From assembly GCA_965644295.1 (NCBI GenBank), contig CBFFRP010000373.1, positions 186,001 through 250,000 of the forward strand: a stretch of 64,000 nucleotides of DNA, in the 5' to 3' direction. This document shows positions 1 to 64,000 of the stretch, piece by piece; within the stretch, counting starts at the first letter, position 1; each line of letters opens with the position of its first letter. The notes beneath the pieces are model-generated. The model did not search any database. It was not told where the DNA came from and was given only the letters and a program-made list of their open reading frames with translations. The DNA comes from Paraphysomonas bandaiensis. Taxonomy: Eukaryota > Protista > Chrysophyceae. The translations under genes and the position numbers were made by a program.

Positions 1-3000
1 AGGATCAATACACAATGGAAATCTCGAGCTCTTTGTCGTAAGAATACCATTCTGTACGGAATGATCATCCGCAGGAAGCCCTTTAGCAACCCAACCTTGA
101 ACAGTTGCATCAGTTGTCAACTGCGATTCAAGCTTGAATGGCGTTGATAAAGGAATTCCCCGAGTCATGATATCATCCAAAAACTTATTGTTAATTAGTT
201 CTGTTCTATAGTCAGTGGTAAAAGCTCCAACGTAACTTAAGAAAGATGAGCCCAATAGACAATCTCCAACAAGTCGGTCCTGTTGCATTTCCAAGCTCTT
301 CACATCTGCACCCCATCTGGTTCTCTCACCCGTAAGTCCTTCAATGAGCTTACTAGCAGCAGCTAAACGCTTAGCCATAAGGGACGCTTCCTGTTGCAAA
401 ACGGTCAATTCACCATTGGCTTCTTCGTACTGCACATTGAGCTCTTTGATTTCCTTGCTCAAAGCACTTAAGGTTTCCTGGAGAGCGGCTAATTCGGCCT
501 CTGTCACACGCTGGGCCTTCTCCATCTCCTTGACTTTCTGTCGCAGAGGGGCAACATTTCTAGCTACTTCATAATACTTTACAATGGCAACCACCCATGT
601 GAGTAGACCGTATCCAGCCTTCGACACACTTTGCATTTTCTCAAGAGTGAGCTCATCAGAGAAATATTTGTTCACTCTCTTGACTTGCTTATCAGTAAGG
701 TCATCTTTCGGATAGTTCTTCAGCATTGACAGCAGCTGACTGTTTGACAGCATTTTCTTGGCATCATTCCATGTTTCCTCTAACTTCTCTCCTGTTGGCC
801 TCAAGCAAACCAGCTGCATACACAAGTTCTTCACCGACGCTGGAGGATTAGTGAAAGCTTTCAGTTCCGTTAAATCGTTCTTATCAAGATTTTCAAGAGC
901 AGCAGATGCCGCCTCGACGGCCGGAAGGGCCTCCATTAGGGCTTCATCTGCTTTTGTCTTTTCTTCATTTATAATTTTCGCTTGTTCCTCAGCATACTTC
1001 TGCTTAACAGTGGCTTGCTCTTGCTGTTCATTAGCTACCTCTGTCTTCTCTTGGATAACTTTAATAAGAGCTTGTACCTTCTCGGTCTTATCATCCACAA
1101 CGACTTTCTTCTCAGTTAGAACAACCTGCATTCTATCTACAGCCTCCGCAGCTTCAATTAGTTTCTGTAGACCACCCTCTAGACGCTTAGTGGACGCTTT
1201 GATACGCTTATGGTTGAATTTGAGCTGTTGTCTATAGTTAGATATGAAATCAAGATAATTCTTTGGTGTAACATAATAAAAACGCCGTAGCTCTTCAGCA
1301 AATCTACTGGCCGATTCTGTCACGTTTTGGTGTGTGAACACCAAGTGGCCAATAACAGAGGCTCGGTGTTCTTCGGGCAGTGCTTCTTCAGCAAGGAAAT
1401 ATTCCGCCACTTTCTGCAGAGCATCCGCCGGCCATGGGAAAAACCAATCAATAACTGCATTAGAAACTAAGCCAGGGAAGTTACGGCAACGCAAACGAAG
1501 TTTTGACCCAGAAGGAGACATCGCAAGAACAATGTGGAGGTTGTCCCTGCACTTACTAACATAGTACGACCAGAGATTGTCTGGAGTTTCCGCCATTCCA
1601 GCTGCACGAACTTCAGCTCTAACAGTATTCATCAGAGCATCTCTCTCGTCCTGAGCGTACAACGCCGGCACCATTCCAGTGGTGAGCATATTGTTCAACA
1701 ACTCCAAAAATCCTTCCTCCACTACATGTGCATCAGTAAACAAAAACACAACTTCGTCGGTGCCCAATAGTTTATACAGCTCTTTGAGATCCTCTTTAAA
1801 CTGTGCCTCATTATAACCTCTTGATAAAGTTATTTGGAAGAGTTTGTACCCCGCTGCATAGGTCGCCAAGTGAGAAAGACTTTGCTTTCCACTCCCTCCA
1901 ACTCCAACCAGTAAGGCATTTCCACGCGGGTTTCTTATAATGCGGTGAATACGGCAGAGGTGTTCCAAAGCTTGTTCGAATAGTACCAACGTCATAGGCT
2001 TCTTCTCAGTGTTGTACAAGTCTAACACACCTCCAAATATTGTGCGCACTTCATCATACCCACCAAGATCCTTATATAGGCGGGCATCTTCGCTATCACC
2101 ACCAGACTCAAGTCGTTGTAGTGCAAACTCGAAATCCCCAAAGAGTGACGGCTCTTTCATAGCATGGTCAACACAGTCAGGATAATTAGCACGAATAGTG
2201 GACTTCAGTTCATTCAGATACGTCTGCTGATCATCTGTTGTAGTCAGACGATCGCAGAACACACGGTCACACTCATTGCGGAACAAACGAATAAAAACCT
2301 CCGGGGTATCAACGATATCAGTTGTAGCATTGCAAAGGCCTTCGTACACACGAGATAAATCTCGTAAATTGAATATATAGTGAAATTTAGATGGTGTCGG
2401 AGGCATTTTTTCAACAATAAAGTTGTACAATCCTAACACACACCCAGTAATCTTAGATGCCGCAGCTTTGACACCATCAGAAAATGCCGAGTAACGAGTG
2501 TTGATGATGGAAGAATATATACTGTTGAGCACAGCTTGGGTGGGGGCAGTGAGATTGAATACGTTAAATAAAGCAACAAAACGCGGATCAACAGGATTTC
2601 TTCCGCCTCCTGGGGGACCCATGGCACCAATGTACTGGAGGTCCTTTATTTGCTTCAGGTTCAAATCTTTCTCACGGTCATACATGGTGCCACGTCCAAC
2701 CAAGAAGTGTAAAAATGCTATCGGTTGCTGAGTACCGTATGTGTCAACCTTTGGCATATTCATATCATCAATGAAGACAAGCAGCTTCTTGCCACTCGGA
2801 GGTCCGAATATAGTTCCTGACCTCTTGTCTACGTTCGCTTCAATATTGACCTGAACATCTGCAGCCATCGTACGAGAAGAAAAGTTAATATTTAATTTCG
2901 AAAACCCACTTGACGGAAGCCCATTGAGGTAATTCTGAATGATAGTTGTCTTCGCAGTTCCAGATTCACCAACGAATAGAATTGGTCTCAATGGTGCAGC

Positions 3001-6000
3001 AATCTTGAGCATGTGACTGTAAAGGACGGAATCTGTGGTCGGAACCATAACTTCATAAAACTTGAAGGGAGATGGCTCGGCATATGCAGGCACTTGAGAA
3101 GACCACGCCTCCCAGCGATGTGTCTCAACACTGTAGAAGTAATCATAGAGTAAGCCATCTGGAAGAGCCTCCTGTGATACTTTCTTAACGAAGGCGTCAT
3201 ACTTGCTCCTTGCTGAATCTATTAACTGCGCACCAAGAGACCACACAACACAAAAGATAAATATGCCTTCAATATCGCCATTGTCAGTAAGATCCATTGG
3301 TAAGAAACCATCCAGTAAGGAGCACAACTGCTTAACCATATCAATATTAGTAATAGGGATAACCTGCTTCAACTTGGTCCCCATTTCTCCATCGACTAAA
3401 CCCGCAAGAATCAGATCAATCGACTTCGGAACGTACTTGTTATACAGCGACATTAAATAATCCGCCGCATCAGCACGTCCTTCTTCGATCACAACTGAAT
3501 TTCCAAAGCGTGTGCGTAGCCAGCGCTCATAGTAAGGTTTGTAGCCCAAATTCTTTGGGTCAACCCAAACCATACCACATCGAGAAATTGTCGCAGGGGA
3601 AGCATACTGCAAATCAAACGTTTCGCAAATCATAGCACAATGGGGCTGTAGACGAATTCGCTCTCCATTAGGCAGGGTAAGTAGACGATTGTCGTCCATA
3701 ACACTATTCATGTTCTCCACCCACAACGCATCCACATCACCATCATAGATTATCCATCGCATTTCGTTCTCTTTTCCAGGCGCTAAAGGTTCGTTCAGCT
3801 CACGAAAGAGCTTTGAGAGGATACCATCGGTCCAGTCACGAGTAACAGGATCCATTTCGCCATACAATTCGTTCAGCGGCTGGGCTTTCGGGTTTAGAAC
3901 GTGCATCTTGACAACGACATTCTCACTGACAAGGCGTGCGTTTTTCAGAGTTTCGAGCACAAGACTCTTACCACCACCAGTGGGACCAACTATCATGGTA
4001 GTGTGGCGCACCAACTGCGTCTCGTACATTTGAATAATCTTATCAGCTTGTCCAGCGAAGACAGCCTCGTTGCTCGGTCGGAATCCCTTCTCCTCTAGGT
4101 CATTCAGACAGGCCTGCTTCAAATCTTCATAGCCAACGCGAGGACAATCCATACCAGGGAAAAGATCGTTAATCAATCCTGCGAAGAGTGGAACATCTTC
4201 AAACACAAACTTTGGCATATTAGAATCTCTGAGACATCTCATGAGCACGAAGTCTTCGGGCATATCACCATACTGCCTCTTCAATCCTCCAGCCATAACA
4301 AGTACAGACTTCATGGCACGAAGACCGAAGTCATAGTGATATTGTTTGGAGAGCTGTTCTTTCGAAAGTTTGTACAAGACAGTCATCTTCTTGGCCAATA
4401 CTTTTGCCCCCTCGAAACCTTCTGAGAAAAGCATAATCTCGCAAATCTGTAAAAAGTCTGGAACAATCATTGTCACTGGGCGAAAGAGCGCTTTTAAGTT
4501 ATCGGGTAGTTCGGTTCGCCCGGCATATCCAGGGTTCATTGTTATAAAAATGCCACAAATTGCAAAGCCTTCAATGCGCTTAATACTAATCTCTCCGCCA
4601 ATTCCAATATCGCATGTGGGCCTGTCATAGATAAGCGCATTTTGGATGGCTCGGAGCTGAGCTGATACAACTGACAACACCTCAATATTGATGCGGTTAA
4701 ACTCATCAAAACATCCCCAAGCACCAGCCTGTACAAGTCCACTAAATATGCTAGCCATAGCCTTGTAATCCAAACCATCACCACAGTTAATTACAAAGCA
4801 AGGTACAGCCAAAGACTTCGCCAGATCCTTTACTGTCTCCGTCTTTCCTGTACCTGCTGGTCCAGCAGGAGAGCCACCCAGTTTGAATGTTAATGCCTGC
4901 GTAAGTGTCATGTAGCACCTGTCAGTCAAAGGTGTAATAACAAGTCGACCATTAAGACCCATGTACTCGTATCCGTATCGAAATTTTCCAGTACACTGCT
5001 TTATTGTGCAGTCATCAATATCCTTTTCCCAGTAAAATCTCAATTGCGACTCCCATGCGAATTCTTTAGCATTCAATACTGACTCTCTGACAAAGCCGTC
5101 GACTATATCTCTCGCATGGACATCGATAATTAGAAGTGTGTTAACCTTCTTTCGGGTGATCTTGTCAATCTTTCTACGGACCATTGCAACTAAATCATTT
5201 AATTGGCCTGTAAGTTTCTGCTCGAGTTCTTTCATAGCGTACTTGTTACCCTCTAACACTTGACGAAACGTGTCTTCTACCTCCCATGTCCACCATATTT
5301 GAGATCCAACGAGGCCCACCATTCCTAGCACCTCAACCAGCCATTCTGCACGATCACAACTTGCATATTTGAACACACCCTCCTTCGTGATGGTGTGGAG
5401 TGACGCATGCATTTCGTCTTCGGCAGCCGTCATCCAACATTCAACTGGACCATCAATAGCGCTGGGATTTCTGAAGGTAAAAGACTCCTTCTCAACAGAT
5501 CCCATGCTCTCGACAAACTTATTATTGCGACCAAATCCCATTTCTTTAACATTATCGAATAATTTTAGCAAATGAACTTGAATTGAACTTGGATCACTAT
5601 TCCCGAGAACGGATAAAAGCTCATCATCAGAAATAAAAAAGAATCTTGGGAATGCATTGCGCTTGGTATCTAAGTAGTCTGAGAGACTCTTCTGACAGCT
5701 GTCAAGCTTTTGCGACAGCTCATTCAAGCTTCCCAGTCGATTGTCCAATGTACATGCATCAACAACATTCGGGTTTTTGTTCGTTGCTGCCATGACGGCT
5801 TTGAATGCTTTGTCTATAGCATCAAATCGTTTTGCTTCCTCGGGCAATTGCATTCGAATGTCCTCGGCTCCAATGAAGATACCTTCTAGATACATCCACT
5901 TCCTTTGAACAACAAACCAAACATCAAGACACTCGGACACAATGTTGAGCGTTTTTTCCCACTTCCTCACTCTATCAACAAATGAACCGACAAATCTCGA

Positions 6001-9000
6001 GCCAGATATGGTTTGTAAATTGAGCATGTTGTCGTCAAGCTCTAGCTTGATGTCTTCAGCTGGCTTCAACACGAAACCTCTGTCTTGACCATCTTTTTTA
6101 TACTTCATCAAAGCCAAATTATTGGCACGCCAGAGAGCGTCAATTTTTCCCAGTTCGTTTTCAATTTTACCTTCCTGTACAGCTTCGTTAATAATCTCTT
6201 CAACTCCAGTCATAAAATTATGAAGTTCCATGGAGAAAATATTTTCAAGAGTAAGAGTTTTAAGAGTAACATCAAAACTGACACCAGTCAAGTCCATTAA
6301 CTTCTGCCAATGTCTAGTTTTCATGGCATCATTTTTCAAACTGACGACTAGTGGTAAGGACTCCTTAAAGTTCGAAAGTCGGGCTTCCACCATCTTGAAC
6401 GTGTAGATTTCTTTCAAATTTTTAGGCATTTTCTTGGCCATCTTCTCGAAGTCATCGGCACCCTGTTGAAGGGCCTGCATATCTAAATCACCCCAATTCA
6501 TGCTAGCCATCGTTGCCTGGAAGTCTTTGAACTGTATATAAAGACTATATATCTTGTCTAGTTGTTCAAGGTCTTGCGCAGTTGATTGAAGCAGCGGATA
6601 TGGACGCACGTCCAGACTAAAAAGATTCTGTGCATTCACAAGCATAGCTTTCGTCTTGTTGTGAGCAGCGACACGTCGTTGGAACTCCCTTAATAACTCT
6701 ACACCATCATCCAGTGTAATTGAGCTATTTCCTGGACCAGAATCCAAAAATTCTTTTCGCAATGATTCCAATTCCGCCCTGAAATCAAGATCCTGTTGAA
6801 CAGTGACCTTTCGAAAAGTCGCTTTCGTGTCCACAAGCCTTAAATCTCTTGTCCTCGCATCTACATAGAGCTTTCGCCACCTCTCCTCAATACTCATTGC
6901 TGCCGCAACCTCTTCTTCTGGGACACTGATATCATAGCGAGTGAGTGTACGATACCTCTCGTTAATATCAACCATTTCAAGCTCAACGTCAAGCGTGACT
7001 TCTTGAATCTCTGCAATGACATTGAGTACAAACTTGAGTTCATCCAAATTCGTAGTTTCCGCGGCTACTTGTTCCTCGTATGTGCTTATACGCTCGAGCA
7101 AATTAGTCAGCATGGCATTGGAACTCGTCATCAACACTTCCCCGTAATCAACTTTCCAGATGTTGGCTTGTTTAGATACACCAACAGCAACAAGTGACAT
7201 ATCAATATGCAAAAAGTCGATATCTTTGCTAGTAGGTTGTGAATCTACTGCCTCTCGTATTCCCTGAAAGTAGTTCATAGCTTGATCAAGGTTGCTGCAT
7301 GTCGGTCGCAGCTTTTCAATTTGCTGTTTACGTTTCGGGTTCCATAAACCAACTACCTTGTCGTATCTGCGCCATCCATCAAGGTATTTGTTGGTAATTC
7401 CGAACACCTTGTTAATTTGACTTGCGAGACTTAGCGTCAGCTTCACTATTTGGGGGTTCTGGGATATATCCTGATAAAATGAAAACACAAAGGGTTCATC
7501 ATCTTCGCTCACAAACTGAGGCTCCGTCTTAATGCATGTGCCGTGCATCCATCTCACAAAGTGGCGCGCAGATTCTGCAATATTACGTACACTTTTGGTC
7601 AGGGTTTTATCAACGTCTGTTAATCCCGGTGTAACGACAAGTTCCTTGCCATTCAAAGCCACGAAGACCTTGAAGAGCGGCGGTGCATCCTTGCATTGCA
7701 GCATGCCGACAAGGGCAGCCATTGACGAGATTATCATCTCAGCAATTGCATTATATACTCGTTTTTCCCAATATACGTAGTACCCAGAAAGTACTGGACT
7801 TGCCCCGAAAGCTGTTTTGGCCACGATTTCCTCCACCTTCATCAAAAAAGATTCACCAATACTGTCGTACTCTCTGACAAGTGCGTCGATACGAGCTACA
7901 CGACGTGCCTCCATCGTCTCATAGAACTCGGAAATATCCATCGATGAGTACGTGCCCTTATCCGTGTCGTAGTAATCTTTACTTTGAACAAGGATCGTTT
8001 TAGCAATATTGTTGACTACATCCTCAATCATTGAGGCGTTCTTGTGCAGCTGCGACACTGTGCTACTGAATCGCACAAGCGCGTGATCAAGCTCCTCCAC
8101 ATAATTCGGAATTCTTTGGGAGGTCCAGTTCAGCGGATAAAACCCAACTTTGATTACATTATTCAGCTCTTCAATATGACTCTTGAGAAGATCTTTCTCA
8201 ATAGGCTTCAAAAGACTCAATATGTGGTCATACTCGTGTAGTTTTGTCGTCAGTGACTTACTTATCTCATGGTATTTTGAATCCTGCAGAGTGACATTCA
8301 GTGCGCTCTCAGGGATACGGAATCCTAATTTATCGAGATATCGACTTTCTCTGATAATCATATGCAGCTCGTGCGAAAAGCTAACACGGTATGGTGGAGG
8401 AGGAAGAGCGTGTTGTTCTTTATCATGTTTCGCAGCAAACGCACAGGCGTTTGGAGCTATCGATTTGAGGACTGGTTGACGTAGTTTCTCAACGGCAAGA
8501 GCGGCGACATTTCCCTCCCAATCGTTGTAAAGGTCAGAGATGTAATGATCCACAGCTCGCGCGAATACCAGATATCTTTCTTTCACGCTTTCACCAAAAT
8601 CATCTCCCAGTAGTCCTCCATGCTTTTTGAACCGAAGAATGGGGCGCTTGGCGCGTAGATACAAATCACGTGCCCACGCAATTGCCCCAGCAACGGGAGG
8701 GTAGTTCTTGTACAGCGGTGGGTGATCCTTGAACATATTGAAAGTGTTACTTATAGCGTCCAACTCCCGTACATACTGCTCCAAGATATCCTTGTATCTA
8801 TCAGATATCTGCTGTTTGATGGACTGCTGATCAGATGCCCCGCTACTGCTGCCGCCGATATTTTGAAAGCTCTGTACTAACTCAAAGGCACCTTCAGCTG
8901 ATCTTAATTTTCTAAAACTTTCCTTTATGAATTGCTCAGTCATTTTATCAATGTCCATCACATTGTTACGGAAACGCTTCATGATCGTTTCCCACGGCTT

Positions 9001-10887
9001 TTCATAAGACTTGTCAAATATTTTGTCTTCGAATGGCACTTTAAGTGGACCGGTGAGGCCTTCCACTCGCTTGAGGACCTCGTCAATTCCTGCAGAATCA
9101 CCTGTGACTGCTTTGAGTTCCGGCCCAAGAAACTTGTGGAACCTATCAAGGGAGCCCATGATTTCTAAAAAATTAGAACATACTTCAGCCATGTAGTCTG
9201 TTTTTCCAAACAGAGATTTTCGATCAAACTCCCACCTATGGTCCGAGCCGCTGTCTTCGATGCGCTTCCTCATGCGAAAATAGTTCTCGCTCCACTGCTC
9301 GAGCACATCTTTGGCCTCACGAATCAGTTGTGTGGCCTTGGTGTTTTCCATAGATAGGATGTCTAACAAGCGGACTTCCTCTCGTACACGTCGGGCCAGA
9401 GTCTCCGCAATGTTTTCCATCAAAGGAGCCATTCGCTCGTCTGTATTGAAATGACGGGAGATAACCCATACCATACGCAGCCCATTAACCATCGACGGAA
9501 GTGCATCAAGAATAGTCGAAAAAGACCCTTCCGCGATATGCTTAAAGTGACGCTCTAAAGTTGAGAGGAACTTAACATTGTCCTTCGCCTCAAGATAGAG
9601 TTTCGATAACTCGCCAAAATGGTAGTTGAAGGTTGATAATTGAGGGTTATCCATATGTCGCAGTACCTTAAGCATTAGCTGTACACGGGGCATATTGATC
9701 TGCTCGTACAGTGCACTCAAACTCGCGTTTCTTTCTCTCCAGAATTCGATCTCTCCGAGAGGTGTACGATGAGCCTTGGGCTGTTTTTGGTGTTCTGCCT
9801 CCACTGCGCTTGATACTACCTGCATCCAATCGTCCAATGCAGCTTCTAATTGACTCGCAATTTCGTAGTCAACAGCAGCATCTGATATTGACGTAATTTG
9901 AACCGGTGGAATAGTCAAGCGGACATCGCCCTTCACTTGCTGTACCACGTGTCGCAGCTGCTGTTCAAACTTGGACATGTTGGAGTCCAGCTCATGACGG
10001 AGGCCATCATCAACACCTTCCACCTCTGTACTCTCACTTCCACCTTTTTGTACCACTGGAAGATACACTTGGTGCATTAGATTCGCAATACCACTAAGAA
10101 TGTCATTATTAATATAGTTGAACTCTAGGTAGCCGTCAAGAGAGGAACTCTGAGAGCCTGAAGCTGTGGCCGGAACCTTGCCCTCTGTGGACCTAATGAA
10201 AAAAACAAGAGGAAGGTCCGCCATATGAGGAGATATTTTATCTAGGTTCATCATCATTTCAGTAAGAACTCTACTTTCTGTCCGCTTCACTTTTATTATC
10301 TTAGTCTTAGGAGCTTCTTCTACTACAGGGACTGATTCCTCTTCTCCTTGTGTGGCAGAAACATCTTCCTCGCCCTCCTCCTTCGTAACACCCCCTATTT
10401 GAGAAATATCTTCCTCCCCACCGGTGATAACATCACCCTCTGTCTTCTGGGATGGCTCAACAGAGTTCGATGCATCAGCTAATGAACTGCCCTCTTCAAG
10501 CGGGGCGCTTTCGCTAACAGATCCATCTTCACCGGTAGATTCGGCAGCATTGACAGATCCGTCACCTTCATTTGGAGCGCTTTGATCGATTTCTACTTCC
10601 ACCTCCTCCTCAACTACGTACATCATAAGACGACAACACGTTATAATTTAGCAAATACCCTCGTATTCTTCTGTCCAAGACTTTGACGCAAAGAATAAAG
10701 CAGACCCCGGCCCATGATTCTCAGATAAAAAATCCTCCATCATTTCTCTAGCAGCTCCAGCAGATCTTGCTCTCTCTAAAGTCTCCGTGAAATATGAGTC
10801 AAAACTCTCTGTTGGCATATCCAGTGCGATGCAAACCCGTTGGCGCATCCACAGGACTCTCTCGTCATTTAATAAATTACTGCTCAT
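1..10887 (-). CDS. DNAH10: Axonemal dynein heavy chain, inner-arm I1/f alpha (DNAH10-like); 3' end runs off the window
   Basis: ATG at 10887 (MSSNLLNDERV). A 45-nt GT-AG intron at 10614-10658 is followed by one open frame to base 1, ending ...SRFPLCIDP. Motifs: AAA1 GPAGTGKT with CFDEFNRI (~4690-4865); AAA2 RHTTMIVGPTGGGKS; AAA3 GESGTAKT; AAA4 GVGGSGKQSL; coiled-coil stalk. RHTTM.VGPT.GGKS matches my recollection of the DNAH10 class. Confidence 0.93.
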
Positions 10888-12639
10888 GGCTGTGATATAA
10901 ATATGCCAATAAAGCAAATGCTACTGTTGATTTGCCAACACTATTGTCTCCAAGTTTAAGTATCTAGACCTACAAGATAATGGAGAGCTTCTATGATTAT
11001 AATGGGTTTTATCAAGACTGGAATAATGGTGTCCCCAGGCTTGTACACTAATAATGCAACGTTGCTATGGGTCTATTTTGTATATAACAACATGACTGTA
11101 GTATGGTGTGTAATGTACACAAAACAGCACCTTATATGTACTATCGTACTGTATGTATGCACTCACTTCCGCCGTTTCATTTTCGTTTTATGGGCTCTTC
11201 ATTTCTGCTGCTCTTGACTTCGATGGTTGATTCGTAGACAAAAAGGATTTCAAACACCAAAATCTCGAATGGGCACTCACTTTTCAGTTTTTCTTAGAAA
11301 TCTTTCCATGTGTAGTGTGCATATCCTGCAGTGGTACACCTGAACTGGATATGGTCAATGGATTGTTCCATAGGGTTACTATTTCTAATAACGAGATATT
11401 TTACCATACATTATTGACCATATCGAGAACTGACTGCACTGAGAACCAACAGCACAACAGCACTGATATTCTCTGTGTTTACATACAACCAGCCATTCTC
11501 TGTGCTTAATGCTATGCTTTTGTACATCAATTACCATTTACACTAGACCCCTCCTTGTGTAAACCACAGCAGTATGTCGTTGCCATTCATGGCAACAGTG
11601 AGCGTCGTCCTGGATATCACGCCGCCTTACTGGGGAGGTAGCAAATTTCGCGACCGAGGTTTACACCCTTGCTTTTTGCTAGTGCGCGAGTTTTTGGCAA
11701 ACCATTAATTTGTTCACTACATTCTTTGCTTAGACCGCGATACGTTCCAAGAGGACGTATCATTCCTGAGGATATAATGTGAGTTTAGTATGAAATTCTC
11801 GACAAAATTGGAAACAGTGTAGATGTCAGCCTACACGACTACGGAATCGTGTCTATGCTGTTGCACCTATAAATAACTAGGGATAAGCATTCCAATATAT
11901 TCATTACACTGTTCCGTAAAGCACTATACTGGATATCTTAGATGAAAATTTGAAGATTGGGTGTTACTGTCGTTGAGACAACAATCAGAACGTAAGAACT
12001 GAAGACACCAATCACACGATATTGAGCTTATGACGATAACGCTTAAATATATACCATAAAATATGCTTGATAGTAACTATGATCGTTTTCAATGTTCCAT
12101 GCAAAGTGATGCCGGTACATATCACTGCATGAGTATCTGAAGGTTGATAGACATATCATTATATCTAATTATATACCGTGTGATCTGACTGCCGCAATTC
12201 CTTGTTGAATCAATTTGTTGATGGAATTCAGATAACTCAGAAATCCTACCGATCTGCTAGTAATTACATGAGGAGGTATGATTAGGAGCACAGCGTCATA
12301 ACTTTAATTCTTCGAAGTAAAAGATTTAATAAAATGGTAATTTATATATATGCAGTTGACTGCCTCCACGTATCAGTACGCCCTATACTCTATATCATCC
12401 GAGCTACGAGTAACTTCATTATTCACAATTTCTTTTGAGACTTCGTTATTTGTTAGTTCGACTGTATGCTTATGCTCCCTTTGTTTTTCGATGTCAACTC
12501 ACGTGCTAGATATGCTTCTCAGGGTTAAAATTACACTGCTTATTAACATATAGTATTTACATATAACAATGACGCTCGACAATCAGGTGCCGTGGATGTC
12601 AAGCTGGTGTTCATCTTCCTCCTGTATTTCTATTGACAC

Positions 12640-12857
12640 ACACTTGGGGGTACAAAGCAGTCAACTTATCCACCAGACTTGAATAGCATAACAGCCAGAT
12701 TTAATTAGTGACTTGCATATAGCCAATGAGAGGTACAGGCCCACAAGCTTTCCAATTAGGGATTGCAATTTGTTTTATCTCCCAATATAAAATTCAATTG
12801 CACTGAAAACCATATTATTCAACCAGCTGTAATTCATCGACTCTTGGAAAGACTTTC
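12640..12857 (-). pseudogene. Decayed hAT-type transposase fragment
   Basis: Frameshifted PLIG(Y)ASH*LNLAV and YSSLVDKLTAL. The DNA resembles 53272-53312 (YSGLVDKLTDL) inside the hAT element. Confidence 0.6.
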
Positions 12858-13187
12858 AAGTCGGACTCGGACCTTCTTGTGGTGTTCTGGGAGATAAATA
12901 CCGGAGATATTTCTCCGGGAGACTAGCATGAGCGGCATATATAGTCAGCAGATATCAGATAGTGTCCTGCCCACTCATAGCCTAATGAGTGTGTGGTACA
13001 AGAAGGGACACTTACATAAGAGTCGCTTGCGTAAATGTCTTTGGGTCTTGACGAATGAACAGACACAAGCAGCTTTCGTAGCGCTAAGTTGTAGGATATC
13101 AGAGTTAAGGACTAGTTTGTTAAATTGTTTTGCTACATACGTTCTGAGTTTTACATGCCTAATCCTAATAATCAGACATTCACTACT
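12858..13187 (+). repeat. Hairpin-rich dispersed repeat, copy A (left and right ends joined)
   Basis: Aligns by eye with 54591-55026, 44445-44766 (reverse) and 45025-45160. Contains the CCGGAGA-tatt-TCTCCGG hairpin and ends CAGACATTCACTAC. Confidence 0.85.
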
Positions 13188-13412
13188 GACTTTTTGGCAG
13201 ACGTCGTTGATGAAACTTTTTTCCAGCAGTCCGGCGACATGTATACTCCGTCTCCCAGTAAGAATGATTATATGTTGAAAGCCTGAAATAAATTTGTTCC
13301 TTATACTAGTTAAATATAGTTATTAGTTATTATTTACCGCTTTTGATTATGTACAGATGTACAGTATCAAATTGATGGATTGATGGTATTAAATTGCCAT
13401 TATTTGAAACAA

Positions 13413-13475
13413 GTTGTAGTCAATTATAATTGCAATCATTATGCTGCCCCAATTTCAATAATTAACAATTAAATG
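13413..13475 (-). repeat. Relic of the hAT subterminal region
   Basis: Reverse-complement match to ~54110-54175 (CAATTATAATTGACTACAAC). Confidence 0.65.
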
Positions 13476-13760
13476 TGTTTGCATTGCACGATGCCAAAGA
13501 GAATCTAATTATTCCCTCTGTGAACCAAATGTAGCAGCGTCCACGTTAATTGCGAGTGCATAACACAACTTATTCATATTATAGTATATCTACGACCACT
13601 GTGCTCTACACGTAGCACCGCGCAGTACAAACACAAAGTATAGCTTCACCATATAAAATCTCATACTGACGAGTAACTAAATCAGCACAGAGCAGCAGAA
13701 GGCACTCCGAAATGTTAGAGTTAGATCACTACAACACACCTACAAATGAGAGCCACTAAA

Positions 13761-16700
13761 TTAGAAACTAAATCCAGGCTCAGCATTTGCTTTCCTTGCC
13801 GCCATTTCTCTCTTTTTCTGCATTCTCTCCTGGACATCAAGGCAACATCAGTGGAGTACATTTGCATGAGTGCAGTCATACCTGATGCCTTAGCATAGCT
13901 TCCTGCGCACGAGAAGAGGCCATTGCGTTGACGGTTCCCTTACGATACCCGCCACCTACAACTGGAGTGGCCAAAGCGTGCGCGAGATCATCCACGCCCC
14001 CCTCATCGTTCTGCCTGGGGGGTTGGTGGTGCATTTTGTTGCTAATAGTAGGCTTCATATAGGACTGTGACCTGCTTGCATGAGACTTACGGTGGCCATA
14101 ATCATCCGATACGTCAGAGAGACGACCACCATATATCTCACGTGTATTATTTTCGTCCTCGTACGTGTTTAGGCTGGCTGGCGGAGCCGAGCCGGTGGAA
14201 TTCCTGCTTTGACTACGAGCTATGCCCCGTGCCCTACACCGGTGAAAATTAGACGTAGCAAGCAACTTAGTATGTGAACAACTCACTGTGGGACAAGTTG
14301 AGGCTTTGAGCTACTGGCAAGAAATTTATTCGTCTTATTTGCACCCGCACTACCATAGGATGGTCGCCCCGAACCATTCATAGGGGGAGACTTTGGGCTC
14401 TTACTAACCGCAGTGCCCACAGAAAAGTTGGCGGTAGCGGGGTCTTTCACAGAACGAAGAAGCTGTCGAAGATTCTCGTTTTCCTTATCTCTCGCCTGCA
14501 GAGTACCGAACGCGCGTTCTTTCTCTCGAGTTAACTGATAGATCACAATAGTTTTGAGATAAGCATATCAAATTAATACGGAACCACGTACAACTTTCAT
14601 GCTCTCCTGGGCCTTCTTTAAAGCCTTCTGCATGTTTTCAACTTCTGCAGATGCGAGACGATGGGACTCCTTTTCCTCTTGTAACCTGCGGAAGGTACAG
14701 TCACTTAATTACCATGAATGCTAAAGCAAATACAACCTTGACAATAGCTCTGCATTAGTACGAGTAAGGGCATCTATCTGCACTTCGGCGCCTTTGCGAG
14801 TCTCATCTATATTCCTTATTTTCGTATCCATCTGATTGGACAGTTTCTCCTGTGTTCTCTTACTGTCCTTCTTTAAATCAGCCATCATCTTCATAGCCTG
14901 TTGCTTCTGCCGCCGAGCCTCTGCAAGTTCTTTTCTCGTATTCTTGAGAGATTCTTCTAATGCTTTCCAAGATACATTACGCTTTGCTGTGCCAAGTTGG
15001 ATATTTCGTGCACGTGTTGCAAACTAAAACCAAAATGACACCATGCAGTGAACATTCAAGAAAATGTACCTGTAATGCGAAGAGAGTTTCATCCGTTGTC
15101 AGTTCCGTCGGACACACAGTGACAATCACTGTAATCGGGTAGACAGTCGATAAAATAAATTTAACATTGACACAGCAAAAGAAAGGACTTACTCATTGTT
15201 CTCGAGTTGCCACCAAGTGAGTCCTACAAACCCAAGTGTTATACATATTGGCCAGAATTAGGCACAGCAAAGTACCTGAAGCAGGTAAGTGAGTTTACTG
15301 TTCCTGTAAGGCACGTGTTTCGACTTCTTATCGAGGCCTTCCATAACATCTCCGAGAGCGGAAAGAGACTTGTTGATGTGCTGCGTTTCCTTCATTGCCT
15401 GCCCAGTTACTCCGCTCTTGTCCATACGTTCTGATCCAGCCAAATCGACCAAGTAGAGCTTGCCGGTCACAGGCATGCCATCATTGGAAGTGGTGGTCAC
15501 ATGAACACAGAGAATACTGTGGGACCGGGAACTATGCTCGTTCAGGTTCGTAGCAGTGGTAGCTCTGTTTGCAGACCCTCGGGCGAAAACCTCCATTACG
15601 TCCTCTAGACATGTCACAGTCTCCTTTGTCAGGCCAGGAACATTGATTCTTCCATCCGCGTCATGTCGTATGTCGAGCCCCACACTAGCGTGCCCGGGAG
15701 CTACCAGAAGATCCTTCACCTAAATACAATAAAATTATTATCACACAGATAATTTGTCATTGAAGAACTTACGGTTTCGTTGTATATCTCCAGCATGGAT
15801 ACTTCAACCGAAAAAGAAAAAGAGCTGTCACCATCATCTCCCACTGGTGGTGCGTACGGTGGTATTGAATCGGTGCTCTCCCTCTTCCCATATCCTTCAA
15901 TGCTACTCCTGCTCTCACAAGGGTTCAGTTTGCTCGCACCAGCCTCATTTAGTGTTTCCACTAACTCATCCTCGGTGAAATCACACTCAGAATCAGATGT
16001 CAAGCCACTAATGTCACCACTCTCAGGTTCCTGCACAGATGAAGATCGAAGATTACTGCTCATAGCTCGCCCATGTCTTGTGCGCGTACGACCATGCTGA
16101 GGATAAATGAGGACTTGTGATATACAGCCACGGAATACGACTTACTCGCAAACGGGCGGCGTATAATTCCGCCTGCCTTTTCTTTAGATTTAACAGTTCG
16201 AAAATCTTATGCAGTGTGCGATAACTCACACCATAGTCTGTACCGTACCCATTCTGTACATGTACATAAATTCCTAAGGATTACCTTTCTACACAACATA
16301 CAGTACCCACCATTGTAAAGGTTTTCCCGCTACCAGTTTGCCCATACGCAAAAATACAGGAGTTGAAACCATCTATTGAGGTAAAGATTTGAGCGTATAT
16401 AATTAAAGCAACTATTATCACACTCACCAACAACCGATAGTGCCAAAGGCTCAATGTCAGCAAACACATCCGCCTACACCAACCGTATATCGCCATGAGA
16501 CCACAAAACACAAATCGTCAGTATAGAGCCATTCACCTGGGTAGCATCTTCATCCCACACTTTGTCAAAATGAAAAGTCCTCCACATGTGTGTACGCCTG
16601 TGACACCGCGAAGGAATCAAAATCATTGTAACCTGAAGTGGCATCCAATGAGCACTTACTTGTCGAAACACGCTAGTTCAGTCTCTCCTACGACATCTAG

Positions 16701-18860
16701 ACATATTTTCGCCCCTTGACCAAGCTCTTGGTCACTAGGTGGTCTTGTTCGACAACACACCTGAAGAAGCCAGTTAATATACATATTCTACGAACTTGGT
16801 GAGTAAACTAACCTGAATATTTCCTTTAGCACTCTGAAGTTTGTGGAGTAAAATGGCATTATTAGCACGCATGTGGTCGTATCGGTGTAGTTGGTGCATG
16901 AGCTCCTCTTTCATCATGTTAATATCCTCCGATTCAATCGCCTGCTCAGCCGCTAGCCGAGCTCTACCGGTGGTGTCAATAAGGGCAGCGACTTCACTGT
17001 TAGATATGCTCGCGGTCTCCACAGCCACAACGGGTCGAATTGGTGTTGCTTCCTCATTGAGCCTCTCCTCTAATTCCACCACCTCTACACGAAGCATATC
17101 TCGCTCTCTAATCAGCTCTGCGCGCTCAATCTGCCATGCGGCCTCTGCCTTTTTGAGATCAGCAATAATGTCGGCGTCAGAAACAGGGGGTAAATACTGC
17201 GTTTGATTCTGTATTGTCGCCTAGAAACACACATTATGACGGGAAGAACAGTCGGTACTGTTTAGCTCTTTCATACCTCTTCCGCGAGAGAATTCATTCG
17301 CTTCACGAGTCCCTCATTCTCTGTAAAGTATAGTGTGATATATACTCAGAAATATGCGCATATTATATATCCCACTCACCTGATACCAGCTCCCTGTTAG
17401 ATGCGTTGAGTCCATTTATATCCAAGGACTTCTGGTCAAGTTTCTTCTTTAGTGTTTGGATATGTTCGTTTGCGGAAGCTAACTTCGATTTGCTGGCTTC
17501 AAGCTGTTTTTCAAGATCGAATACATCCTCTTGAGTTTTTTTCAACTTCTCCTCTAATGTCGTATTCGCTTTGTTAACTTCAACAAAAGCCCTGCGTACA
17601 GCCAGATAGATACATAAAATCACCAAGTGAGAGGGAATGATAGTGAGACGTACTCGTGTTTTCTCATTAGGTCCTCCTGGGCCACCTCCAGAGCATCGGT
17701 GAGTTCTCTGTTCTCTTCCTCTGCCTCTCCTAATCTGCATACCGTAACTTATATACAGCCATATCTATTTGTGGTTGACAACAAAGCGGGAACTTCAGAT
17801 AACAGTAGGGGAGAACGCTAGATACCTCGCATACAGATCCTCTACAACAGCTTCAAACCCATCAACTGCTTCATGCTCCTTCGAAGATGTACGCACGGAA
17901 GTTTTCTTCGCTGATTTATCCGGCAGAGATTCCCGCAGAGAGGTCACTTCAGACTCCAGAGCAACCTTTTCTTGCGTCCGCTGCTGAACTCGGGCCTCAA
18001 GTAGACCGATTTGGCTTCTCGCACGAGATAATTCTTCTTCGAAGTATGTAGCTTTGCCGAGCTTTCTTGACCATTCCTTTTCCTTGTCAGCAAAGTTTTT
18101 CTCGCGTTCTTTGTAGTCATTGAGCTCCCTATTCATTTCATGTCATCTACTACACATGACAATACTTCACTCACCCCTCCACCCTTAACAGTTCAGCCTG
18201 AGCACCAGCCAACTCTGACTTCAGTTTTTTTACTTCTTCATTAGCTTTATCAGGTCCTTGAGCTGGCAACACAAAGTGCGATAAGTTGTTCTGATAGGGC
18301 TACGTAATTCACCTACCGTCAAGTTCGACCTGGAGGTGGATGCCTGCTTCCACTGACGCATCAAGCTTCCCCTTTAGATCTTTTTCAGCTACTTCTAATT
18401 CTCTAATTTTGTCTTCCATTGCAGCATTGGACTGTTCTAACTTGCGGATGGTAAGGTTGGCTGTATCCAGGCTATTCTTGCTCTTCGTCAGGCTATCATT
18501 CAGACGGTCCTGTTCACTAGTTGCATTCGAGAGCTGCGAATAAAGATCGGCAATCTTAGTGTCCAATACTTTGTTTTTATCAGTTGCTTCGCGCAATTTT
18601 TCTTCGACCTATATCAACGACATTATATAATACGATAAGGCGGGTAAGTCACTCACATCTTCCAGTGAGGCTTCCAGCTCAGTTTCCAAATCTTTGCTCG
18701 ATTCTACATACTCATCAAACGATTGCTGGACACATCTCGTCAATTAGATGGTATACCCAGTGTTCATTAGCGATACCTTTAGTTCTTCTAACTCTATTTG
18801 TTTTGCCTCTAATTCAGCTGTGACTACTGCCAGTTTCTGCTCAGCCGCTGCCGCAGACAT
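13761..18860 (-). CDS. Kinesin-14 family motor (N-terminal coiled coil, motor, C-terminal coil and tail), multi-exon
   Basis: ATG at 18860; long coiled-coil exons; neck [12 protein letters not shown]; [50 protein letters not shown]. Last exon ends ...AEPGFSF TAA (13761-13763). Many short GT-AG introns. Confidence 0.9.
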
Positions 18861-19209
18861 GGTTTTAACAGACCACACTCGTACACAACTCAATCGAAGG
18901 GCTTATGCATTTTTCTTCCGCTATCAAATTATTACACCTTAAATGATTAATACACTCAGCTGATAACAACCCTCAGCGTCTACTCTATATATGCGGTATA
19001 TATCGTATTAAACTGAAGTTCAAACAGTGTAGAGAAGTATATCTAGAATGAGGTGGAAGTGTGGTATACCGTATACAAAAATTAGGAAAGGAGGATGAAG
19101 GATGATATAATGGCGATAGATAGTCGTCTGTACCACATGATATAACTCCACTGGTATACCATGGGTATACAATTGAATACAGATGGATTTTAAAAGTGGA
19201 GATGCGATG

Positions 19210-19496
19210 CGTAGAGGAATGAGAGGATGTTCTTTTCAGTTTAGTACTTGAAGTGACTGTATAAGATATGCATAGGGCACATAGAGGTGTATGGTGTTAT
19301 ATTATGCAGTGTGTAGTGTACGGCTGTAGAATAGAGGCATAATTTCCTCTTACTGAGAAGTTCTGTAGTAACTATAAAGAGAACCTTGCTTTGACTACCT
19401 GTAGTGTAGACTGTGTGAAAGCAACGGGGGTATTCCGTCCGTTTATTGATTTGTAACATCCGTAACATTCGACCGAGTACCGTATTTTTCTCTGCG
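19210..19496 (+). repeat. 5' LTR of Copia-1 (287 bp, CGTAGAG...CTCTGCG)
   Basis: Direct repeat of 31814-32102. The only difference I see is GAAAGC vs GAAAAGGC. Confidence 0.95.
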
Positions 19497-19508
19497 TAAG
19501 AGGAAATT

Positions 19509-21065
19509 ATGAAGAAGACAACGAACGACAAGCCAACAAGATTTGCAAGATTCGGCAAGAAACCGAGCACAGATAGACCAGAACATATACCGACTTTAAG
19601 ATACGGTGCCAACTCGAACTTCGCCACATTCAAACAGAGGCTTGTAGTGGTGGGCATGCAAAAGTACGGTGATCTTGCACGCCTAGTAGAGCTGGACAAA
19701 TATTATGAGCCCGATGCGATAAACCCAGAGGATTTTGATTTGGAAGACGACCCCTATGGAGTTAACCTCGACCTGATGAAGGACAAGACCAAGACCAGAG
19801 GGAGATTAATAGACAAGATGCGGAACGATAGATCGGCATTCTACTCATTCATGGTAGACCATCTGAGCCACGAATCAATGGATGCAGTCAAGCTATTAGA
19901 TGAATACGAGCTCATGAACAGGACTAAGGATCCTCTACTACTATGGCTGGCTATCAAACAAACCCACAAAGTATCCACTAACTCCAGCGTAAGTACAGTG
20001 GTACGAGCAGAAGCGAGGAAAAGGTACAAAGACGCTAAACAGGGAGCATATGAGAGTATAGTTACTTATAAGGAGAGGTTTGATCATCTATTAGAAGCCT
20101 ACAAAGACATGAACAACGCGGAAATGAATGAAGAGGACATCGCGATGGATTTCTTCGAAGGGCTGGACGACATGAGATATGGCGATTTCAAAACTAGCTA
20201 TCTCAACGATCTAACAATGGGAACGCAAACAGCACCTACACATGTAAATGAAATATATACTAAAGCATCAAAATATCTAACGCCGAAGAGAGCAACGAGA
20301 GCAGGCGGCGGATCCGCATTCGTGAGCAAATCGAAGTCTGACAAAGGCAAGAAATCAGCAGATAGCGATGATACACCAGAGCAGCAACAAGGGAACGACA
20401 CGAAGTCGCACAACAGCAAACGTGGTCAGAAAAAAAGGCAGCTCATATGTTGGGGCTGCGGTGAGCCAGGCCACAGAATGAACGAATGCCCAGACAGTAG
20501 CCAAGAATCAGAAAACAAGCACTGCACGACAACAATGTTGAACGCCTTCACGTCAGGAAGCGAGCCATTCCAATGGTACGAGGTATTGCTCGATAACCAG
20601 GCTGATGTCTCAGTAGTACACCCAAGACTACTGAACAATGTAAGACCGGCGTCCAAAGGATGCACCGTGGCGGGATTATCGGGACACGCACTGGAACTAC
20701 CGAATGTAGGCGAGCTAGACCAATTCTTCACCTGTAAGACAGCGGATGAGCTAAGGGCAAGCGTACTATGTCAGGCGGACGTAGAAGACATATATGAAGT
20801 GACATATAGGCAGGGAGAGTCTTTCACTGTCCACTTACCTGACAGTGATTTGACTTTCTATCGAAAGAACAAGATGTATGTGGCCGACATGCGCGACTGG
20901 GCGACGGCCAAAGTCAACGTAACGACTGTAGCGGAGCGCGAAGCCCAATATTCGAAAGTAGAAGTCGCGAGAGCACGAGAAGCACGAGACCTGATCCGAA
21001 ACTCGGGCTTCGACTCGGAGAGAGATGCTGTGCAGCTAGTGAGCGACGGAAACGTTACAGGGGTG
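19509..21065 (+). CDS. Copia-1 gag-pol, 5' part (gag, CCHC knuckle, protease)
   Basis: CWGCGEPGHRMNEC knuckle and VLLDNQADVSVV protease-like motif. Joins in frame to 28969 (VTGV|RLTP) when the Gypsy and one GGTG are removed, giving 1461 aa. Confidence 0.93.
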
Positions 21066-22260
21066 TATGAACAACTCAGGTCTTGCAACCTAAGATCACT
21101 GAAAAGATATGTGAAATGGTTGTTTGTCGAAACAACGAAACAGAAAACTATAATAATAACTCTTTAAGAAACCAACAGCCAGAAACACAAGCTCCCCTGT
21201 ATCCTGCAATCTAAAGCTCCCAATAGACAGATCAGTCAACCAACTATGTTAATTTCATAGAGAATTATTATTAAAACTAAGTTACAAGCGAAACAAAAGA
21301 CAGACCCCTCTAGCCTAAAGACTCCTCCTCATACACAGGACATTGAATGCAACCACAACCGTACAATGTGCTCATACATGTACTACACTACATACGATTC
21401 TTATCCTACATCGTTTATAGTCAAAAACTCCCTGAAATACGCCTAAATAGGTCCTTTCCAAAAAACTCCGATTTTTGAGTCCAAAAACCCAAAAATCCCC
21501 AATTTTTTGAGAATTGCAGAAAATCGCCGATTTTCGAGCCACAAACACCCAAAAATGACAATATTCGATTCCACAAAAATTGCAAGCACATTTCATGACA
21601 ACGTGAAATACACAATCGCCAACTCATGCATAATACCGACAAAATGCAATCGGGTTCAAAAGCTTACAATCGAACGGTTAAATATCATTTCCTTGCAAGA
21701 GTGTGTACTTTAGACTGGACCATACAAATACACTCATATTCAGATCACTAACATGCCCATGACACCTCTGCATCTGCGTCCAATGGCACCTTACGAATTC
21801 CTCCCCATTCCGGAGAAAATCAACGGTGTATGGCAATGGGAAAATAATCGTATATCATAGTCCGGAACGATGAGCAAGCACATAGAGCTGTTCAAAAACA
21901 TCAGAAGACTTCTCATATCGATGGGTGGACTACGAATATCGCACATGCGGTACCAATCAATGCTTCCTGACCCAAAACGCTATGACACCGACTACCGTAT
22001 GGATATAGGCGTAAACCGACGGGTAGCAATCGCGTAGATCAAAGAAAACGTGTGTTCGAGGGTAAATCCTAGTTGTCTGTCGTCTTGCCCTCGTAATAAT
22101 AATCTGTATCTCTTGTTGTCACCAATCTTATACAAAACAAGCTACATATACCCTACATATTATGTTATCATATCGTTATTGCATTAATATAGTTATCAAT
22201 ATTATTATGATGATGTCATTAAACGTGTTAAAGGGTGTTATAAAAGCCCACGGCTTTACA
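21066..22260 (-). repeat. 3' LTR of Gypsy (1195 bp)
   Basis: Near-identical to 27772-28964, with one 2-nt indel seen (ATGTGAAATGG vs ATGTAATGG). Contains an imperfect ~59-bp tandem at ~21468-21557. Confidence 0.96.
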
Positions 22261-22263
22261 TTA

Positions 22264-22280
22264 CCCTTTCTCCCCCCCCC
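22264..22280 (-). other. Polypurine tract of Gypsy
   Basis: Minus strand reads GGGGGGGGGAGAAAGGG, then TAA, then the LTR start TGTAAAG. Confidence 0.9.
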
Positions 22281-22291
22281 GGATGCCGTAG

Positions 22292-25200
22292 CTACTCCTG
22301 AATAATTTTGGGATAAGCCGCAGCGAGCGACGCATCAACCAAAATCATGCGAGCAGGTTCAAAATCCTTCTGGGACCCCCAACAATAGACCAAATAGTTG
22401 TCGAAGGCATAGTTGGAACCGTTGAGATTAAAACGGGCGCTAATCTTGCGTTTGGAATTCTTGTGATACCAATGGGTGTACGTGAATTCCATGACATACG
22501 CGGCCGTGGCATAATCCGGTAAACCAAGACTCTCGTACCACAGGTCACCGTAGAAACTGAGATCAACATAAACAGTATCTCCAACCGACACTGTTGTGAT
22601 ATTCTCTTTCCTCATTGAAGAGATAAAACGCTTCGCCGTAAACGAGTCGTACGCGAGGTGTCGCAAGTAAGGCCTAGACTCACAAAAATCGTAATATGCC
22701 TCACACTGAATATCCGGTGTCCATGGAATGTCCAAGATATCGCCGTCCGCATACTTCACCTTGAAGACCATCGTAGATTTGGTTCGTGAATCTCCCGTAT
22801 ATGAAAGAATCTCCTCCACCTTAAATTGTTCATGGTCTCGCATCGCCGCCTCAATAGCCGAATCCTTATCTCCGAAAAATGGCTCAAGATCAGAGACAGA
22901 GTATTCCCGAATTCCCCCGGTAAGAAGATTTCGAATTTGAACATCATTCTTGTATTGCCGTACCACTTCGAAAGGACCCTTCATCCTCGAGGATAATTTC
23001 GGATGTGGTTTAGCACCAGCGTCGAACATAACAAAATCGCCTGGACAATACTGGTTTTGTTTGGCAGGATCCAAACCCGCTTCCGCTCGTTTCTCGACTA
23101 GAGACTTCTGGTAGTCTGCTGATATCTGACGAACAAGAGCTAAGTAATCGTTCAGCCTTTTCAACAGCTGATGAGACGGATCATTGTCTCTCCCCTGGGC
23201 GGCCAAAAGATTCTTATAGATAGAATCCTGGGACCCAAACGTCAGTTCGAATGCAGAATACCCCGTCTCACTACTCTCGTGGGTATTCAGAATGAACATG
23301 ATAGTGGCAAGTAACAGTTCGTCCTCCAAAACAGCATCAGCCTCGATTCGCTTGTCAAAACAAATAGCACGGATGTGACGAACCACTTCCTTAATAATAC
23401 GCTCACATCCGTTGACGTGCCTGTTGGCAATACTAAATACATGACGAAGTCCTGACAACTTAACCAGTTCTGCGAAAAGTTCTGATTTGAGATCAGGACC
23501 CATATCTGATATAATCATATCCGTGAGCCCGTATGTACACCAGCACTTCCACACTGCTGTAGCTAAATTGATAGCTGTCATTCCTTTCACCGCATATAGG
23601 CACACCAATTTCGTAAACAAATTAACCATGACCACAATATGCGTGTAACCAGATTTAGAAACAGGTGTAATAGCAACCGCGTCAATTCCCAAAGCACTCC
23701 TGGAATGAGGCGGTTTTAAATGTCTAGTGATAGGAATCAATCGCTGCTTCAGCTCTCGCCTATTCTTCTGACAGTTGATACATTCGTCCACGAAGTCTGC
23801 AACCACCTTGAAAGGCACGCCGTGTCCCGGAAATTGCCTACACAGACGTTTCCACGTCTCTTTCGCACCCCAGTGTCCTGCTTGCGCGTTGTGAACCTCT
23901 TTGATAGCCTGGTAATAATCTATCCTCTGTACCTCCGTAGGCGGCGCGATCTCTTGAACGTCGTCCTCAAAATCGTCTTTTTCAAAGATGTTATGCAGTG
24001 TCACGAAGTTCACTTCATCTGAGTCGAAATCGTCACTTTCGTCCACAAATCCGGACAAATACAGCAATCTTGACAAGCAATCCGCAACCACATTGTTCTT
24101 CCCTGGGATATGACGAATCAAAAAGTCAAAATCCTGCAAATAAATTCTCCATCGAATTATCTTCGCAACTTCTGATGCCTCCATCCACACAAGGTTGTTG
24201 TGGTCCGTCTCGATTGTAAATTTCTTTCCTCTCAGATAAAACGAAAATTTCTTGACTGAATAGAATATACCAAAACCCTCCTTCTCAATAGTACACCACT
24301 TCAAGGCTTGCTCTGACAATTTCTTGGAACAGATAGCAATAGTTTGCTGTTGAATCGGACTAGACCCAGTTCCCTCAACAGTCTGGAAAAGAATGCCTGC
24401 CACTCCATAGTCACTGGCATCTGTCCTAAGTGTCCACTCAAGATCATAATTCGGATAAAACAAAGCACAAGACTGTTGCAAACCACTCTTATAGTTTTCA
24501 AACTCCTGCCTATAATCGTGCTGCCATGTCGTTTCTTCCCAATTAAAACTACTCTTAGTCATATCCGTAAGATGTTTGACCAAATCTGAGTAATTCTGAA
24601 CAAATGGAGCAAAGAATACTCCCAGACCCAACAAAGATCTAATCTTCTTACATCTATTTCCATTCTCTGGAAAAGGAATCTTCAATAAAGCCTCTTTCCT
24701 ATCGTCCGTGAGCTCGAAACTATTGTGCCTTACCAAATAGCCAAAAAACTTGATCTCCCTAAATCCTAACCAGGTCTTTGCAAATTTCAACACAACTCCA
24801 TGTTCAATGCATCTATCCAGGAAAATCTCCAGCTTCTTATACGCATCATCAAAATCATGTGCCAATAACAGAACATTATCAAATATACACAGCGCCCATT
24901 CCAGATCTCCAAACAATTTGACTACCGCTTCTTGCAACACACTAATCCCTGGAGACACTCCCTCCGGAAGGAATAAAGGCTGAAATTGGCCCCACGGTGT
25001 TTGAACTGACAATTTTTCAGATGTGTTCTCATGCAACCTGATCTGATGGAACGCATTCGTGAGGTCAATGTCCATAAATATCTTATAGCCAATAATACGA
25101 TCCAACTCATGTCTTACATTAGGAACTGTATAGTGTGGACTTGGAATGTACTTGTTGATTTGCACGTAATCCCCACAAATCCTAATAAAAGGTTTCGTGG

Positions 25201-26230
25201 CTTTTGGCGCGATCACCAAACAAGAAGCCCACGGCGACCTACTAGGAACATAGATGTAACCACACAGTCTCCTAAACTCCTTCTCCGCATCCTCATATAA
25301 TCTAGGATTTACGGGTCTTGCCTTCGGCTTGATCCTAGGAGGCAAATTCTCAGCGAACTTGATGTTCAACGGATCCACTCCTTTTATACCTTCCCACCGC
25401 TCTGGAACAAATACCTCTACTCCCTTAGTCCTCAATAACTCCAGCACCGGTCGCGCTGCTGAGAACTCTGGAGACACGTGCTCACCAAACATATCCTCGA
25501 ACTCGCTCAAAGCTTCCTCTCTAGTCTTTCCAAGAAAACTTGAGGCAAATCCGAACTGCGAAGGGTCCGGAACATCCAATTCTTCAGGTGCTACCTCCCT
25601 ACTACTGTCACACCACGGCTGCAATAATTCTTCAACCGCATTCAACAACAAATCATCCTCGGTAACATCGTCCTCACGCCTTTTAATAAAACTTACTTCT
25701 GATTCAATTCGTTCAATAGTCCTTCCTTTAAGCATAAATAGAAAATAATCCCATAGATCCTTAACGATAGCCGGAAGTCCAATAATAATATCGTTGCTAC
25801 CCATATCAGCAACAATGAAATCCCCGTCATATAACACGAACTCTCCCTTGGAGTCTTCTCTCTCAAACCTCAATTTTAATTTCACTACAAAACTACACTT
25901 CATTCTCGACGTTTTATCGGCAAATCCTATAACTGTTTCTTTTTTTATGACTTTGTTTTCACACACATGATTTCTAAACGTCTCAAACAAATCCTTGGAA
26001 ATGAAGTTAGATGTTAGGGCTCCAGTGTCGAACAATATTCCACGCACAGATATTATATAGTTATCATCACATACAATGCTTCCCCCAGAATGAGCCAATG
26101 TCAAGTCTTTTCGTTCTCGCGTATTACAGACATTCATCAAATTTCTGAGGAAAACTCGACTAACAGTCTCAGGATCATTCAAACCGTACAATATTTCTTC
26201 GTGATCCTGCGAACCATTAGCCTCGCACAT
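22292..26230 (-). CDS. Gypsy pol: protease, RT, RNase H, integrase, chromo-like domain, extra C-terminal domain
   Basis: Protease LFDTGA; RT RICGDY, DIDLTNAFHQI, CIFDNVLL, KFFGY; RNase H TDASD, EKE, TDH, ADCLSR; integrase HxxxxGH..CINC and D/D/E (GIDAV, ISDMG, GCERI); chromo-like FKVEEILSY..FKVKY..W. Confidence 0.96.
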   Translation of the reverse strand: MCEANGSQDHEEILYGLNDPETVSRVFLRNLMNVCNTRERKDLTLAHSGGSIVCDDNYIISVRGILFDTGALTSNFISKDLFETFRNHVCENKVIKKETVIGFADKTSRMKCSFVVKLKLRFEREDSKGEFVLYDGDFIVADMGSNDIIIGLPAIVKDLWDYFLFMLKGRTIERIESEVSFIKRREDDVTEDDLLLNAVEELLQPWCDSSREVAPEELDVPDPSQFGFASSFLGKTREEALSEFEDMFGEHVSPEFSAARPVLELLRTKGVEVFVPERWEGIKGVDPLNIKFAENLPPRIKPKARPVNPRLYEDAEKEFRRLCGYIYVPSRSPWASCLVIAPKATKPFIRICGDYVQINKYIPSPHYTVPNVRHELDRIIGYKIFMDIDLTNAFHQIRLHENTSEKLSVQTPWGQFQPLFLPEGVSPGISVLQEAVVKLFGDLEWALCIFDNVLLLAHDFDDAYKKLEIFLDRCIEHGVVLKFAKTWLGFREIKFFGYLVRHNSFELTDDRKEALLKIPFPENGNRCKKIRSLLGLGVFFAPFVQNYSDLVKHLTDMTKSSFNWEETTWQHDYRQEFENYKSGLQQSCALFYPNYDLEWTLRTDASDYGVAGILFQTVEGTGSSPIQQQTIAICSKKLSEQALKWCTIEKEGFGIFYSVKKFSFYLRGKKFTIETDHNNLVWMEASEVAKIIRWRIYLQDFDFLIRHIPGKNNVVADCLSRLLYLSGFVDESDDFDSDEVNFVTLHNIFEKDDFEDDVQEIAPPTEVQRIDYYQAIKEVHNAQAGHWGAKETWKRLCRQFPGHGVPFKVVADFVDECINCQKNRRELKQRLIPITRHLKPPHSRSALGIDAVAITPVSKSGYTHIVVMVNLFTKLVCLYAVKGMTAINLATAVWKCWCTYGLTDMIISDMGPDLKSELFAELVKLSGLRHVFSIANRHVNGCERIIKEVVRHIRAICFDKRIEADAVLEDELLLATIMFILNTHESSETGYSAFELTFGSQDSIYKNLLAAQGRDNDPSHQLLKRLNDYLALVRQISADYQKSLVEKRAEAGLDPAKQNQYCPGDFVMFDAGAKPHPKLSSRMKGPFEVVRQYKNDVQIRNLLTGGIREYSVSDLEPFFGDKDSAIEAAMRDHEQFKVEEILSYTGDSRTKSTMVFKVKYADGDILDIPWTPDIQCEAYYDFCESRPYLRHLAYDSFTAKRFISSMRKENITTVSVGDTVYVDLSFYGDLWYESLGLPDYATAAYVMEFTYTHWYHKNSKRKISARFNLNGSNYAFDNYLVYCWGSQKDFEPARMILVDASLAAAYPKIIQE

Positions 26231-26233
26231 TTG

Positions 26234-27703
26234 TCAAGTCACTCCACCAGGCCTCGGCAAAATCTTTCGCGGCCCTTTGGAATCATCTGCCATCATCTGA
26301 GACAGCTTCTTCATCATCCATTTCCGGGTTTCCGTTGCAACTGCTCCATTATGACCCTGGACATGCTTACATTCCTTCCCTTTGTAGCAGTTCCCATACA
26401 ACGCATACGCAACGCAACCACGGGTTGGATTAACAGTCTTCTCTAGGTTCATCACCTGTTCTATAGCTTCCTTATCAGACTCTGGTTCGCCGAGCAACAT
26501 CTCCTCAACCTCATTCTCGAAATCATCATCTGACATCCCGTCATCCTTGACCACAACTATCGGGTCAACCTCCTTGTCATCTAAATCACTGTAGAAATCA
26601 TCCTCAACTCGGTCCGCAAACTGCACGTTGTTTAAAGATTTCGGTTTCTCCTTTGCAACGTATCCATTGTCCCGATTCCTCGAACTCCTTTGAATTTGCT
26701 TCCTACTGAAATCGGACCCTTCATAAGGCACCAATCTGATGTTCTTGGACGCCTCATAATGCTCACTCGCCTTGGAAACGTATGTATCCAGAAACTCTTC
26801 AACATTACCATAATTAGTATCCGTCACCCTTGGAATCTCAGCCAGAACTCGTTTGTTGTAAGACTCGTCGATCAACTCCAAAAATACTTGAGCCGATCCA
26901 AACTCTTTTCCTCCAACCGGCGGACACTTAGTACTATTGGCCTCCATCATGATAGTAAACGTACGCATAAAAATACTCTTTCGCTTCAAAATCTCTTGAA
27001 AAAACAGCTCATGTGTATTCGGCCGCACTGATTTCCAATCCAGTGGCTTAAAATATCTCAGCGCGTATCGCAAAGTCTCAATGAACTCAACTTTGGACAA
27101 CACCTTGGTCTCCTTAGCCATCATCTCACAGAATTTCTGAGCACTCAACTTAACAAACATTTTATCCGTCAAGCTATTGTTGAACATAAGCAGGTTCCGA
27201 ACACGCCTGCTAACTATCTGGGCTGGCTCAAGCTTAATCCCATTGATCTGTTCATATTCAAACCATTGGATGATAAACTTTGTAAAATCACTAAGCTCCA
27301 TCGAATCCAGAAAAATATGCTTATGGGATGGCTTTTCAACATTGATGATGACATGCTTTGGAACCTCCATTCCCTCTGAAGACTCAGCCTCCCTCATGAA
27401 TACAGATGTCCTTCGCTCTTTCTTCTTGCCTTTGTCGTCGGCAGCCCTGCCACTCTCTCTGGTATGTCCCTGCTGCTCTTCACGCTGGTCACGGATGGCC
27501 TCATCTACTTCCTTCTGAGCTTCCTCCAGCTCATTAACTAAAACTTCTTCATTAATAGACATTCTGGACTCCAGATTATCTACCCTACTGGCAGTTGCTA
27601 CACACAACTTAGTGACGTTCTCCAAATTGAGAGCAATTCCCCGTAACATTTCCTTAACTTCATCTAACTCAGATGAACCAACAGGACCCTCCGAATCAGA
27701 CAT
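26234..27703 (-). CDS. Gypsy gag (489 aa; coiled coil, CCCH-like finger)
   Basis: ORF directly after the 5' LTR and in the same frame as pol; C-x8-C-x5-C..H near the C-terminus. Confidence 0.88.
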   Translation of the reverse strand: MSDSEGPVGSSELDEVKEMLRGIALNLENVTKLCVATASRVDNLESRMSINEEVLVNELEEAQKEVDEAIRDQREEQQGHTRESGRAADDKGKKKERRTSVFMREAESSEGMEVPKHVIINVEKPSHKHIFLDSMELSDFTKFIIQWFEYEQINGIKLEPAQIVSRRVRNLLMFNNSLTDKMFVKLSAQKFCEMMAKETKVLSKVEFIETLRYALRYFKPLDWKSVRPNTHELFFQEILKRKSIFMRTFTIMMEANSTKCPPVGGKEFGSAQVFLELIDESYNKRVLAEIPRVTDTNYGNVEEFLDTYVSKASEHYEASKNIRLVPYEGSDFSRKQIQRSSRNRDNGYVAKEKPKSLNNVQFADRVEDDFYSDLDDKEVDPIVVVKDDGMSDDDFENEVEEMLLGEPESDKEAIEQVMNLEKTVNPTRGCVAYALYGNCYKGKECKHVQGHNGAVATETRKWMMKKLSQMMADDSKGPRKILPRPGGVT

Positions 27704-27771
27704 TTCGATATATATCTATAAACTACAATAATGATATCTTCACTTACGTGTTTTACCGTGAGTAAATTTAC

Positions 27772-28964
27772 TATGAACAACTCAGGTCTTGCAACCTAAG
27801 ATCACTGAAAAGATATGTAATGGTTGTTTGTCGAAACAACGAAACAGAAAACTATAATAATAACTCTTTAAGAAACCAACAGCCAGAAACACAAGCTCCC
27901 CTGTATCCTGCAATCTAAAGCTCCCAATAGACAGATCAGTCAACCAACTATGTTAATTTCATAGAGAATTATTATTAAAACTAAGTTACAAGCGAAACAA
28001 AAGACAGACCCCTCTAGCCTAAAGACTCCTCCTCATACACAGGACATTGAATGCAACCACAACCGTACAATGTGCTCATACATGTACTACACTACATACG
28101 ATTCTTATCCTACATCGTTTATAGTCAAAAACTCCCTGAAATACGCCTAAATAGGTCCTTTCCAAAAAACTCCGATTTTTGAGTCCAAAAACCCAAAAAT
28201 CCCCAATTTTTTGAGAATTGCAGAAAATCGCCGATTTTCGAGCCACAAACACCCAAAAATGACAATATTCGATTCCACAAAAATTGCAAGCACATTTCAT
28301 GACAACGTGAAATACACAATCGCCAACTCATGCATAATACCGACAAAATGCAATCGGGTTCAAAAGCTTACAATCGAACGGTTAAATATCATTTCCTTGC
28401 AAGAGTGTGTACTTTAGACTGGACCATACAAATACACTCATATTCAGATCACTAACATGCCCATGACACCTCTGCATCTGCGTCCAATGGCACCTTACGA
28501 ATTCCTCCCCATTCCGGAGAAAATCAACGGTGTATGGCAATGGGAAAATAATCGTATATCATAGTCCGGAACGATGAGCAAGCACATAGAGCTGTTCAAA
28601 AACATCAGAAGACTTCTCATATCGATGGGTGGACTACGAATATCGCACATGCGGTACCAATCAATGCTTCCTGACCCAAAACGCTATGACACCGACTACC
28701 GTATGGATATAGGCGTAAACCGACGGGTAGCAATCGCGTAGATCAAAGAAAACGTGTGTTCGAGGGTAAATCCTAGTTGTCTGTCGTCTTGCCCTCGTAA
28801 TAATAATCTGTATCTCTTGTTGTCACCAATCTTATACAAAACAAGCTACATATACCCTACATATTATGTTATCATATCGTTATTGCATTAATATAGTTAT
28901 CAATATTATTATGATGATGTCATTAAACGTGTTAAAGGGTGTTATAAAAGCCCACGGCTTTACA
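27772..28964 (-). repeat. 5' LTR of Gypsy (1193 bp)
   Basis: Direct repeat of 21066-22260; element-strand termini TGTAAAG...GTTCATA. Confidence 0.96.
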
Positions 28965-28968
28965 GGTG

Positions 28969-31797
28969 CGACTTACCCCGAGTGATATCAGAAGAGCTTT
29001 TGACATATATGGGAGACCGTTCGAAGCGGTGAGAGGCAAGCAGACGAATAAGAAAGTCAGCCGGCAATACGCGGATCCGGAACTGAAGGCAGAACAGCAG
29101 AAGGAGCAAAGGCTGTACACAGACATCTTCAGTGTGAGACAGCAATCGTTCATGCTCACGCTAGCGGAACCATTGGGACTAACCATCGTTACTTCACTCG
29201 AAAACGAAACAACGGATCAGTTGGGATTGGCCCTACAGGAACAAGTAAACCTGTTAAGAAGCTACGGGTACATACCGACAGTTACCTACCTGGACCCTCA
29301 GCCGGGATTCAAGGCCCTGAGAGGCAAGATCACAGGGATGGAGATTGACGTGGCAGGGGCTGGAGATCACCTGGACAAGATCGACGCGAAGATTAGGCGA
29401 CTCAAAGAGACAATACGCAGTGTACATTCAGGGCTACCATGGAACCTACCAGATGCCAACGTCAGAGACCTGGTGAGATACGCCAACAGCCGCATGAACT
29501 TGAGGAGGCCATCCACCAATGGCACAACTGTAGCACCGCGAGTGGCATTGACTGGTCGGAAACCCAATTATAAAAAGGAACTGTCACTGGCTTTCGGGGA
29601 CTACGTAGAATGCTATGACCCGAAGGTCAAGAGCAATAACGCGGAGCAGGCCAGAACAGAACCATGTATCGCGCTGTACCCATCCGGCAACGCAAACGGG
29701 AGTTGGATATTTTTAAACCTTAAAACAAATAAATATGTGAGTAGGACCAACTGGGTGAAGATGGTGACCACGCAAATAGTAATAGACGCCGTGAACAGAA
29801 TATCGTCATTGCACAACAAGTCACACTCACCTGTCACGACCAGCGAGAATGAGAGTCGAGAGATTGAGGATACCACGCCACCAGCTGAGAATGACGAGAT
29901 CGATAAGCCGAAGGAGCCTCACGAGGAGGGGCAGATGACAGCAGTTGACACAGACGAAGGGCACGGCCACACAGAAGAGAGAGAGAGAACAAAAATCACG
30001 GAACCAGTCGACGATGATGGCGACCGGGCTGATGGGCCGAGCGAACAGGAGCCGGGCGCTGCAACACCCAACGACATCGACGATCCGGAATTTACAGGGG
30101 TGGAAACTGCAGGGATGACACATAACACAAGCGAACTACTATCATCATCATCATCAGCCGGAGCAAGGATAGCGGCAGGCACAAGAAGAAAGCCCGTAAT
30201 GTATCGAGCCTATCACACAAGCGTAACCAAAGGTTTAAAGGAACACGGCAAAGAAGCCTACCTGGCGATAGTACGGGAGCTGAAGCAGCTGCTGCATGAA
30301 AAAAAGGCGATAGTTCCAGTACACCGGAGTGACCTATCAAAGACTCAACTCAAACGAACAATTCGATCGCTGATGTTTTTGAAGACGAAATACGACGGAC
30401 TCGGAAGGTTCGAGAAAATCAAGGCGAGGCTGGTTGCGAACGGGGCACAGCAGGATCGGAAACTGTACCCAGACACGTCGTCACCCACTGTGGACATACA
30501 GTCAGTATTTGCATGCCTAGCAATAGCAGCGAGAGAGGGGAGACATGTATCGACAATTGATATAGGTGGTGCATACCTCAATGCGGAGATGTCAGGCGAA
30601 GAGGTAATAATGGAATTGGAGCCGATGTTGGCCACAATACTCAGAAAACTAGACCCCACAATCCAGCCGTATGTTGATGAAAGAGGCAAAATATTGATGC
30701 GCCTAGACAAAGCGTTATATGGATGCGTGCAGAGCGCCAAGCTCTGGTACAACACGATAAGAGCTTACCTGGAGAGCATTGGTTTCGTGGCTAACCCGGT
30801 GGATCAGTGTGTTCTCAATAGGACTGTCAACGGCAAGCAGTGCACTATAACACTACACGTGGACGATCTGCTAGTGCTATCACAAGACAAGCGTGACACC
30901 GAGTGGTTGGTGGAACAACTAAAGAAACAATATGGTGAGGTAAAATACTGTGATGACAAAGACATGTCGTATTTAGGTATGCATGTGAGCATGATAGATG
31001 ACAGGGCAGTGGTGTCAATGAGGGCTTACCTAGACGGAGTGCTGGAGGAGGCAGCGGTCACTGGCAGAGCAGCATCTCCAGCGACATCATCACTGTTCGC
31101 AGAGGGCGCAGGACAGAAATTGGGGAGGAAGGAGGCTGCCAATTTCCATTCAGTGGTGGCCAAATTGCTATATCTGTCAATAAGAGTTAGACCAGACATC
31201 CTGCTCAGTATAGCGTACCTCACAACAAGAGTGAAGGGTCCGACAATCGGAGATCAGCAGAAGTTGAATCGAGTGCTGAAATACCTTGCGCACACAAGGG
31301 ATCAAGATCTGCAGCTGAAGATTGGAGAGCAGCTGCGGGTAAGAAGCTTCATCGACGCTTCGTTCGCCACCCACGAAGACGGAAAAGGGCATACAGGCGT
31401 GGTTGTACAGCTTGGAGGGGCCACAGTACTATGCCGATCAACTAAGCAACGAATCGTGACGAAAGACTCGACCGAATCCGAGCTGGTCGGCCTATCTGAT
31501 ATGATGTCTAATGCAATGAGATTACATGAGTTTGTGTGTGGGCAGGGCTATGCGCTTGACCCACCTGTTATTTATCAGGACAACTTGTCGAATCTCAGTC
31601 TCGTAACGAAAGGAGGAGGCAAATACCGATCGAAATATCTACGAGTAAGGCAGGCTTTAGTCGAAGAACACCATGATAGGGGAGACGTGAAGCTTCAGTA
31701 CTTACCTACAGGAGAGATGTTGGCTGATGTGCTGACTAAACCCCTACAAGGAAAATTGTTTCGTCATTTGATATGTCTGATCGTTGGGAACGAGTAG
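28969..31797 (+). CDS. Copia-1 gag-pol, 3' part (integrase, RT, RNase H)
   Basis: RT: KARLVANG, DIGGAYL, KALYGCVQSA, LHVDDLL. RNase H: IDASFA, STESEL, YQDN, ADVLTKPLQG. Confidence 0.95.
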   Translation, partial: RLTPSDIRRAFDIYGRPFEAVRGKQTNKKVSRQYADPELKAEQQKEQRLYTDIFSVRQQSFMLTLAEPLGLTIVTSLENETTDQLGLALQEQVNLLRSYGYIPTVTYLDPQPGFKALRGKITGMEIDVAGAGDHLDKIDAKIRRLKETIRSVHSGLPWNLPDANVRDLVRYANSRMNLRRPSTNGTTVAPRVALTGRKPNYKKELSLAFGDYVECYDPKVKSNNAEQARTEPCIALYPSGNANGSWIFLNLKTNKYVSRTNWVKMVTTQIVIDAVNRISSLHNKSHSPVTTSENESREIEDTTPPAENDEIDKPKEPHEEGQMTAVDTDEGHGHTEERERTKITEPVDDDGDRADGPSEQEPGAATPNDIDDPEFTGVETAGMTHNTSELLSSSSSAGARIAAGTRRKPVMYRAYHTSVTKGLKEHGKEAYLAIVRELKQLLHEKKAIVPVHRSDLSKTQLKRTIRSLMFLKTKYDGLGRFEKIKARLVANGAQQDRKLYPDTSSPTVDIQSVFACLAIAAREGRHVSTIDIGGAYLNAEMSGEEVIMELEPMLATILRKLDPTIQPYVDERGKILMRLDKALYGCVQSAKLWYNTIRAYLESIGFVANPVDQCVLNRTVNGKQCTITLHVDDLLVLSQDKRDTEWLVEQLKKQYGEVKYCDDKDMSYLGMHVSMIDDRAVVSMRAYLDGVLEEAAVTGRAASPATSSLFAEGAGQKLGRKEAANFHSVVAKLLYLSIRVRPDILLSIAYLTTRVKGPTIGDQQKLNRVLKYLAHTRDQDLQLKIGEQLRVRSFIDASFATHEDGKGHTGVVVQLGGATVLCRSTKQRIVTKDSTESELVGLSDMMSNAMRLHEFVCGQGYALDPPVIYQDNLSNLSLVTKGGGKYRSKYLRVRQALVEEHHDRGDVKLQYLPTGEMLADVLTKPLQGKLFRHLICLIVGNE

Positions 31798-31813
31798 ACA
31801 CATCACAGGGGTG

Positions 31814-32102
31814 CGTAGAGGAATGAGAGGATGTTCTTTTCAGTTTAGTACTTGAAGTGACTGTATAAGATATGCATAGGGCACATAGAGGTGTATGGTG
31901 TTATATTATGCAGTGTGTAGTGTACGGCTGTAGAATAGAGGCATAATTTCCTCTTACTGAGAAGTTCTGTAGTAACTATAAAGAGAACCTTGCTTTGACT
32001 ACCTGTAGTGTAGACTGTGTGAAAAGGCAACGGGGGTATTCCGTCCGTTTATTGATTTGTAACATCCGTAACATTCGACCGAGTACCGTATTTTTCTCTG
32101 CG
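31814..32102 (+). repeat. 3' LTR of Copia-1 (289 bp)
   Basis: Direct repeat of 19210-19496, followed by the TSD CGATG. Confidence 0.95.
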
Positions 32103-33215
32103 CGATGTGTGGCAGGGAATACCGCCGTATACTATTGTATAATGCTGTCCATCATTGCTGTGCTGTGGACAAGTGACGTATATGACCACTAGATCCGAGT
32201 CCTGGAATATAAAGTACAACATTATCAAAATTAATAGAGATCCCGAAGAAATGAATAATATATATCCTAGTCTCAGTACAAGTGATAGTTTTTTGTGTCA
32301 AATTCCAGTGCTAAACTGTTCGGTTGAGTGATGAAAACACGAATCTTGTACTACTTGCTCTATATAATGCACACACTGATTATTTTCAGTGACAATGTTA
32401 TATAATCACATACAAGAAGAAACTTGTTACTTAACTAGAGGAGAAAAGAAAATGACAAAAATGTCTTTATTCAAACTATCCCAACCGATTACGTATGTAT
32501 CAATCACACTAAAATACTTGCGCATAGCACTGTTTATGTAACCGCTTTCTGAAGAGAAGGCGTGTGACTTTATTGCACAGAATATACCCGCGACATATCA
32601 TAAACCCACCACACCACTTTTGATCTTCGAATTTAACGTTGTTGGTGCCATATCATCTGCAGACTGCAGAGTATGGATTATGGATATATTCCGTTTCGAT
32701 ATTTATATTGCCATGCTTTGGTTAATACTAAAATGGAATGATTTAAACTGTCGATCGGTCATAGATTAAGGCTACTCCTTCATATTATATCATGACAACA
32801 AAAGAGTATTCCTACCCATCACCAATGTCAAGACGTCAAGACAACACTCCAAATATTGTTAAATGACATGAGAAGTATCTGAGACATTTCTTTGTTGTTA
32901 TATATTCTCAAGTTAAATCGATGAAAACAATGTGTATTTAACTGCATTTATTAAAAATGCTCTACCCAACAACTCCCTGGCTTCATACACTGATTACATT
33001 GTAATCAATTGCTAATGTATTGTTCATGAACGCTGGTAATATATACTATATACCCATTTCGGAGCATTACCAAAGAACAGCGTATGACGTGTGCAATATA
33101 TTGCAAAACTCAATATATCAAGTGATATCGAAATAAGTGATGTGGGCAATAACATAGAAAAGATGTCATGGGACAGTGTATGGAGAAATAATTACATTGC
33201 AGTTTACAGTGCAGT

Positions 33216-33980
33216 TCAATTACAATGCGACTTATACTTGAAAACATAGAGCATACTTCTCGATATAAGGGATTCATCTGTACTACATGCAGATCTTCCA
33301 GATATATTTACACTATGTAACAATTCAAAGTGAGCCTGTAGGGAGTTGAAAAATTGGCTCTCTAGACTTTTATACCTTTCAGTTTGAGAAATGATGACAA
33401 GAGGAGTATGTGATTGTCGCTGTGACACAAGGACTAGAGTTTCCAAGAGTTTATACCATACAACACTATCATCTCCGTAAACTACATCCGATGCAACGAT
33501 AACATCGAATTCTGACTTTGGGCAAGCAGCTATCCTGTCTAAGCTATTTAGAAGAGGTTCAATACTCTGCCCCCACTGGTACGTAAGAGCGCACCAAGCA
33601 GAGACGTCCACATTAGCCGATATATTATCTTCGATTTGATTGACGACAGTACTTTCGCCGTCAGTGGCCACTACTATGGACCCAGCACATAACAATGTGC
33701 ACGATAGCAGACCAGCTCCTGCACCCAGTTCCAGGACATTTTTCGAATCCCAACTCCACTTCTCTACATGTTCTTCAGGAAAAGCTAAACTGGTATACCA
33801 GGTGTCTGACGTTACCAAATATTGAGCCAGTAATTCACCTGCGGGCCATAATATTCCACCAGTACCCCGCCCGCCTTGGATTATATCAAACGACCTACCT
33901 ACTCTCCCACCAATATAAATGCATTTCTTGCTTTCGTGGAGTTTTGCCAGTACAGTAGGTTCGTAAACAACCAGTGCCAT
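33216..33980 (-). CDS. METTL21-like (Methyltransf_16) protein lysine methyltransferase
   Basis: TGGILWPAG, VLELGAGAGL (SAM motif I), VATDG, YQWG, IVASDVVY (DxxY). Confidence 0.88.
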   Translation of the reverse strand: MALVVYEPTVLAKLHESKKCIYIGGRVGRSFDIIQGGRGTGGILWPAGELLAQYLVTSDTWYTSLAFPEEHVEKWSWDSKNVLELGAGAGLLSCTLLCAGSIVVATDGESTVVNQIEDNISANVDVSAWCALTYQWGQSIEPLLNSLDRIAACPKSEFDVIVASDVVYGDDSVVWYKLLETLVLVSQRQSHTPLVIISQTERYKSLESQFFNSLQAHFELLHSVNISGRSACSTDESLISRSMLYVFKYKSHCN

Positions 33981-34724
33981 CCCTCTTTAAAAGACCGCGA
34001 TAATAAACAATTTCCTCATCAGGTAACGGTACACCCTCTGCCTGCTTTTGATATAAGTCTTAGTGTACTTGTCTACCGTGGTATACGTATGTAGACAGTA
34101 CTTTTGTACGACGTAGAATACTACGTATGTGTACCGTAGAGTATCCTGTTCAAAATACGAATGTATTTTTTTGCGGGGAGCTTGGGTTGGTGATACATTT
34201 CAGTTTCATTTTTCTTCTTTGTTGAAGGTAAAATATCGTACGATTGTAATTCTGCAAAAGTCACACCACTTGATTCCGAAATTCCCGAGTTCTGATGTTT
34301 GTTTGTTTTTTCGTATGACACGACAATGCTGCTTTTGTTTTTAGCTATCCCGATATGATTACTGTCGTATCGGCATCCTTCGTATATTTTTGTTCCAAGA
34401 TGCCTCTAATATTGAGACAACAATTATGTGTATTCCAGCCGTAGTTGTACTGCAGTAATAGAGAGGATTTATGCTTCAATTTATTTCCGAAAAATAAGAT
34501 GCTGACTGCCGATACGGTTGGGTGACATACAATATCTATATGATACTCAGATTGAGATTACGGCCATGAGAACTATTGTTAGTTATTGAAATCATTGTTG
34601 CAAATAAGTCGGAACCTAAGCTATAGGGTTATTTACGTAAATTTGGTGCATTGTAGTTATTCACTACTGCGTCCAATTGTATCGTGTATTGCATGAAGTG
34701 ATCGGAATTATATAGTTGGTGTTG

Positions 34725-37509
34725 ATGAAGTATTTAGCTAGGAGTGTATCTAGCCACAAGAAAACTGTGTCTACAGTGAAGGAGCGATATATATATAGTC
34801 CATGGTCGTTATTCATCATGGTGCTCGTGTTGTCGATTCTTGTCTTATTCCCGCTATTGATTGAAGCTGGCTCAAAGAACCCCCTGTATTATGCTATGCG
34901 GTCCCGCAGAGTAATGTGCTGTGCTGCTGCCAGTGTCGGATGTTCAGCTCCACTTCTATTTGAATTGCTACTAGATTTAAGCAGTATTAAATCGAGTACA
35001 TTACTCCCAAGGTTTTTGCTGATAATGGGAGTCATGGTACCCGGTTTAGTGATTATATTAGGATCCGCCAGTTCTTTACTTTATGCAGCAATATATGGAG
35101 TAAAACACATAATGTTCGGGGGCGCTCTTATTTCTTATCTTATTGATAGTGCGATGTCGTTACGCCAAAAGAGGGCGCTACTTGTGTGTTACTTCACTGG
35201 AGTTGCCACTGTATTCATCGGGCGTGCGCGTATAATATTTCCTGGTGTCGTTGTGTATATTGTGACTGCAATTCTAGTTAGTGTTTTAGTTATTGAAGCG
35301 GCTGCACTGTTGTACTTATATCTACGGTCGATGCTAACCGATCTAACTGAGGCATTTTCTTCTAAATCGAAGAAGTGTCAATTCGTCTATGTATGTTGTC
35401 TTGTCGTTTATGTTCTCTTCTCCCATGCTATTTGGGTGAGTTTTGGGCTTAGTACGTGGGACAGGACTTCAGCTGCAGAATTGATTGCATATTTGTTATG
35501 CGATATGGTGATTGCTGTGGTGGCAATATGTGTTCCAACACGCCTTGCACGCCAAGAATCTGCCGTGTTAATGGTTTGTGATTGTTGAACTTTTGTTTTA
35601 ACCTGTAACATATTGTTAGCATAAATTGGAGTTTACAAAGCAGTTTATTCGATACATTTCTCACGAGTTACGGACCCCACTGAGCACAGTTATGCTAGGT
35701 ACACAGCTACTCACGAGCCTCTCGAAGACTATTCAACAGGAAGTATGGAAGTGTGACGAATCCTCGGAACTGCCCTCGTTAGCAGATAATGTAGCATCCA
35801 CTTCCACAAATGTGTATGCATCTTGCCACAGTGCAGTAGATGTGCTGAACGGGCTGCTCATGTTTGACAAAATTGAGGACGGCCATGTGCGTCTTCGACT
35901 GAAACCCCACAACCTAGTTAAGTCGATATCATCTTGGGCGGAGCCGTTTGCTAGTCAGGTGCTTGTTCGCATACGATGATGTAACACCCAAGGCGTACTA
36001 CTTTATGCTAGTATATTGTCACATTTACATGTTTTGTGTAACGTAGCTGGCAGGCAACTGAAGAGCGCATCAAGTTAGTGTATAGCGGAGATGAGTGCTT
36101 CCCAAGAGATGTGTATTCTATCTCTATCTCTATTGACGACGTAAAATTTACAATGGCAATGCGGAACTTGATTAGCAACGCACTCAAGTTTACTCCGGCA
36201 GGTGGCGCGGTTACTATATCTGCTCTCTTACTAGAAGAGCGAGAGGTCATCTTCATTGTATTATATATTTCGCGTGTCACTTTTGCTGTGTTGTTGTGGC
36301 TGTAGAGTGAAGGACCTTGTGTTCGAATCACCGTCAAAGATACAGGTTGCGGAATTCTTCCAGTATGTCCATGATGGTTACATTTGTGACACTAAGATAT
36401 TTAATGGCAGGAGAATCACTTTAATTTATTCAAGGACGTAGTGCATTTTAATGCAACGGAAGCTCGAAATGGGGAAGGGTCTGGCCTCGGACTGTACGGT
36501 AGGACTTGGCCTATATATATACAATTGTATAATTGTGTTTTCGTAGTATCACGACACATTATCAGTAAGCACGGTGGGTTGTTGAGCCTGGATTCCTCTG
36601 GGGTACCTGGCGAGGGCTGTGCATTTCATGTTGACCTTCCTATATTCCGTGAATCGCACACACCATCGACTCATACGATTTCCGTGTACTCACAAACACC
36701 TTCTCGACCATTGATTCTTAATAACAGCTCTGTGTCATCTGCCTCCCAAACAGAAGACCCAGAACCTTCTCATAGTCCGACGAATGTGCATAAAAGTACT
36801 AGCTTCGATTTTGTGCGGTACAGTAGGCACAAGCATCAGAGTGTTGTGCCTGTCACTTCTGTATATGGTGAAGGCAATGATGTAGTGCAGCTCAAGACGG
36901 CTCTAGTAGTTGATGATGTAAAGACATGTAGGAAAATGTTATCCCGAGTACTCAGACCATTTTTTGAAAATGTTATTGAGGTTAGCTTTATTGCATGTGA
37001 ACTCGCGTAATGTGTATTTGTTTTATCTTTCAGATGGATGATGGTGTCGGAGCTGTGGCAGCTGTCAAAAACTCCTTTGAAACGGAGCCTATCGATATGA
37101 TATTTTTGGATTCAGTGATGCCTAATATGAGTGGAATAGAGGCCTGTAAAATTATTAGGGAGATGGGTTTTGGAGGTCCTATCATAGCTGTGACGGGCAA
37201 CATTGTTCCAGAAGATGTGGAGGAATTCCTTGCTGCAGGAGCCGACAAGTTGGTGGGTAAGCCTATGAAACTCGATACCTTGGTCACAACATTGCAAGGT
37301 GCGCTCTTAAATAGTGTTGCACTATTCTAATGATGTTTGGTTTCATAGAATTTAAGGTATCGACCCTTCTTGATACAAGGCGTACATTGAATTCTCACTC
37401 GGCAATGTCCTTGGCGACAACACCTCAAAGCTCCTCTGCAACAGGCGATTTAGAGGCGGGTTGGAAATCCAAAAGTGACATGCTTTGTAGATTGGAAGAT
37501 GTCACATGA
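34725..37509 (+). CDS. Hybrid sensor histidine kinase: multi-TM (~7) sensor, HisKA, HATPase, receiver; multi-exon, start uncertain
   Basis: H-box FIRYISHELRTPL, N-box RNLISNALKFT, G1 DTGCGI, G2 GSGLGL; receiver VVDD / FLDSVMPNMSG / VTGN / KP. Short introns (e.g. 35574-35619); last exon ends LEDVT TGA at 37509. Confidence 0.9.
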
Positions 37510-38644
37510 ATAGACGAGACTTTCTACCAGTGGATGATATTTCACCTGATGACACACGAGCTTGATCTAATACATGTATATATAATCCTTTATTTTATTG
37601 ATAGTTGAAGGTGGGCAGGTATATGTTGGATATTTCGTTTCATATTGTCGAATTTTAGTGTTAAAGTACCATTGCAGGATAATATTGAAGCTAAATTGGT
37701 AGATTTTACTTTGTTATGAGTAATGTAAATTAATGACGAAGTATGCTTGCAGAATACGAAGGTGTTATTGAGCTATATTCTTTAACCTAGTCCTATTGGT
37801 TGAAATAACCTCTTCGAAATAATGAATAATTCTCAGTAGGCAAATTTCAGTGAAAAACTTGTTGTAAATTAGTATTATCCGCATTAATATCTTTAAGTAA
37901 AGATAAGTTGAATCAACAAAAAACGGTTCTACTAAAGATTACTACAACAGAGATGCAAATCGCGTGCTAGGGTTTGGAAATTATACAAAAGTATTCAAAA
38001 TCTTGTGAATAGCGCTGGATAGTAGTACAACCAAACATGAAAGAATTATGCTTGTCTGCCTCACACAGATACCCTTTATTACGGTGCCTGTGCGGCATTA
38101 TGCTATGCGTGATTTGTAATAGTCATCACTCACATGTATAGAAGTTTGTTGGAAATTACTCATCCTTAACAAGATCTCACGGAGAATTTGTCGTTAGACT
38201 AGATAGATTTATTAATGTCGTTTACACAAAGTTGTGATACAAACAACACATATTGAAAATCTGATTATTAAGAAGCGCAAGCTTGTGCGTTGCCGCGACC
38301 AACCTAACAACTCGCGCGACACTATGCATAACATGACTCTCATCTAGTTACTATTGCATGCACCGACTGTTGAGATCTGAAGATTCTATATACTTGCAAT
38401 TGAGTGCAGTATTATGTGAGATGCAAGGATCGAAAGATATATATGTAATTAGTACATTATATTATGTAGTATGAAACTGAAGTAGAAGTGGATGACTATA
38501 CAGGATACGATAACTGAGTGTGTGGTTTGTACACTATAGTAGTAAATGAATGGTGTTGAACACATCGAACACAACTTAGGTTCTTTATCATGTAATGTTT
38601 ATAATTTCATCTTATCAGTTGAGAATAGTAAACCTTAGCAAATA

Positions 38645-41600
38645 ATGTCAACTTCTGTTATGGTAGCGAATGCTAGTTGTAGGGATGGGGAAGATGACAA
38701 GAAGCTACGGTTTGACAAGAACCAAGCAGACTATTCAGCGAGAAAAATCAAGATGCATCTAATGAAGAAAAACCGAAACCATCTTGGTTTGGAGGACCCG
38801 CCAGCCGGAGGAAGGAATTTAGAGTCATGGAGAGAGCGTAATGATACCTGTGTTAGTACTATTTGGGAGGCTTGCGAGCATGACCCTGATGTGTTGGAGG
38901 TAGCCAATCAATATTTGGAGGGGAAGACAATTTTACCTGCTGATGATCCTGCTAAGGAGGTGTTATCCAGTGAGCTCCTTCAGACACTGGTTGATAGGTT
39001 CAGAGGCGAGATTGGGACTGTATTGGAGAAGACTACGGCAGAATACCATTCGTTCAAAATAAGGCCGGGGGAAAAGGTGTCTGTTGGGGTAGATCGACTG
39101 AACGGTATAATCCAGAAGCTCATAAAATTGGGACAACCGCAGACAGAGGCAAGTAAATTAGCAAAGATAAAAGCAGCGCTGCAGATAGAGGAATTACATG
39201 ATTTATGGATGTCGGTAGCGATGATGCCTAAAGCAACAACTACATTTGATTCGGTGAAAGAGGCTTGTGAAGAGTATGACGAGGCTATGACGCAGCTGAA
39301 GAAACTAAAGGGAGACAAATCTGAAGAGATCAATTTTACGGCGTCGAAGGAGCCAGTGGTTTGTTCATTTTGTCGGAAGAAGGGACATGTAGCAGCGAAT
39401 TGTTATGCTAAGGAACGACAAAGAAAAATGGATAAGTTCAAAAGAAAAGGGAAGACAAAGGAAAAGGCTTCGAAGAGTGTGCAGCAGCCAGGATCAAAGG
39501 ATTATACTGGTTGTCATATCTGTGGAGATTTTAGTCATAAAGCCCGACAGTGCAAGTCGAAAAAACGGAAGAACATAAAAAACCCGGATAATGAGAATCC
39601 TCGAAAATCGAACAGGAAATTCGAGACAGAATGGAAGAAATACGTCAACGACGGAGAGTCGTCGGATGATGAAGCGAATATGTTTGGAGAAGAGGTTTTG
39701 CTATCGGTGGATACGTCGGAAGAACCTCGTGTATATCTGGACAGTTGTGCAAGTAAAAGACTGTTTATAGTAAAGGATAAAATTGCACTGGAGTCATTTA
39801 CTCCTGAGTTTGGGGCAATCCAACTAACTAGAAAGGGTTCTCAATTGGAGACACAGGGAACTGGTACATTCGGGGAATGGAGAGACATCAGAGTTAGTGA
39901 AGAAGCGGTGAAGAACATTGTGTCAGGAGGAATGCTGAGATCAATGGGATACGGATTACAACTGCTTCGAAAGCCTAAAATCGTGGAATTGGACTCTGGA
40001 AACGAGGTGTTGACTGGAGAGTACGATGAGCATGGAGGAATGCCGTATGTGGACTTGATGGAGGTGTTAAATCTGCCAAATGTGTCTATGTGCAATCAGA
40101 TGGAGGAGGTAAATTTGTCGGATAATACAGGACAAGATGCGTTGGATCGCTTACATGAGCGTACTGGACATGTCTCGAAATCGAAGTTAATAGAAGCTCA
40201 CCGACACATGTTATTCAGAGGATCAGGACTACAACGACATCACCTTTCGAAGGCAAAGGAGAAGAGTTGCAAGAAACCCCTGTGTAAATGGTGTGCCAAG
40301 GCGAAGATAACCAGGCATTCGTTCAAATCACGGGACAACGAAGAGCTAAGCGCAGTCAGGTTTCTGGAACGAGTGACAGCGGACATCTCAGTCTACCTGA
40401 ATTGTGAATCCAGACAAGGGTATAAGTACGTGCTCCTATTCACGGACTTAGCAACAAAGATGATATGGGAATATGGATTGAGGACTCGAAGCGGAGAGGA
40501 GGTGTTCAAATGTCTAAGACACTTGTGCGAGGTCCACTTAGTGAAGTACGAGGGGTGGAACCGTATAGTGGAGTATCATGCCGATGGAGGATCCGAACTT
40601 ATTAGTCAGCAGATAAGAGAGTATCTGTTGCAGCGATATGGGACTCGGGTGTCACATACAACACGAGACACGCCAGAGCTCAACGCGGTGTCTGAGAGGA
40701 AATTCCGAACAATTGGGGAGATGACACTGACGATGTTGACGGCATCTGGACTTCCAAAGTCGTTCTGGTTTGATGCTTATCAAACTGCATGTTACATTGT
40801 GCGACGAATGCCAACTCGGACGTGGCAAGGATGGATGTCTCCATATGAGTGTGTCCCAGGGGGGAGCGTTCCCAGCCTATCGTGGCTACGGAAATGGGGG
40901 TGCAAAGCATATGTGCTAACACCCAAGGCCGACAGGAGGAAGGACTGGGAGGACAAAGCAATGACAGGTTATTTCATAGGGTATCCAGCTGATCGAAAAG
41001 GATACAAGGTGCTAGTGGGGGACACCGTAGTACACTCTGTACATGTATTATTTGATGAATCGGTACCTGAGAGGTCTCAGGATTATTATAGAGAGCTGGA
41101 GGAGGCTCAAGTGGCTATAGATCCCGAGGCTCGTCAACCGGGTGAGTTTGAGTATCTTATCGGAAAGCACCATGAGGATGGTGGTCTGCTATACAAGACT
41201 AACAGAGTGGTGATAAGGAAGGGACTTATTGTGGGATACCGGTCGTTGGTTACTGGTAACCAGGTTCAAGTGGAGGATAAAACTCCTATTCATATTGCTG
41301 ACATCAAGAAGATGACAGAGGATCTTGCGCAGAGGGTGGTTAGGGCCAGAGTTACTGACAACCGTGACGGCGGTATCAGCGGAGTGGTGCCACAGCAGTC
41401 GGAAAGTGGGCAGGTGCAGCCCCAGGCTGACTCAGCATTACCTTCGGGGGAAGGGACCCCTGCCGAGAATCATCCGCACGGCAAACGCGCAAGAACTCCA
41501 AGGACGGTAACGAATGTGTCGGTGTTAGGACAAATCCATCATTTGAGTGATGAGAGTGATGTGAGTGACCTTTTACAGGAGGCAGACTCAGTAGTGTGGA

Positions 41601-43246
41601 TGTCAGCGGAAGAGTCGACAGTGCCTCAGACACATCGTGAGTCCTTGGAGAGTGCCGAGCACAGGGAGTGGAGACGAGCTCGCCGTGTAGAGCGAGAGGG
41701 TTTGGCGAAGCGAGATACCATGGAGGTGACTCGTATACCGGACGGAGTCGTCCCACTGCACTCCAAGTACGTCTATGGAAAGAAGTACGATAAGGAGGGA
41801 GAGGTCCGCCGATATAAGGCTCGTCTTGTAGCAATCGGTTGTGGACAGCAGTCGAGTGGTTGGGCGAACCATTTCGCACCCGTTGTTAAGGGGGTAACAG
41901 TGCGACTGTTAATCGCCATAGCTTTCGTGATGAACATGGTAATTCATCAACTGGATGTGTCTAACGCATTTCTATATGCAGATATAGAGGGGGATGTATA
42001 TATGAAGGCAACTCCGGACTTTCAGCTGCCTGAGGGGTACTGCTTTAAGTTGAAGAAGTCGTTATACGGGCTTCGGAGTTCCCCGCGGTCGTGGTGGAAA
42101 ACATTGGATAAATTCATACGATCTATGCATTTTAAACCATGTGTATTAGACCCGTGTTTGTATTATCAGTATAAGGGTGATGAATTGATATTATTAACGA
42201 TATATGTGGATGATATCCTAGTGTTAGGTCGTGATGTCAACATAGTGAAGGATATTAAAGCTCAACTGTGTGCCCGGTTTGATATGAAGGATATGGGCGA
42301 GATGGAACATTTTCTGAATGTTCGAGTCACAAGAACGCCAGAGTATATTCGTCTTGACCAATCAGTATATGCGGCTAAGATCTTAGAAAAGTTTGAAAAG
42401 TATCTTGGGTCACCGCGAAAGGTACGGAAGAGTCCTCTACCGGCGGAAGCAATGGATTTAGTGGCAAAAGGGGCACGGCATGAGCATACCGAGGAGGAAC
42501 AGCTTATAGTAGATAACTTCCCATATCGGCCGCTGATAGGTGCATTACTATATCTCTCGATGAACACGAGGCCGGATATTGCCTATGCAGTGGGAGTACT
42601 GTCTCGGTTCAGTAATAAGGTGAATATTGAAGTATGCAAGCTATTAACACATGTATGGCAATATATTCGTGGTTCTATTGACAAAGGGATTCAATATGGG
42701 AGTAGACGGTTCGACTTCCATATGTTTACTGACGCGGATTGGGCGGGAGATCAGCTCTCCAGGAAGTCCACGTCGGGGTACGTTGGGTTTGCAGCGGGAG
42801 GGCCTATAGTCTGGCAGTCCAAACTGCAGACGACAGTGGCAACGTCAAGCATGCAGTCTGAGTATCAGTGTATTTACTCGGGTCTCCAAGAAGTGCTATG
42901 GGTTCGGGGGGTGACGGGTGAGATTAAGTTGAGGCTCATCAAACCCACACCATTCTTCATCGACAGTCAGAGTGCCCAGGATTTGGCCGAAAACCCAGTG
43001 TTTCACAAGAAGTCGAAGCACATTGAGATTAAGTATCACATGGTGAGAGAGCACGTGGATCCCAATCAGTTCAATACGATTAAGTTAGTGCATGTGCATA
43101 CATCGCAACAAGCAGCAGATATTTATACAAAGTCATTGGTTGGTTTATCATATATGGAGCAGAGAAAGAGAAATCTTGGAGAGAAAGTTAAGAGTTCCAC
43201 TGAAGTGATTAATGAGGGACCAAGGGATAAAAGAAGGCGCAAGTAG
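38645..43246 (+). CDS. Copia-2 gag-pol polyprotein (1533 aa)
   Basis: Two CCHC knuckles; protease YLDSCAS; integrase HERTGH..CKWC and D-D-E (TADIS, HADGG, SERKF); RT YVDD; RNase H DADWAG..ADIYTK. Confidence 0.96.
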   Translation: MSTSVMVANASCRDGEDDKKLRFDKNQADYSARKIKMHLMKKNRNHLGLEDPPAGGRNLESWRERNDTCVSTIWEACEHDPDVLEVANQYLEGKTILPADDPAKEVLSSELLQTLVDRFRGEIGTVLEKTTAEYHSFKIRPGEKVSVGVDRLNGIIQKLIKLGQPQTEASKLAKIKAALQIEELHDLWMSVAMMPKATTTFDSVKEACEEYDEAMTQLKKLKGDKSEEINFTASKEPVVCSFCRKKGHVAANCYAKERQRKMDKFKRKGKTKEKASKSVQQPGSKDYTGCHICGDFSHKARQCKSKKRKNIKNPDNENPRKSNRKFETEWKKYVNDGESSDDEANMFGEEVLLSVDTSEEPRVYLDSCASKRLFIVKDKIALESFTPEFGAIQLTRKGSQLETQGTGTFGEWRDIRVSEEAVKNIVSGGMLRSMGYGLQLLRKPKIVELDSGNEVLTGEYDEHGGMPYVDLMEVLNLPNVSMCNQMEEVNLSDNTGQDALDRLHERTGHVSKSKLIEAHRHMLFRGSGLQRHHLSKAKEKSCKKPLCKWCAKAKITRHSFKSRDNEELSAVRFLERVTADISVYLNCESRQGYKYVLLFTDLATKMIWEYGLRTRSGEEVFKCLRHLCEVHLVKYEGWNRIVEYHADGGSELISQQIREYLLQRYGTRVSHTTRDTPELNAVSERKFRTIGEMTLTMLTASGLPKSFWFDAYQTACYIVRRMPTRTWQGWMSPYECVPGGSVPSLSWLRKWGCKAYVLTPKADRRKDWEDKAMTGYFIGYPADRKGYKVLVGDTVVHSVHVLFDESVPERSQDYYRELEEAQVAIDPEARQPGEFEYLIGKHHEDGGLLYKTNRVVIRKGLIVGYRSLVTGNQVQVEDKTPIHIADIKKMTEDLAQRVVRARVTDNRDGGISGVVPQQSESGQVQPQADSALPSGEGTPAENHPHGKRARTPRTVTNVSVLGQIHHLSDESDVSDLLQEADSVVWMSAEESTVPQTHRESLESAEHREWRRARRVEREGLAKRDTMEVTRIPDGVVPLHSKYVYGKKYDKEGEVRRYKARLVAIGCGQQSSGWANHFAPVVKGVTVRLLIAIAFVMNMVIHQLDVSNAFLYADIEGDVYMKATPDFQLPEGYCFKLKKSLYGLRSSPRSWWKTLDKFIRSMHFKPCVLDPCLYYQYKGDELILLTIYVDDILVLGRDVNIVKDIKAQLCARFDMKDMGEMEHFLNVRVTRTPEYIRLDQSVYAAKILEKFEKYLGSPRKVRKSPLPAEAMDLVAKGARHEHTEEEQLIVDNFPYRPLIGALLYLSMNTRPDIAYAVGVLSRFSNKVNIEVCKLLTHVWQYIRGSIDKGIQYGSRRFDFHMFTDADWAGDQLSRKSTSGYVGFAAGGPIVWQSKLQTTVATSSMQSEYQCIYSGLQEVLWVRGVTGEIKLRLIKPTPFFIDSQSAQDLAENPVFHKKSKHIEIKYHMVREHVDPNQFNTIKLVHVHTSQQAADIYTKSLVGLSYMEQRKRNLGEKVKSSTEVINEGPRDKRRRK
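38661..38670 (+). other. Primer binding site of Copia-2 (TGGTAGCGAA)
   Basis: TGG abuts the 5' LTR and is complementary to a tRNA CCA end. The first 8 nt equal the yeast Ty1 iMet PBS; the tRNA identity here is not verified. Confidence 0.75.
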
Positions 43247-44444
43247 GTACTGAGTTTTTTAGACAGAGGTTTAGACTTAGAGATGAGTCTATTTTACTGT
43301 CAAGAATTTTTTTATCTCAGGCATTCAATAGCTGGGAGGCGTCATAGTACAACACTCAATTGAGGGGGAGTGTTGAGATCTGAAGATTCTATATACTTGC
43401 AATTGAGTGCAGTATTATGTGAGATGCAAGGATCGAAAGATATATATGTAATTAGTACATTATATTATGTAGTATGAAACTGAAGTAGAAGTGGATGACT
43501 ATACAGGATACGATAACTGAGTGTGTGGTTTGTACACTATAGTAGTAAATGAATGGTGTTGAACACATCGAACACAACTTAGGTTCTTTATCATGTAATG
43601 TTTATAATTTCATCTTATCAGTTGAGAATAGTAAACCTTAGCAAATAATGTCAACTTCTGTTACCGACAAGTGCTCAACTATACAACACGATTTAGTTAG
43701 CTACATGGGCATACGACGAGTTGCGTGTTTAAGCCGGATCATACGCTCCTGCCCAATCTACTTGTCCTAATACAAACAACTTGCGGTCGGTGTCTTCGGC
43801 ATATGTCTCCTGTATATGCGGCAGATCTTTAGGGCCCTCTTCAAGGTGGTGTTCACAGCAGCAGGTAGTCTGGAAGGGAGAATAAAGTAGCTCTATAGCG
43901 CCGGGTCCTCCCACGGTCACGAAGCGGTCTCACTGGTGCAATTTTGCACACTGACGCATGAAACAGACATCTACCAAAATCTGTTACAAATTCAAGCTGA
44001 CTCCAATGTCTTCCCTCCATTGTGTGCACTCATCCAGCACATGCATCCACCTTGCACTCTTCTCCCGACGAGTGACTTACACTAGTAGGAAACCGTGCAC
44101 CTTCCCCGCTCGGATGAAAACCTACTAAGCAAGAATAACATAAAAGCACCACAAATGTACCTGACACTGCTTGGAGAACAGTGCCAGAGCCTTGATATAA
44201 TCTCAATGACCTGGGTCAGGAGAAACCAAGACTAGGCAGTAGACGTGTGAGAAGACATGACAGGTCTAATCACATCATTGCCATTGCCATGCATCCATGA
44301 GGAAAGTTTGACGCATTACCTCGGTCATTGGCCACACAGATACCGAATAATGTGAACTCATACTCAGCATCAATCACTCAAATCAAACGCAGGGAGCAAG
44401 CAGAATGTTGATATACCTGACATCTGCTGACTTCAGGTGTTTTG

Positions 44445-44766
44445 AGTTCTTAAGGTGAACATCCCGGATGCTTAACTTCAGCAGGCAGCCCAATACCCCG
44501 GTTACCCTTCTGGTGGGCCCTGTCCCGGATGCCCTTGAGGTGGGCCCATTCCCGGATGCCTGTTTATTCGTCAGGGCCCAAAGACGTCTACACAAGTGAC
44601 ACTTATTAGTGTCCCTTGTACCACACAAGCATTTGGCTATGAGTGGGCAGAACAATATATCTGCTGACTATATAATATGCGGCTCACGTTAGTTTCCCGG
44701 AGAAATATCTCCGGTACTTATCCCCCAGAACACCACGAAAAGGTGCGAGTCCGACTTTGTTGAGGG
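44445..44766 (-). repeat. Hairpin-rich dispersed repeat, copy B (left end), with an internal ~27-bp tandem
   Basis: Reverse complement starts CCCTCAACAAAGTCGGAC, as at 54593. GGCATCCGGG..GGGCCCACC unit repeated at ~44485-44560. Confidence 0.88.
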
Positions 44767-45024
44767 ACAAACAACACAAACTCATTTTGTTCCACTCAGA
44801 ATATCCTACATATGCGTGGGATACTAAACATATCTTGAAAGATCAAACTATAAAGTTATCGAGGCCTTAGCTTTCCATATTTTTGATGAAGACGCACAAT
44901 TATCTGCTTATGTATAACAATAATGTGTCCCACCAGTCCTGCTAATACTGAAAATCGATGTGCATAAATGGCATCAATAAATTTAACTCCCTTGTCATGT
45001 TATACTCGCCACCCAGCAAAGGAT

Positions 45025-45160
45025 GTGACACACAAGCAGCTTTTGAAGCGCTACGTAGTAGGCTATCAGAGTTTAGCGCTAGTTAGTTACTTGTTATGTT
45101 ACACTGGTTCTGACTCTTAAACGTTAAACGCCTATTGCTAATAATAAGACATTCACTACA
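45025..45160 (+). repeat. Dispersed repeat, copy E (right end only)
   Basis: CACAAGCAGCTTT...GACATTCACTACA matches 13063-13187 and 54897-55026. Confidence 0.85.
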
Positions 45161-45774
45161 CTCCAATTAACGGAATATAACGTATTACGTATTCGTATTA
45201 ATGGCTGTTTGTTAAAGAAATGAAATATTATATTAATACTTGTTACAATTTCAGTAATAAACAATTAATTGACATGCAGCTCTATTTAGAAGTTGATATT
45301 CGGTTAGAGTGGAAAATTTTGGCATTAACGAGGTGAATTCCTCAAGCACGTAATCATCTTCGCCACTGCTGACTCAAAATCGTAAGTAATTTTTGACAAG
45401 AATTTCTATTCGTTTTACGAGGTGGGCACACGGGCACACTAAAACAGGCAGGTATGATGAGGTATTTCAGCTATTTTAACAAGGTTGAATAATATACCTC
45501 ACTCGTTGTATTGTTATACACAGCATATTCCTGTGGTTATTGAACATTGTACATGGGTTCAAATTTTGAATTAACGCAAGTAATACTCCAATTACAACTT
45601 ATAAAGCAACAATTATAGAATGAGTAGCTATACAACTTTAATAGTGAACACTCGGCGGGCAATCACAACCGTTTTTCTCTATTATGAAAAAGCAATGCAA
45701 TACCCTCCTTGGTAAAATACGTAAGACAACTAAGCCATCTTTCTCGATACGCGGTGATATTGTGAAAACGTTTA

Positions 45775-47839
45775 CTATCCTCCGATAGAATTGGCTGTAG
45801 AAGATTTAGCTCTATCCTTCGTGCTCACAGGACGATCAACTGCTCCCATGAGCTGCCGCACCTTGTAGTTCTTATCGAGCTGGTCCATTTCATTAGCAAG
45901 GCCAAACTCCACTCTCAGGGTATGAGACGAAACGAAATCCCTACATATATATATAGTTCAGATATCAAAAAACAGTACACAGGATATCTAGTACCAGTTG
46001 TCGAAATACTTCTGCTGAGACAGGGTGCAGTTTTTACGTAACCAGTTTGTCTTACCGAGATCCTCCATCATCTGATTGAAGCTCTCGTACATGGGTACAT
46101 CATTGATAGACGCAAGATCAGGAAGGAAGGGGGGTTCTTGGTGCTTTGTCACGAGCTTATCCCAGTCGATACCCTCGAAGAACACATGTGCTTTGACATT
46201 TTCTAATCCGTCAGGACCATACCCCAACCTGTTCGTTTCACTTACGTTCAACAGGTTGCGTATAAAATCTGCAGCCACAGGAGATATATACCGGGGAAAG
46301 ACAATATCTTCAAAAAGCATGGAATACTCCGGAAATTCCTTCTTTGGGGCCGGGAAGAGGCTGTCATCATCAGCCATACCGGTGGGTGCACGCTGCTCGA
46401 ATGGCTTGTACCCTGTAAGTAGCTTGAAAGTGGTGATACCAAGACTCCACCAATCCACAGCATTCGTATATCCACGGCGCTCCGAGGAGCTCTGGTTCAA
46501 CATAATTACCATTTCAGGAGCCATATATCCAAAGGTTCCCATCACACTCATGCGCCGCTTGATGTGACCCGAGCGCGAGTCATCAATGGTAGATGTAGAA
46601 GTATTACCCGCCCCCTCTTTCGGGCCAAATTTTGTGGAGAATAGGGGATGAACGAGTTCTGACTTTTTGCCTAAGGTCTTGCCCTCCTGGTCAACTACTC
46701 CACCCAAATCTGCCAATTTTATGTGGCCGTCCGCATCGAGGAGTACATTGTTCGGTTTAAGATCGCGATACATAAGTCCCATAGAGTGAAGATGGCCCAG
46801 GGCAAGAACCACCTCAGCCGCATAGAACTTAGTACGCACCTCGGAAAGTCTGTTTTGAGGGGCAGAGTTTAGAGCCTGTTGCAAATCTCCAGCTATTCAG
46901 AAAAAAAGTCATAAGATATATATGCGCGGTTCATGCTTCACAGTCATACCTGTGCAGAGTCCAAGCGCCATGATTACGAGGTTATCTGTCTGGAACGCAT
47001 AGTCAAGATTTATAATGAATGGGTGCTGACAACTGGCGAAAGCCTGTTTCTCGAAGTCGACACGTGTCATGTCGTCAGAATAACAGTCCAAGAGCCCAAG
47101 CTTCGTCTGAATTTTCATAGCGTAATGTTTTCGAGTAGTCTTTTTCTGGCAGTGCACGACGAACCCAAACCCGCCTTCGCCTAGCTTCTCAAAATACCAG
47201 AAGTCGTCCACTTTTACGCTGTTGTACTTCATCTTGAACGCTGTACATTATACATAAGCTATATAATTTAAATAATAATATATACTTACTCTTCTTCAAC
47301 TGAGAATATTCTTCCGTTGCTTTGAACCGCTTAAATGTATTTTGATATATGTCCACAAAACACTGCATCTGAACCTTGTCGTAAAAGTCTGAAGGTAGGA
47401 GCTTCGGATTCGATGCACTCTCCATTAGCAAATCGTGATACCTTTGTCTGTCGTCGGGGTCAATGCCGCCGAATTCTAACACGGCCCCAGTTTTAATGTA
47501 CTTCTGGTGAATATGTAGTGCCTTGCTTCTTCTGTACTGGAACGCATCATCAGGGATCGTTTTAAATTCCTGTAGATCTACCCAGCACATAAAAGACTCA
47601 TGAGCGTGATTCTGTTTCGCATAAGTGCCGATTGAGTGCTGCCCTAGAGGCTCATCCAACAGAGTACGAAGTTCTAAATGTCCCGGATCTACTGACTTAG
47701 CAAGCGTTCCATCTGCTCTAAACTTCCCCCTAGCCTCTTCTATACTTGGAAGTAGTTTCCAATGATGAGACACTTCGACTTCATCGCTCTTTCCTGTTGT
47801 TGCAGGAGCTGTATTTTGAGAAGATGAACCCGATCCCAT
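45775..47839 (-). CDS. GRK-like AGC kinase with N-terminal RGS/RH domain, 4 exons
   Basis: Introns at 47241-47289, 46893-46949 and 45941-45994. RGS-like ESFMCWVDLQEFK..ALHIHQKYIK; kinase LGEGGFG, YAMK, YRDLKPNN, ADLG (GRK-type DLG), GTFGYMAPE, AGC tail PPFLP; N-terminus MGSGSSS. Confidence 0.9.
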
Positions 47840-49324
47840 TATGTTAGATGATCCTCAGCACAACAATACCCTTCTTCTAGCACTTGTCAGTCCTTCGTTG
47901 TTGTCTGTGTATAAGGGTACAGTAAGTATCTGAGTGTATGAATGAAGTAACAGACGGTTGCATATTGAGCGAGTAACCCCCACCAAGGGCAACACGCTCC
48001 TGTATAGTAAATTGTATGCATATCATACAGCACCGAGTACCGGAGTACATACATGGTCATACGACTCATCTCCACTCTCATTTTTGTCACTGACGCACAC
48101 ATTCTTTAGTAGAATACAGCGTATTCAAGACGGACTACTGCTGTTCCGCATCCATGCATGTACAGAGTATCCATACATCTTTAAGTGTGTTGTCCAGAAT
48201 TCTGCGAGCTTGTTCGTCAGCTCAGTTTCGCTGTTGGGCTCGTACGATTCGATACAGTTGGCCCACTTAATGTATTGCTCTATACGCAATGAACGTGCCC
48301 TGTGGGCTGACAATGTTCTTTGTAGTCGCACTGCACGTTTGCTTTAGTAGGGTTTTAGCGCTGATCACGCACGAGTCAATTGTTTCTTGTTATTGTACTT
48401 TATCGACCGAAGTAATAGACCACTGTTGAGTAGTTCATTCCAAGTGCTGACCCCCCTCGAAGTGTGTATGAACGGCTTTCTAGAAATTCACGAAGTAGGA
48501 ACAGTGAATTAAATCCATTATAATTCGACATACCGAAGTATGTTCCATGGAAGGTAGCTGTGAAAGCGCTTGTTCGAGATCATTTCCGGGAATGATACAA
48601 GCCCATCAACCCCTCTGAATGAGAGGTTTCGGTGCACCTTCCTATATATTAAAATCACATGCTCCTCTCGAGCCAGCATCACCTATGAGCATGATTAATA
48701 GACTAAAACCTGAGTCATAGGGCTACTATTCAATTGTTCCGTATGGTATGCTCTGCATCATGGTAATTGTCGGTGTATCTGAAAGACAATAGATTGAGTT
48801 AGATATATTCTGATTAATCATTTAAAAAATAATTTTAAATAATATTTCAGTACTTACTTTCATACTTATACCAATATGTTCTCGGAAGGGCTCCCTCCGA
48901 ATTCCCACAATCACTGTACAATGTAAAAGACTTGTTTTAAATCAGCTAGCTCAATAATCTGTTCTTACACAACTGTCCGACCGACGAACACTAATGTATG
49001 TAGCTAGGAACACCCTATACGCCAGTATACTGTATAATTTATATCGTTGCAACCGAGAACAGTGTCGTAAAGCTAGAGTTGTAAGAAAGCAATACATCTT
49101 GAGTAAGATACGTGTATAGTTTGTACAAATGTTTGAAAAAAGTGTGAATCCATCCCACTTTCAATTCATGAAAATGCGACTTTCTATAAAAAGTTGCAAG
49201 CTTATAAATCATATATAGTATTATATTCTATGTTCATCAAAGTTATTGTCAATGTATGGTTAATAAGTTTACAAGTTTACAATCAACTTATCAAAACAAT
49301 TGCAAAATAAAGTAAGAACATGAG

Positions 49325-50497
49325 TCATCTCAAATTTACAAAATCGACATGCTCTGATGCCATAATACGGTTTATCAAACCCGTAGAAAACTCCCAAAGC
49401 TCCACAGCTAATGTATCAGAAGACGATGGTAAGCTCACTTTAGCCCATTGTGGCTGTGCAAATGGTCCTATCATTTCAAAACACAACCAATCTCTGTACA
49501 TTTTGTAGGGAACTACGTATGGAACCAGAGGATGTCCACAGAAGTTTTCTGCCTTTCTCTCACGGTGATGTTTTTGGGGAAAAGTAGGAATTGTTGAGGT
49601 TGCCGCAAAAACTGACGTAGCGGACCCTTGATCCACAGTAAGGTACAATGCCCGCATGAACAGATCATAGGGTGCATGGACAAGTGAGGGCACTGACCGC
49701 CATATATCGCTCCTAACTGCACCTGGATTGACACTGACAGCTGATATGATTCCACCTGATTGATCACCGGATTGCTCATAGTATCTCTTATTTATAGCTA
49801 AGGTCAGAAGATTCATATAGAGCTTAGAATCCGAGTAATATGAATATCGAGGTGCAAATATACCTCTAGGATAACGTGAAAAGGCGCTCATTTCAAAGTC
49901 CGGCTGACCTGTGTGATGTGTAACACTTGATAAGTTTACAACTCGGGCCGAAGCTGCACGAAGCAAAGCTGGCTCCATGAGACGGAAAAGGAAGTAGTGA
50001 CTAAGATAATTTACAAGAAATAGTTTTTGCAACCCATAACTGGTGGGGCCTGGAGTATTAATGCCGCCGTTGTTTATAAGAACATCCAATTTATTGTACT
50101 GGCTATTAAACTGCTTGGAAAAGCGCCAAACTGAAGGCAAGGAGGACAAATCAAGAATCATATACTCGATTTTACCCTTGGTGGAATGAGGAAATCTTAG
50201 TCGAGAAGTTGTTTTAATTTCAGTCTGAATATCACGCACAGCTTGCGTCGCCCTGCTTTTATCACGACATGCGATTATAACATGCGCTCCACGGAGACAC
50301 ATATGGAGGGCTGTCCTCTTTCCAATTCCTGTGTTGCCACCAGTAACAATGCATAACATACCGCTCATATCACTACTGCGAGTGCCATCGAGATTAGAAG
50401 CTTCAGCTCTGTAAAATAGGTGGCAAACCGGAATCGTGATCAACCCTAGAGAAACTGCAACGATTCCATGTACCAGAAATTCAGAGAAAGAAAACAT
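49325..50497 (-). CDS. Short-chain dehydrogenase/reductase, RDH11-14-like, with N-terminal membrane anchor
   Basis: TGGNTGIG, LDLSSL, LDVLINNGG, RVVNLSS, YSDSK (YxxxK), VNPGAV. Confidence 0.92.
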   Translation of the reverse strand: MFSFSEFLVHGIVAVSLGLITIPVCHLFYRAEASNLDGTRSSDMSGMLCIVTGGNTGIGKRTALHMCLRGAHVIIACRDKSRATQAVRDIQTEIKTTSRLRFPHSTKGKIEYMILDLSSLPSVWRFSKQFNSQYNKLDVLINNGGINTPGPTSYGLQKLFLVNYLSHYFLFRLMEPALLRAASARVVNLSSVTHHTGQPDFEMSAFSRYPRGIFAPRYSYYSDSKLYMNLLTLAINKRYYEQSGDQSGGIISAVSVNPGAVRSDIWRSVPSLVHAPYDLFMRALYLTVDQGSATSVFAATSTIPTFPQKHHRERKAENFCGHPLVPYVVPYKMYRDWLCFEMIGPFAQPQWAKVSLPSSSDTLAVELWEFSTGLINRIMASEHVDFVNLR

Positions 50498-50917
50498 GAC
50501 ACTGGAACGACAGAGTTTATTCTTTCAACCGAACAGGTTTACTGGAAGCAAATGTGTGGGTGGAGAATCTATTGCTTGTATATTATTTACTGGAAGCAAA
50601 AAAAACATAATCAGATTGCACTGTGTGCTGTATACTATTCTCATGTACAAAGTGCATAGAATACGTACTTGGACTGTAGGCTTTTTAGATTGCTCTTGTG
50701 TTGAAACCTTGTGCCTGTTACCTACAGATGTGCAGTGCATTGTATCATACGAAGTATATACAAACTGTCTGAATCTTCATACTTAAACAGAATGCCTTTC
50801 AGCACCATAAGGGTAGTTTCAACGGCAGGTGTATACGATCACAGTAGACCGCAGCCCAAGGCGTAATTACTCCATAACTCAGAGTGTGATCGGTGTATAT
50901 TTCCGATTGTTGTTATT

Positions 50918-52906
50918 ATGTTTGAAGAAATATTTTATAGTATAAATCTACTTGTTTTTTATTTCTGGTTGATTCCTTATATTGGTGGGAATATTGCTGA
51001 TAAATGTACGCGAAATTATGAATGTAGGTACCTCATACAACCGAACTGGGTTGGCTATAACGTCGACCTTGGCGACAACCAATGGCGAGAGTTTAAATCT
51101 ACACTCCCTCTTCTGTGTTTTGCGGCAATTTTTGTGACACTCCTGCACAAAGCTGTCAGAAAGTCGAGCGCACTTTTATTTCATGGGAAAGATGGAGAGT
51201 TAACCACTCTCTATCACTTTGTAGTTGGGTTTGTTATTCTAGTTGTGCAACATGGCTGGCACTCTATCATTGTGGTTGTGTTGATATGCGGAACCTACGG
51301 TGTATGCCGCGCTGCAACGAGATTTGGACGTATGTACGCGTATACTTCTGTATGGGCTTGCGCTTTAGGAATCATCTTTCTCAAAGAATCGTACAGGATA
51401 CAACGATACCCAGGGTTTGAGGTGCTTCAATATTGCGATCTGTATCTTTTAAATAATATAGTATACAGATGATTCGTTACATGTTTGATAGCCGGTTTAG
51501 TGGACTCTACAGGTACGTTTTGTTCACGGGCAGGTATCTGTCAATTGCCTTTTACGTCGTTCATTTCGTAGATGGAATCTTCCTGCGAATTTCTTGGTTT
51601 TGCGTTTGGTGTCATATTGCATGGACTTTTGTTGGGCTGTTTCCGATCAGTCGGAGAAATCAGATTTCACTCGAAATGAACGAATTGATTATAAAAACAG
51701 AAAGAAGGATCAATGTAAACTCTCTGTTAGCTCCGAAGATCATCGTCCTTTTGATGAATACAACCTTTTGAACTGTCTCTCGTATTGTTTGTATGCCCCA
51801 CTGTATGTGGCCGGACCGATAATAAGTTTCAACTCGTATATGGCTTTTGTAAATTCTCCCCAAACTAAGGAAAGTGAGTACCATAATTTACCAGACTGAG
51901 AGAGTTATATTGATATGGTAGGTGCACCGCTTTATGCACTGCGGTGGTGTTTGGCATTTGTTCTTATGGAGGTCGGAACTCACATGTATCCTGTATTTGC
52001 TGTTGTGCGCTCAGGTAAGAATGCTCATGTCGACAATGCAATCACAATTATTTATTTATTTGTATACAGTTATCTCAAGTTTTATTAATCTAATGCTGAC
52101 ACGACAGGACTATATTTTCAATTACGACCCTCAGAAATGGCGGTTTTGGCATATCTCATATTGAAGCTGATGTGGCTTAAATTTTTGCTCATATGGAGGT
52201 TTTTCCGACTTTGGAGTTTGGCTGATGGGGTCCTTGTACCAGAAAATATGCTGAGATGTATGTCAAACAATTGCTCTTTGGAACAGTTTTGGAAGGGCTG
52301 GCACTCATCTTTCAACCAGTGGATAGTAAGGTAGGTTGTACGCCTTCCATATATCTATCTACCTTGCCTATGGGTTCACTGCCTAAATACCGTGCATTGC
52401 ACTCTATGTCCCTGTGCACTGAGTTGCTCACAGGTATATGTATAAACCTATGGGCGGGCGTCATAGTCGCATGGTAAATGTTTTCCCCATATTTTTTTTT
52501 GTTGCCATATGGCATGATATTGAGCCAAAGCTTATACTCTGGGGGGGGCTTAATTCTATATTCTATATCTTAGAGGTATTTACAGTGTATTATTGTTCCT
52601 TGTGTACGTACTGAAGATACTTCTTTTCTCTAGGCCAGTGGGCGGCATATTCACAAGGCATATATACAACGAAATGTGTCCGCACGTTTTTGCTTTGTTA
52701 TCGAAACATTGTCTTCTGCGTCATATATTGTGATTTTAATTGCTGTGAATCTAATTGGTTATGCTGTCGGTGCCGATGGAGTTCGCGGAATCGCTGTACG
52801 ATTATGCTCTAGGGATGGCCTGTTTACAGTGATTGGAAGCTTTTATTTTTTATCCATAGGGGTCTGCGTAATGAAGTATCTGAAAACACACAACATATCC
52901 AAGTAG
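50918..52906 (+). CDS. MBOAT O-acyltransferase, GUP1/HHAT family, multi-exon
   Basis: DLGDNQWREF, YAPLYVAGPIISFN, WLKFLLIWRFFRLW, PENMLRCMSNN, FWKGWHSSFNQW, catalytic FVAIWHD. Confidence 0.9.
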
Positions 52907-53144
52907 TGTAAATTAATAGCATCTCTATTTTCCTGTACCGATTCATATATGCCTATTGACTTATCTGTCTGCTTATGGCCAGAACTTTTCAGAGACCAGA
53001 TTTTTATATCTAGTCAAATTATTACTTTAAATTAATCTATATAGAACAAGCGTTTGATTACGTCTTACTTGTAAGAGCGAGAGGTTTCAGAAATATGCCA
53101 TAAATTTAATGACTTACGATGCTGGTGGCACCTTTAGAGCACAC

Positions 53145-54216
53145 CAGGGCCTGGTAACCGTTAATGGTAGTGCCATTAATGGTAGTGCCATAATAATTGC
53201 CGGGAACTGGACTACCATTAATGGCCCATTAATAGTTACCACTGGTTGTTATTCTTCATATTTCCAATAGGTATTCAGGCCTGGTGGACAAGTTGACTGA
53301 TTTGTGCCGACAGCTACGAACTCTGAAGAATGCTAGTAAGCTCCGTAAGAAAGGTCTTCTCTGTGCATTAATGAAACAAGATACCAGGCCGGTGGGGCTC
53401 CACATTAATTTGCAATGATTGGCCGCTACTTGCTTCTATCTAATCATTTGCGATCATGCGAGTTTGGTTCCGACGTGTTAAGTCTAATACCAAGTGAAAT
53501 GGAGCATGCCAAGCTCGTGCAATTACGGGAGGAATTGGAAATCTTTCAACTAGTGTCCATACAATTACAGAAGGAATGTGAACACCAGCTCGACCTCCAC
53601 GACGTTCGCATATTGTTTGACTAACTCATCATTAGGCACCCTATTGTCGAGCGTCATCTGGACAGCAATGCCGCTATTATTCAGAACGCTGTTTTCGAAA
53701 AAAGGCAGTCGTGAAGATTCAATGTGGCAATGAAGCTGCACTAACTCGGACGGAAAAGGATCAAATTAAAATATTTTTGCTCGATGAGGATGAAGAAGAT
53801 GATGACAGTGAGAGTCTAGTTCAGAATGACGACGCAGCGCAACGTTTGATTGATGATAGCAGACAGCGGAAGCGAGCACGTCTTGACCAGCAAACTCGTT
53901 ACCGCAGCATAAGCACTTGCATGCCACAACCAATAAGGTTGAAAGGTTGTTCAGTAAAGCTAAGATTGTTTTGACGGACTTGTGCAAGAGTATGACTCCT
54001 CGGCATTCGGAGTTACTGATGTTTTTACGCATGAACCGTCGCCTCTGGAATGAAAAGACAGTGTTGAGGTAGCTGTATTGGCAGTTAATGTAGTTTAGTA
54101 TTAAATAATTGCAATTAATTGTAATAATTGAAATTGAAACAGCAAGTAATAATTGCAATTATAATTGACTACAACCTGCGTCGTTTGAATTGACAATTAA
54201 TTGACACGCAGCCCTG
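53145..54216 (+). mobile_element. Internally deleted, decayed hAT DNA transposon
   Basis: Termini CAGGGC...GCCCTG; exact 8-bp TSD GAGCACAC (53137-53144 / 54217-54224); frameshifted transposase with RWGST..MIGRY and hAT C-terminal TTNKVERLFSKAKIVLTD..LMFLRMNRRLW. Confidence 0.9.
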
Positions 54217-54392
54217 GAGCACACATCAATTCCTACACCGAAAACCCTACATCTTTCTATTGTAACCTATTTCCTATTTGTGACAGTATAGAACGAAGGA
54301 TGTAAGATACAACAAGTGGGTGCACTTTCAAGCTTTCAAGCATGTATCTCGGCATAAATGAAATATTGGCTTTACTTGTTTACACATTTCTG

Positions 54393-55026
54393 CCCCCTCA
54401 ACAAAGTTTGAGGGGATAAGCACCGGAGAGATTTCCACGGGAACTAATGTGAGCCGCATATATATATAATATATAGATATATAGTCAGCAGATAATATTT
54501 TGCCCACTCATAGTCATAATATGCTTGTGTGATGCAACAAGGGACACTAATAAAAGTGTCACTTGTGTAGCCGTCTGATACTTACTCTCACCCCCTCAAC
54601 AAAGTCGGACTTCCACCTTTTCGTGGTGTTCTGGGGAACAGGTACCGGAGATATTTCTCCGGGAAACTAACGTGAGCCGCATATATAGTCAGCAGATACT
54701 TTTCTGCCCACTCATAACCAAATGCTTGTGCGCAGTGTCACTTGTGTAGACGTCTTTGGGGCTTGGCGAATAAGCAGGCACCGGGGACTGGGCCCACCTG
54801 CCGGGCATCCGGGGTATTGGGCTGCCTACTGAAGTCAAGCATCAGGCTGTTCACCTTAAGGACAGATAGCGAAAGTGGTTCACCTTGGTGCTTGCGGTGA
54901 CGCACAAGCAGCTTTCGTAGTGTTAAATAGTAGGATATCAGAGTTAAGCACTAGTTAGTTAAATTGTTTTGCTACATTAGTTCTGACTCTTACACGCCTA
55001 ATGTTAATAATCAGACATTCACTACA
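54393..55026 (+). repeat. Hairpin-rich dispersed repeat: partial copy D (54393-54576) in tandem with copy C (54591-55026)
   Basis: Both start CCCCCTCAACAAAGT and share GAGCCGCATATATAGTCAGCAGATA and TGCCCACTCATA blocks. Confidence 0.88.
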
Positions 55027-55153
55027 TTTCTACCCTTACCACTATTAGTGATCGATTCGCGGGATATTGAAAGGATTATTCGATCGAAAATTATACGAGA
55101 GCAAATTCAACGTCTCCATCTTCCAATTCGCACTCTGCAATCATACCCAGCCT

Positions 55154-57039
55154 TTAAGGAATCTTTTCGATCGGGTGAGGAAACACTGATTTGTTTCTAC
55201 AATCGCACGCTCTTTTCGGCCACATTTCCCCAAGCCCAATACCCCAATTCCAACTAGCTGTGTCGAGAATCTGGAACCTTATGTTGTGTCTGACACTACT
55301 TGTGTTTAATTGCACCTTCCCAATCTGTTGCGGCATTTCTATCAAGAAAATTTTTCAGCTCTTCCGCTGGGAGAAAATGTGATATATAATGCTTGTTACC
55401 TGCCATCACGGCCAGTCGACGGCTTCTGACCACGCTAGCTAGCATCTCCTCTGCTCTTTTACGGTGTTCCCAACTACCCCTTCATGTCCCTTGACATTAT
55501 CCAAATCTTTAGCAGCTGCTGCTAATTGCAGCATTCTCTTATAACCTGTCCCCCCTATGACATCCGAGGCAACCACGCCTTGAAATTGAGACGCCTTACT
55601 GATACGTTGCTCTAATACATGATGCTCTTGCTGCTCGCGAGCCCTTACATCGTCACGGGTTGTCCCTGTCCCTGCGGTTGAAGTAAACTGCACGGGCAAG
55701 TTTATATCACCGACCCGCTTGTCAGTCGATTCTATCCCTACCTCGACTTTATTTGTTGGTGTTGAATTCTCTTCAGCCAGGGTAAGAGCAGGACCCCACT
55801 TGCTTCTTCGTATTCTCTTTGGTTTATTGGGCGTTGTCCCAGTATGGTTGTGATTTTGAGTGTGAGCAGGAAGATCGATCACTGTAGTCGAAGCTTTATC
55901 TCCAGTGATAATATTTGTAAAGAGTGTTTCTTCTCGTCTCTCCTCCAGCGTTTCCGCCCCGCATAAACTGCTACCCTCGCTGTTTTTTTCTTGTGCTTTT
56001 AGTCTCGCCAACTCGCTCGCAAATATTCGCCCAGCAGTGGTATCCGGCTCGACAAGGAAACGCATCTTGTCATCACCTTTAGACTTTTCTATCAGGTAGT
56101 GCAGTTTAGCAGAGTTATTTGAAGCCCATGCCGCAGTTTTTCTGATAACTTTCATCTATGCAGAAAACAATTCAGACCTACGGTGGCTTATCACGTAGCA
56201 GTACATACCTGAGTATCAGAGAGTGTGTCTGTCGTATTCCGCTGCAAACTCGTGTGCAGTCGTTCTGAGCACACATTATCATCCTCTTTTGACACCTCCC
56301 TAGCCTTCTGTGTCGGTTTCTCGTATTCATCGTCGTCTCGAAATGCATTGAGTTCCATCTTCTTAAGCCGCGGCCCAGAAACCCGGGCTCCAGTAATGTA
56401 CTTTCGTTTCTTCCTGTTTTCTGCTTCAATGCGACGCATATGTTCCAATCGTGCCTTCTCTTCCCGTGCTTGAATCTCTTCAAGAGATTCCCTTGGAGGT
56501 TTAGGAATAGGTGGAGGGGGTGGGGGTGGGTTGTCATCATCGCTCCTTACCATGGTTGGGCTATATGCAATATCATCTCTCGAACGTTTTGCTTGATATT
56601 GGTCATCTTGGGAAGATATCGAAGGCGGCGGTGGAGGAGGAATTGTAGAACTGGGGGGAGGGGGGATAGCATGTGGTGGAGACGGCGGGGGCGGATCGGG
56701 GACGAGAGATTGGGTCGGCTCCTGTCCTCGCGCGGTTGGTGGAGGTAGAGGGGGTGGAGGCACTGGGGAAAAATCACTATAATCCCAGGTATTATTTCGC
56801 ATTTGAGTATAACATATTTGAGCCTGTGTCTGATTTCCATTATGTTGAACATGATACTGAGAAGTTTGTGTCTGAATCGAAGAGTCATATGCAGCTTGTG
56901 ACTGGCACTGTGTTGCGGTATAAAGAGCACCATGAGAGTAGTGCGCTGCTAAATACTCAGATGATCCATAATGAGGCATTGCGTATTCGGATATACCAGG
57001 TGGCTGGTAATGCTGCTGAAAATAGTTGTTGGGATCCAT
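55154..57039 (-). CDS. SUGP1/SF4-like SURP and G-patch splicing factor; 3' region frameshifted
   Basis: ATG at 57039; Pro-rich region; intron 56156-56208; SURP-like VIRKTAAWAS..MRFL; RRSKWG. GSWEHRKRAEEM and KHYISHFLPAEELKNFL are in a second frame, and G-patch-like NIRFQILDTASWNWGIGLG is in a further shifted frame. Confidence 0.7.
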
Positions 57040-57635
57040 GCAGTTCTTAAACTGTATGTACAAGTGTGAGATATATGGCTATTAAAATAGTAAAGTCTGG
57101 TTTAGAATGGAAAGAAATCAGTCATTTCCAACACAATAGCATGCAGGATTGTGTAGAGTAATGATAGAAACTATTGTTTCTGCTGCACGACGACGCAGCA
57201 ACATACTGCAATATACCAAAATATATATAAGAGAACAATGTAGACGGCACGTCCGACGTCTGCAGAGTATATGCTGCGATGTTAAATACTACGTCGTAGG
57301 AATTCCTACAGCAGTATATCGCCCCTACGTCATTCTCATGTAAAAGGGAAAAACAGGCCCACAGTGCTCGACGTGAGGACTGCTGGAACGGAGGTTTCAG
57401 GCAGATCTCTCCTTTGGCGTTAAAACTCCATTGTCCTCAACACTGTGATAGATATGCTGCAATACAATGAAGTAGATACTTAGTCAACTATGTATGTATT
57501 CGTACCATGGATTCATTGATTATATATTTCCATGAATGAGTGTCTGTTCGATATGTGTCATCTGAAGTTTATTATACCTTAATAAAACCAACAGTAAGAA
57601 TTTGCTAAAAGGTACAGTTAGAGGCTTAGATACCA

Positions 57636-60600
57636 ATGGACGATCCTGTAGATCGAAAGCTAGAGATTGCTCGTGCCCTTGCAGCAAAAATTTTTGCCGA
57701 GAAAACCCCGCAGAAGCAGATTGAAGTGGACAACAGCACAGGAGTAAAAGTCGTTCGTGGGGTTGGAACCGGCGAGATAATCAGTAACCCCCAGTATGGG
57801 TCTGTATATTCAATGGAAATTGAGAGGAAGTATATCACTCGCTATCATCTTCATAGTATTCCTATAGAAATGCAGAAAATGTCACGCCACGCAACAGTTA
57901 GTGTGCGCAGCTTAGTGAGAACTTTACGTGAATGCTTGAAAGTAAGTATATAATGGTATTGTGAACATTGTTAACTTGAATTATAGGCATCGTTTTTTGC
58001 CTGTGAGATCAATATTGGAATATGCCCTGATGCTGGTACATCTACACTTGATTTTATCGGCGACTCAGATTATAGACGACGAGTAGTGCGTGGACAATCA
58101 ACGTGCTTCGAGTGCCTTGACCAGAAAGATGTTGTGCTGCAGGTGCGTTCGAGTTCCTAATATGACACTAGAAATGCATGCCATTTTCTGTAGTAACAGC
58201 TTTCTAGATTGCTGCTGTCAAACAACGACCCAAGGACTCTGTCACCCCCTCCTTAACAGATGGAGAAACAGTTATATACGTCCCACTAATTGGTTCTGCG
58301 GGTGGACTGGGTGTGATTGAGATCCATGGACTTCGGTCCCCTACGATCACAGATACTACAAACTTCGAGCGATCGCCAGATTTTTTGCGGGCTCTTATCA
58401 ACGCGAAGGATTACTCTTTCATGGCGCATACACGGTTGTGGCGCCTACCAGGGGCTCGGTCTGGAGGACATGTCTCTGAGTTTGATACGAAAGATTATTC
58501 CAATGCAGCAGTTGGTGTGGTGCAAGGAAAGGTGGTTGCTGCTATCACTGAGCTTAACGGTGTACCATTCTTTGGAGGAGCGCGGTATAACATTCAGTGG
58601 GAAGATGGCTTGAAAGAAGAGGCTGTGTCAGCCGCTGACCTTGTGGCTGTTTACCGCAATACTCCCCAGAGCTTGGGATGCACCTCGGCCGTTACAGAAG
58701 AATTGATTGATGAGCTCAAAAAGCACGCTGCAGCGGCTGCAGAGATCATCGAGAGACAGCGCACAGTTGAGGCTCTGAAGCGCACTCAAGATAGCGTGAA
58801 TGTGCCTAACTTACGAGACATCGATATATGCGAGAGGTGTCTTGGTTCATTGGTAGGAATTTTACATGGTGCTCGAGAGGCCTCTCTGGTGGGATTTGAA
58901 ACTGTAGCGAGCACGGATATCGTCGGAGATGGAAATAAAAACTTTACTCTCCATGTACTGCAGAGGAAGAACCCGAAGCAAAGAATAATTACCCGAGGGC
59001 TTGTAAAAACACCGCAGCGTGCTGTGGATGAGTACGTGGAAGAACGTCGACTTCTTTCCATGGGTATATCTCCCACTAAAAAGCGCAAAAGTCTTTTTGT
59101 GGATAAAGATGATGACGAGGACCTAGAGGCAATGCGCGCTTCCCCCTTGTCTGTTTTTCGTGATGTCACGCGGGAGGAGAGGGCGCAGAAAAAGAAAGAC
59201 ACAGGAGTCGAATGGGTTGTCGTCGAACTAGCGTTGCCATCTTATTATCACTGGCCAATAAAACCAACTTGTTCTCGATTCTTTCTTGTCGTCCTCAAGG
59301 CCAAAAATAAAAACCGTCAAGCAGATAAAAGCGATCTCAATTCTATCGAAGCAATCGCTACTATACTTGCAAAGGCACTAACGGTAGTAACGTAGTATGA
59401 CTCTTGTCGTTGTTGTGATTCCAAGTGTAGATATCGTGCGAAAAAGAGGTTCGAAAGCAGGCACGGAGGCAGGCTATGCTGAGGGTAGACCGGTCGCTGT
59501 ATGAGTGGAGAGACCTACCAACTGCAGAGGATATCTGCAAAAATATTATAGACGTTGTAGCGGAAGTAGCCCCAGGAACCTCTTCGTACACAGGTGTTGT
59601 TGTTTGATAAATCGTTATCTTTTTTTCTAATAATTAACAGCTCTTCTTAAACCTGGAGGAGAGATACTAGAATATAATGCTGCATCTGCTGGAAGTGAAA
59701 TGACAGGGAAAAAGCTCAACCTCAATGAAGGGATATCATTCAGTGTCATCGATCATATGGTAAGTGTTTTCTACTCGTCAACGTGATATAATGGTGCTTG
59801 CAGGAAACTGTGGCAGTACAGGAGGGTGAAACAGATAAAAGCAAACTTATCAAAGTAGGAGATTACTGCAATGTACAGTATGGGAAAATTTTTGACAGGG
59901 CAAAGTAAGTTAATCGTCGTATACTCGATATAATATAGTCACTGACATCTGTAATAAGGATCACTGCTAACCGTGGGCATGGCTTTTACGACGTAGTTTA
60001 TGGTCCAGAATCGTTTATTCCTCGTGAGGCGGGCGTGTCTATTTCTCGCATTGCCCCCCTGAATACTTCGTATCGCATGAAGTCCTTTGGATCCTTTAAG
60101 TTTCCTGTTCTATGCTTTCCAGTCAAACATCGTGACAAGGCTGTAGGGGTACTAGGAATGGATACGTTTGATGCGGTTCACCACGCTCCATATGATCCCC
60201 AGCCTGAACCTGGTTTGAAACTATTTCTAGAGCATCTGGTGTGCATATATATACTCTTCTCTTAACTACTCAGCTCATAGATGATGTAGGGTAAAGTGCT
60301 TGGCAGTTGTATTGATATACAACGGAAGAAACGATCGCTGCGAATGGCGTCTAAGGTATCGCGCAATGTGAACTCCGGTAACGATGACTTGTTTAATGCG
60401 CTGTTCGATGTGCTTTTCACCAATTTGTTATACACCACTACGGTTGCAATTGTTCACGTCAGTGCCGAGGATCGTACTGATGCAGATCATCTTGATATTC
60501 TCAACTTCCGCGGAGAAAAACTTAACAAGTATGACCATAGTTTATTATCTAGTTTTTATTGACTTCACTTAGGGAAGTGCGAGCCACGTTAGCCACTTAT

Positions 60601-63600
60601 GATAATAGGAAATCAAGCAAAAAGCCAGTGCAATTCAAGGGCACGCGTATGGTTTGGTTACTTTGTCCAATAAAGCTTCCTATAGCCGGCGATAAAAAGA
60701 CAGCATCATTCAGAAAGAAAAAGGCATCATTCAAATTGAAGGAGTACATTATTGCAGTTGTCAGCAAACGTGACATCAGCGAAGTTGACACTGAATTTCT
60801 TCATGCAGTTCAAAAGTTCGCCACTATGATATTACAGAATATGGAAACACGAAAGCAGAAGGCAGAAATTAGAACCGACGCCCTACAAGCTGTTGAAAAT
60901 ATTTGTAAAATCTGGAATGAATATGTCGATAATCGCGACGAGTTCTTTGACGAAATATGTGACGCCATAAATATGTGCTATATGTCTGCCAATATTTATT
61001 TAGGTAAACTAGATGGGCATGCTGAATCGATTACTTACGTTATGGCCTCGAAGTTTTCGCGAATGAAAGGAAATAAACTTCTACGCAGTTACAAAACAGG
61101 TGTTTCTTTTGAACCTCTTGACAAATTTACACACGTTATCGCCACCAAATCTGACTACGAATTGTGCAAGCGACTGCATCATTTTGGAAGCGCAACAAAT
61201 GTAGATTATCCATTTGTCGTGGTTCCGATTGCGACATTCCTTGACACACCGCTTGCAGTACTTGCTGCTGATGCTTGCGAAGACATAGCTCAGGAAGAAG
61301 ATGACACAGTGAATGAAGTCGTCAGTTTCATGTATTCTGTTGCTGGACACCTTGGATACCCCATTAAATCATTTCTTGTGCATGATTCTATCCAAGAGCT
61401 GAAGCGAATCGAACGCACGTCTAAAAATTACTTGGAGGGGTTCCGAGCAATAAAAGAAGTTATATTTGGTACATTGCCATACGCGAAGAAGATATCTGAG
61501 GTTCTTGTGTCAACCTGCACGAGTGAAGCATATGAAAACGAACTCAACCAGGAACTGGTGTATGCTTTTCGCTTAGTAGATGCTGTATGTTTTCCGGGAT
61601 CCGTTGTGAATCCAGTCGTTGTCATACAATGGCATGGTGCCACGATATTCACCTGTCCTTGTCCAAGTCCAGAAATACTGGACGGTTCATCTCCACCAGT
61701 ATCTATTGTTCGTATTCCTTCTGGTGTCAAGTATATCGATGTAGAACTGCGAGTTCTCATAAGGGGGTTAGTGAACAACGTGAATCGTGACGTAGGTAAA
61801 AGGGTAATAACTCTACAGGATATGATGAACAATGGCGCAATGATGTATGAACACACGATACCCTGTATATATTCGCCGCTCTCGGCTATTCACGCCGGAA
61901 GAATTAAATTCGTGGGGAGACTTTATTGTGGAGATGATGTGGTTCGTCTCTCAGTTCATAAAATATCATGTACCAATCTTTCTCCCACTACCGGTGGTAC
62001 ACCCCTGATGTCTGAAGCCTCAACATTAGATCCATATTGTGTTGTTCGCTGGAAGGGTGTTGAAATAGGGAAAACAGAAATGATTAGAAATTCTTTAAAT
62101 CCTATATTCAAGAACTTGGATATTGTTGTAAAACCGACAGTTGATGACATTTGTAGCGAGGACAAGCTGTTATCTGTAGAGATTTGGGAGTTAGATGGTA
62201 TCGAAGGGGGTAAATTGCTTGGATACAGGAAGTTTTCCTTGAATGAACTTCAAGATGGTGGAAATACGCGCTATTGGCCTTTGGAACTTATTAAATTTGA
62301 TGCCGATAGAGGCGCCAAAGTCAGAGTGAGAACTGGGGCAGAAGTGCAGTTTCATACATCGTTAGTTCGTGCAGTACAAATGAGCGAAGATACTGCTCGC
62401 GAAGAGCTCGCTATACCTTTTCTTTCGACGAAAATGACGGACTATGAGGAAGGCGTCGAAGACGATAATGACTGTAGGCAAGAAAGCAAAGGGCGTGACA
62501 CTGTCCTTGAGATTCAGAGTATACGGAATATTGTACTGTATAGGTCTGAATTTGAAATCGAAAGTGGTGATTTGTGTCCGCTTGTCAATCCGTATTGTAT
62601 CATATTCTTGAATGGAGAAGAGGTTGCGCGTACAGCATCTGCACATCTTAAGGATTATTCGTTGGATTCTGCAGTTTTGGCTTCGGTCAGTCCAGGAGTA
62701 TCTTTCAGCAGCAATAATGGTTGCCACGACTGTGATATCGAAATGGAAGGACCAAAGCCCACGCACAATTCGAATTCTATGTATGATTGGGATGATGAAA
62801 TATTTCCTCTTCATATTCCAAATGCTGTTGATCTGGATAGCTGCACTCTTCGAATTGATGTATATATTGTTGACAGCCGAAGGAAAGGTATATTACTGGG
62901 AAGTATATGCATTGCTGAAAAGTCGTTCTCGTCTCTGCTTTGTTCTAATTCTGTGAAGAAGAGGTGGTATGATGTCGAGTCAATTGCATCCATTGAGGGC
63001 TCTCCCTATATGTGTGGAGAAGTATTGATTTCAGGACGTCCGAGCACAGTAACTTCACCCGATATTGAGGAGAAGATTGTGGACCCACCTCAGCTATCCA
63101 TTAGATTAGATAGTATATCCTTGAAACAAGAGTTTTGGTCACAACTTAAAGCAAACACTGTAGGTATTAATCCGTTTAGCTGTACTTTGGTAGTTCATTG
63201 GAATGGACAAGCAGTGATCTCCAAAAGATTTATTGAAGCGGATTGCGCGGAAGTATCGTCTGATTTTTATGCTGTTGATATGTCACCCATGGAATCTGCT
63301 GCATTCCGCCGCCCCAATGACATTTTACTTGAAAATGGAAATATTAGAGCGGATTTATGGTATGGAGATACGAATGGAAGTGATGGCCATCTAGCTGCTA
63401 GAACAGTTATTGATAAAGCTGAGCTAGTTGCATATATTGATCAGCCGTTGCGGCGCAGCCTTGAGTGTGAAATGAAAATGTGTGAGTCTTCAGGTAACAC
63501 ATTCTTCTGGAATAAGGCCTCCAATGGGACGGGCTTATTAGTTGCCAAAGTGGCTCTGAACATGGGCCGGTTTGGTGAAGATGACAATGTTGAATGTGAT

Positions 63601-64000
63601 GGAAGGAAACTGTGGCTGGATGTTCTTGGTGCTGGTGGGCTTGTTGCACCATCTTATCTGGAGGCACGTCGCCCTAATCCATTCTGTAAAGTCTATTGGA
63701 ATGATAAACTCCTCGGGCAGACTTGTATTATGTGGAACAGTTGCGATCCTATATGGACTTTTCATAGATTTGATTTGCCGGTGCCCATGATAGATGTTGT
63801 TGACGAGCCGTTAGAATATTGTTCACTTCGTCTTGAGATATGGGCTGTAGCTGCGAAAACTCCAGGTGCTGGGTATGACTTTTTGGGATGCTCTGAGATC
63901 AATGGCGAAGACTTGGTTCAGGTTATAAAATCGATTCATGCTGTTTTGAAGTGGCAATCCTTGGAGTTACACCCAGAGCTTCCTTTGAAGCAACAGGAGT
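57636..64000 (+). CDS. Large multi-exon protein with Tudor-like, GAF-like and multiple C2 domains; continues beyond the window
   Basis: ATG at 57636, short GT-AG introns, and a last visible exon open from 60573 to 64000. GAF-like CFPVKHRDKAVGVLGMD and VVVPI..LAVLAAD; C2-like DPYCVVRWKG..GKT..NSLNPIF (62029), NPYCIIFLNG (62587), NPFCKVYWND..GQT..DPIW (63676). Confidence 0.78.

Follow-up and report, generated by a model that had tools for sequence, protein, structure and literature searches.

A Ty1/copia retrotransposon whose long terminal repeats (LTRs) begin and end with CG, in place of the TG...CA that would be expected, lies in the stretch of Paraphysomonas bandaiensis DNA that was analysed (64 kb, hereafter the window). 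We consider it probable that this is a recent insertion, with CG...CG ends and a 5-bp target-site duplication (TSD), from a clade whose D-D-D integrase likely prefers a CG-3'OH end and which likely primes its own reverse transcription.

Anatomy of the element

The element spans 12.9 kb, made up of a copia element of about 5 kb and a 7.9-kb Gypsy element nested within it. Its features, numbered by position in the window, are as follows.

19205–19209, + strand: left TSD (CGATG), its register set by the breakpoints of other insertions
19210–19496, + strand: 5' LTR, 287 bp, CG...CG
19338–19353, + strand: predicted self-primer, beginning at CA, a perfect reverse complement of 19496–19511
19496–19511, + strand: predicted site of self-priming instead of a tRNA primer-binding site (PBS), starting on the terminal G of the LTR
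19509–21065, + strand: 5' part of the polyprotein, with gag, a protease-like region and the start of the integrase
21066–28964, − strand: nested Ty3/gypsy element, with 1.2-kb LTRs that are 99.8% identical and ends TG...TA
28969–31797, + strand: 3' part of the polyprotein, with the integrase core, reverse transcriptase (RT) as well as RNase H
31804–31811, + strand: polypurine tract (PPT), a motif conserved across relatives
31812–31813, + strand: 2-nt spacer TG between PPT and LTR, the same as in TG..CA relatives
31814–32102, + strand: 3' LTR, 289 bp, CG...CG
32103–32107, + strand: right TSD (CGATG)

The domains are arranged as gag–protease–integrase–RT–RNase H in a single polyprotein, such that the integrase lies upstream of RT–RNase H. 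The gag region has a weak CCHC knuckle (about 20448–20492), and the RT is of the copia type (RVT_2, about 30358–31068, E 4.1e-27). Membership of Ty1/copia (Pseudoviridae) is found on each of its marks, namely LTRs with a TSD, domain order and an RVT_2 RT; absent are three traits that are typical of the group without defining it, TG...CA ends, D,D(35)E with HHCC, and, judged by the lack of a TGG-type site behind the 5' LTR, a tRNA-complementary PBS. The sequence-only reading had held that such a family would be invisible to standard annotation, which is overstated, since RVT_2 detects the RT and the claim applies at most to motif-based boundary calling.

The nested Gypsy element splits the copia integrase and has a 4-bp TSD (21062–21065 and 28965–28968). 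Its gag (26234–27715) and pol (22292–26233) occupy separate frames on the minus strand; neither a tRNA-type PBS nor a self-complement of more than 7 nt was found in it, and behind its 5' LTR is a palindrome of 12 nt, the terminal A being part of it, that recalls the fungal GalEa site as described in the available text of PMC5445492. A second copia element (38368–43663) is intact, with a 1535-aa frame, a D,D,E integrase, a TGG-type PBS, TG...TA ends and a 5-bp TSD. The window also contains a dispersed repeat family in direct and inverted copies that are 70–89% identical (12591–13475, 44446–45160 and 53553–55025).

An uninterrupted relative of 1461 aa, P0005, is 99% identical to the element over the 3' part of the polyprotein, and its cluster contains a transcriptome entry. 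Sequence of the element is present in marine public runs, and in three runs the interior is covered at 14–19 times the depth of the flanks, which points roughly to a multicopy family, such depth not being a copy number. No solo LTR or second copy of the element was found within the 64-kb window. The LTR (19210–19496) is read at far greater depth than the interior, and one contig of run X8 leaves the element right behind the self-priming site; together these suggest many solo LTRs or non-autonomous derivatives.

Boundaries of the element

The copia element occupies 19210–32102 with CGATG on both sides, and a 2-bp indel is the sole difference between its LTRs. The termini are inverted at six of seven bases and, as had been read from the sequence, neither LTR ends in CA. 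The same reading had assigned CG...CG with a CGATG TSD and inverted ends from this one site. All of these are indeed observed, but the single site leaves four registers with a perfect TSD, namely CG..CG (5 bp), GC..GC (5 bp), TG..GC (4 bp) and TG..CG (3 bp). Because TG precedes both LTR copies in the window, a single site is unable to exclude a TG start. Moreover, all four registers imply one identical empty site, such that an empty-site comparison is blind to the differences among them, and this test of the register was rejected.

Other insertions are informative in this regard. Junctions were surveyed in contigs of the public runs X1, X2, X6 and X8 (at most four samples), and what follows holds among the loose ends listed, 24 of 100. 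Mixed flanks are seen in contigs that begin at 19210 in X1 (n = 5, agreement 0.49) and X8 (n = 2, agreement 0.65), and in contigs that stop at 19496 in X6 (n = 3, agreement 0.54) and X8 (n = 2, agreement 0.62). Loose ends at 19208 come from the element's own PPT side only (five contigs in three runs), and none of the breakpoints listed lies at 19209 or 19495. All four runs contain the present insertion as well; they may derive from one strain, with the mixed flanks belonging to other insertions. In runs X9–X12, which were used for the left end only with the flanks uncovered, there is no 19210 contig and there are six PPT-side contigs at 19208, and in three of these runs a sister-subfamily contig begins exactly at CG, which is a weak hint. 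Runs X9–X12 lend no support to the junction and contain no empty site.

With the TSD read on both sides for one insertion only, the present one, we are all but certain that the element ends in CG...CG with a 5-bp TSD, and the breakpoints of other insertions that are listed agree with the boundary proposed at the outset. The competing view is that CG...CG is an illusion of register, the true left end being TG at 19208 (3- or 4-bp TSD) or G at 19209 (GC..GC). The TG ahead of both LTRs, the four perfect-TSD registers and the 4-bp TSDs of diatom CoDi3 and CoDi4 (PMC8147415 supplement file 3) are in keeping with it; it is rendered extremely improbable by the seven mixed-flank contigs that start at 19210 and the five that stop at 19496, by the same TG spacer ahead of the TG start in canonical relatives (see below), and by the ends themselves, which match at six of seven bases from the terminal base only in the CG register.

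Terminal dinucleotides of relatives

From an alignment of 44 homologues, 79 metagenome loci were obtained, being the best of 568 confirmed stretches, together with three from prokaryote genome bins (L080–L082). These three are elements of the same eukaryotic lineage, and their occurrence in bacterial bins is probably contamination. The viral contigs searched gave no relatives.

Downstream of RNase H, the relatives share the PPT, the 2-nt spacer and the LTR start. A left-end motif model that leaves the first two LTR bases unscored placed 62 loci above its cut, with 66 examined; the LTR left ends of the 62 are TG in 37, CG in 20, CC in two and other in three, and the spacer is TG in 51. The same TG spacer stands before the TG start of canonical relatives, from which it follows that the TG at 31812 is spacer and not LTR. 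From the sequence, this spacer would presumably be removed by 3' processing. In the canonical L026 the spacer is followed immediately by the flank; L045 has a flank without a terminal TG, and in L006 and L023 the LTR copies diverge right after CG at the 3' end. Where both ends could be scored (n = 31), they are TG..CA in 19, CG..CG in ten, CG..CA in one, TG..TA in one and TG..CG in none, most 3' ends of relatives being called by stem position and terminal inverted repeat rather than by flanks. TG..CG ends for L016 and L045 were considered and rejected, as the PPT lies upstream of the region first examined. Two near-identical loci inside the CG clade, L032 and L036, have an LTR start of CC behind RNase H.

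All CG 3' ends fall in one RT–RNase H clade, with SH-aLRT 99 under LG+G4 (31 of 85 rows) and likewise under a mixture model (28 of 76 rows), these trees being quick searches without bootstrap and with a distant outgroup. Short RT rows were omitted (seven of 78 from the LG+G4 tree and nine more from the mixture-model tree), and in the tree counts the left ends of L021, L037, L038, L042, L050 and L077 were entered as unknown and that of L061 as TG by eye. On both trees the 3' end state changes once; CG left ends require three changes, in the clade and in L047 (CG..CA) and L055 (CG left end), which lie outside it. The clade is one of aquatic single-celled eukaryotes and includes proteins from Chaetoceros (P0058, from a transcriptome), Amoebophrya and a Paraphysomonas cluster, being known there from protein only, and the Paraphysomonas protein belongs to the cluster of a relative that is 61% identical. 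Members of the clade are about 40–60% identical in protein, and none that was scored has reverted to TG or CA. The CG ends and the Asp described below count as one evolutionary event, and many rows are near-copies. The earlier proposal of CG-3'OH at both ends is backed by other insertions as well as by the clade of CG-ended relatives.

The integrase and end specificity

The Asp codons of the integrase core lie at 29122, 29293 and 29383 (D-D-D). At the third catalytic position (residue 658 of P0005, codon 29383), 21 CG-group sequences have a residue, which is Asp in 20 and Asn in one, where L023, L051, L057 and L060, which are outside the trees, were put in the group by their ends; all 31 sequences outside the CG group have Glu. 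Some DDD transposases also use a third Asp. In alignments, position 658 falls on the catalytic Glu of chain 7z0h_W (E 5e-9), a yeast Ty1-type integrase that we take to be the Ty1 integrase, on that of the second copia element of the window (probability 99.2) and, weakly, on that of RSV integrase. The predicted structure of the core (pLDDT 91.9) matches retroviral integrase cores. Four further positions of helix alpha-4, 652, 654, 663 and 667 (P0005), also differ between the CG group and the others, and in HIV-1, according to the available text of PMC2794180, alpha-4 recognises the LTR end.

A search for HHCC ahead of the core found none in 44 of 44 aligned homologues and four TG..CA loci. The pattern missed the control element too, such that the absence of HHCC rests on a count of residues, with Cys being scarce: in P0005 the 96 residues ahead of the core (471–566) contain neither His nor Cys. 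Pfam rve matched one of 45 aligned integrase cores, which is probably the control element.

Judged from these sequences, integrase end specificity has likely shifted. Correlative support comes from the two ends changing together and from the alpha-4 changes on the same branch; since it is a single branch, the association of CG with Asp is a historical coincidence and not a repeated covariation. In this respect, the CG...CG ends could be real and the integrase merely tolerant (of C-purine, or more loosely), with CG fixed once by drift and held at U5 by primer pairing (see below), and with the Asp as an unrelated passenger. The single origin of CG and Asp on both trees would fit such tolerance, as would the CC starts within the CG clade and the two loci L047 and L055, which retain Glu at position 658 while having a CG left end, so that a Glu enzyme can apparently accept one. 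Odd ends also seem to be commonly tolerated in this genome region, given that none of the three full LTR elements of the window has a CA end and that the two neighbours of the element both end in TG...TA. The diatom elements CoDi3.2, 4.2 and 4.3 likewise have TA ends (PMC8147415 supplement file 3). Against this, primer pairing leaves the U3 end unexplained, and yet each of the ten elements that end in CG, and whose left end could be scored, also begins with CG, while TG..CG occurs in none of the 31 elements. Neither does any scored clade member go back to TG or CA, despite the low protein identity and although the mutation of CpG to TpG or CpA is an easy one where CpG is methylated. On this evidence we regard tolerance as unlikely, albeit deserving of serious consideration, and a true preference of the integrase for CG as the probable reading of the sequences.

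Priming of reverse transcription

No TGG-type PBS was found behind the 5' LTR of the element. The 16-nt complement between LTR and leader compares with a maximum of 12 nt in 5000 shuffles, a null that covers the stem of this element and not the stem lengths of other loci, and the longest such complement in the tRNA-primed neighbour is 6 nt. Stems were then surveyed, picked by length alone, in 49 loci with sequence upstream of gag, including the window: 39 have a perfect stem of 11–18 nt and ten have none of at least 11 nt. Between families the stem sequences are largely unrelated, and yet the stem starts within 2 nt of CA or CG in 39 of 39. In 31 of these it starts on the terminal LTR base (19 A:T and 12 G:C) and in eight off it, the pairing at the terminal base being A:T where the element ends in CA and G:C where it ends in CG. 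The partner arm begins at CA in 35 of 39, against a background of 0.25; near-copies inflate these counts. CA at the start of the partner arm resembles the initiator consensus, and by analogy transcription of the element may be placed as starting near 19339. An RNA fold, set beside the two flanking duplexes (pretzel) of Tf1-type priming, has one adjoining R–U5 helix. In one X8 contig the match to the leader runs precisely as far as 19511, beyond which the sequence departs.

By analogy with Tf1, self-priming of reverse transcription is very probable for this element. As TG..CA sisters also have the stem, it is older than the CG clade. The gag ATG (19509–19511) forms the last three bases of the self-priming site and would lie inside the primer duplex, by which translation could be coupled to priming. 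This position of the ATG would also suit a stem that served in translation control or packaging, with priming by an unrecognised host RNA, and a copia hairpin at the PBS position is known in GalEa, which its authors, in the available text of PMC5445492, were unable to fit to the Tf1 model. The lack of a TGG-type PBS behind the LTR speaks against a stem of this kind, as does its position, since all 39 stems start at the end of the LTR and 35 of the 39 partners start at CA, which is the geometry of Tf1 as given in the available text of 10.1101/2022.12.06.519325; we deem a non-primer role very unlikely.

Proposed mechanism

Taking as a starting point what can be read directly, namely the ends, the TSD, the PPT with its spacer, the 16-nt complement, the Glu-to-Asp change and its mapping to a single branch, the enzymatic steps may be envisaged as follows. 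Transcription would begin near 19339, as in Tf1, and the RNA would fold back such that its first 15–16 nt pair with 19496–19511, after which RNase H would free the RNA 5' end as the primer. The last C of the primer would pair with the last G of the LTR, so that the terminal base of U5 would depend on the sequence of the primer. With the plus strand primed from the PPT, U3 would keep a 2-nt extension, which the integrase would trim to expose CG-3'OH, and both CG ends would then be joined with a 5-bp stagger. The changes in alpha-4 (P0005 652, 654, 658, 663 and 667) may fit the active site to a G rather than an A. The present copy was later disabled by the Gypsy insertion; the family has intact members.

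More broadly, and at somewhat less than an even chance in our estimation, a widespread and hitherto undescribed protist Copia clade may have re-engineered the active site of its integrase, turning D,D,E into D,D,D with neighbouring changes in alpha-4, for CG-3'OH, so breaking the CA rule at both ends. In the larger lineage around it, self-priming without a tRNA would be a clade-wide trait of independent origin, with the last base of the primer setting the U5 terminus.

Comparison with known systems

Kinship of the element to named CoDi elements is presumed here from the style of the sequence. The CoDi Ty1/copia elements of diatoms (Maumus 2009, PMC2806351; Filloramo 2021, PMC8147415), in so far as the available text describes them, are alike in domain order, short LTRs, a length of about 5 kb and stramenopile hosts, and the Chaetoceros protein P0058 falls within the CG clade. 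Some CoDi families are described as being without TG/CA in the available part of PMC2806351. The end motifs in the diatom tables, however, all begin with T, with none being CGCG and one being TTCG (PMC8147415 supplement files 2 and 3), and the accessible portions of PMC2806351 and PMC8147415 report neither self-priming nor a D-D-D integrase.

Non-canonical copia elements of plants (Tos17 TG..GA, TARE1 TA..CA, AtRE1 TA..TA, and TGTT/AACA) likewise have normal TSDs, and AA..CA ends are reported in Rosaceae (10.1101/137141 for the former, PMC5659011 for both, in the text available). These plant cases, as far as those sources extend, are single families and mostly asymmetric, whereas the CG clade is deep and symmetric and its ends occur together with a changed catalytic residue. 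In the LTR_retriever survey, according to its available text, only the first T is invariable (10.1101/137141), and elsewhere LTR ends are characterised by an ‘invariant CA’ in the available text of PMC5329712, where the element has CG. With the D,D(35)E integrases of retroviruses and of Ty1, the element shares the core fold and the first two Asp, and presumably the 2-nt trimming at U3; it differs in the third acidic residue, which is Asp instead of Glu.

As regards priming, the leader behind the 5' LTR complements the presumed RNA 5' end both in Tf1/sushi elements and here, but Tf1 is a gypsy element with LTRs ending in CA, as opposed to the copia order and RVT_2 of the element (10.1101/2022.12.06.519325, available text). 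From its sequence, the element would be Tf1-like in priming without being a member of the Tf1/sushi chromoviruses. Within copia, self-priming has been predicted for the TAR lineage of plants (Houba, Osr1) in the available text of PMC6317226. Compared with Tf1 and TAR, the stem here is 11–18 nt long, takes in the last base of the LTR in most cases, and is present in the CG as well as the TG..CA branches of a protist lineage.

CG..CG LTR ends, a D-D-D copia integrase and CoDi-type self-priming are unreported in the literature searched, with Repbase, GyDB, most subscription journals and some supplements outside its scope. The feature is real and broader than the sequence-only reading had it: a form of Ty1/copia from a likely self-priming lineage, on one branch of which both the terminal dinucleotide and a catalytic residue have changed.

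Significance

Retroviruses and LTR retrotransposons are generally taken to have a near-invariant terminal CA and D,D(35)E triad. A clade in which both are changed, with living sisters in which neither is, makes the residues that read the terminal base directly testable, and the covarying stems provide a large comparative set for the study of self-priming beyond Tf1. In practical terms, such elements would be dropped from protist genomes, or misplaced in them, wherever boundaries are called on the condition of TG..CA or an initial T.

What the first reader, a model, noticed from the sequence alone, without database searches (positions are those of the whole stretch)
24875..24886. Young Gypsy element whose reverse transcriptase has IFDN instead of YxDD
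Seen: the RT catalytic loop reads WALC-IFDN-VLLL. The first catalytic Asp (DIDLTNAFHQI) is intact, and the neighbouring motif is also altered (LPEGVSPG where Gypsy RTs usually have MPFGLxNAP). Both ORFs are uninterrupted, the 1.19-kb LTRs differ by one small indel, and the TSD is perfect. Established: the two YxDD aspartates are near-invariant metal ligands in LTR-element and retroviral RTs. Inference: Y-to-I needs several base changes and co-occurs with the altered motif, so this looks like a lineage with a rewired D..DN active site rather than one dead copy. It could differ in fidelity or metal use.
Basis: partly seen in the sequence, partly recalled or inferred. Interest (0 to 1): 0.85.

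Follow-up and report, generated by a model that had tools for sequence, protein, structure and literature searches.

The report
Gypsy clade with rewired polymerase site
A freshly inserted jumping gene belongs to a large family whose copying enzyme has asparagine in place of one of three normally fixed catalytic aspartates and a new aspartate on the neighbouring strand, which likely makes up for the loss and offers a natural test of what that third aspartate does.

Summary
IFDN is real (window 24886-24875, minus strand) and is not a dead copy. All 260 relatives listed for this RT, down to about 40% identity, have Asn at the second YxDD aspartate. All 124 outgroup Gypsy RTs have Asp. The family is one clade, its RT is under purifying selection, and its other catalytic residues are conserved.

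Two residues before the motif A aspartate the clade has D (246), E (7) or N (5) of 260, against 1 acidic of 123 outgroup RTs. The Q151-equivalent is Glu (259/260). RNase H and integrase trees give a YIDD sister group. The RT stem is about twice as long as theirs.

Likely mechanism: an active DxD...DN site in which the new aspartate backs up the lost metal-A ligand (inferred, untested). Engineered Ty1 and Ty3 D-to-N mutants polymerise in vitro but cannot transpose, so this is a natural suppressor case. A palindrome replaces the tRNA primer site, but the sister group has it too.

The scan earlier noted D-to-N in other RT classes, but not this clade. New variant of a known kind.

The parts
24875..24886 (-). 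RT motif C, I450-F451-D452-N453 (YxDD position; N replaces the second Asp)
25064..25072 (-). RT motif A D388-I-D390: D390 is the canonical catalytic Asp, D388 is the clade-specific acid at the -2 position
24962..24964 (-). RT motif B E424 (PEG; Met/Phe in outgroups; equivalent to HIV-1 Q151, mapping recalled)
24644..25411 (-). Reverse transcriptase domain (pol aa 275-530)
   Evidence: Pfam RVT_1; AF2 model pLDDT 92.6 matches MMLV, Ty3 and CaMV RTs
22292..26233 (-). pol frame: protease (D69), RT, RNase H (D605/E652/D677/D718), integrase (HHCC, D851/D910/E944), GPY/F module, C-terminal extension
26234..27715 (-). gag frame, ending in TGA in frame with pol (TGA-CAA context, likely readthrough)
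27761..27772 (.). Perfect 12-nt palindrome beginning at the last base of the 5' LTR, in place of a tRNA primer-binding site
27772..28964 (-). 5' LTR (TG...TA)
21066..22260 (-). 3' LTR
22264..22280 (-). Polypurine tract
21062..21065 (+). Left copy of the 4-bp target-site duplication (right copy 28965-28968)
   Evidence: a joint 21060 to 28965 in run X1 shows Copia copies without the insertion
19208..32102 (+). Copia element into which the Gypsy inserted (context, not part of the finding)

Best explanation
This is an intact, recently inserted member of a large Ty3/Gypsy clade whose RT has a fixed Asn at the second YxDD aspartate and a new Asp/Glu two residues before the motif A aspartate, and the enzyme is likely active because that new acid likely backs up the lost metal-A ligand. 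Shown: clade-wide fixation of N453, D/E/N388 and E424, purifying selection, conserved D390, D452, K344, R351, F395 and K486, and an intact element. Inferred: D390 and D452 hold the two metals as usual. D388 lies on the same strand face as D390, toward the primer grip and diagonal to N453. It would either bind metal A (directly or through water) or accept an H-bond from the N453 amide, so that the N453 carbonyl faces the metal. Y-to-I, x-to-F at 451, F-to-L at 433 and M/F-to-E at 424 would be the repacking that came with it.
For: N453 in 260/260 relatives vs D in 124/124 outgroup rows. Position 388 is D246/E7/N5/gap2 in the clade vs V, K, T or S outside, with 1 acidic of 123. Only carbonyl-bearing side chains occur there. 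One clade, SH-aLRT 100. YIDD sister group on RNase H + integrase, SH-aLRT 98. RT stem 1.4 vs RNase H 0.59 and integrase 0.77, with similar crown depths of 1.09, 0.84 and 0.99. RT dN/dS 0.00-0.11 in 13 of 17 unsaturated pairs. LTRs have no substitution. The model puts D388 and D390 on one strand and N453 at the start of the motif C strand. Low-depth covariation links 388 to primer-grip 496 and motif D 488. Ty1 and Ty3 D-to-N mutants lose transposition, yet Ty1 second-site suppressors exist (PMC2148107 abstract and Introduction; PMC5371799 passage), so a compensating change is expected.
Against: No activity assay. Model coordinates and metal distances could not be measured, so the geometry rests on secondary structure, weak covariation and recalled HIV-1 RT numbering. 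Five rows have N at 388, each with D sisters. Four are in 1206-1382-aa proteins, which leaves only two carboxylates there. The long RT stem means many changes co-occur, so one co-fixed residue on one branch is a single event, not correlation evidence. The known Ty1 suppressors lie in RNase H, not in motif A. Only the top 120 of 378 and 150 of 33,995 hits were listed, so intermediates between about 40% and 27% identity were not seen.
Confidence: 0.55

Rival explanations
1. Two-carboxylate enzyme: the third Asp is simply dispensable or tuned down (as in birnavirus ADN), and D388 and E424 do other jobs, such as salt bridges to K483/K486 or R351, primer-grip packing or dNTP selection.
For: Ty1 D211N and Ty3 D214N polymerise in vitro. 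The birnavirus Asn still binds an ion, and GDD raises its activity (PMC3394715 passages). N388 occurs 5 times, 4 of them in near-full-length pol proteins. K483 is 253/260 in the clade.
Against: D-to-N abolishes Ty1 and Ty3 transposition in vivo. Position 388 never takes K, T, V or S in the clade although these dominate outside it.
Confidence: 0.35
2. The RT is catalytically dead and kept as a scaffold for RNase H and packaging; cDNA is made in trans by a YIDD relative such as the sister group.
For: Simon & Zimmerly read DD-to-DN in G2L5 as loss of activity (PMC2602772 passage). The sister group shares the palindromic primer site.
Against: D390 259/260, D452 259/260, R351 260/260, K344 257/260 and K486 256/260 are kept across about 40% identity. 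RT dN/dS matches RNase H and integrase. There is no reversion to DD in 260 rows, and RT in LTR elements normally acts from its own Gag-Pol (recalled).
Confidence: 0.07
3. Sequencing or assembly error, or a single mutated dead copy.
For: None found.
Against: Same letters in contigs of 4 of 4 runs; 260 of 260 relatives share N.
Confidence: 0.01

Closest known systems
Ty3/Gypsy LTR retrotransposons (Ty3 RT, PDB 4ol8)
   Same: gag-pol with PR-RT-RH-IN order, LTRs, PPT, short TSD, GPY/F module; best PDB sequence hit E 7e-21; fold Z 31.2, rmsd 4.1, 388 aligned
   Different: IFDN for YLDD, DID for TLD, PEG for PFG; TG...TA termini; no tRNA primer site; Pfam Chromo not detected in the window's C-terminal region or the 11 DN proteins scanned, against 23 of 30 sister proteins
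Engineered Ty1 D211N and Ty3 D214N RTs (PMC2148107; PMC5371799)
   Same: Same Asp-to-Asn at the same position
   Different: Those mutants polymerise in vitro (Ty1 kpol down 223-fold, Mn2+ preference) but do not transpose; here the change is natural, fixed, and found in a freshly inserted element
Bacterial G2L5 group II-like RTs (PMC2602772)
   Same: Conserved natural DD-to-DN
   Different: Not mobile, presumed inactive by the authors, unrelated RT class; motif A -2 state not examined here
Birnavirus RdRp ADN motif (PMC3394715); GDN of negative-strand RNA virus polymerases (recalled)
   Same: Active right-hand polymerases with Asn at this position
   Different: RNA polymerases; no DxD motif A checked; that review calls the position invariant Asp in all RTs
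Conserved Hairpin Site of fungal GalEa Copia elements (PMC5445492)
   Same: A palindrome that includes the last A of the 5' LTR replaces the PBS; those RTs also lose the Tyr (QTDD)
   Different: Copia not Gypsy; both aspartates kept; here no conserved downstream complementary copy was evident

Membership tests
Ty3/Gypsy LTR retrotransposon | Two LTRs, PPT and target-site duplication | tested here: met
Ty3/Gypsy LTR retrotransposon | pol order PR-RT-RH-IN with RVT_1-type RT and Gypsy-type RNase H | tested here: met
Ty3/Gypsy LTR retrotransposon | Groups with Gypsy elements in a tree | tested here: inconclusive
   Sister to a YIDD chromodomain Gypsy group on RH+IN; no Copia, BEL, caulimovirus or named reference clades were in the trees, and the RT stem is long
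Ty3/Gypsy LTR retrotransposon | YxDD catalytic motif | tested here: not met
   xxDN in 260/260; typical of the family but not what defines it, so this is filed as a variant
Ty3/Gypsy LTR retrotransposon | tRNA primer-binding site after the 5' LTR | tested here: not met
   No TGG start; 12-nt palindrome instead; tRNA-free Gypsy groups are known (PMC6317226 passages)
Chromoviruses (chromodomain Gypsy) | Chromodomain at the integrase C-terminus | tested here: inconclusive
   No Pfam Chromo hit in the window's C-terminal region or 11 DN proteins; 23/30 in the sister group; the DN profile of the GPY/F-plus-downstream region hits 76 of 81 sister rows
Tf1/sushi self-priming elements | PBS complementary to the 5' end of the transcript in the LTR | tested here: not met
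   Best duplex of the post-LTR 12-22 nt with the LTR is matched by 14-90 of 100 shuffles
Active reverse transcriptase | Measured polymerase activity | not testable with these tools
   Inferred from conservation, dN/dS and LTR identity only

The most novel reading that the evidence does not exclude
The third catalytic carboxylate has moved from motif C to motif A, giving an LTR-element RT with a single-strand DxD metal site (DxD...DN). This would be a natural intragenic suppressor of a substitution that blocks Ty1 and Ty3 transposition, and it may come with altered metal use or dNTP selection through the Glu at the Q151 position.
Probability: 0.4. Interest if true: 0.8.

Novelty: new variant of a known kind. 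Interest (0 to 1): 0.66.

Why it matters
Why the third RT aspartate is needed in vivo but not in vitro has been open since the Ty1 and Ty3 mutant studies. A clade of hundreds of families that appears to transpose with Asn there, plus a YIDD sister group, gives matched natural enzymes and one named candidate suppressor residue to test. It also warns that annotation which filters on YxDD will call these elements dead. It is a possible source of RTs with unusual metal or fidelity properties.

Tried and rejected
Own genome: none held, so sister copies were read from public contigs and protein clusters instead.

Tf1-type self-priming: no complement better than shuffles.

Idea that the DN site arose for palindromic priming: rejected as a strict link. 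YIDD sister loci L032, L049, L053, L064, L065, L072, L073 and L080 show the same kind of palindrome. L058 and L082 show none. This was read by eye.

The RT tree alone does not join the DN clade to the sister group; I rely on RNase H and integrase for that.

Terminal repeats in metagenome loci are short assembly overlaps and were not used to date copies. Contig depths were not used as copy number or expression. Runs X19-X24 hold small or no share and were not used.

ESM Atlas gave only generic RVT_1 clusters. The C-terminal domain query did not complete, so that domain is unexplained. A P0365 scan of prokaryote genome contigs found nothing.

Literature searches for IFDN/FDN/YXDN/xxDN/YLDN/YIDN/'DD to DN' with retrotransposon or Gypsy terms found 0 papers. 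One search listed 20 of 28 papers, none with YXDN. Searches showed no title on this clade. Subscription journals and Repbase were not searchable, and Bibillo 2005 was not held. No supplements were read.

Full report
OBSERVATION. The minus strand reads ATA TTT GAT AAT, I-F-D-N, at 24886-24875, residues 450-453 of a 1313-aa pol frame that follows a 493-aa gag frame across one in-frame TGA. Pfam finds RVT_1, RT_RNaseH, Integrase_H2C2 and rve in Gypsy order. The LTRs (21066-22260, 27772-28964) have no mismatch and one 2-nt gap. The TSD is GGTG and the termini are TG...TA. The element sits inside a Copia, and run X1 holds the empty site. Against Ty3 RT (4ol8), IFDN aligns with YLDD, PEG with PFG and DID with TLD. 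Contigs of 4 of 4 runs laid on the RT show 4 variant places, none in the motif.

THE MOTIF MARKS A CLADE. I pooled all listed hits of two searches with the RT: 120 of 378 and 150 of 33,995, of which 336 have E<=1e-30. After removing duplicates and the window's own protein this gave 261 rows with the window. One row (P0226, 26% identity, YMDD) is an ordinary Gypsy. The other 260, down to about 40% identity, all have N at 453, and 259 have D at 452. The first two letters vary: I/L/M/A at 450, and F 242, H 10, Y 7 at 451. In 20 of 29 metagenome loci plus the window, the Asn codon is AAT 10 times and AAC 11 times; 9 loci were not parsed. An outgroup set came from searches with the longer-protein option and with P0365: 124 rows, all DD. 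In an RT tree of 101 rows (40 of 260 DN, 18 of 81 P0365-group, 43 others; quick IQ-TREE), the DN rows form one branch with SH-aLRT 100 and stem 1.78.

WHAT CHANGED WITH IT. Position 388, two before the catalytic D390, is D 246, E 7, N 5, gap 2 in the clade, and V 55, K 26, T 21, S 10 and rarer letters outside, with 1 acidic of 123. Position 424 is E 259, D 1 against M 94, F 26. Position 433 is L 256 against F 120, and 450 is aliphatic against Y 108, F 16. The rest of the machinery is kept: K344 257, R351 260, D390 259, F/Y395 259, K486 256 and primer-grip G498 253 of 260. Equating these with HIV-1 K65, R72, D110, Y115, K220 and G231, and 388, 424 and 453 with V108, Q151 and D186, is recalled numbering. 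Protease D69 (214/217), RNase H D605/E652/D677/D718 (228, 226, 225, 222 of 228) and integrase HHCC and D-D-E (207-210 of 210) are conserved.

RT-SPECIFIC REMODELLING. Profiles of the clade's protease, RNase H, integrase and GPY/F regions score the P0365 group (YIDD; Pfam Chromo in 23 of 30) far above other Gypsy rows, but the RT profile scores it lower (72 vs 89 bits median). RNase H and integrase trees join the two groups (FastTree 0.997 and 0.98; IQ-TREE SH-aLRT 98 on 60 rows). The RT tree does not. The DN stem is 1.4 for RT, 0.59 for RNase H and 0.77 for integrase, while crown depths are alike (1.09, 0.84, 0.99). So the RT changed in a burst and then evolved under ordinary constraint. RT dN/dS is 0.00-0.11 in the 13 close pairs of 17 unsaturated pairs, and 0.19-0.40 in 4 near-saturated pairs. 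The 13 come from two groups of loci and are not independent.

STRUCTURE. AlphaFold2 with 84 rows gave pLDDT 92.6, pTM 0.85. The model matches CaMV, MMLV (TM 0.81) and Ty3 RTs (Ty3 Z 31.2, rmsd 4.1, 388 aligned). D388 and D390 lie on one strand (model 121-127) and N453 begins the motif C return strand (189-194), so 388 and 390 should face the same side. Low-depth mean-field covariation ranks 388-496 and 388-488 near the top of 24,310 pairs, and 391-454 and 389-456 fix an approximate strand register. This is weak support that 388 sits between N453, motif D and the primer grip. A review passage has inhibitors of one HIV-1 RT pocket touching V108, D110, D186, H221 and F227 (PMC12828086, passages).

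MECHANISM. Shown: fixation, selection, intact element. Inferred: the RT is active (about 0.9). D390 and D452 bind the two metals, and D388 likely compensates for the lost third carboxylate by binding metal A or orienting the N453 carbonyl (0.55). In Ty1, D211N keeps polymerase activity with kpol down 223-fold and a Mn2+ preference, loses transposition, and is partly suppressed by RNase H mutations; the residue is linked to metal A (PMC2148107: abstract, Introduction, Discussion). Ty3 D214N behaves alike (PMC5371799, passages). Against my reading: 5 rows have N388, each beside D relatives, 4 of them in 1206-1382-aa proteins. Also, a single stem cannot show which co-fixed change is the compensating one. 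The main rival is a two-carboxylate enzyme (0.35).

PRIMER SITE. No TGG follows the 5' LTR. A perfect 12-nt palindrome begins at the LTR's last base (27761-27772). Of 14 elements with sequence upstream of the first ORF (13 loci and the window, chosen), 13 have a palindrome of at least 10 nt within 250 nt of the ATG and 11 of at least 12 nt. The background is 75 and 28 of 375 windows. The letters differ between elements while symmetry is kept; L019 has none, and L007 and L018 may be chance. Eight YIDD sister loci show the same (by eye), so the palindrome predates DN. Fungal GalEa Copia elements have such a site and QTDD (PMC5445492, passages), and earlier scan notes report it in other Gypsy groups. 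Tf1-type pairing was not found.

COMPARISON AND NOVELTY. It works like a Ty3/Gypsy element and meets its structural criteria, but fails YxDD and the tRNA PBS. Natural DD-to-DN is published for bacterial G2L5 (PMC2602772, passages) and birnavirus RdRp (PMC3394715, passages). Kuafuorterviruses lose the Tyr but keep DD (PMC11673190, passages). I found no paper on an FDN Gypsy clade (searches; open-access library only). PMC5348765, PMC6934838 and PMC6317226 (passages) did not describe it. The host was not determined. The stretch is held by runs labelled marine, seawater or hydrocarbon metagenomes and by two coded organisms, and the window has GT-AG introns.

VERDICT. Real, clade-wide and probably functional. 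New variant of a known kind, interest 0.66.

Noticed in passing
window 20729-31706 (flanking Copia, minus strand): RNA-type contigs (X15, X17) show at least 10 GT-AG introns on the strand antisense to the Copia pol, one spanning the Gypsy insertion site (ends checked). The joined exons have no open frame over 120 aa, but 15 further joints were not shown, so it may be a spliced non-coding antisense RNA.
   Followed up: partly
window 26231-26236; L001, L002, L004, L010, L012, L014, L015, L025, L020: gag and pol are in frame across a single stop, mostly TGA followed by C (likely readthrough); L006, L011 and L018 have one fused frame.
   Followed up: partly
window 27761-27772 and related loci: A palindrome replaces the PBS in both the DN clade and its YIDD sister group.
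   Followed up: yes
window 22295-22590 (pol aa 1215-1313): C-terminal domain found in 187 DN rows and 0 outgroup rows, with no family assigned.
   Followed up: partly
window 21066 and 28964: Element termini are TG...TA rather than TG...CA, with a 4-bp TSD.
   Followed up: partly
window 38365-43663: A second intact Copia (1535-aa frame, 296-nt LTRs with 1 mismatch).
   Followed up: no
L050-L091: Gypsy elements, many of the YIDD sister type, lie in prokaryote genome bins, most likely as mis-binned eukaryotic contigs.
   Followed up: no
window 12858-13186, 44446-45160, 54406-55026: Three diverged copies (78-89% identity) of a dispersed repeat, possibly a MITE.
   Followed up: no
P0364: A long relative of the window's pol carries Pfam PF03372 besides the pol domains.
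   Followed up: no
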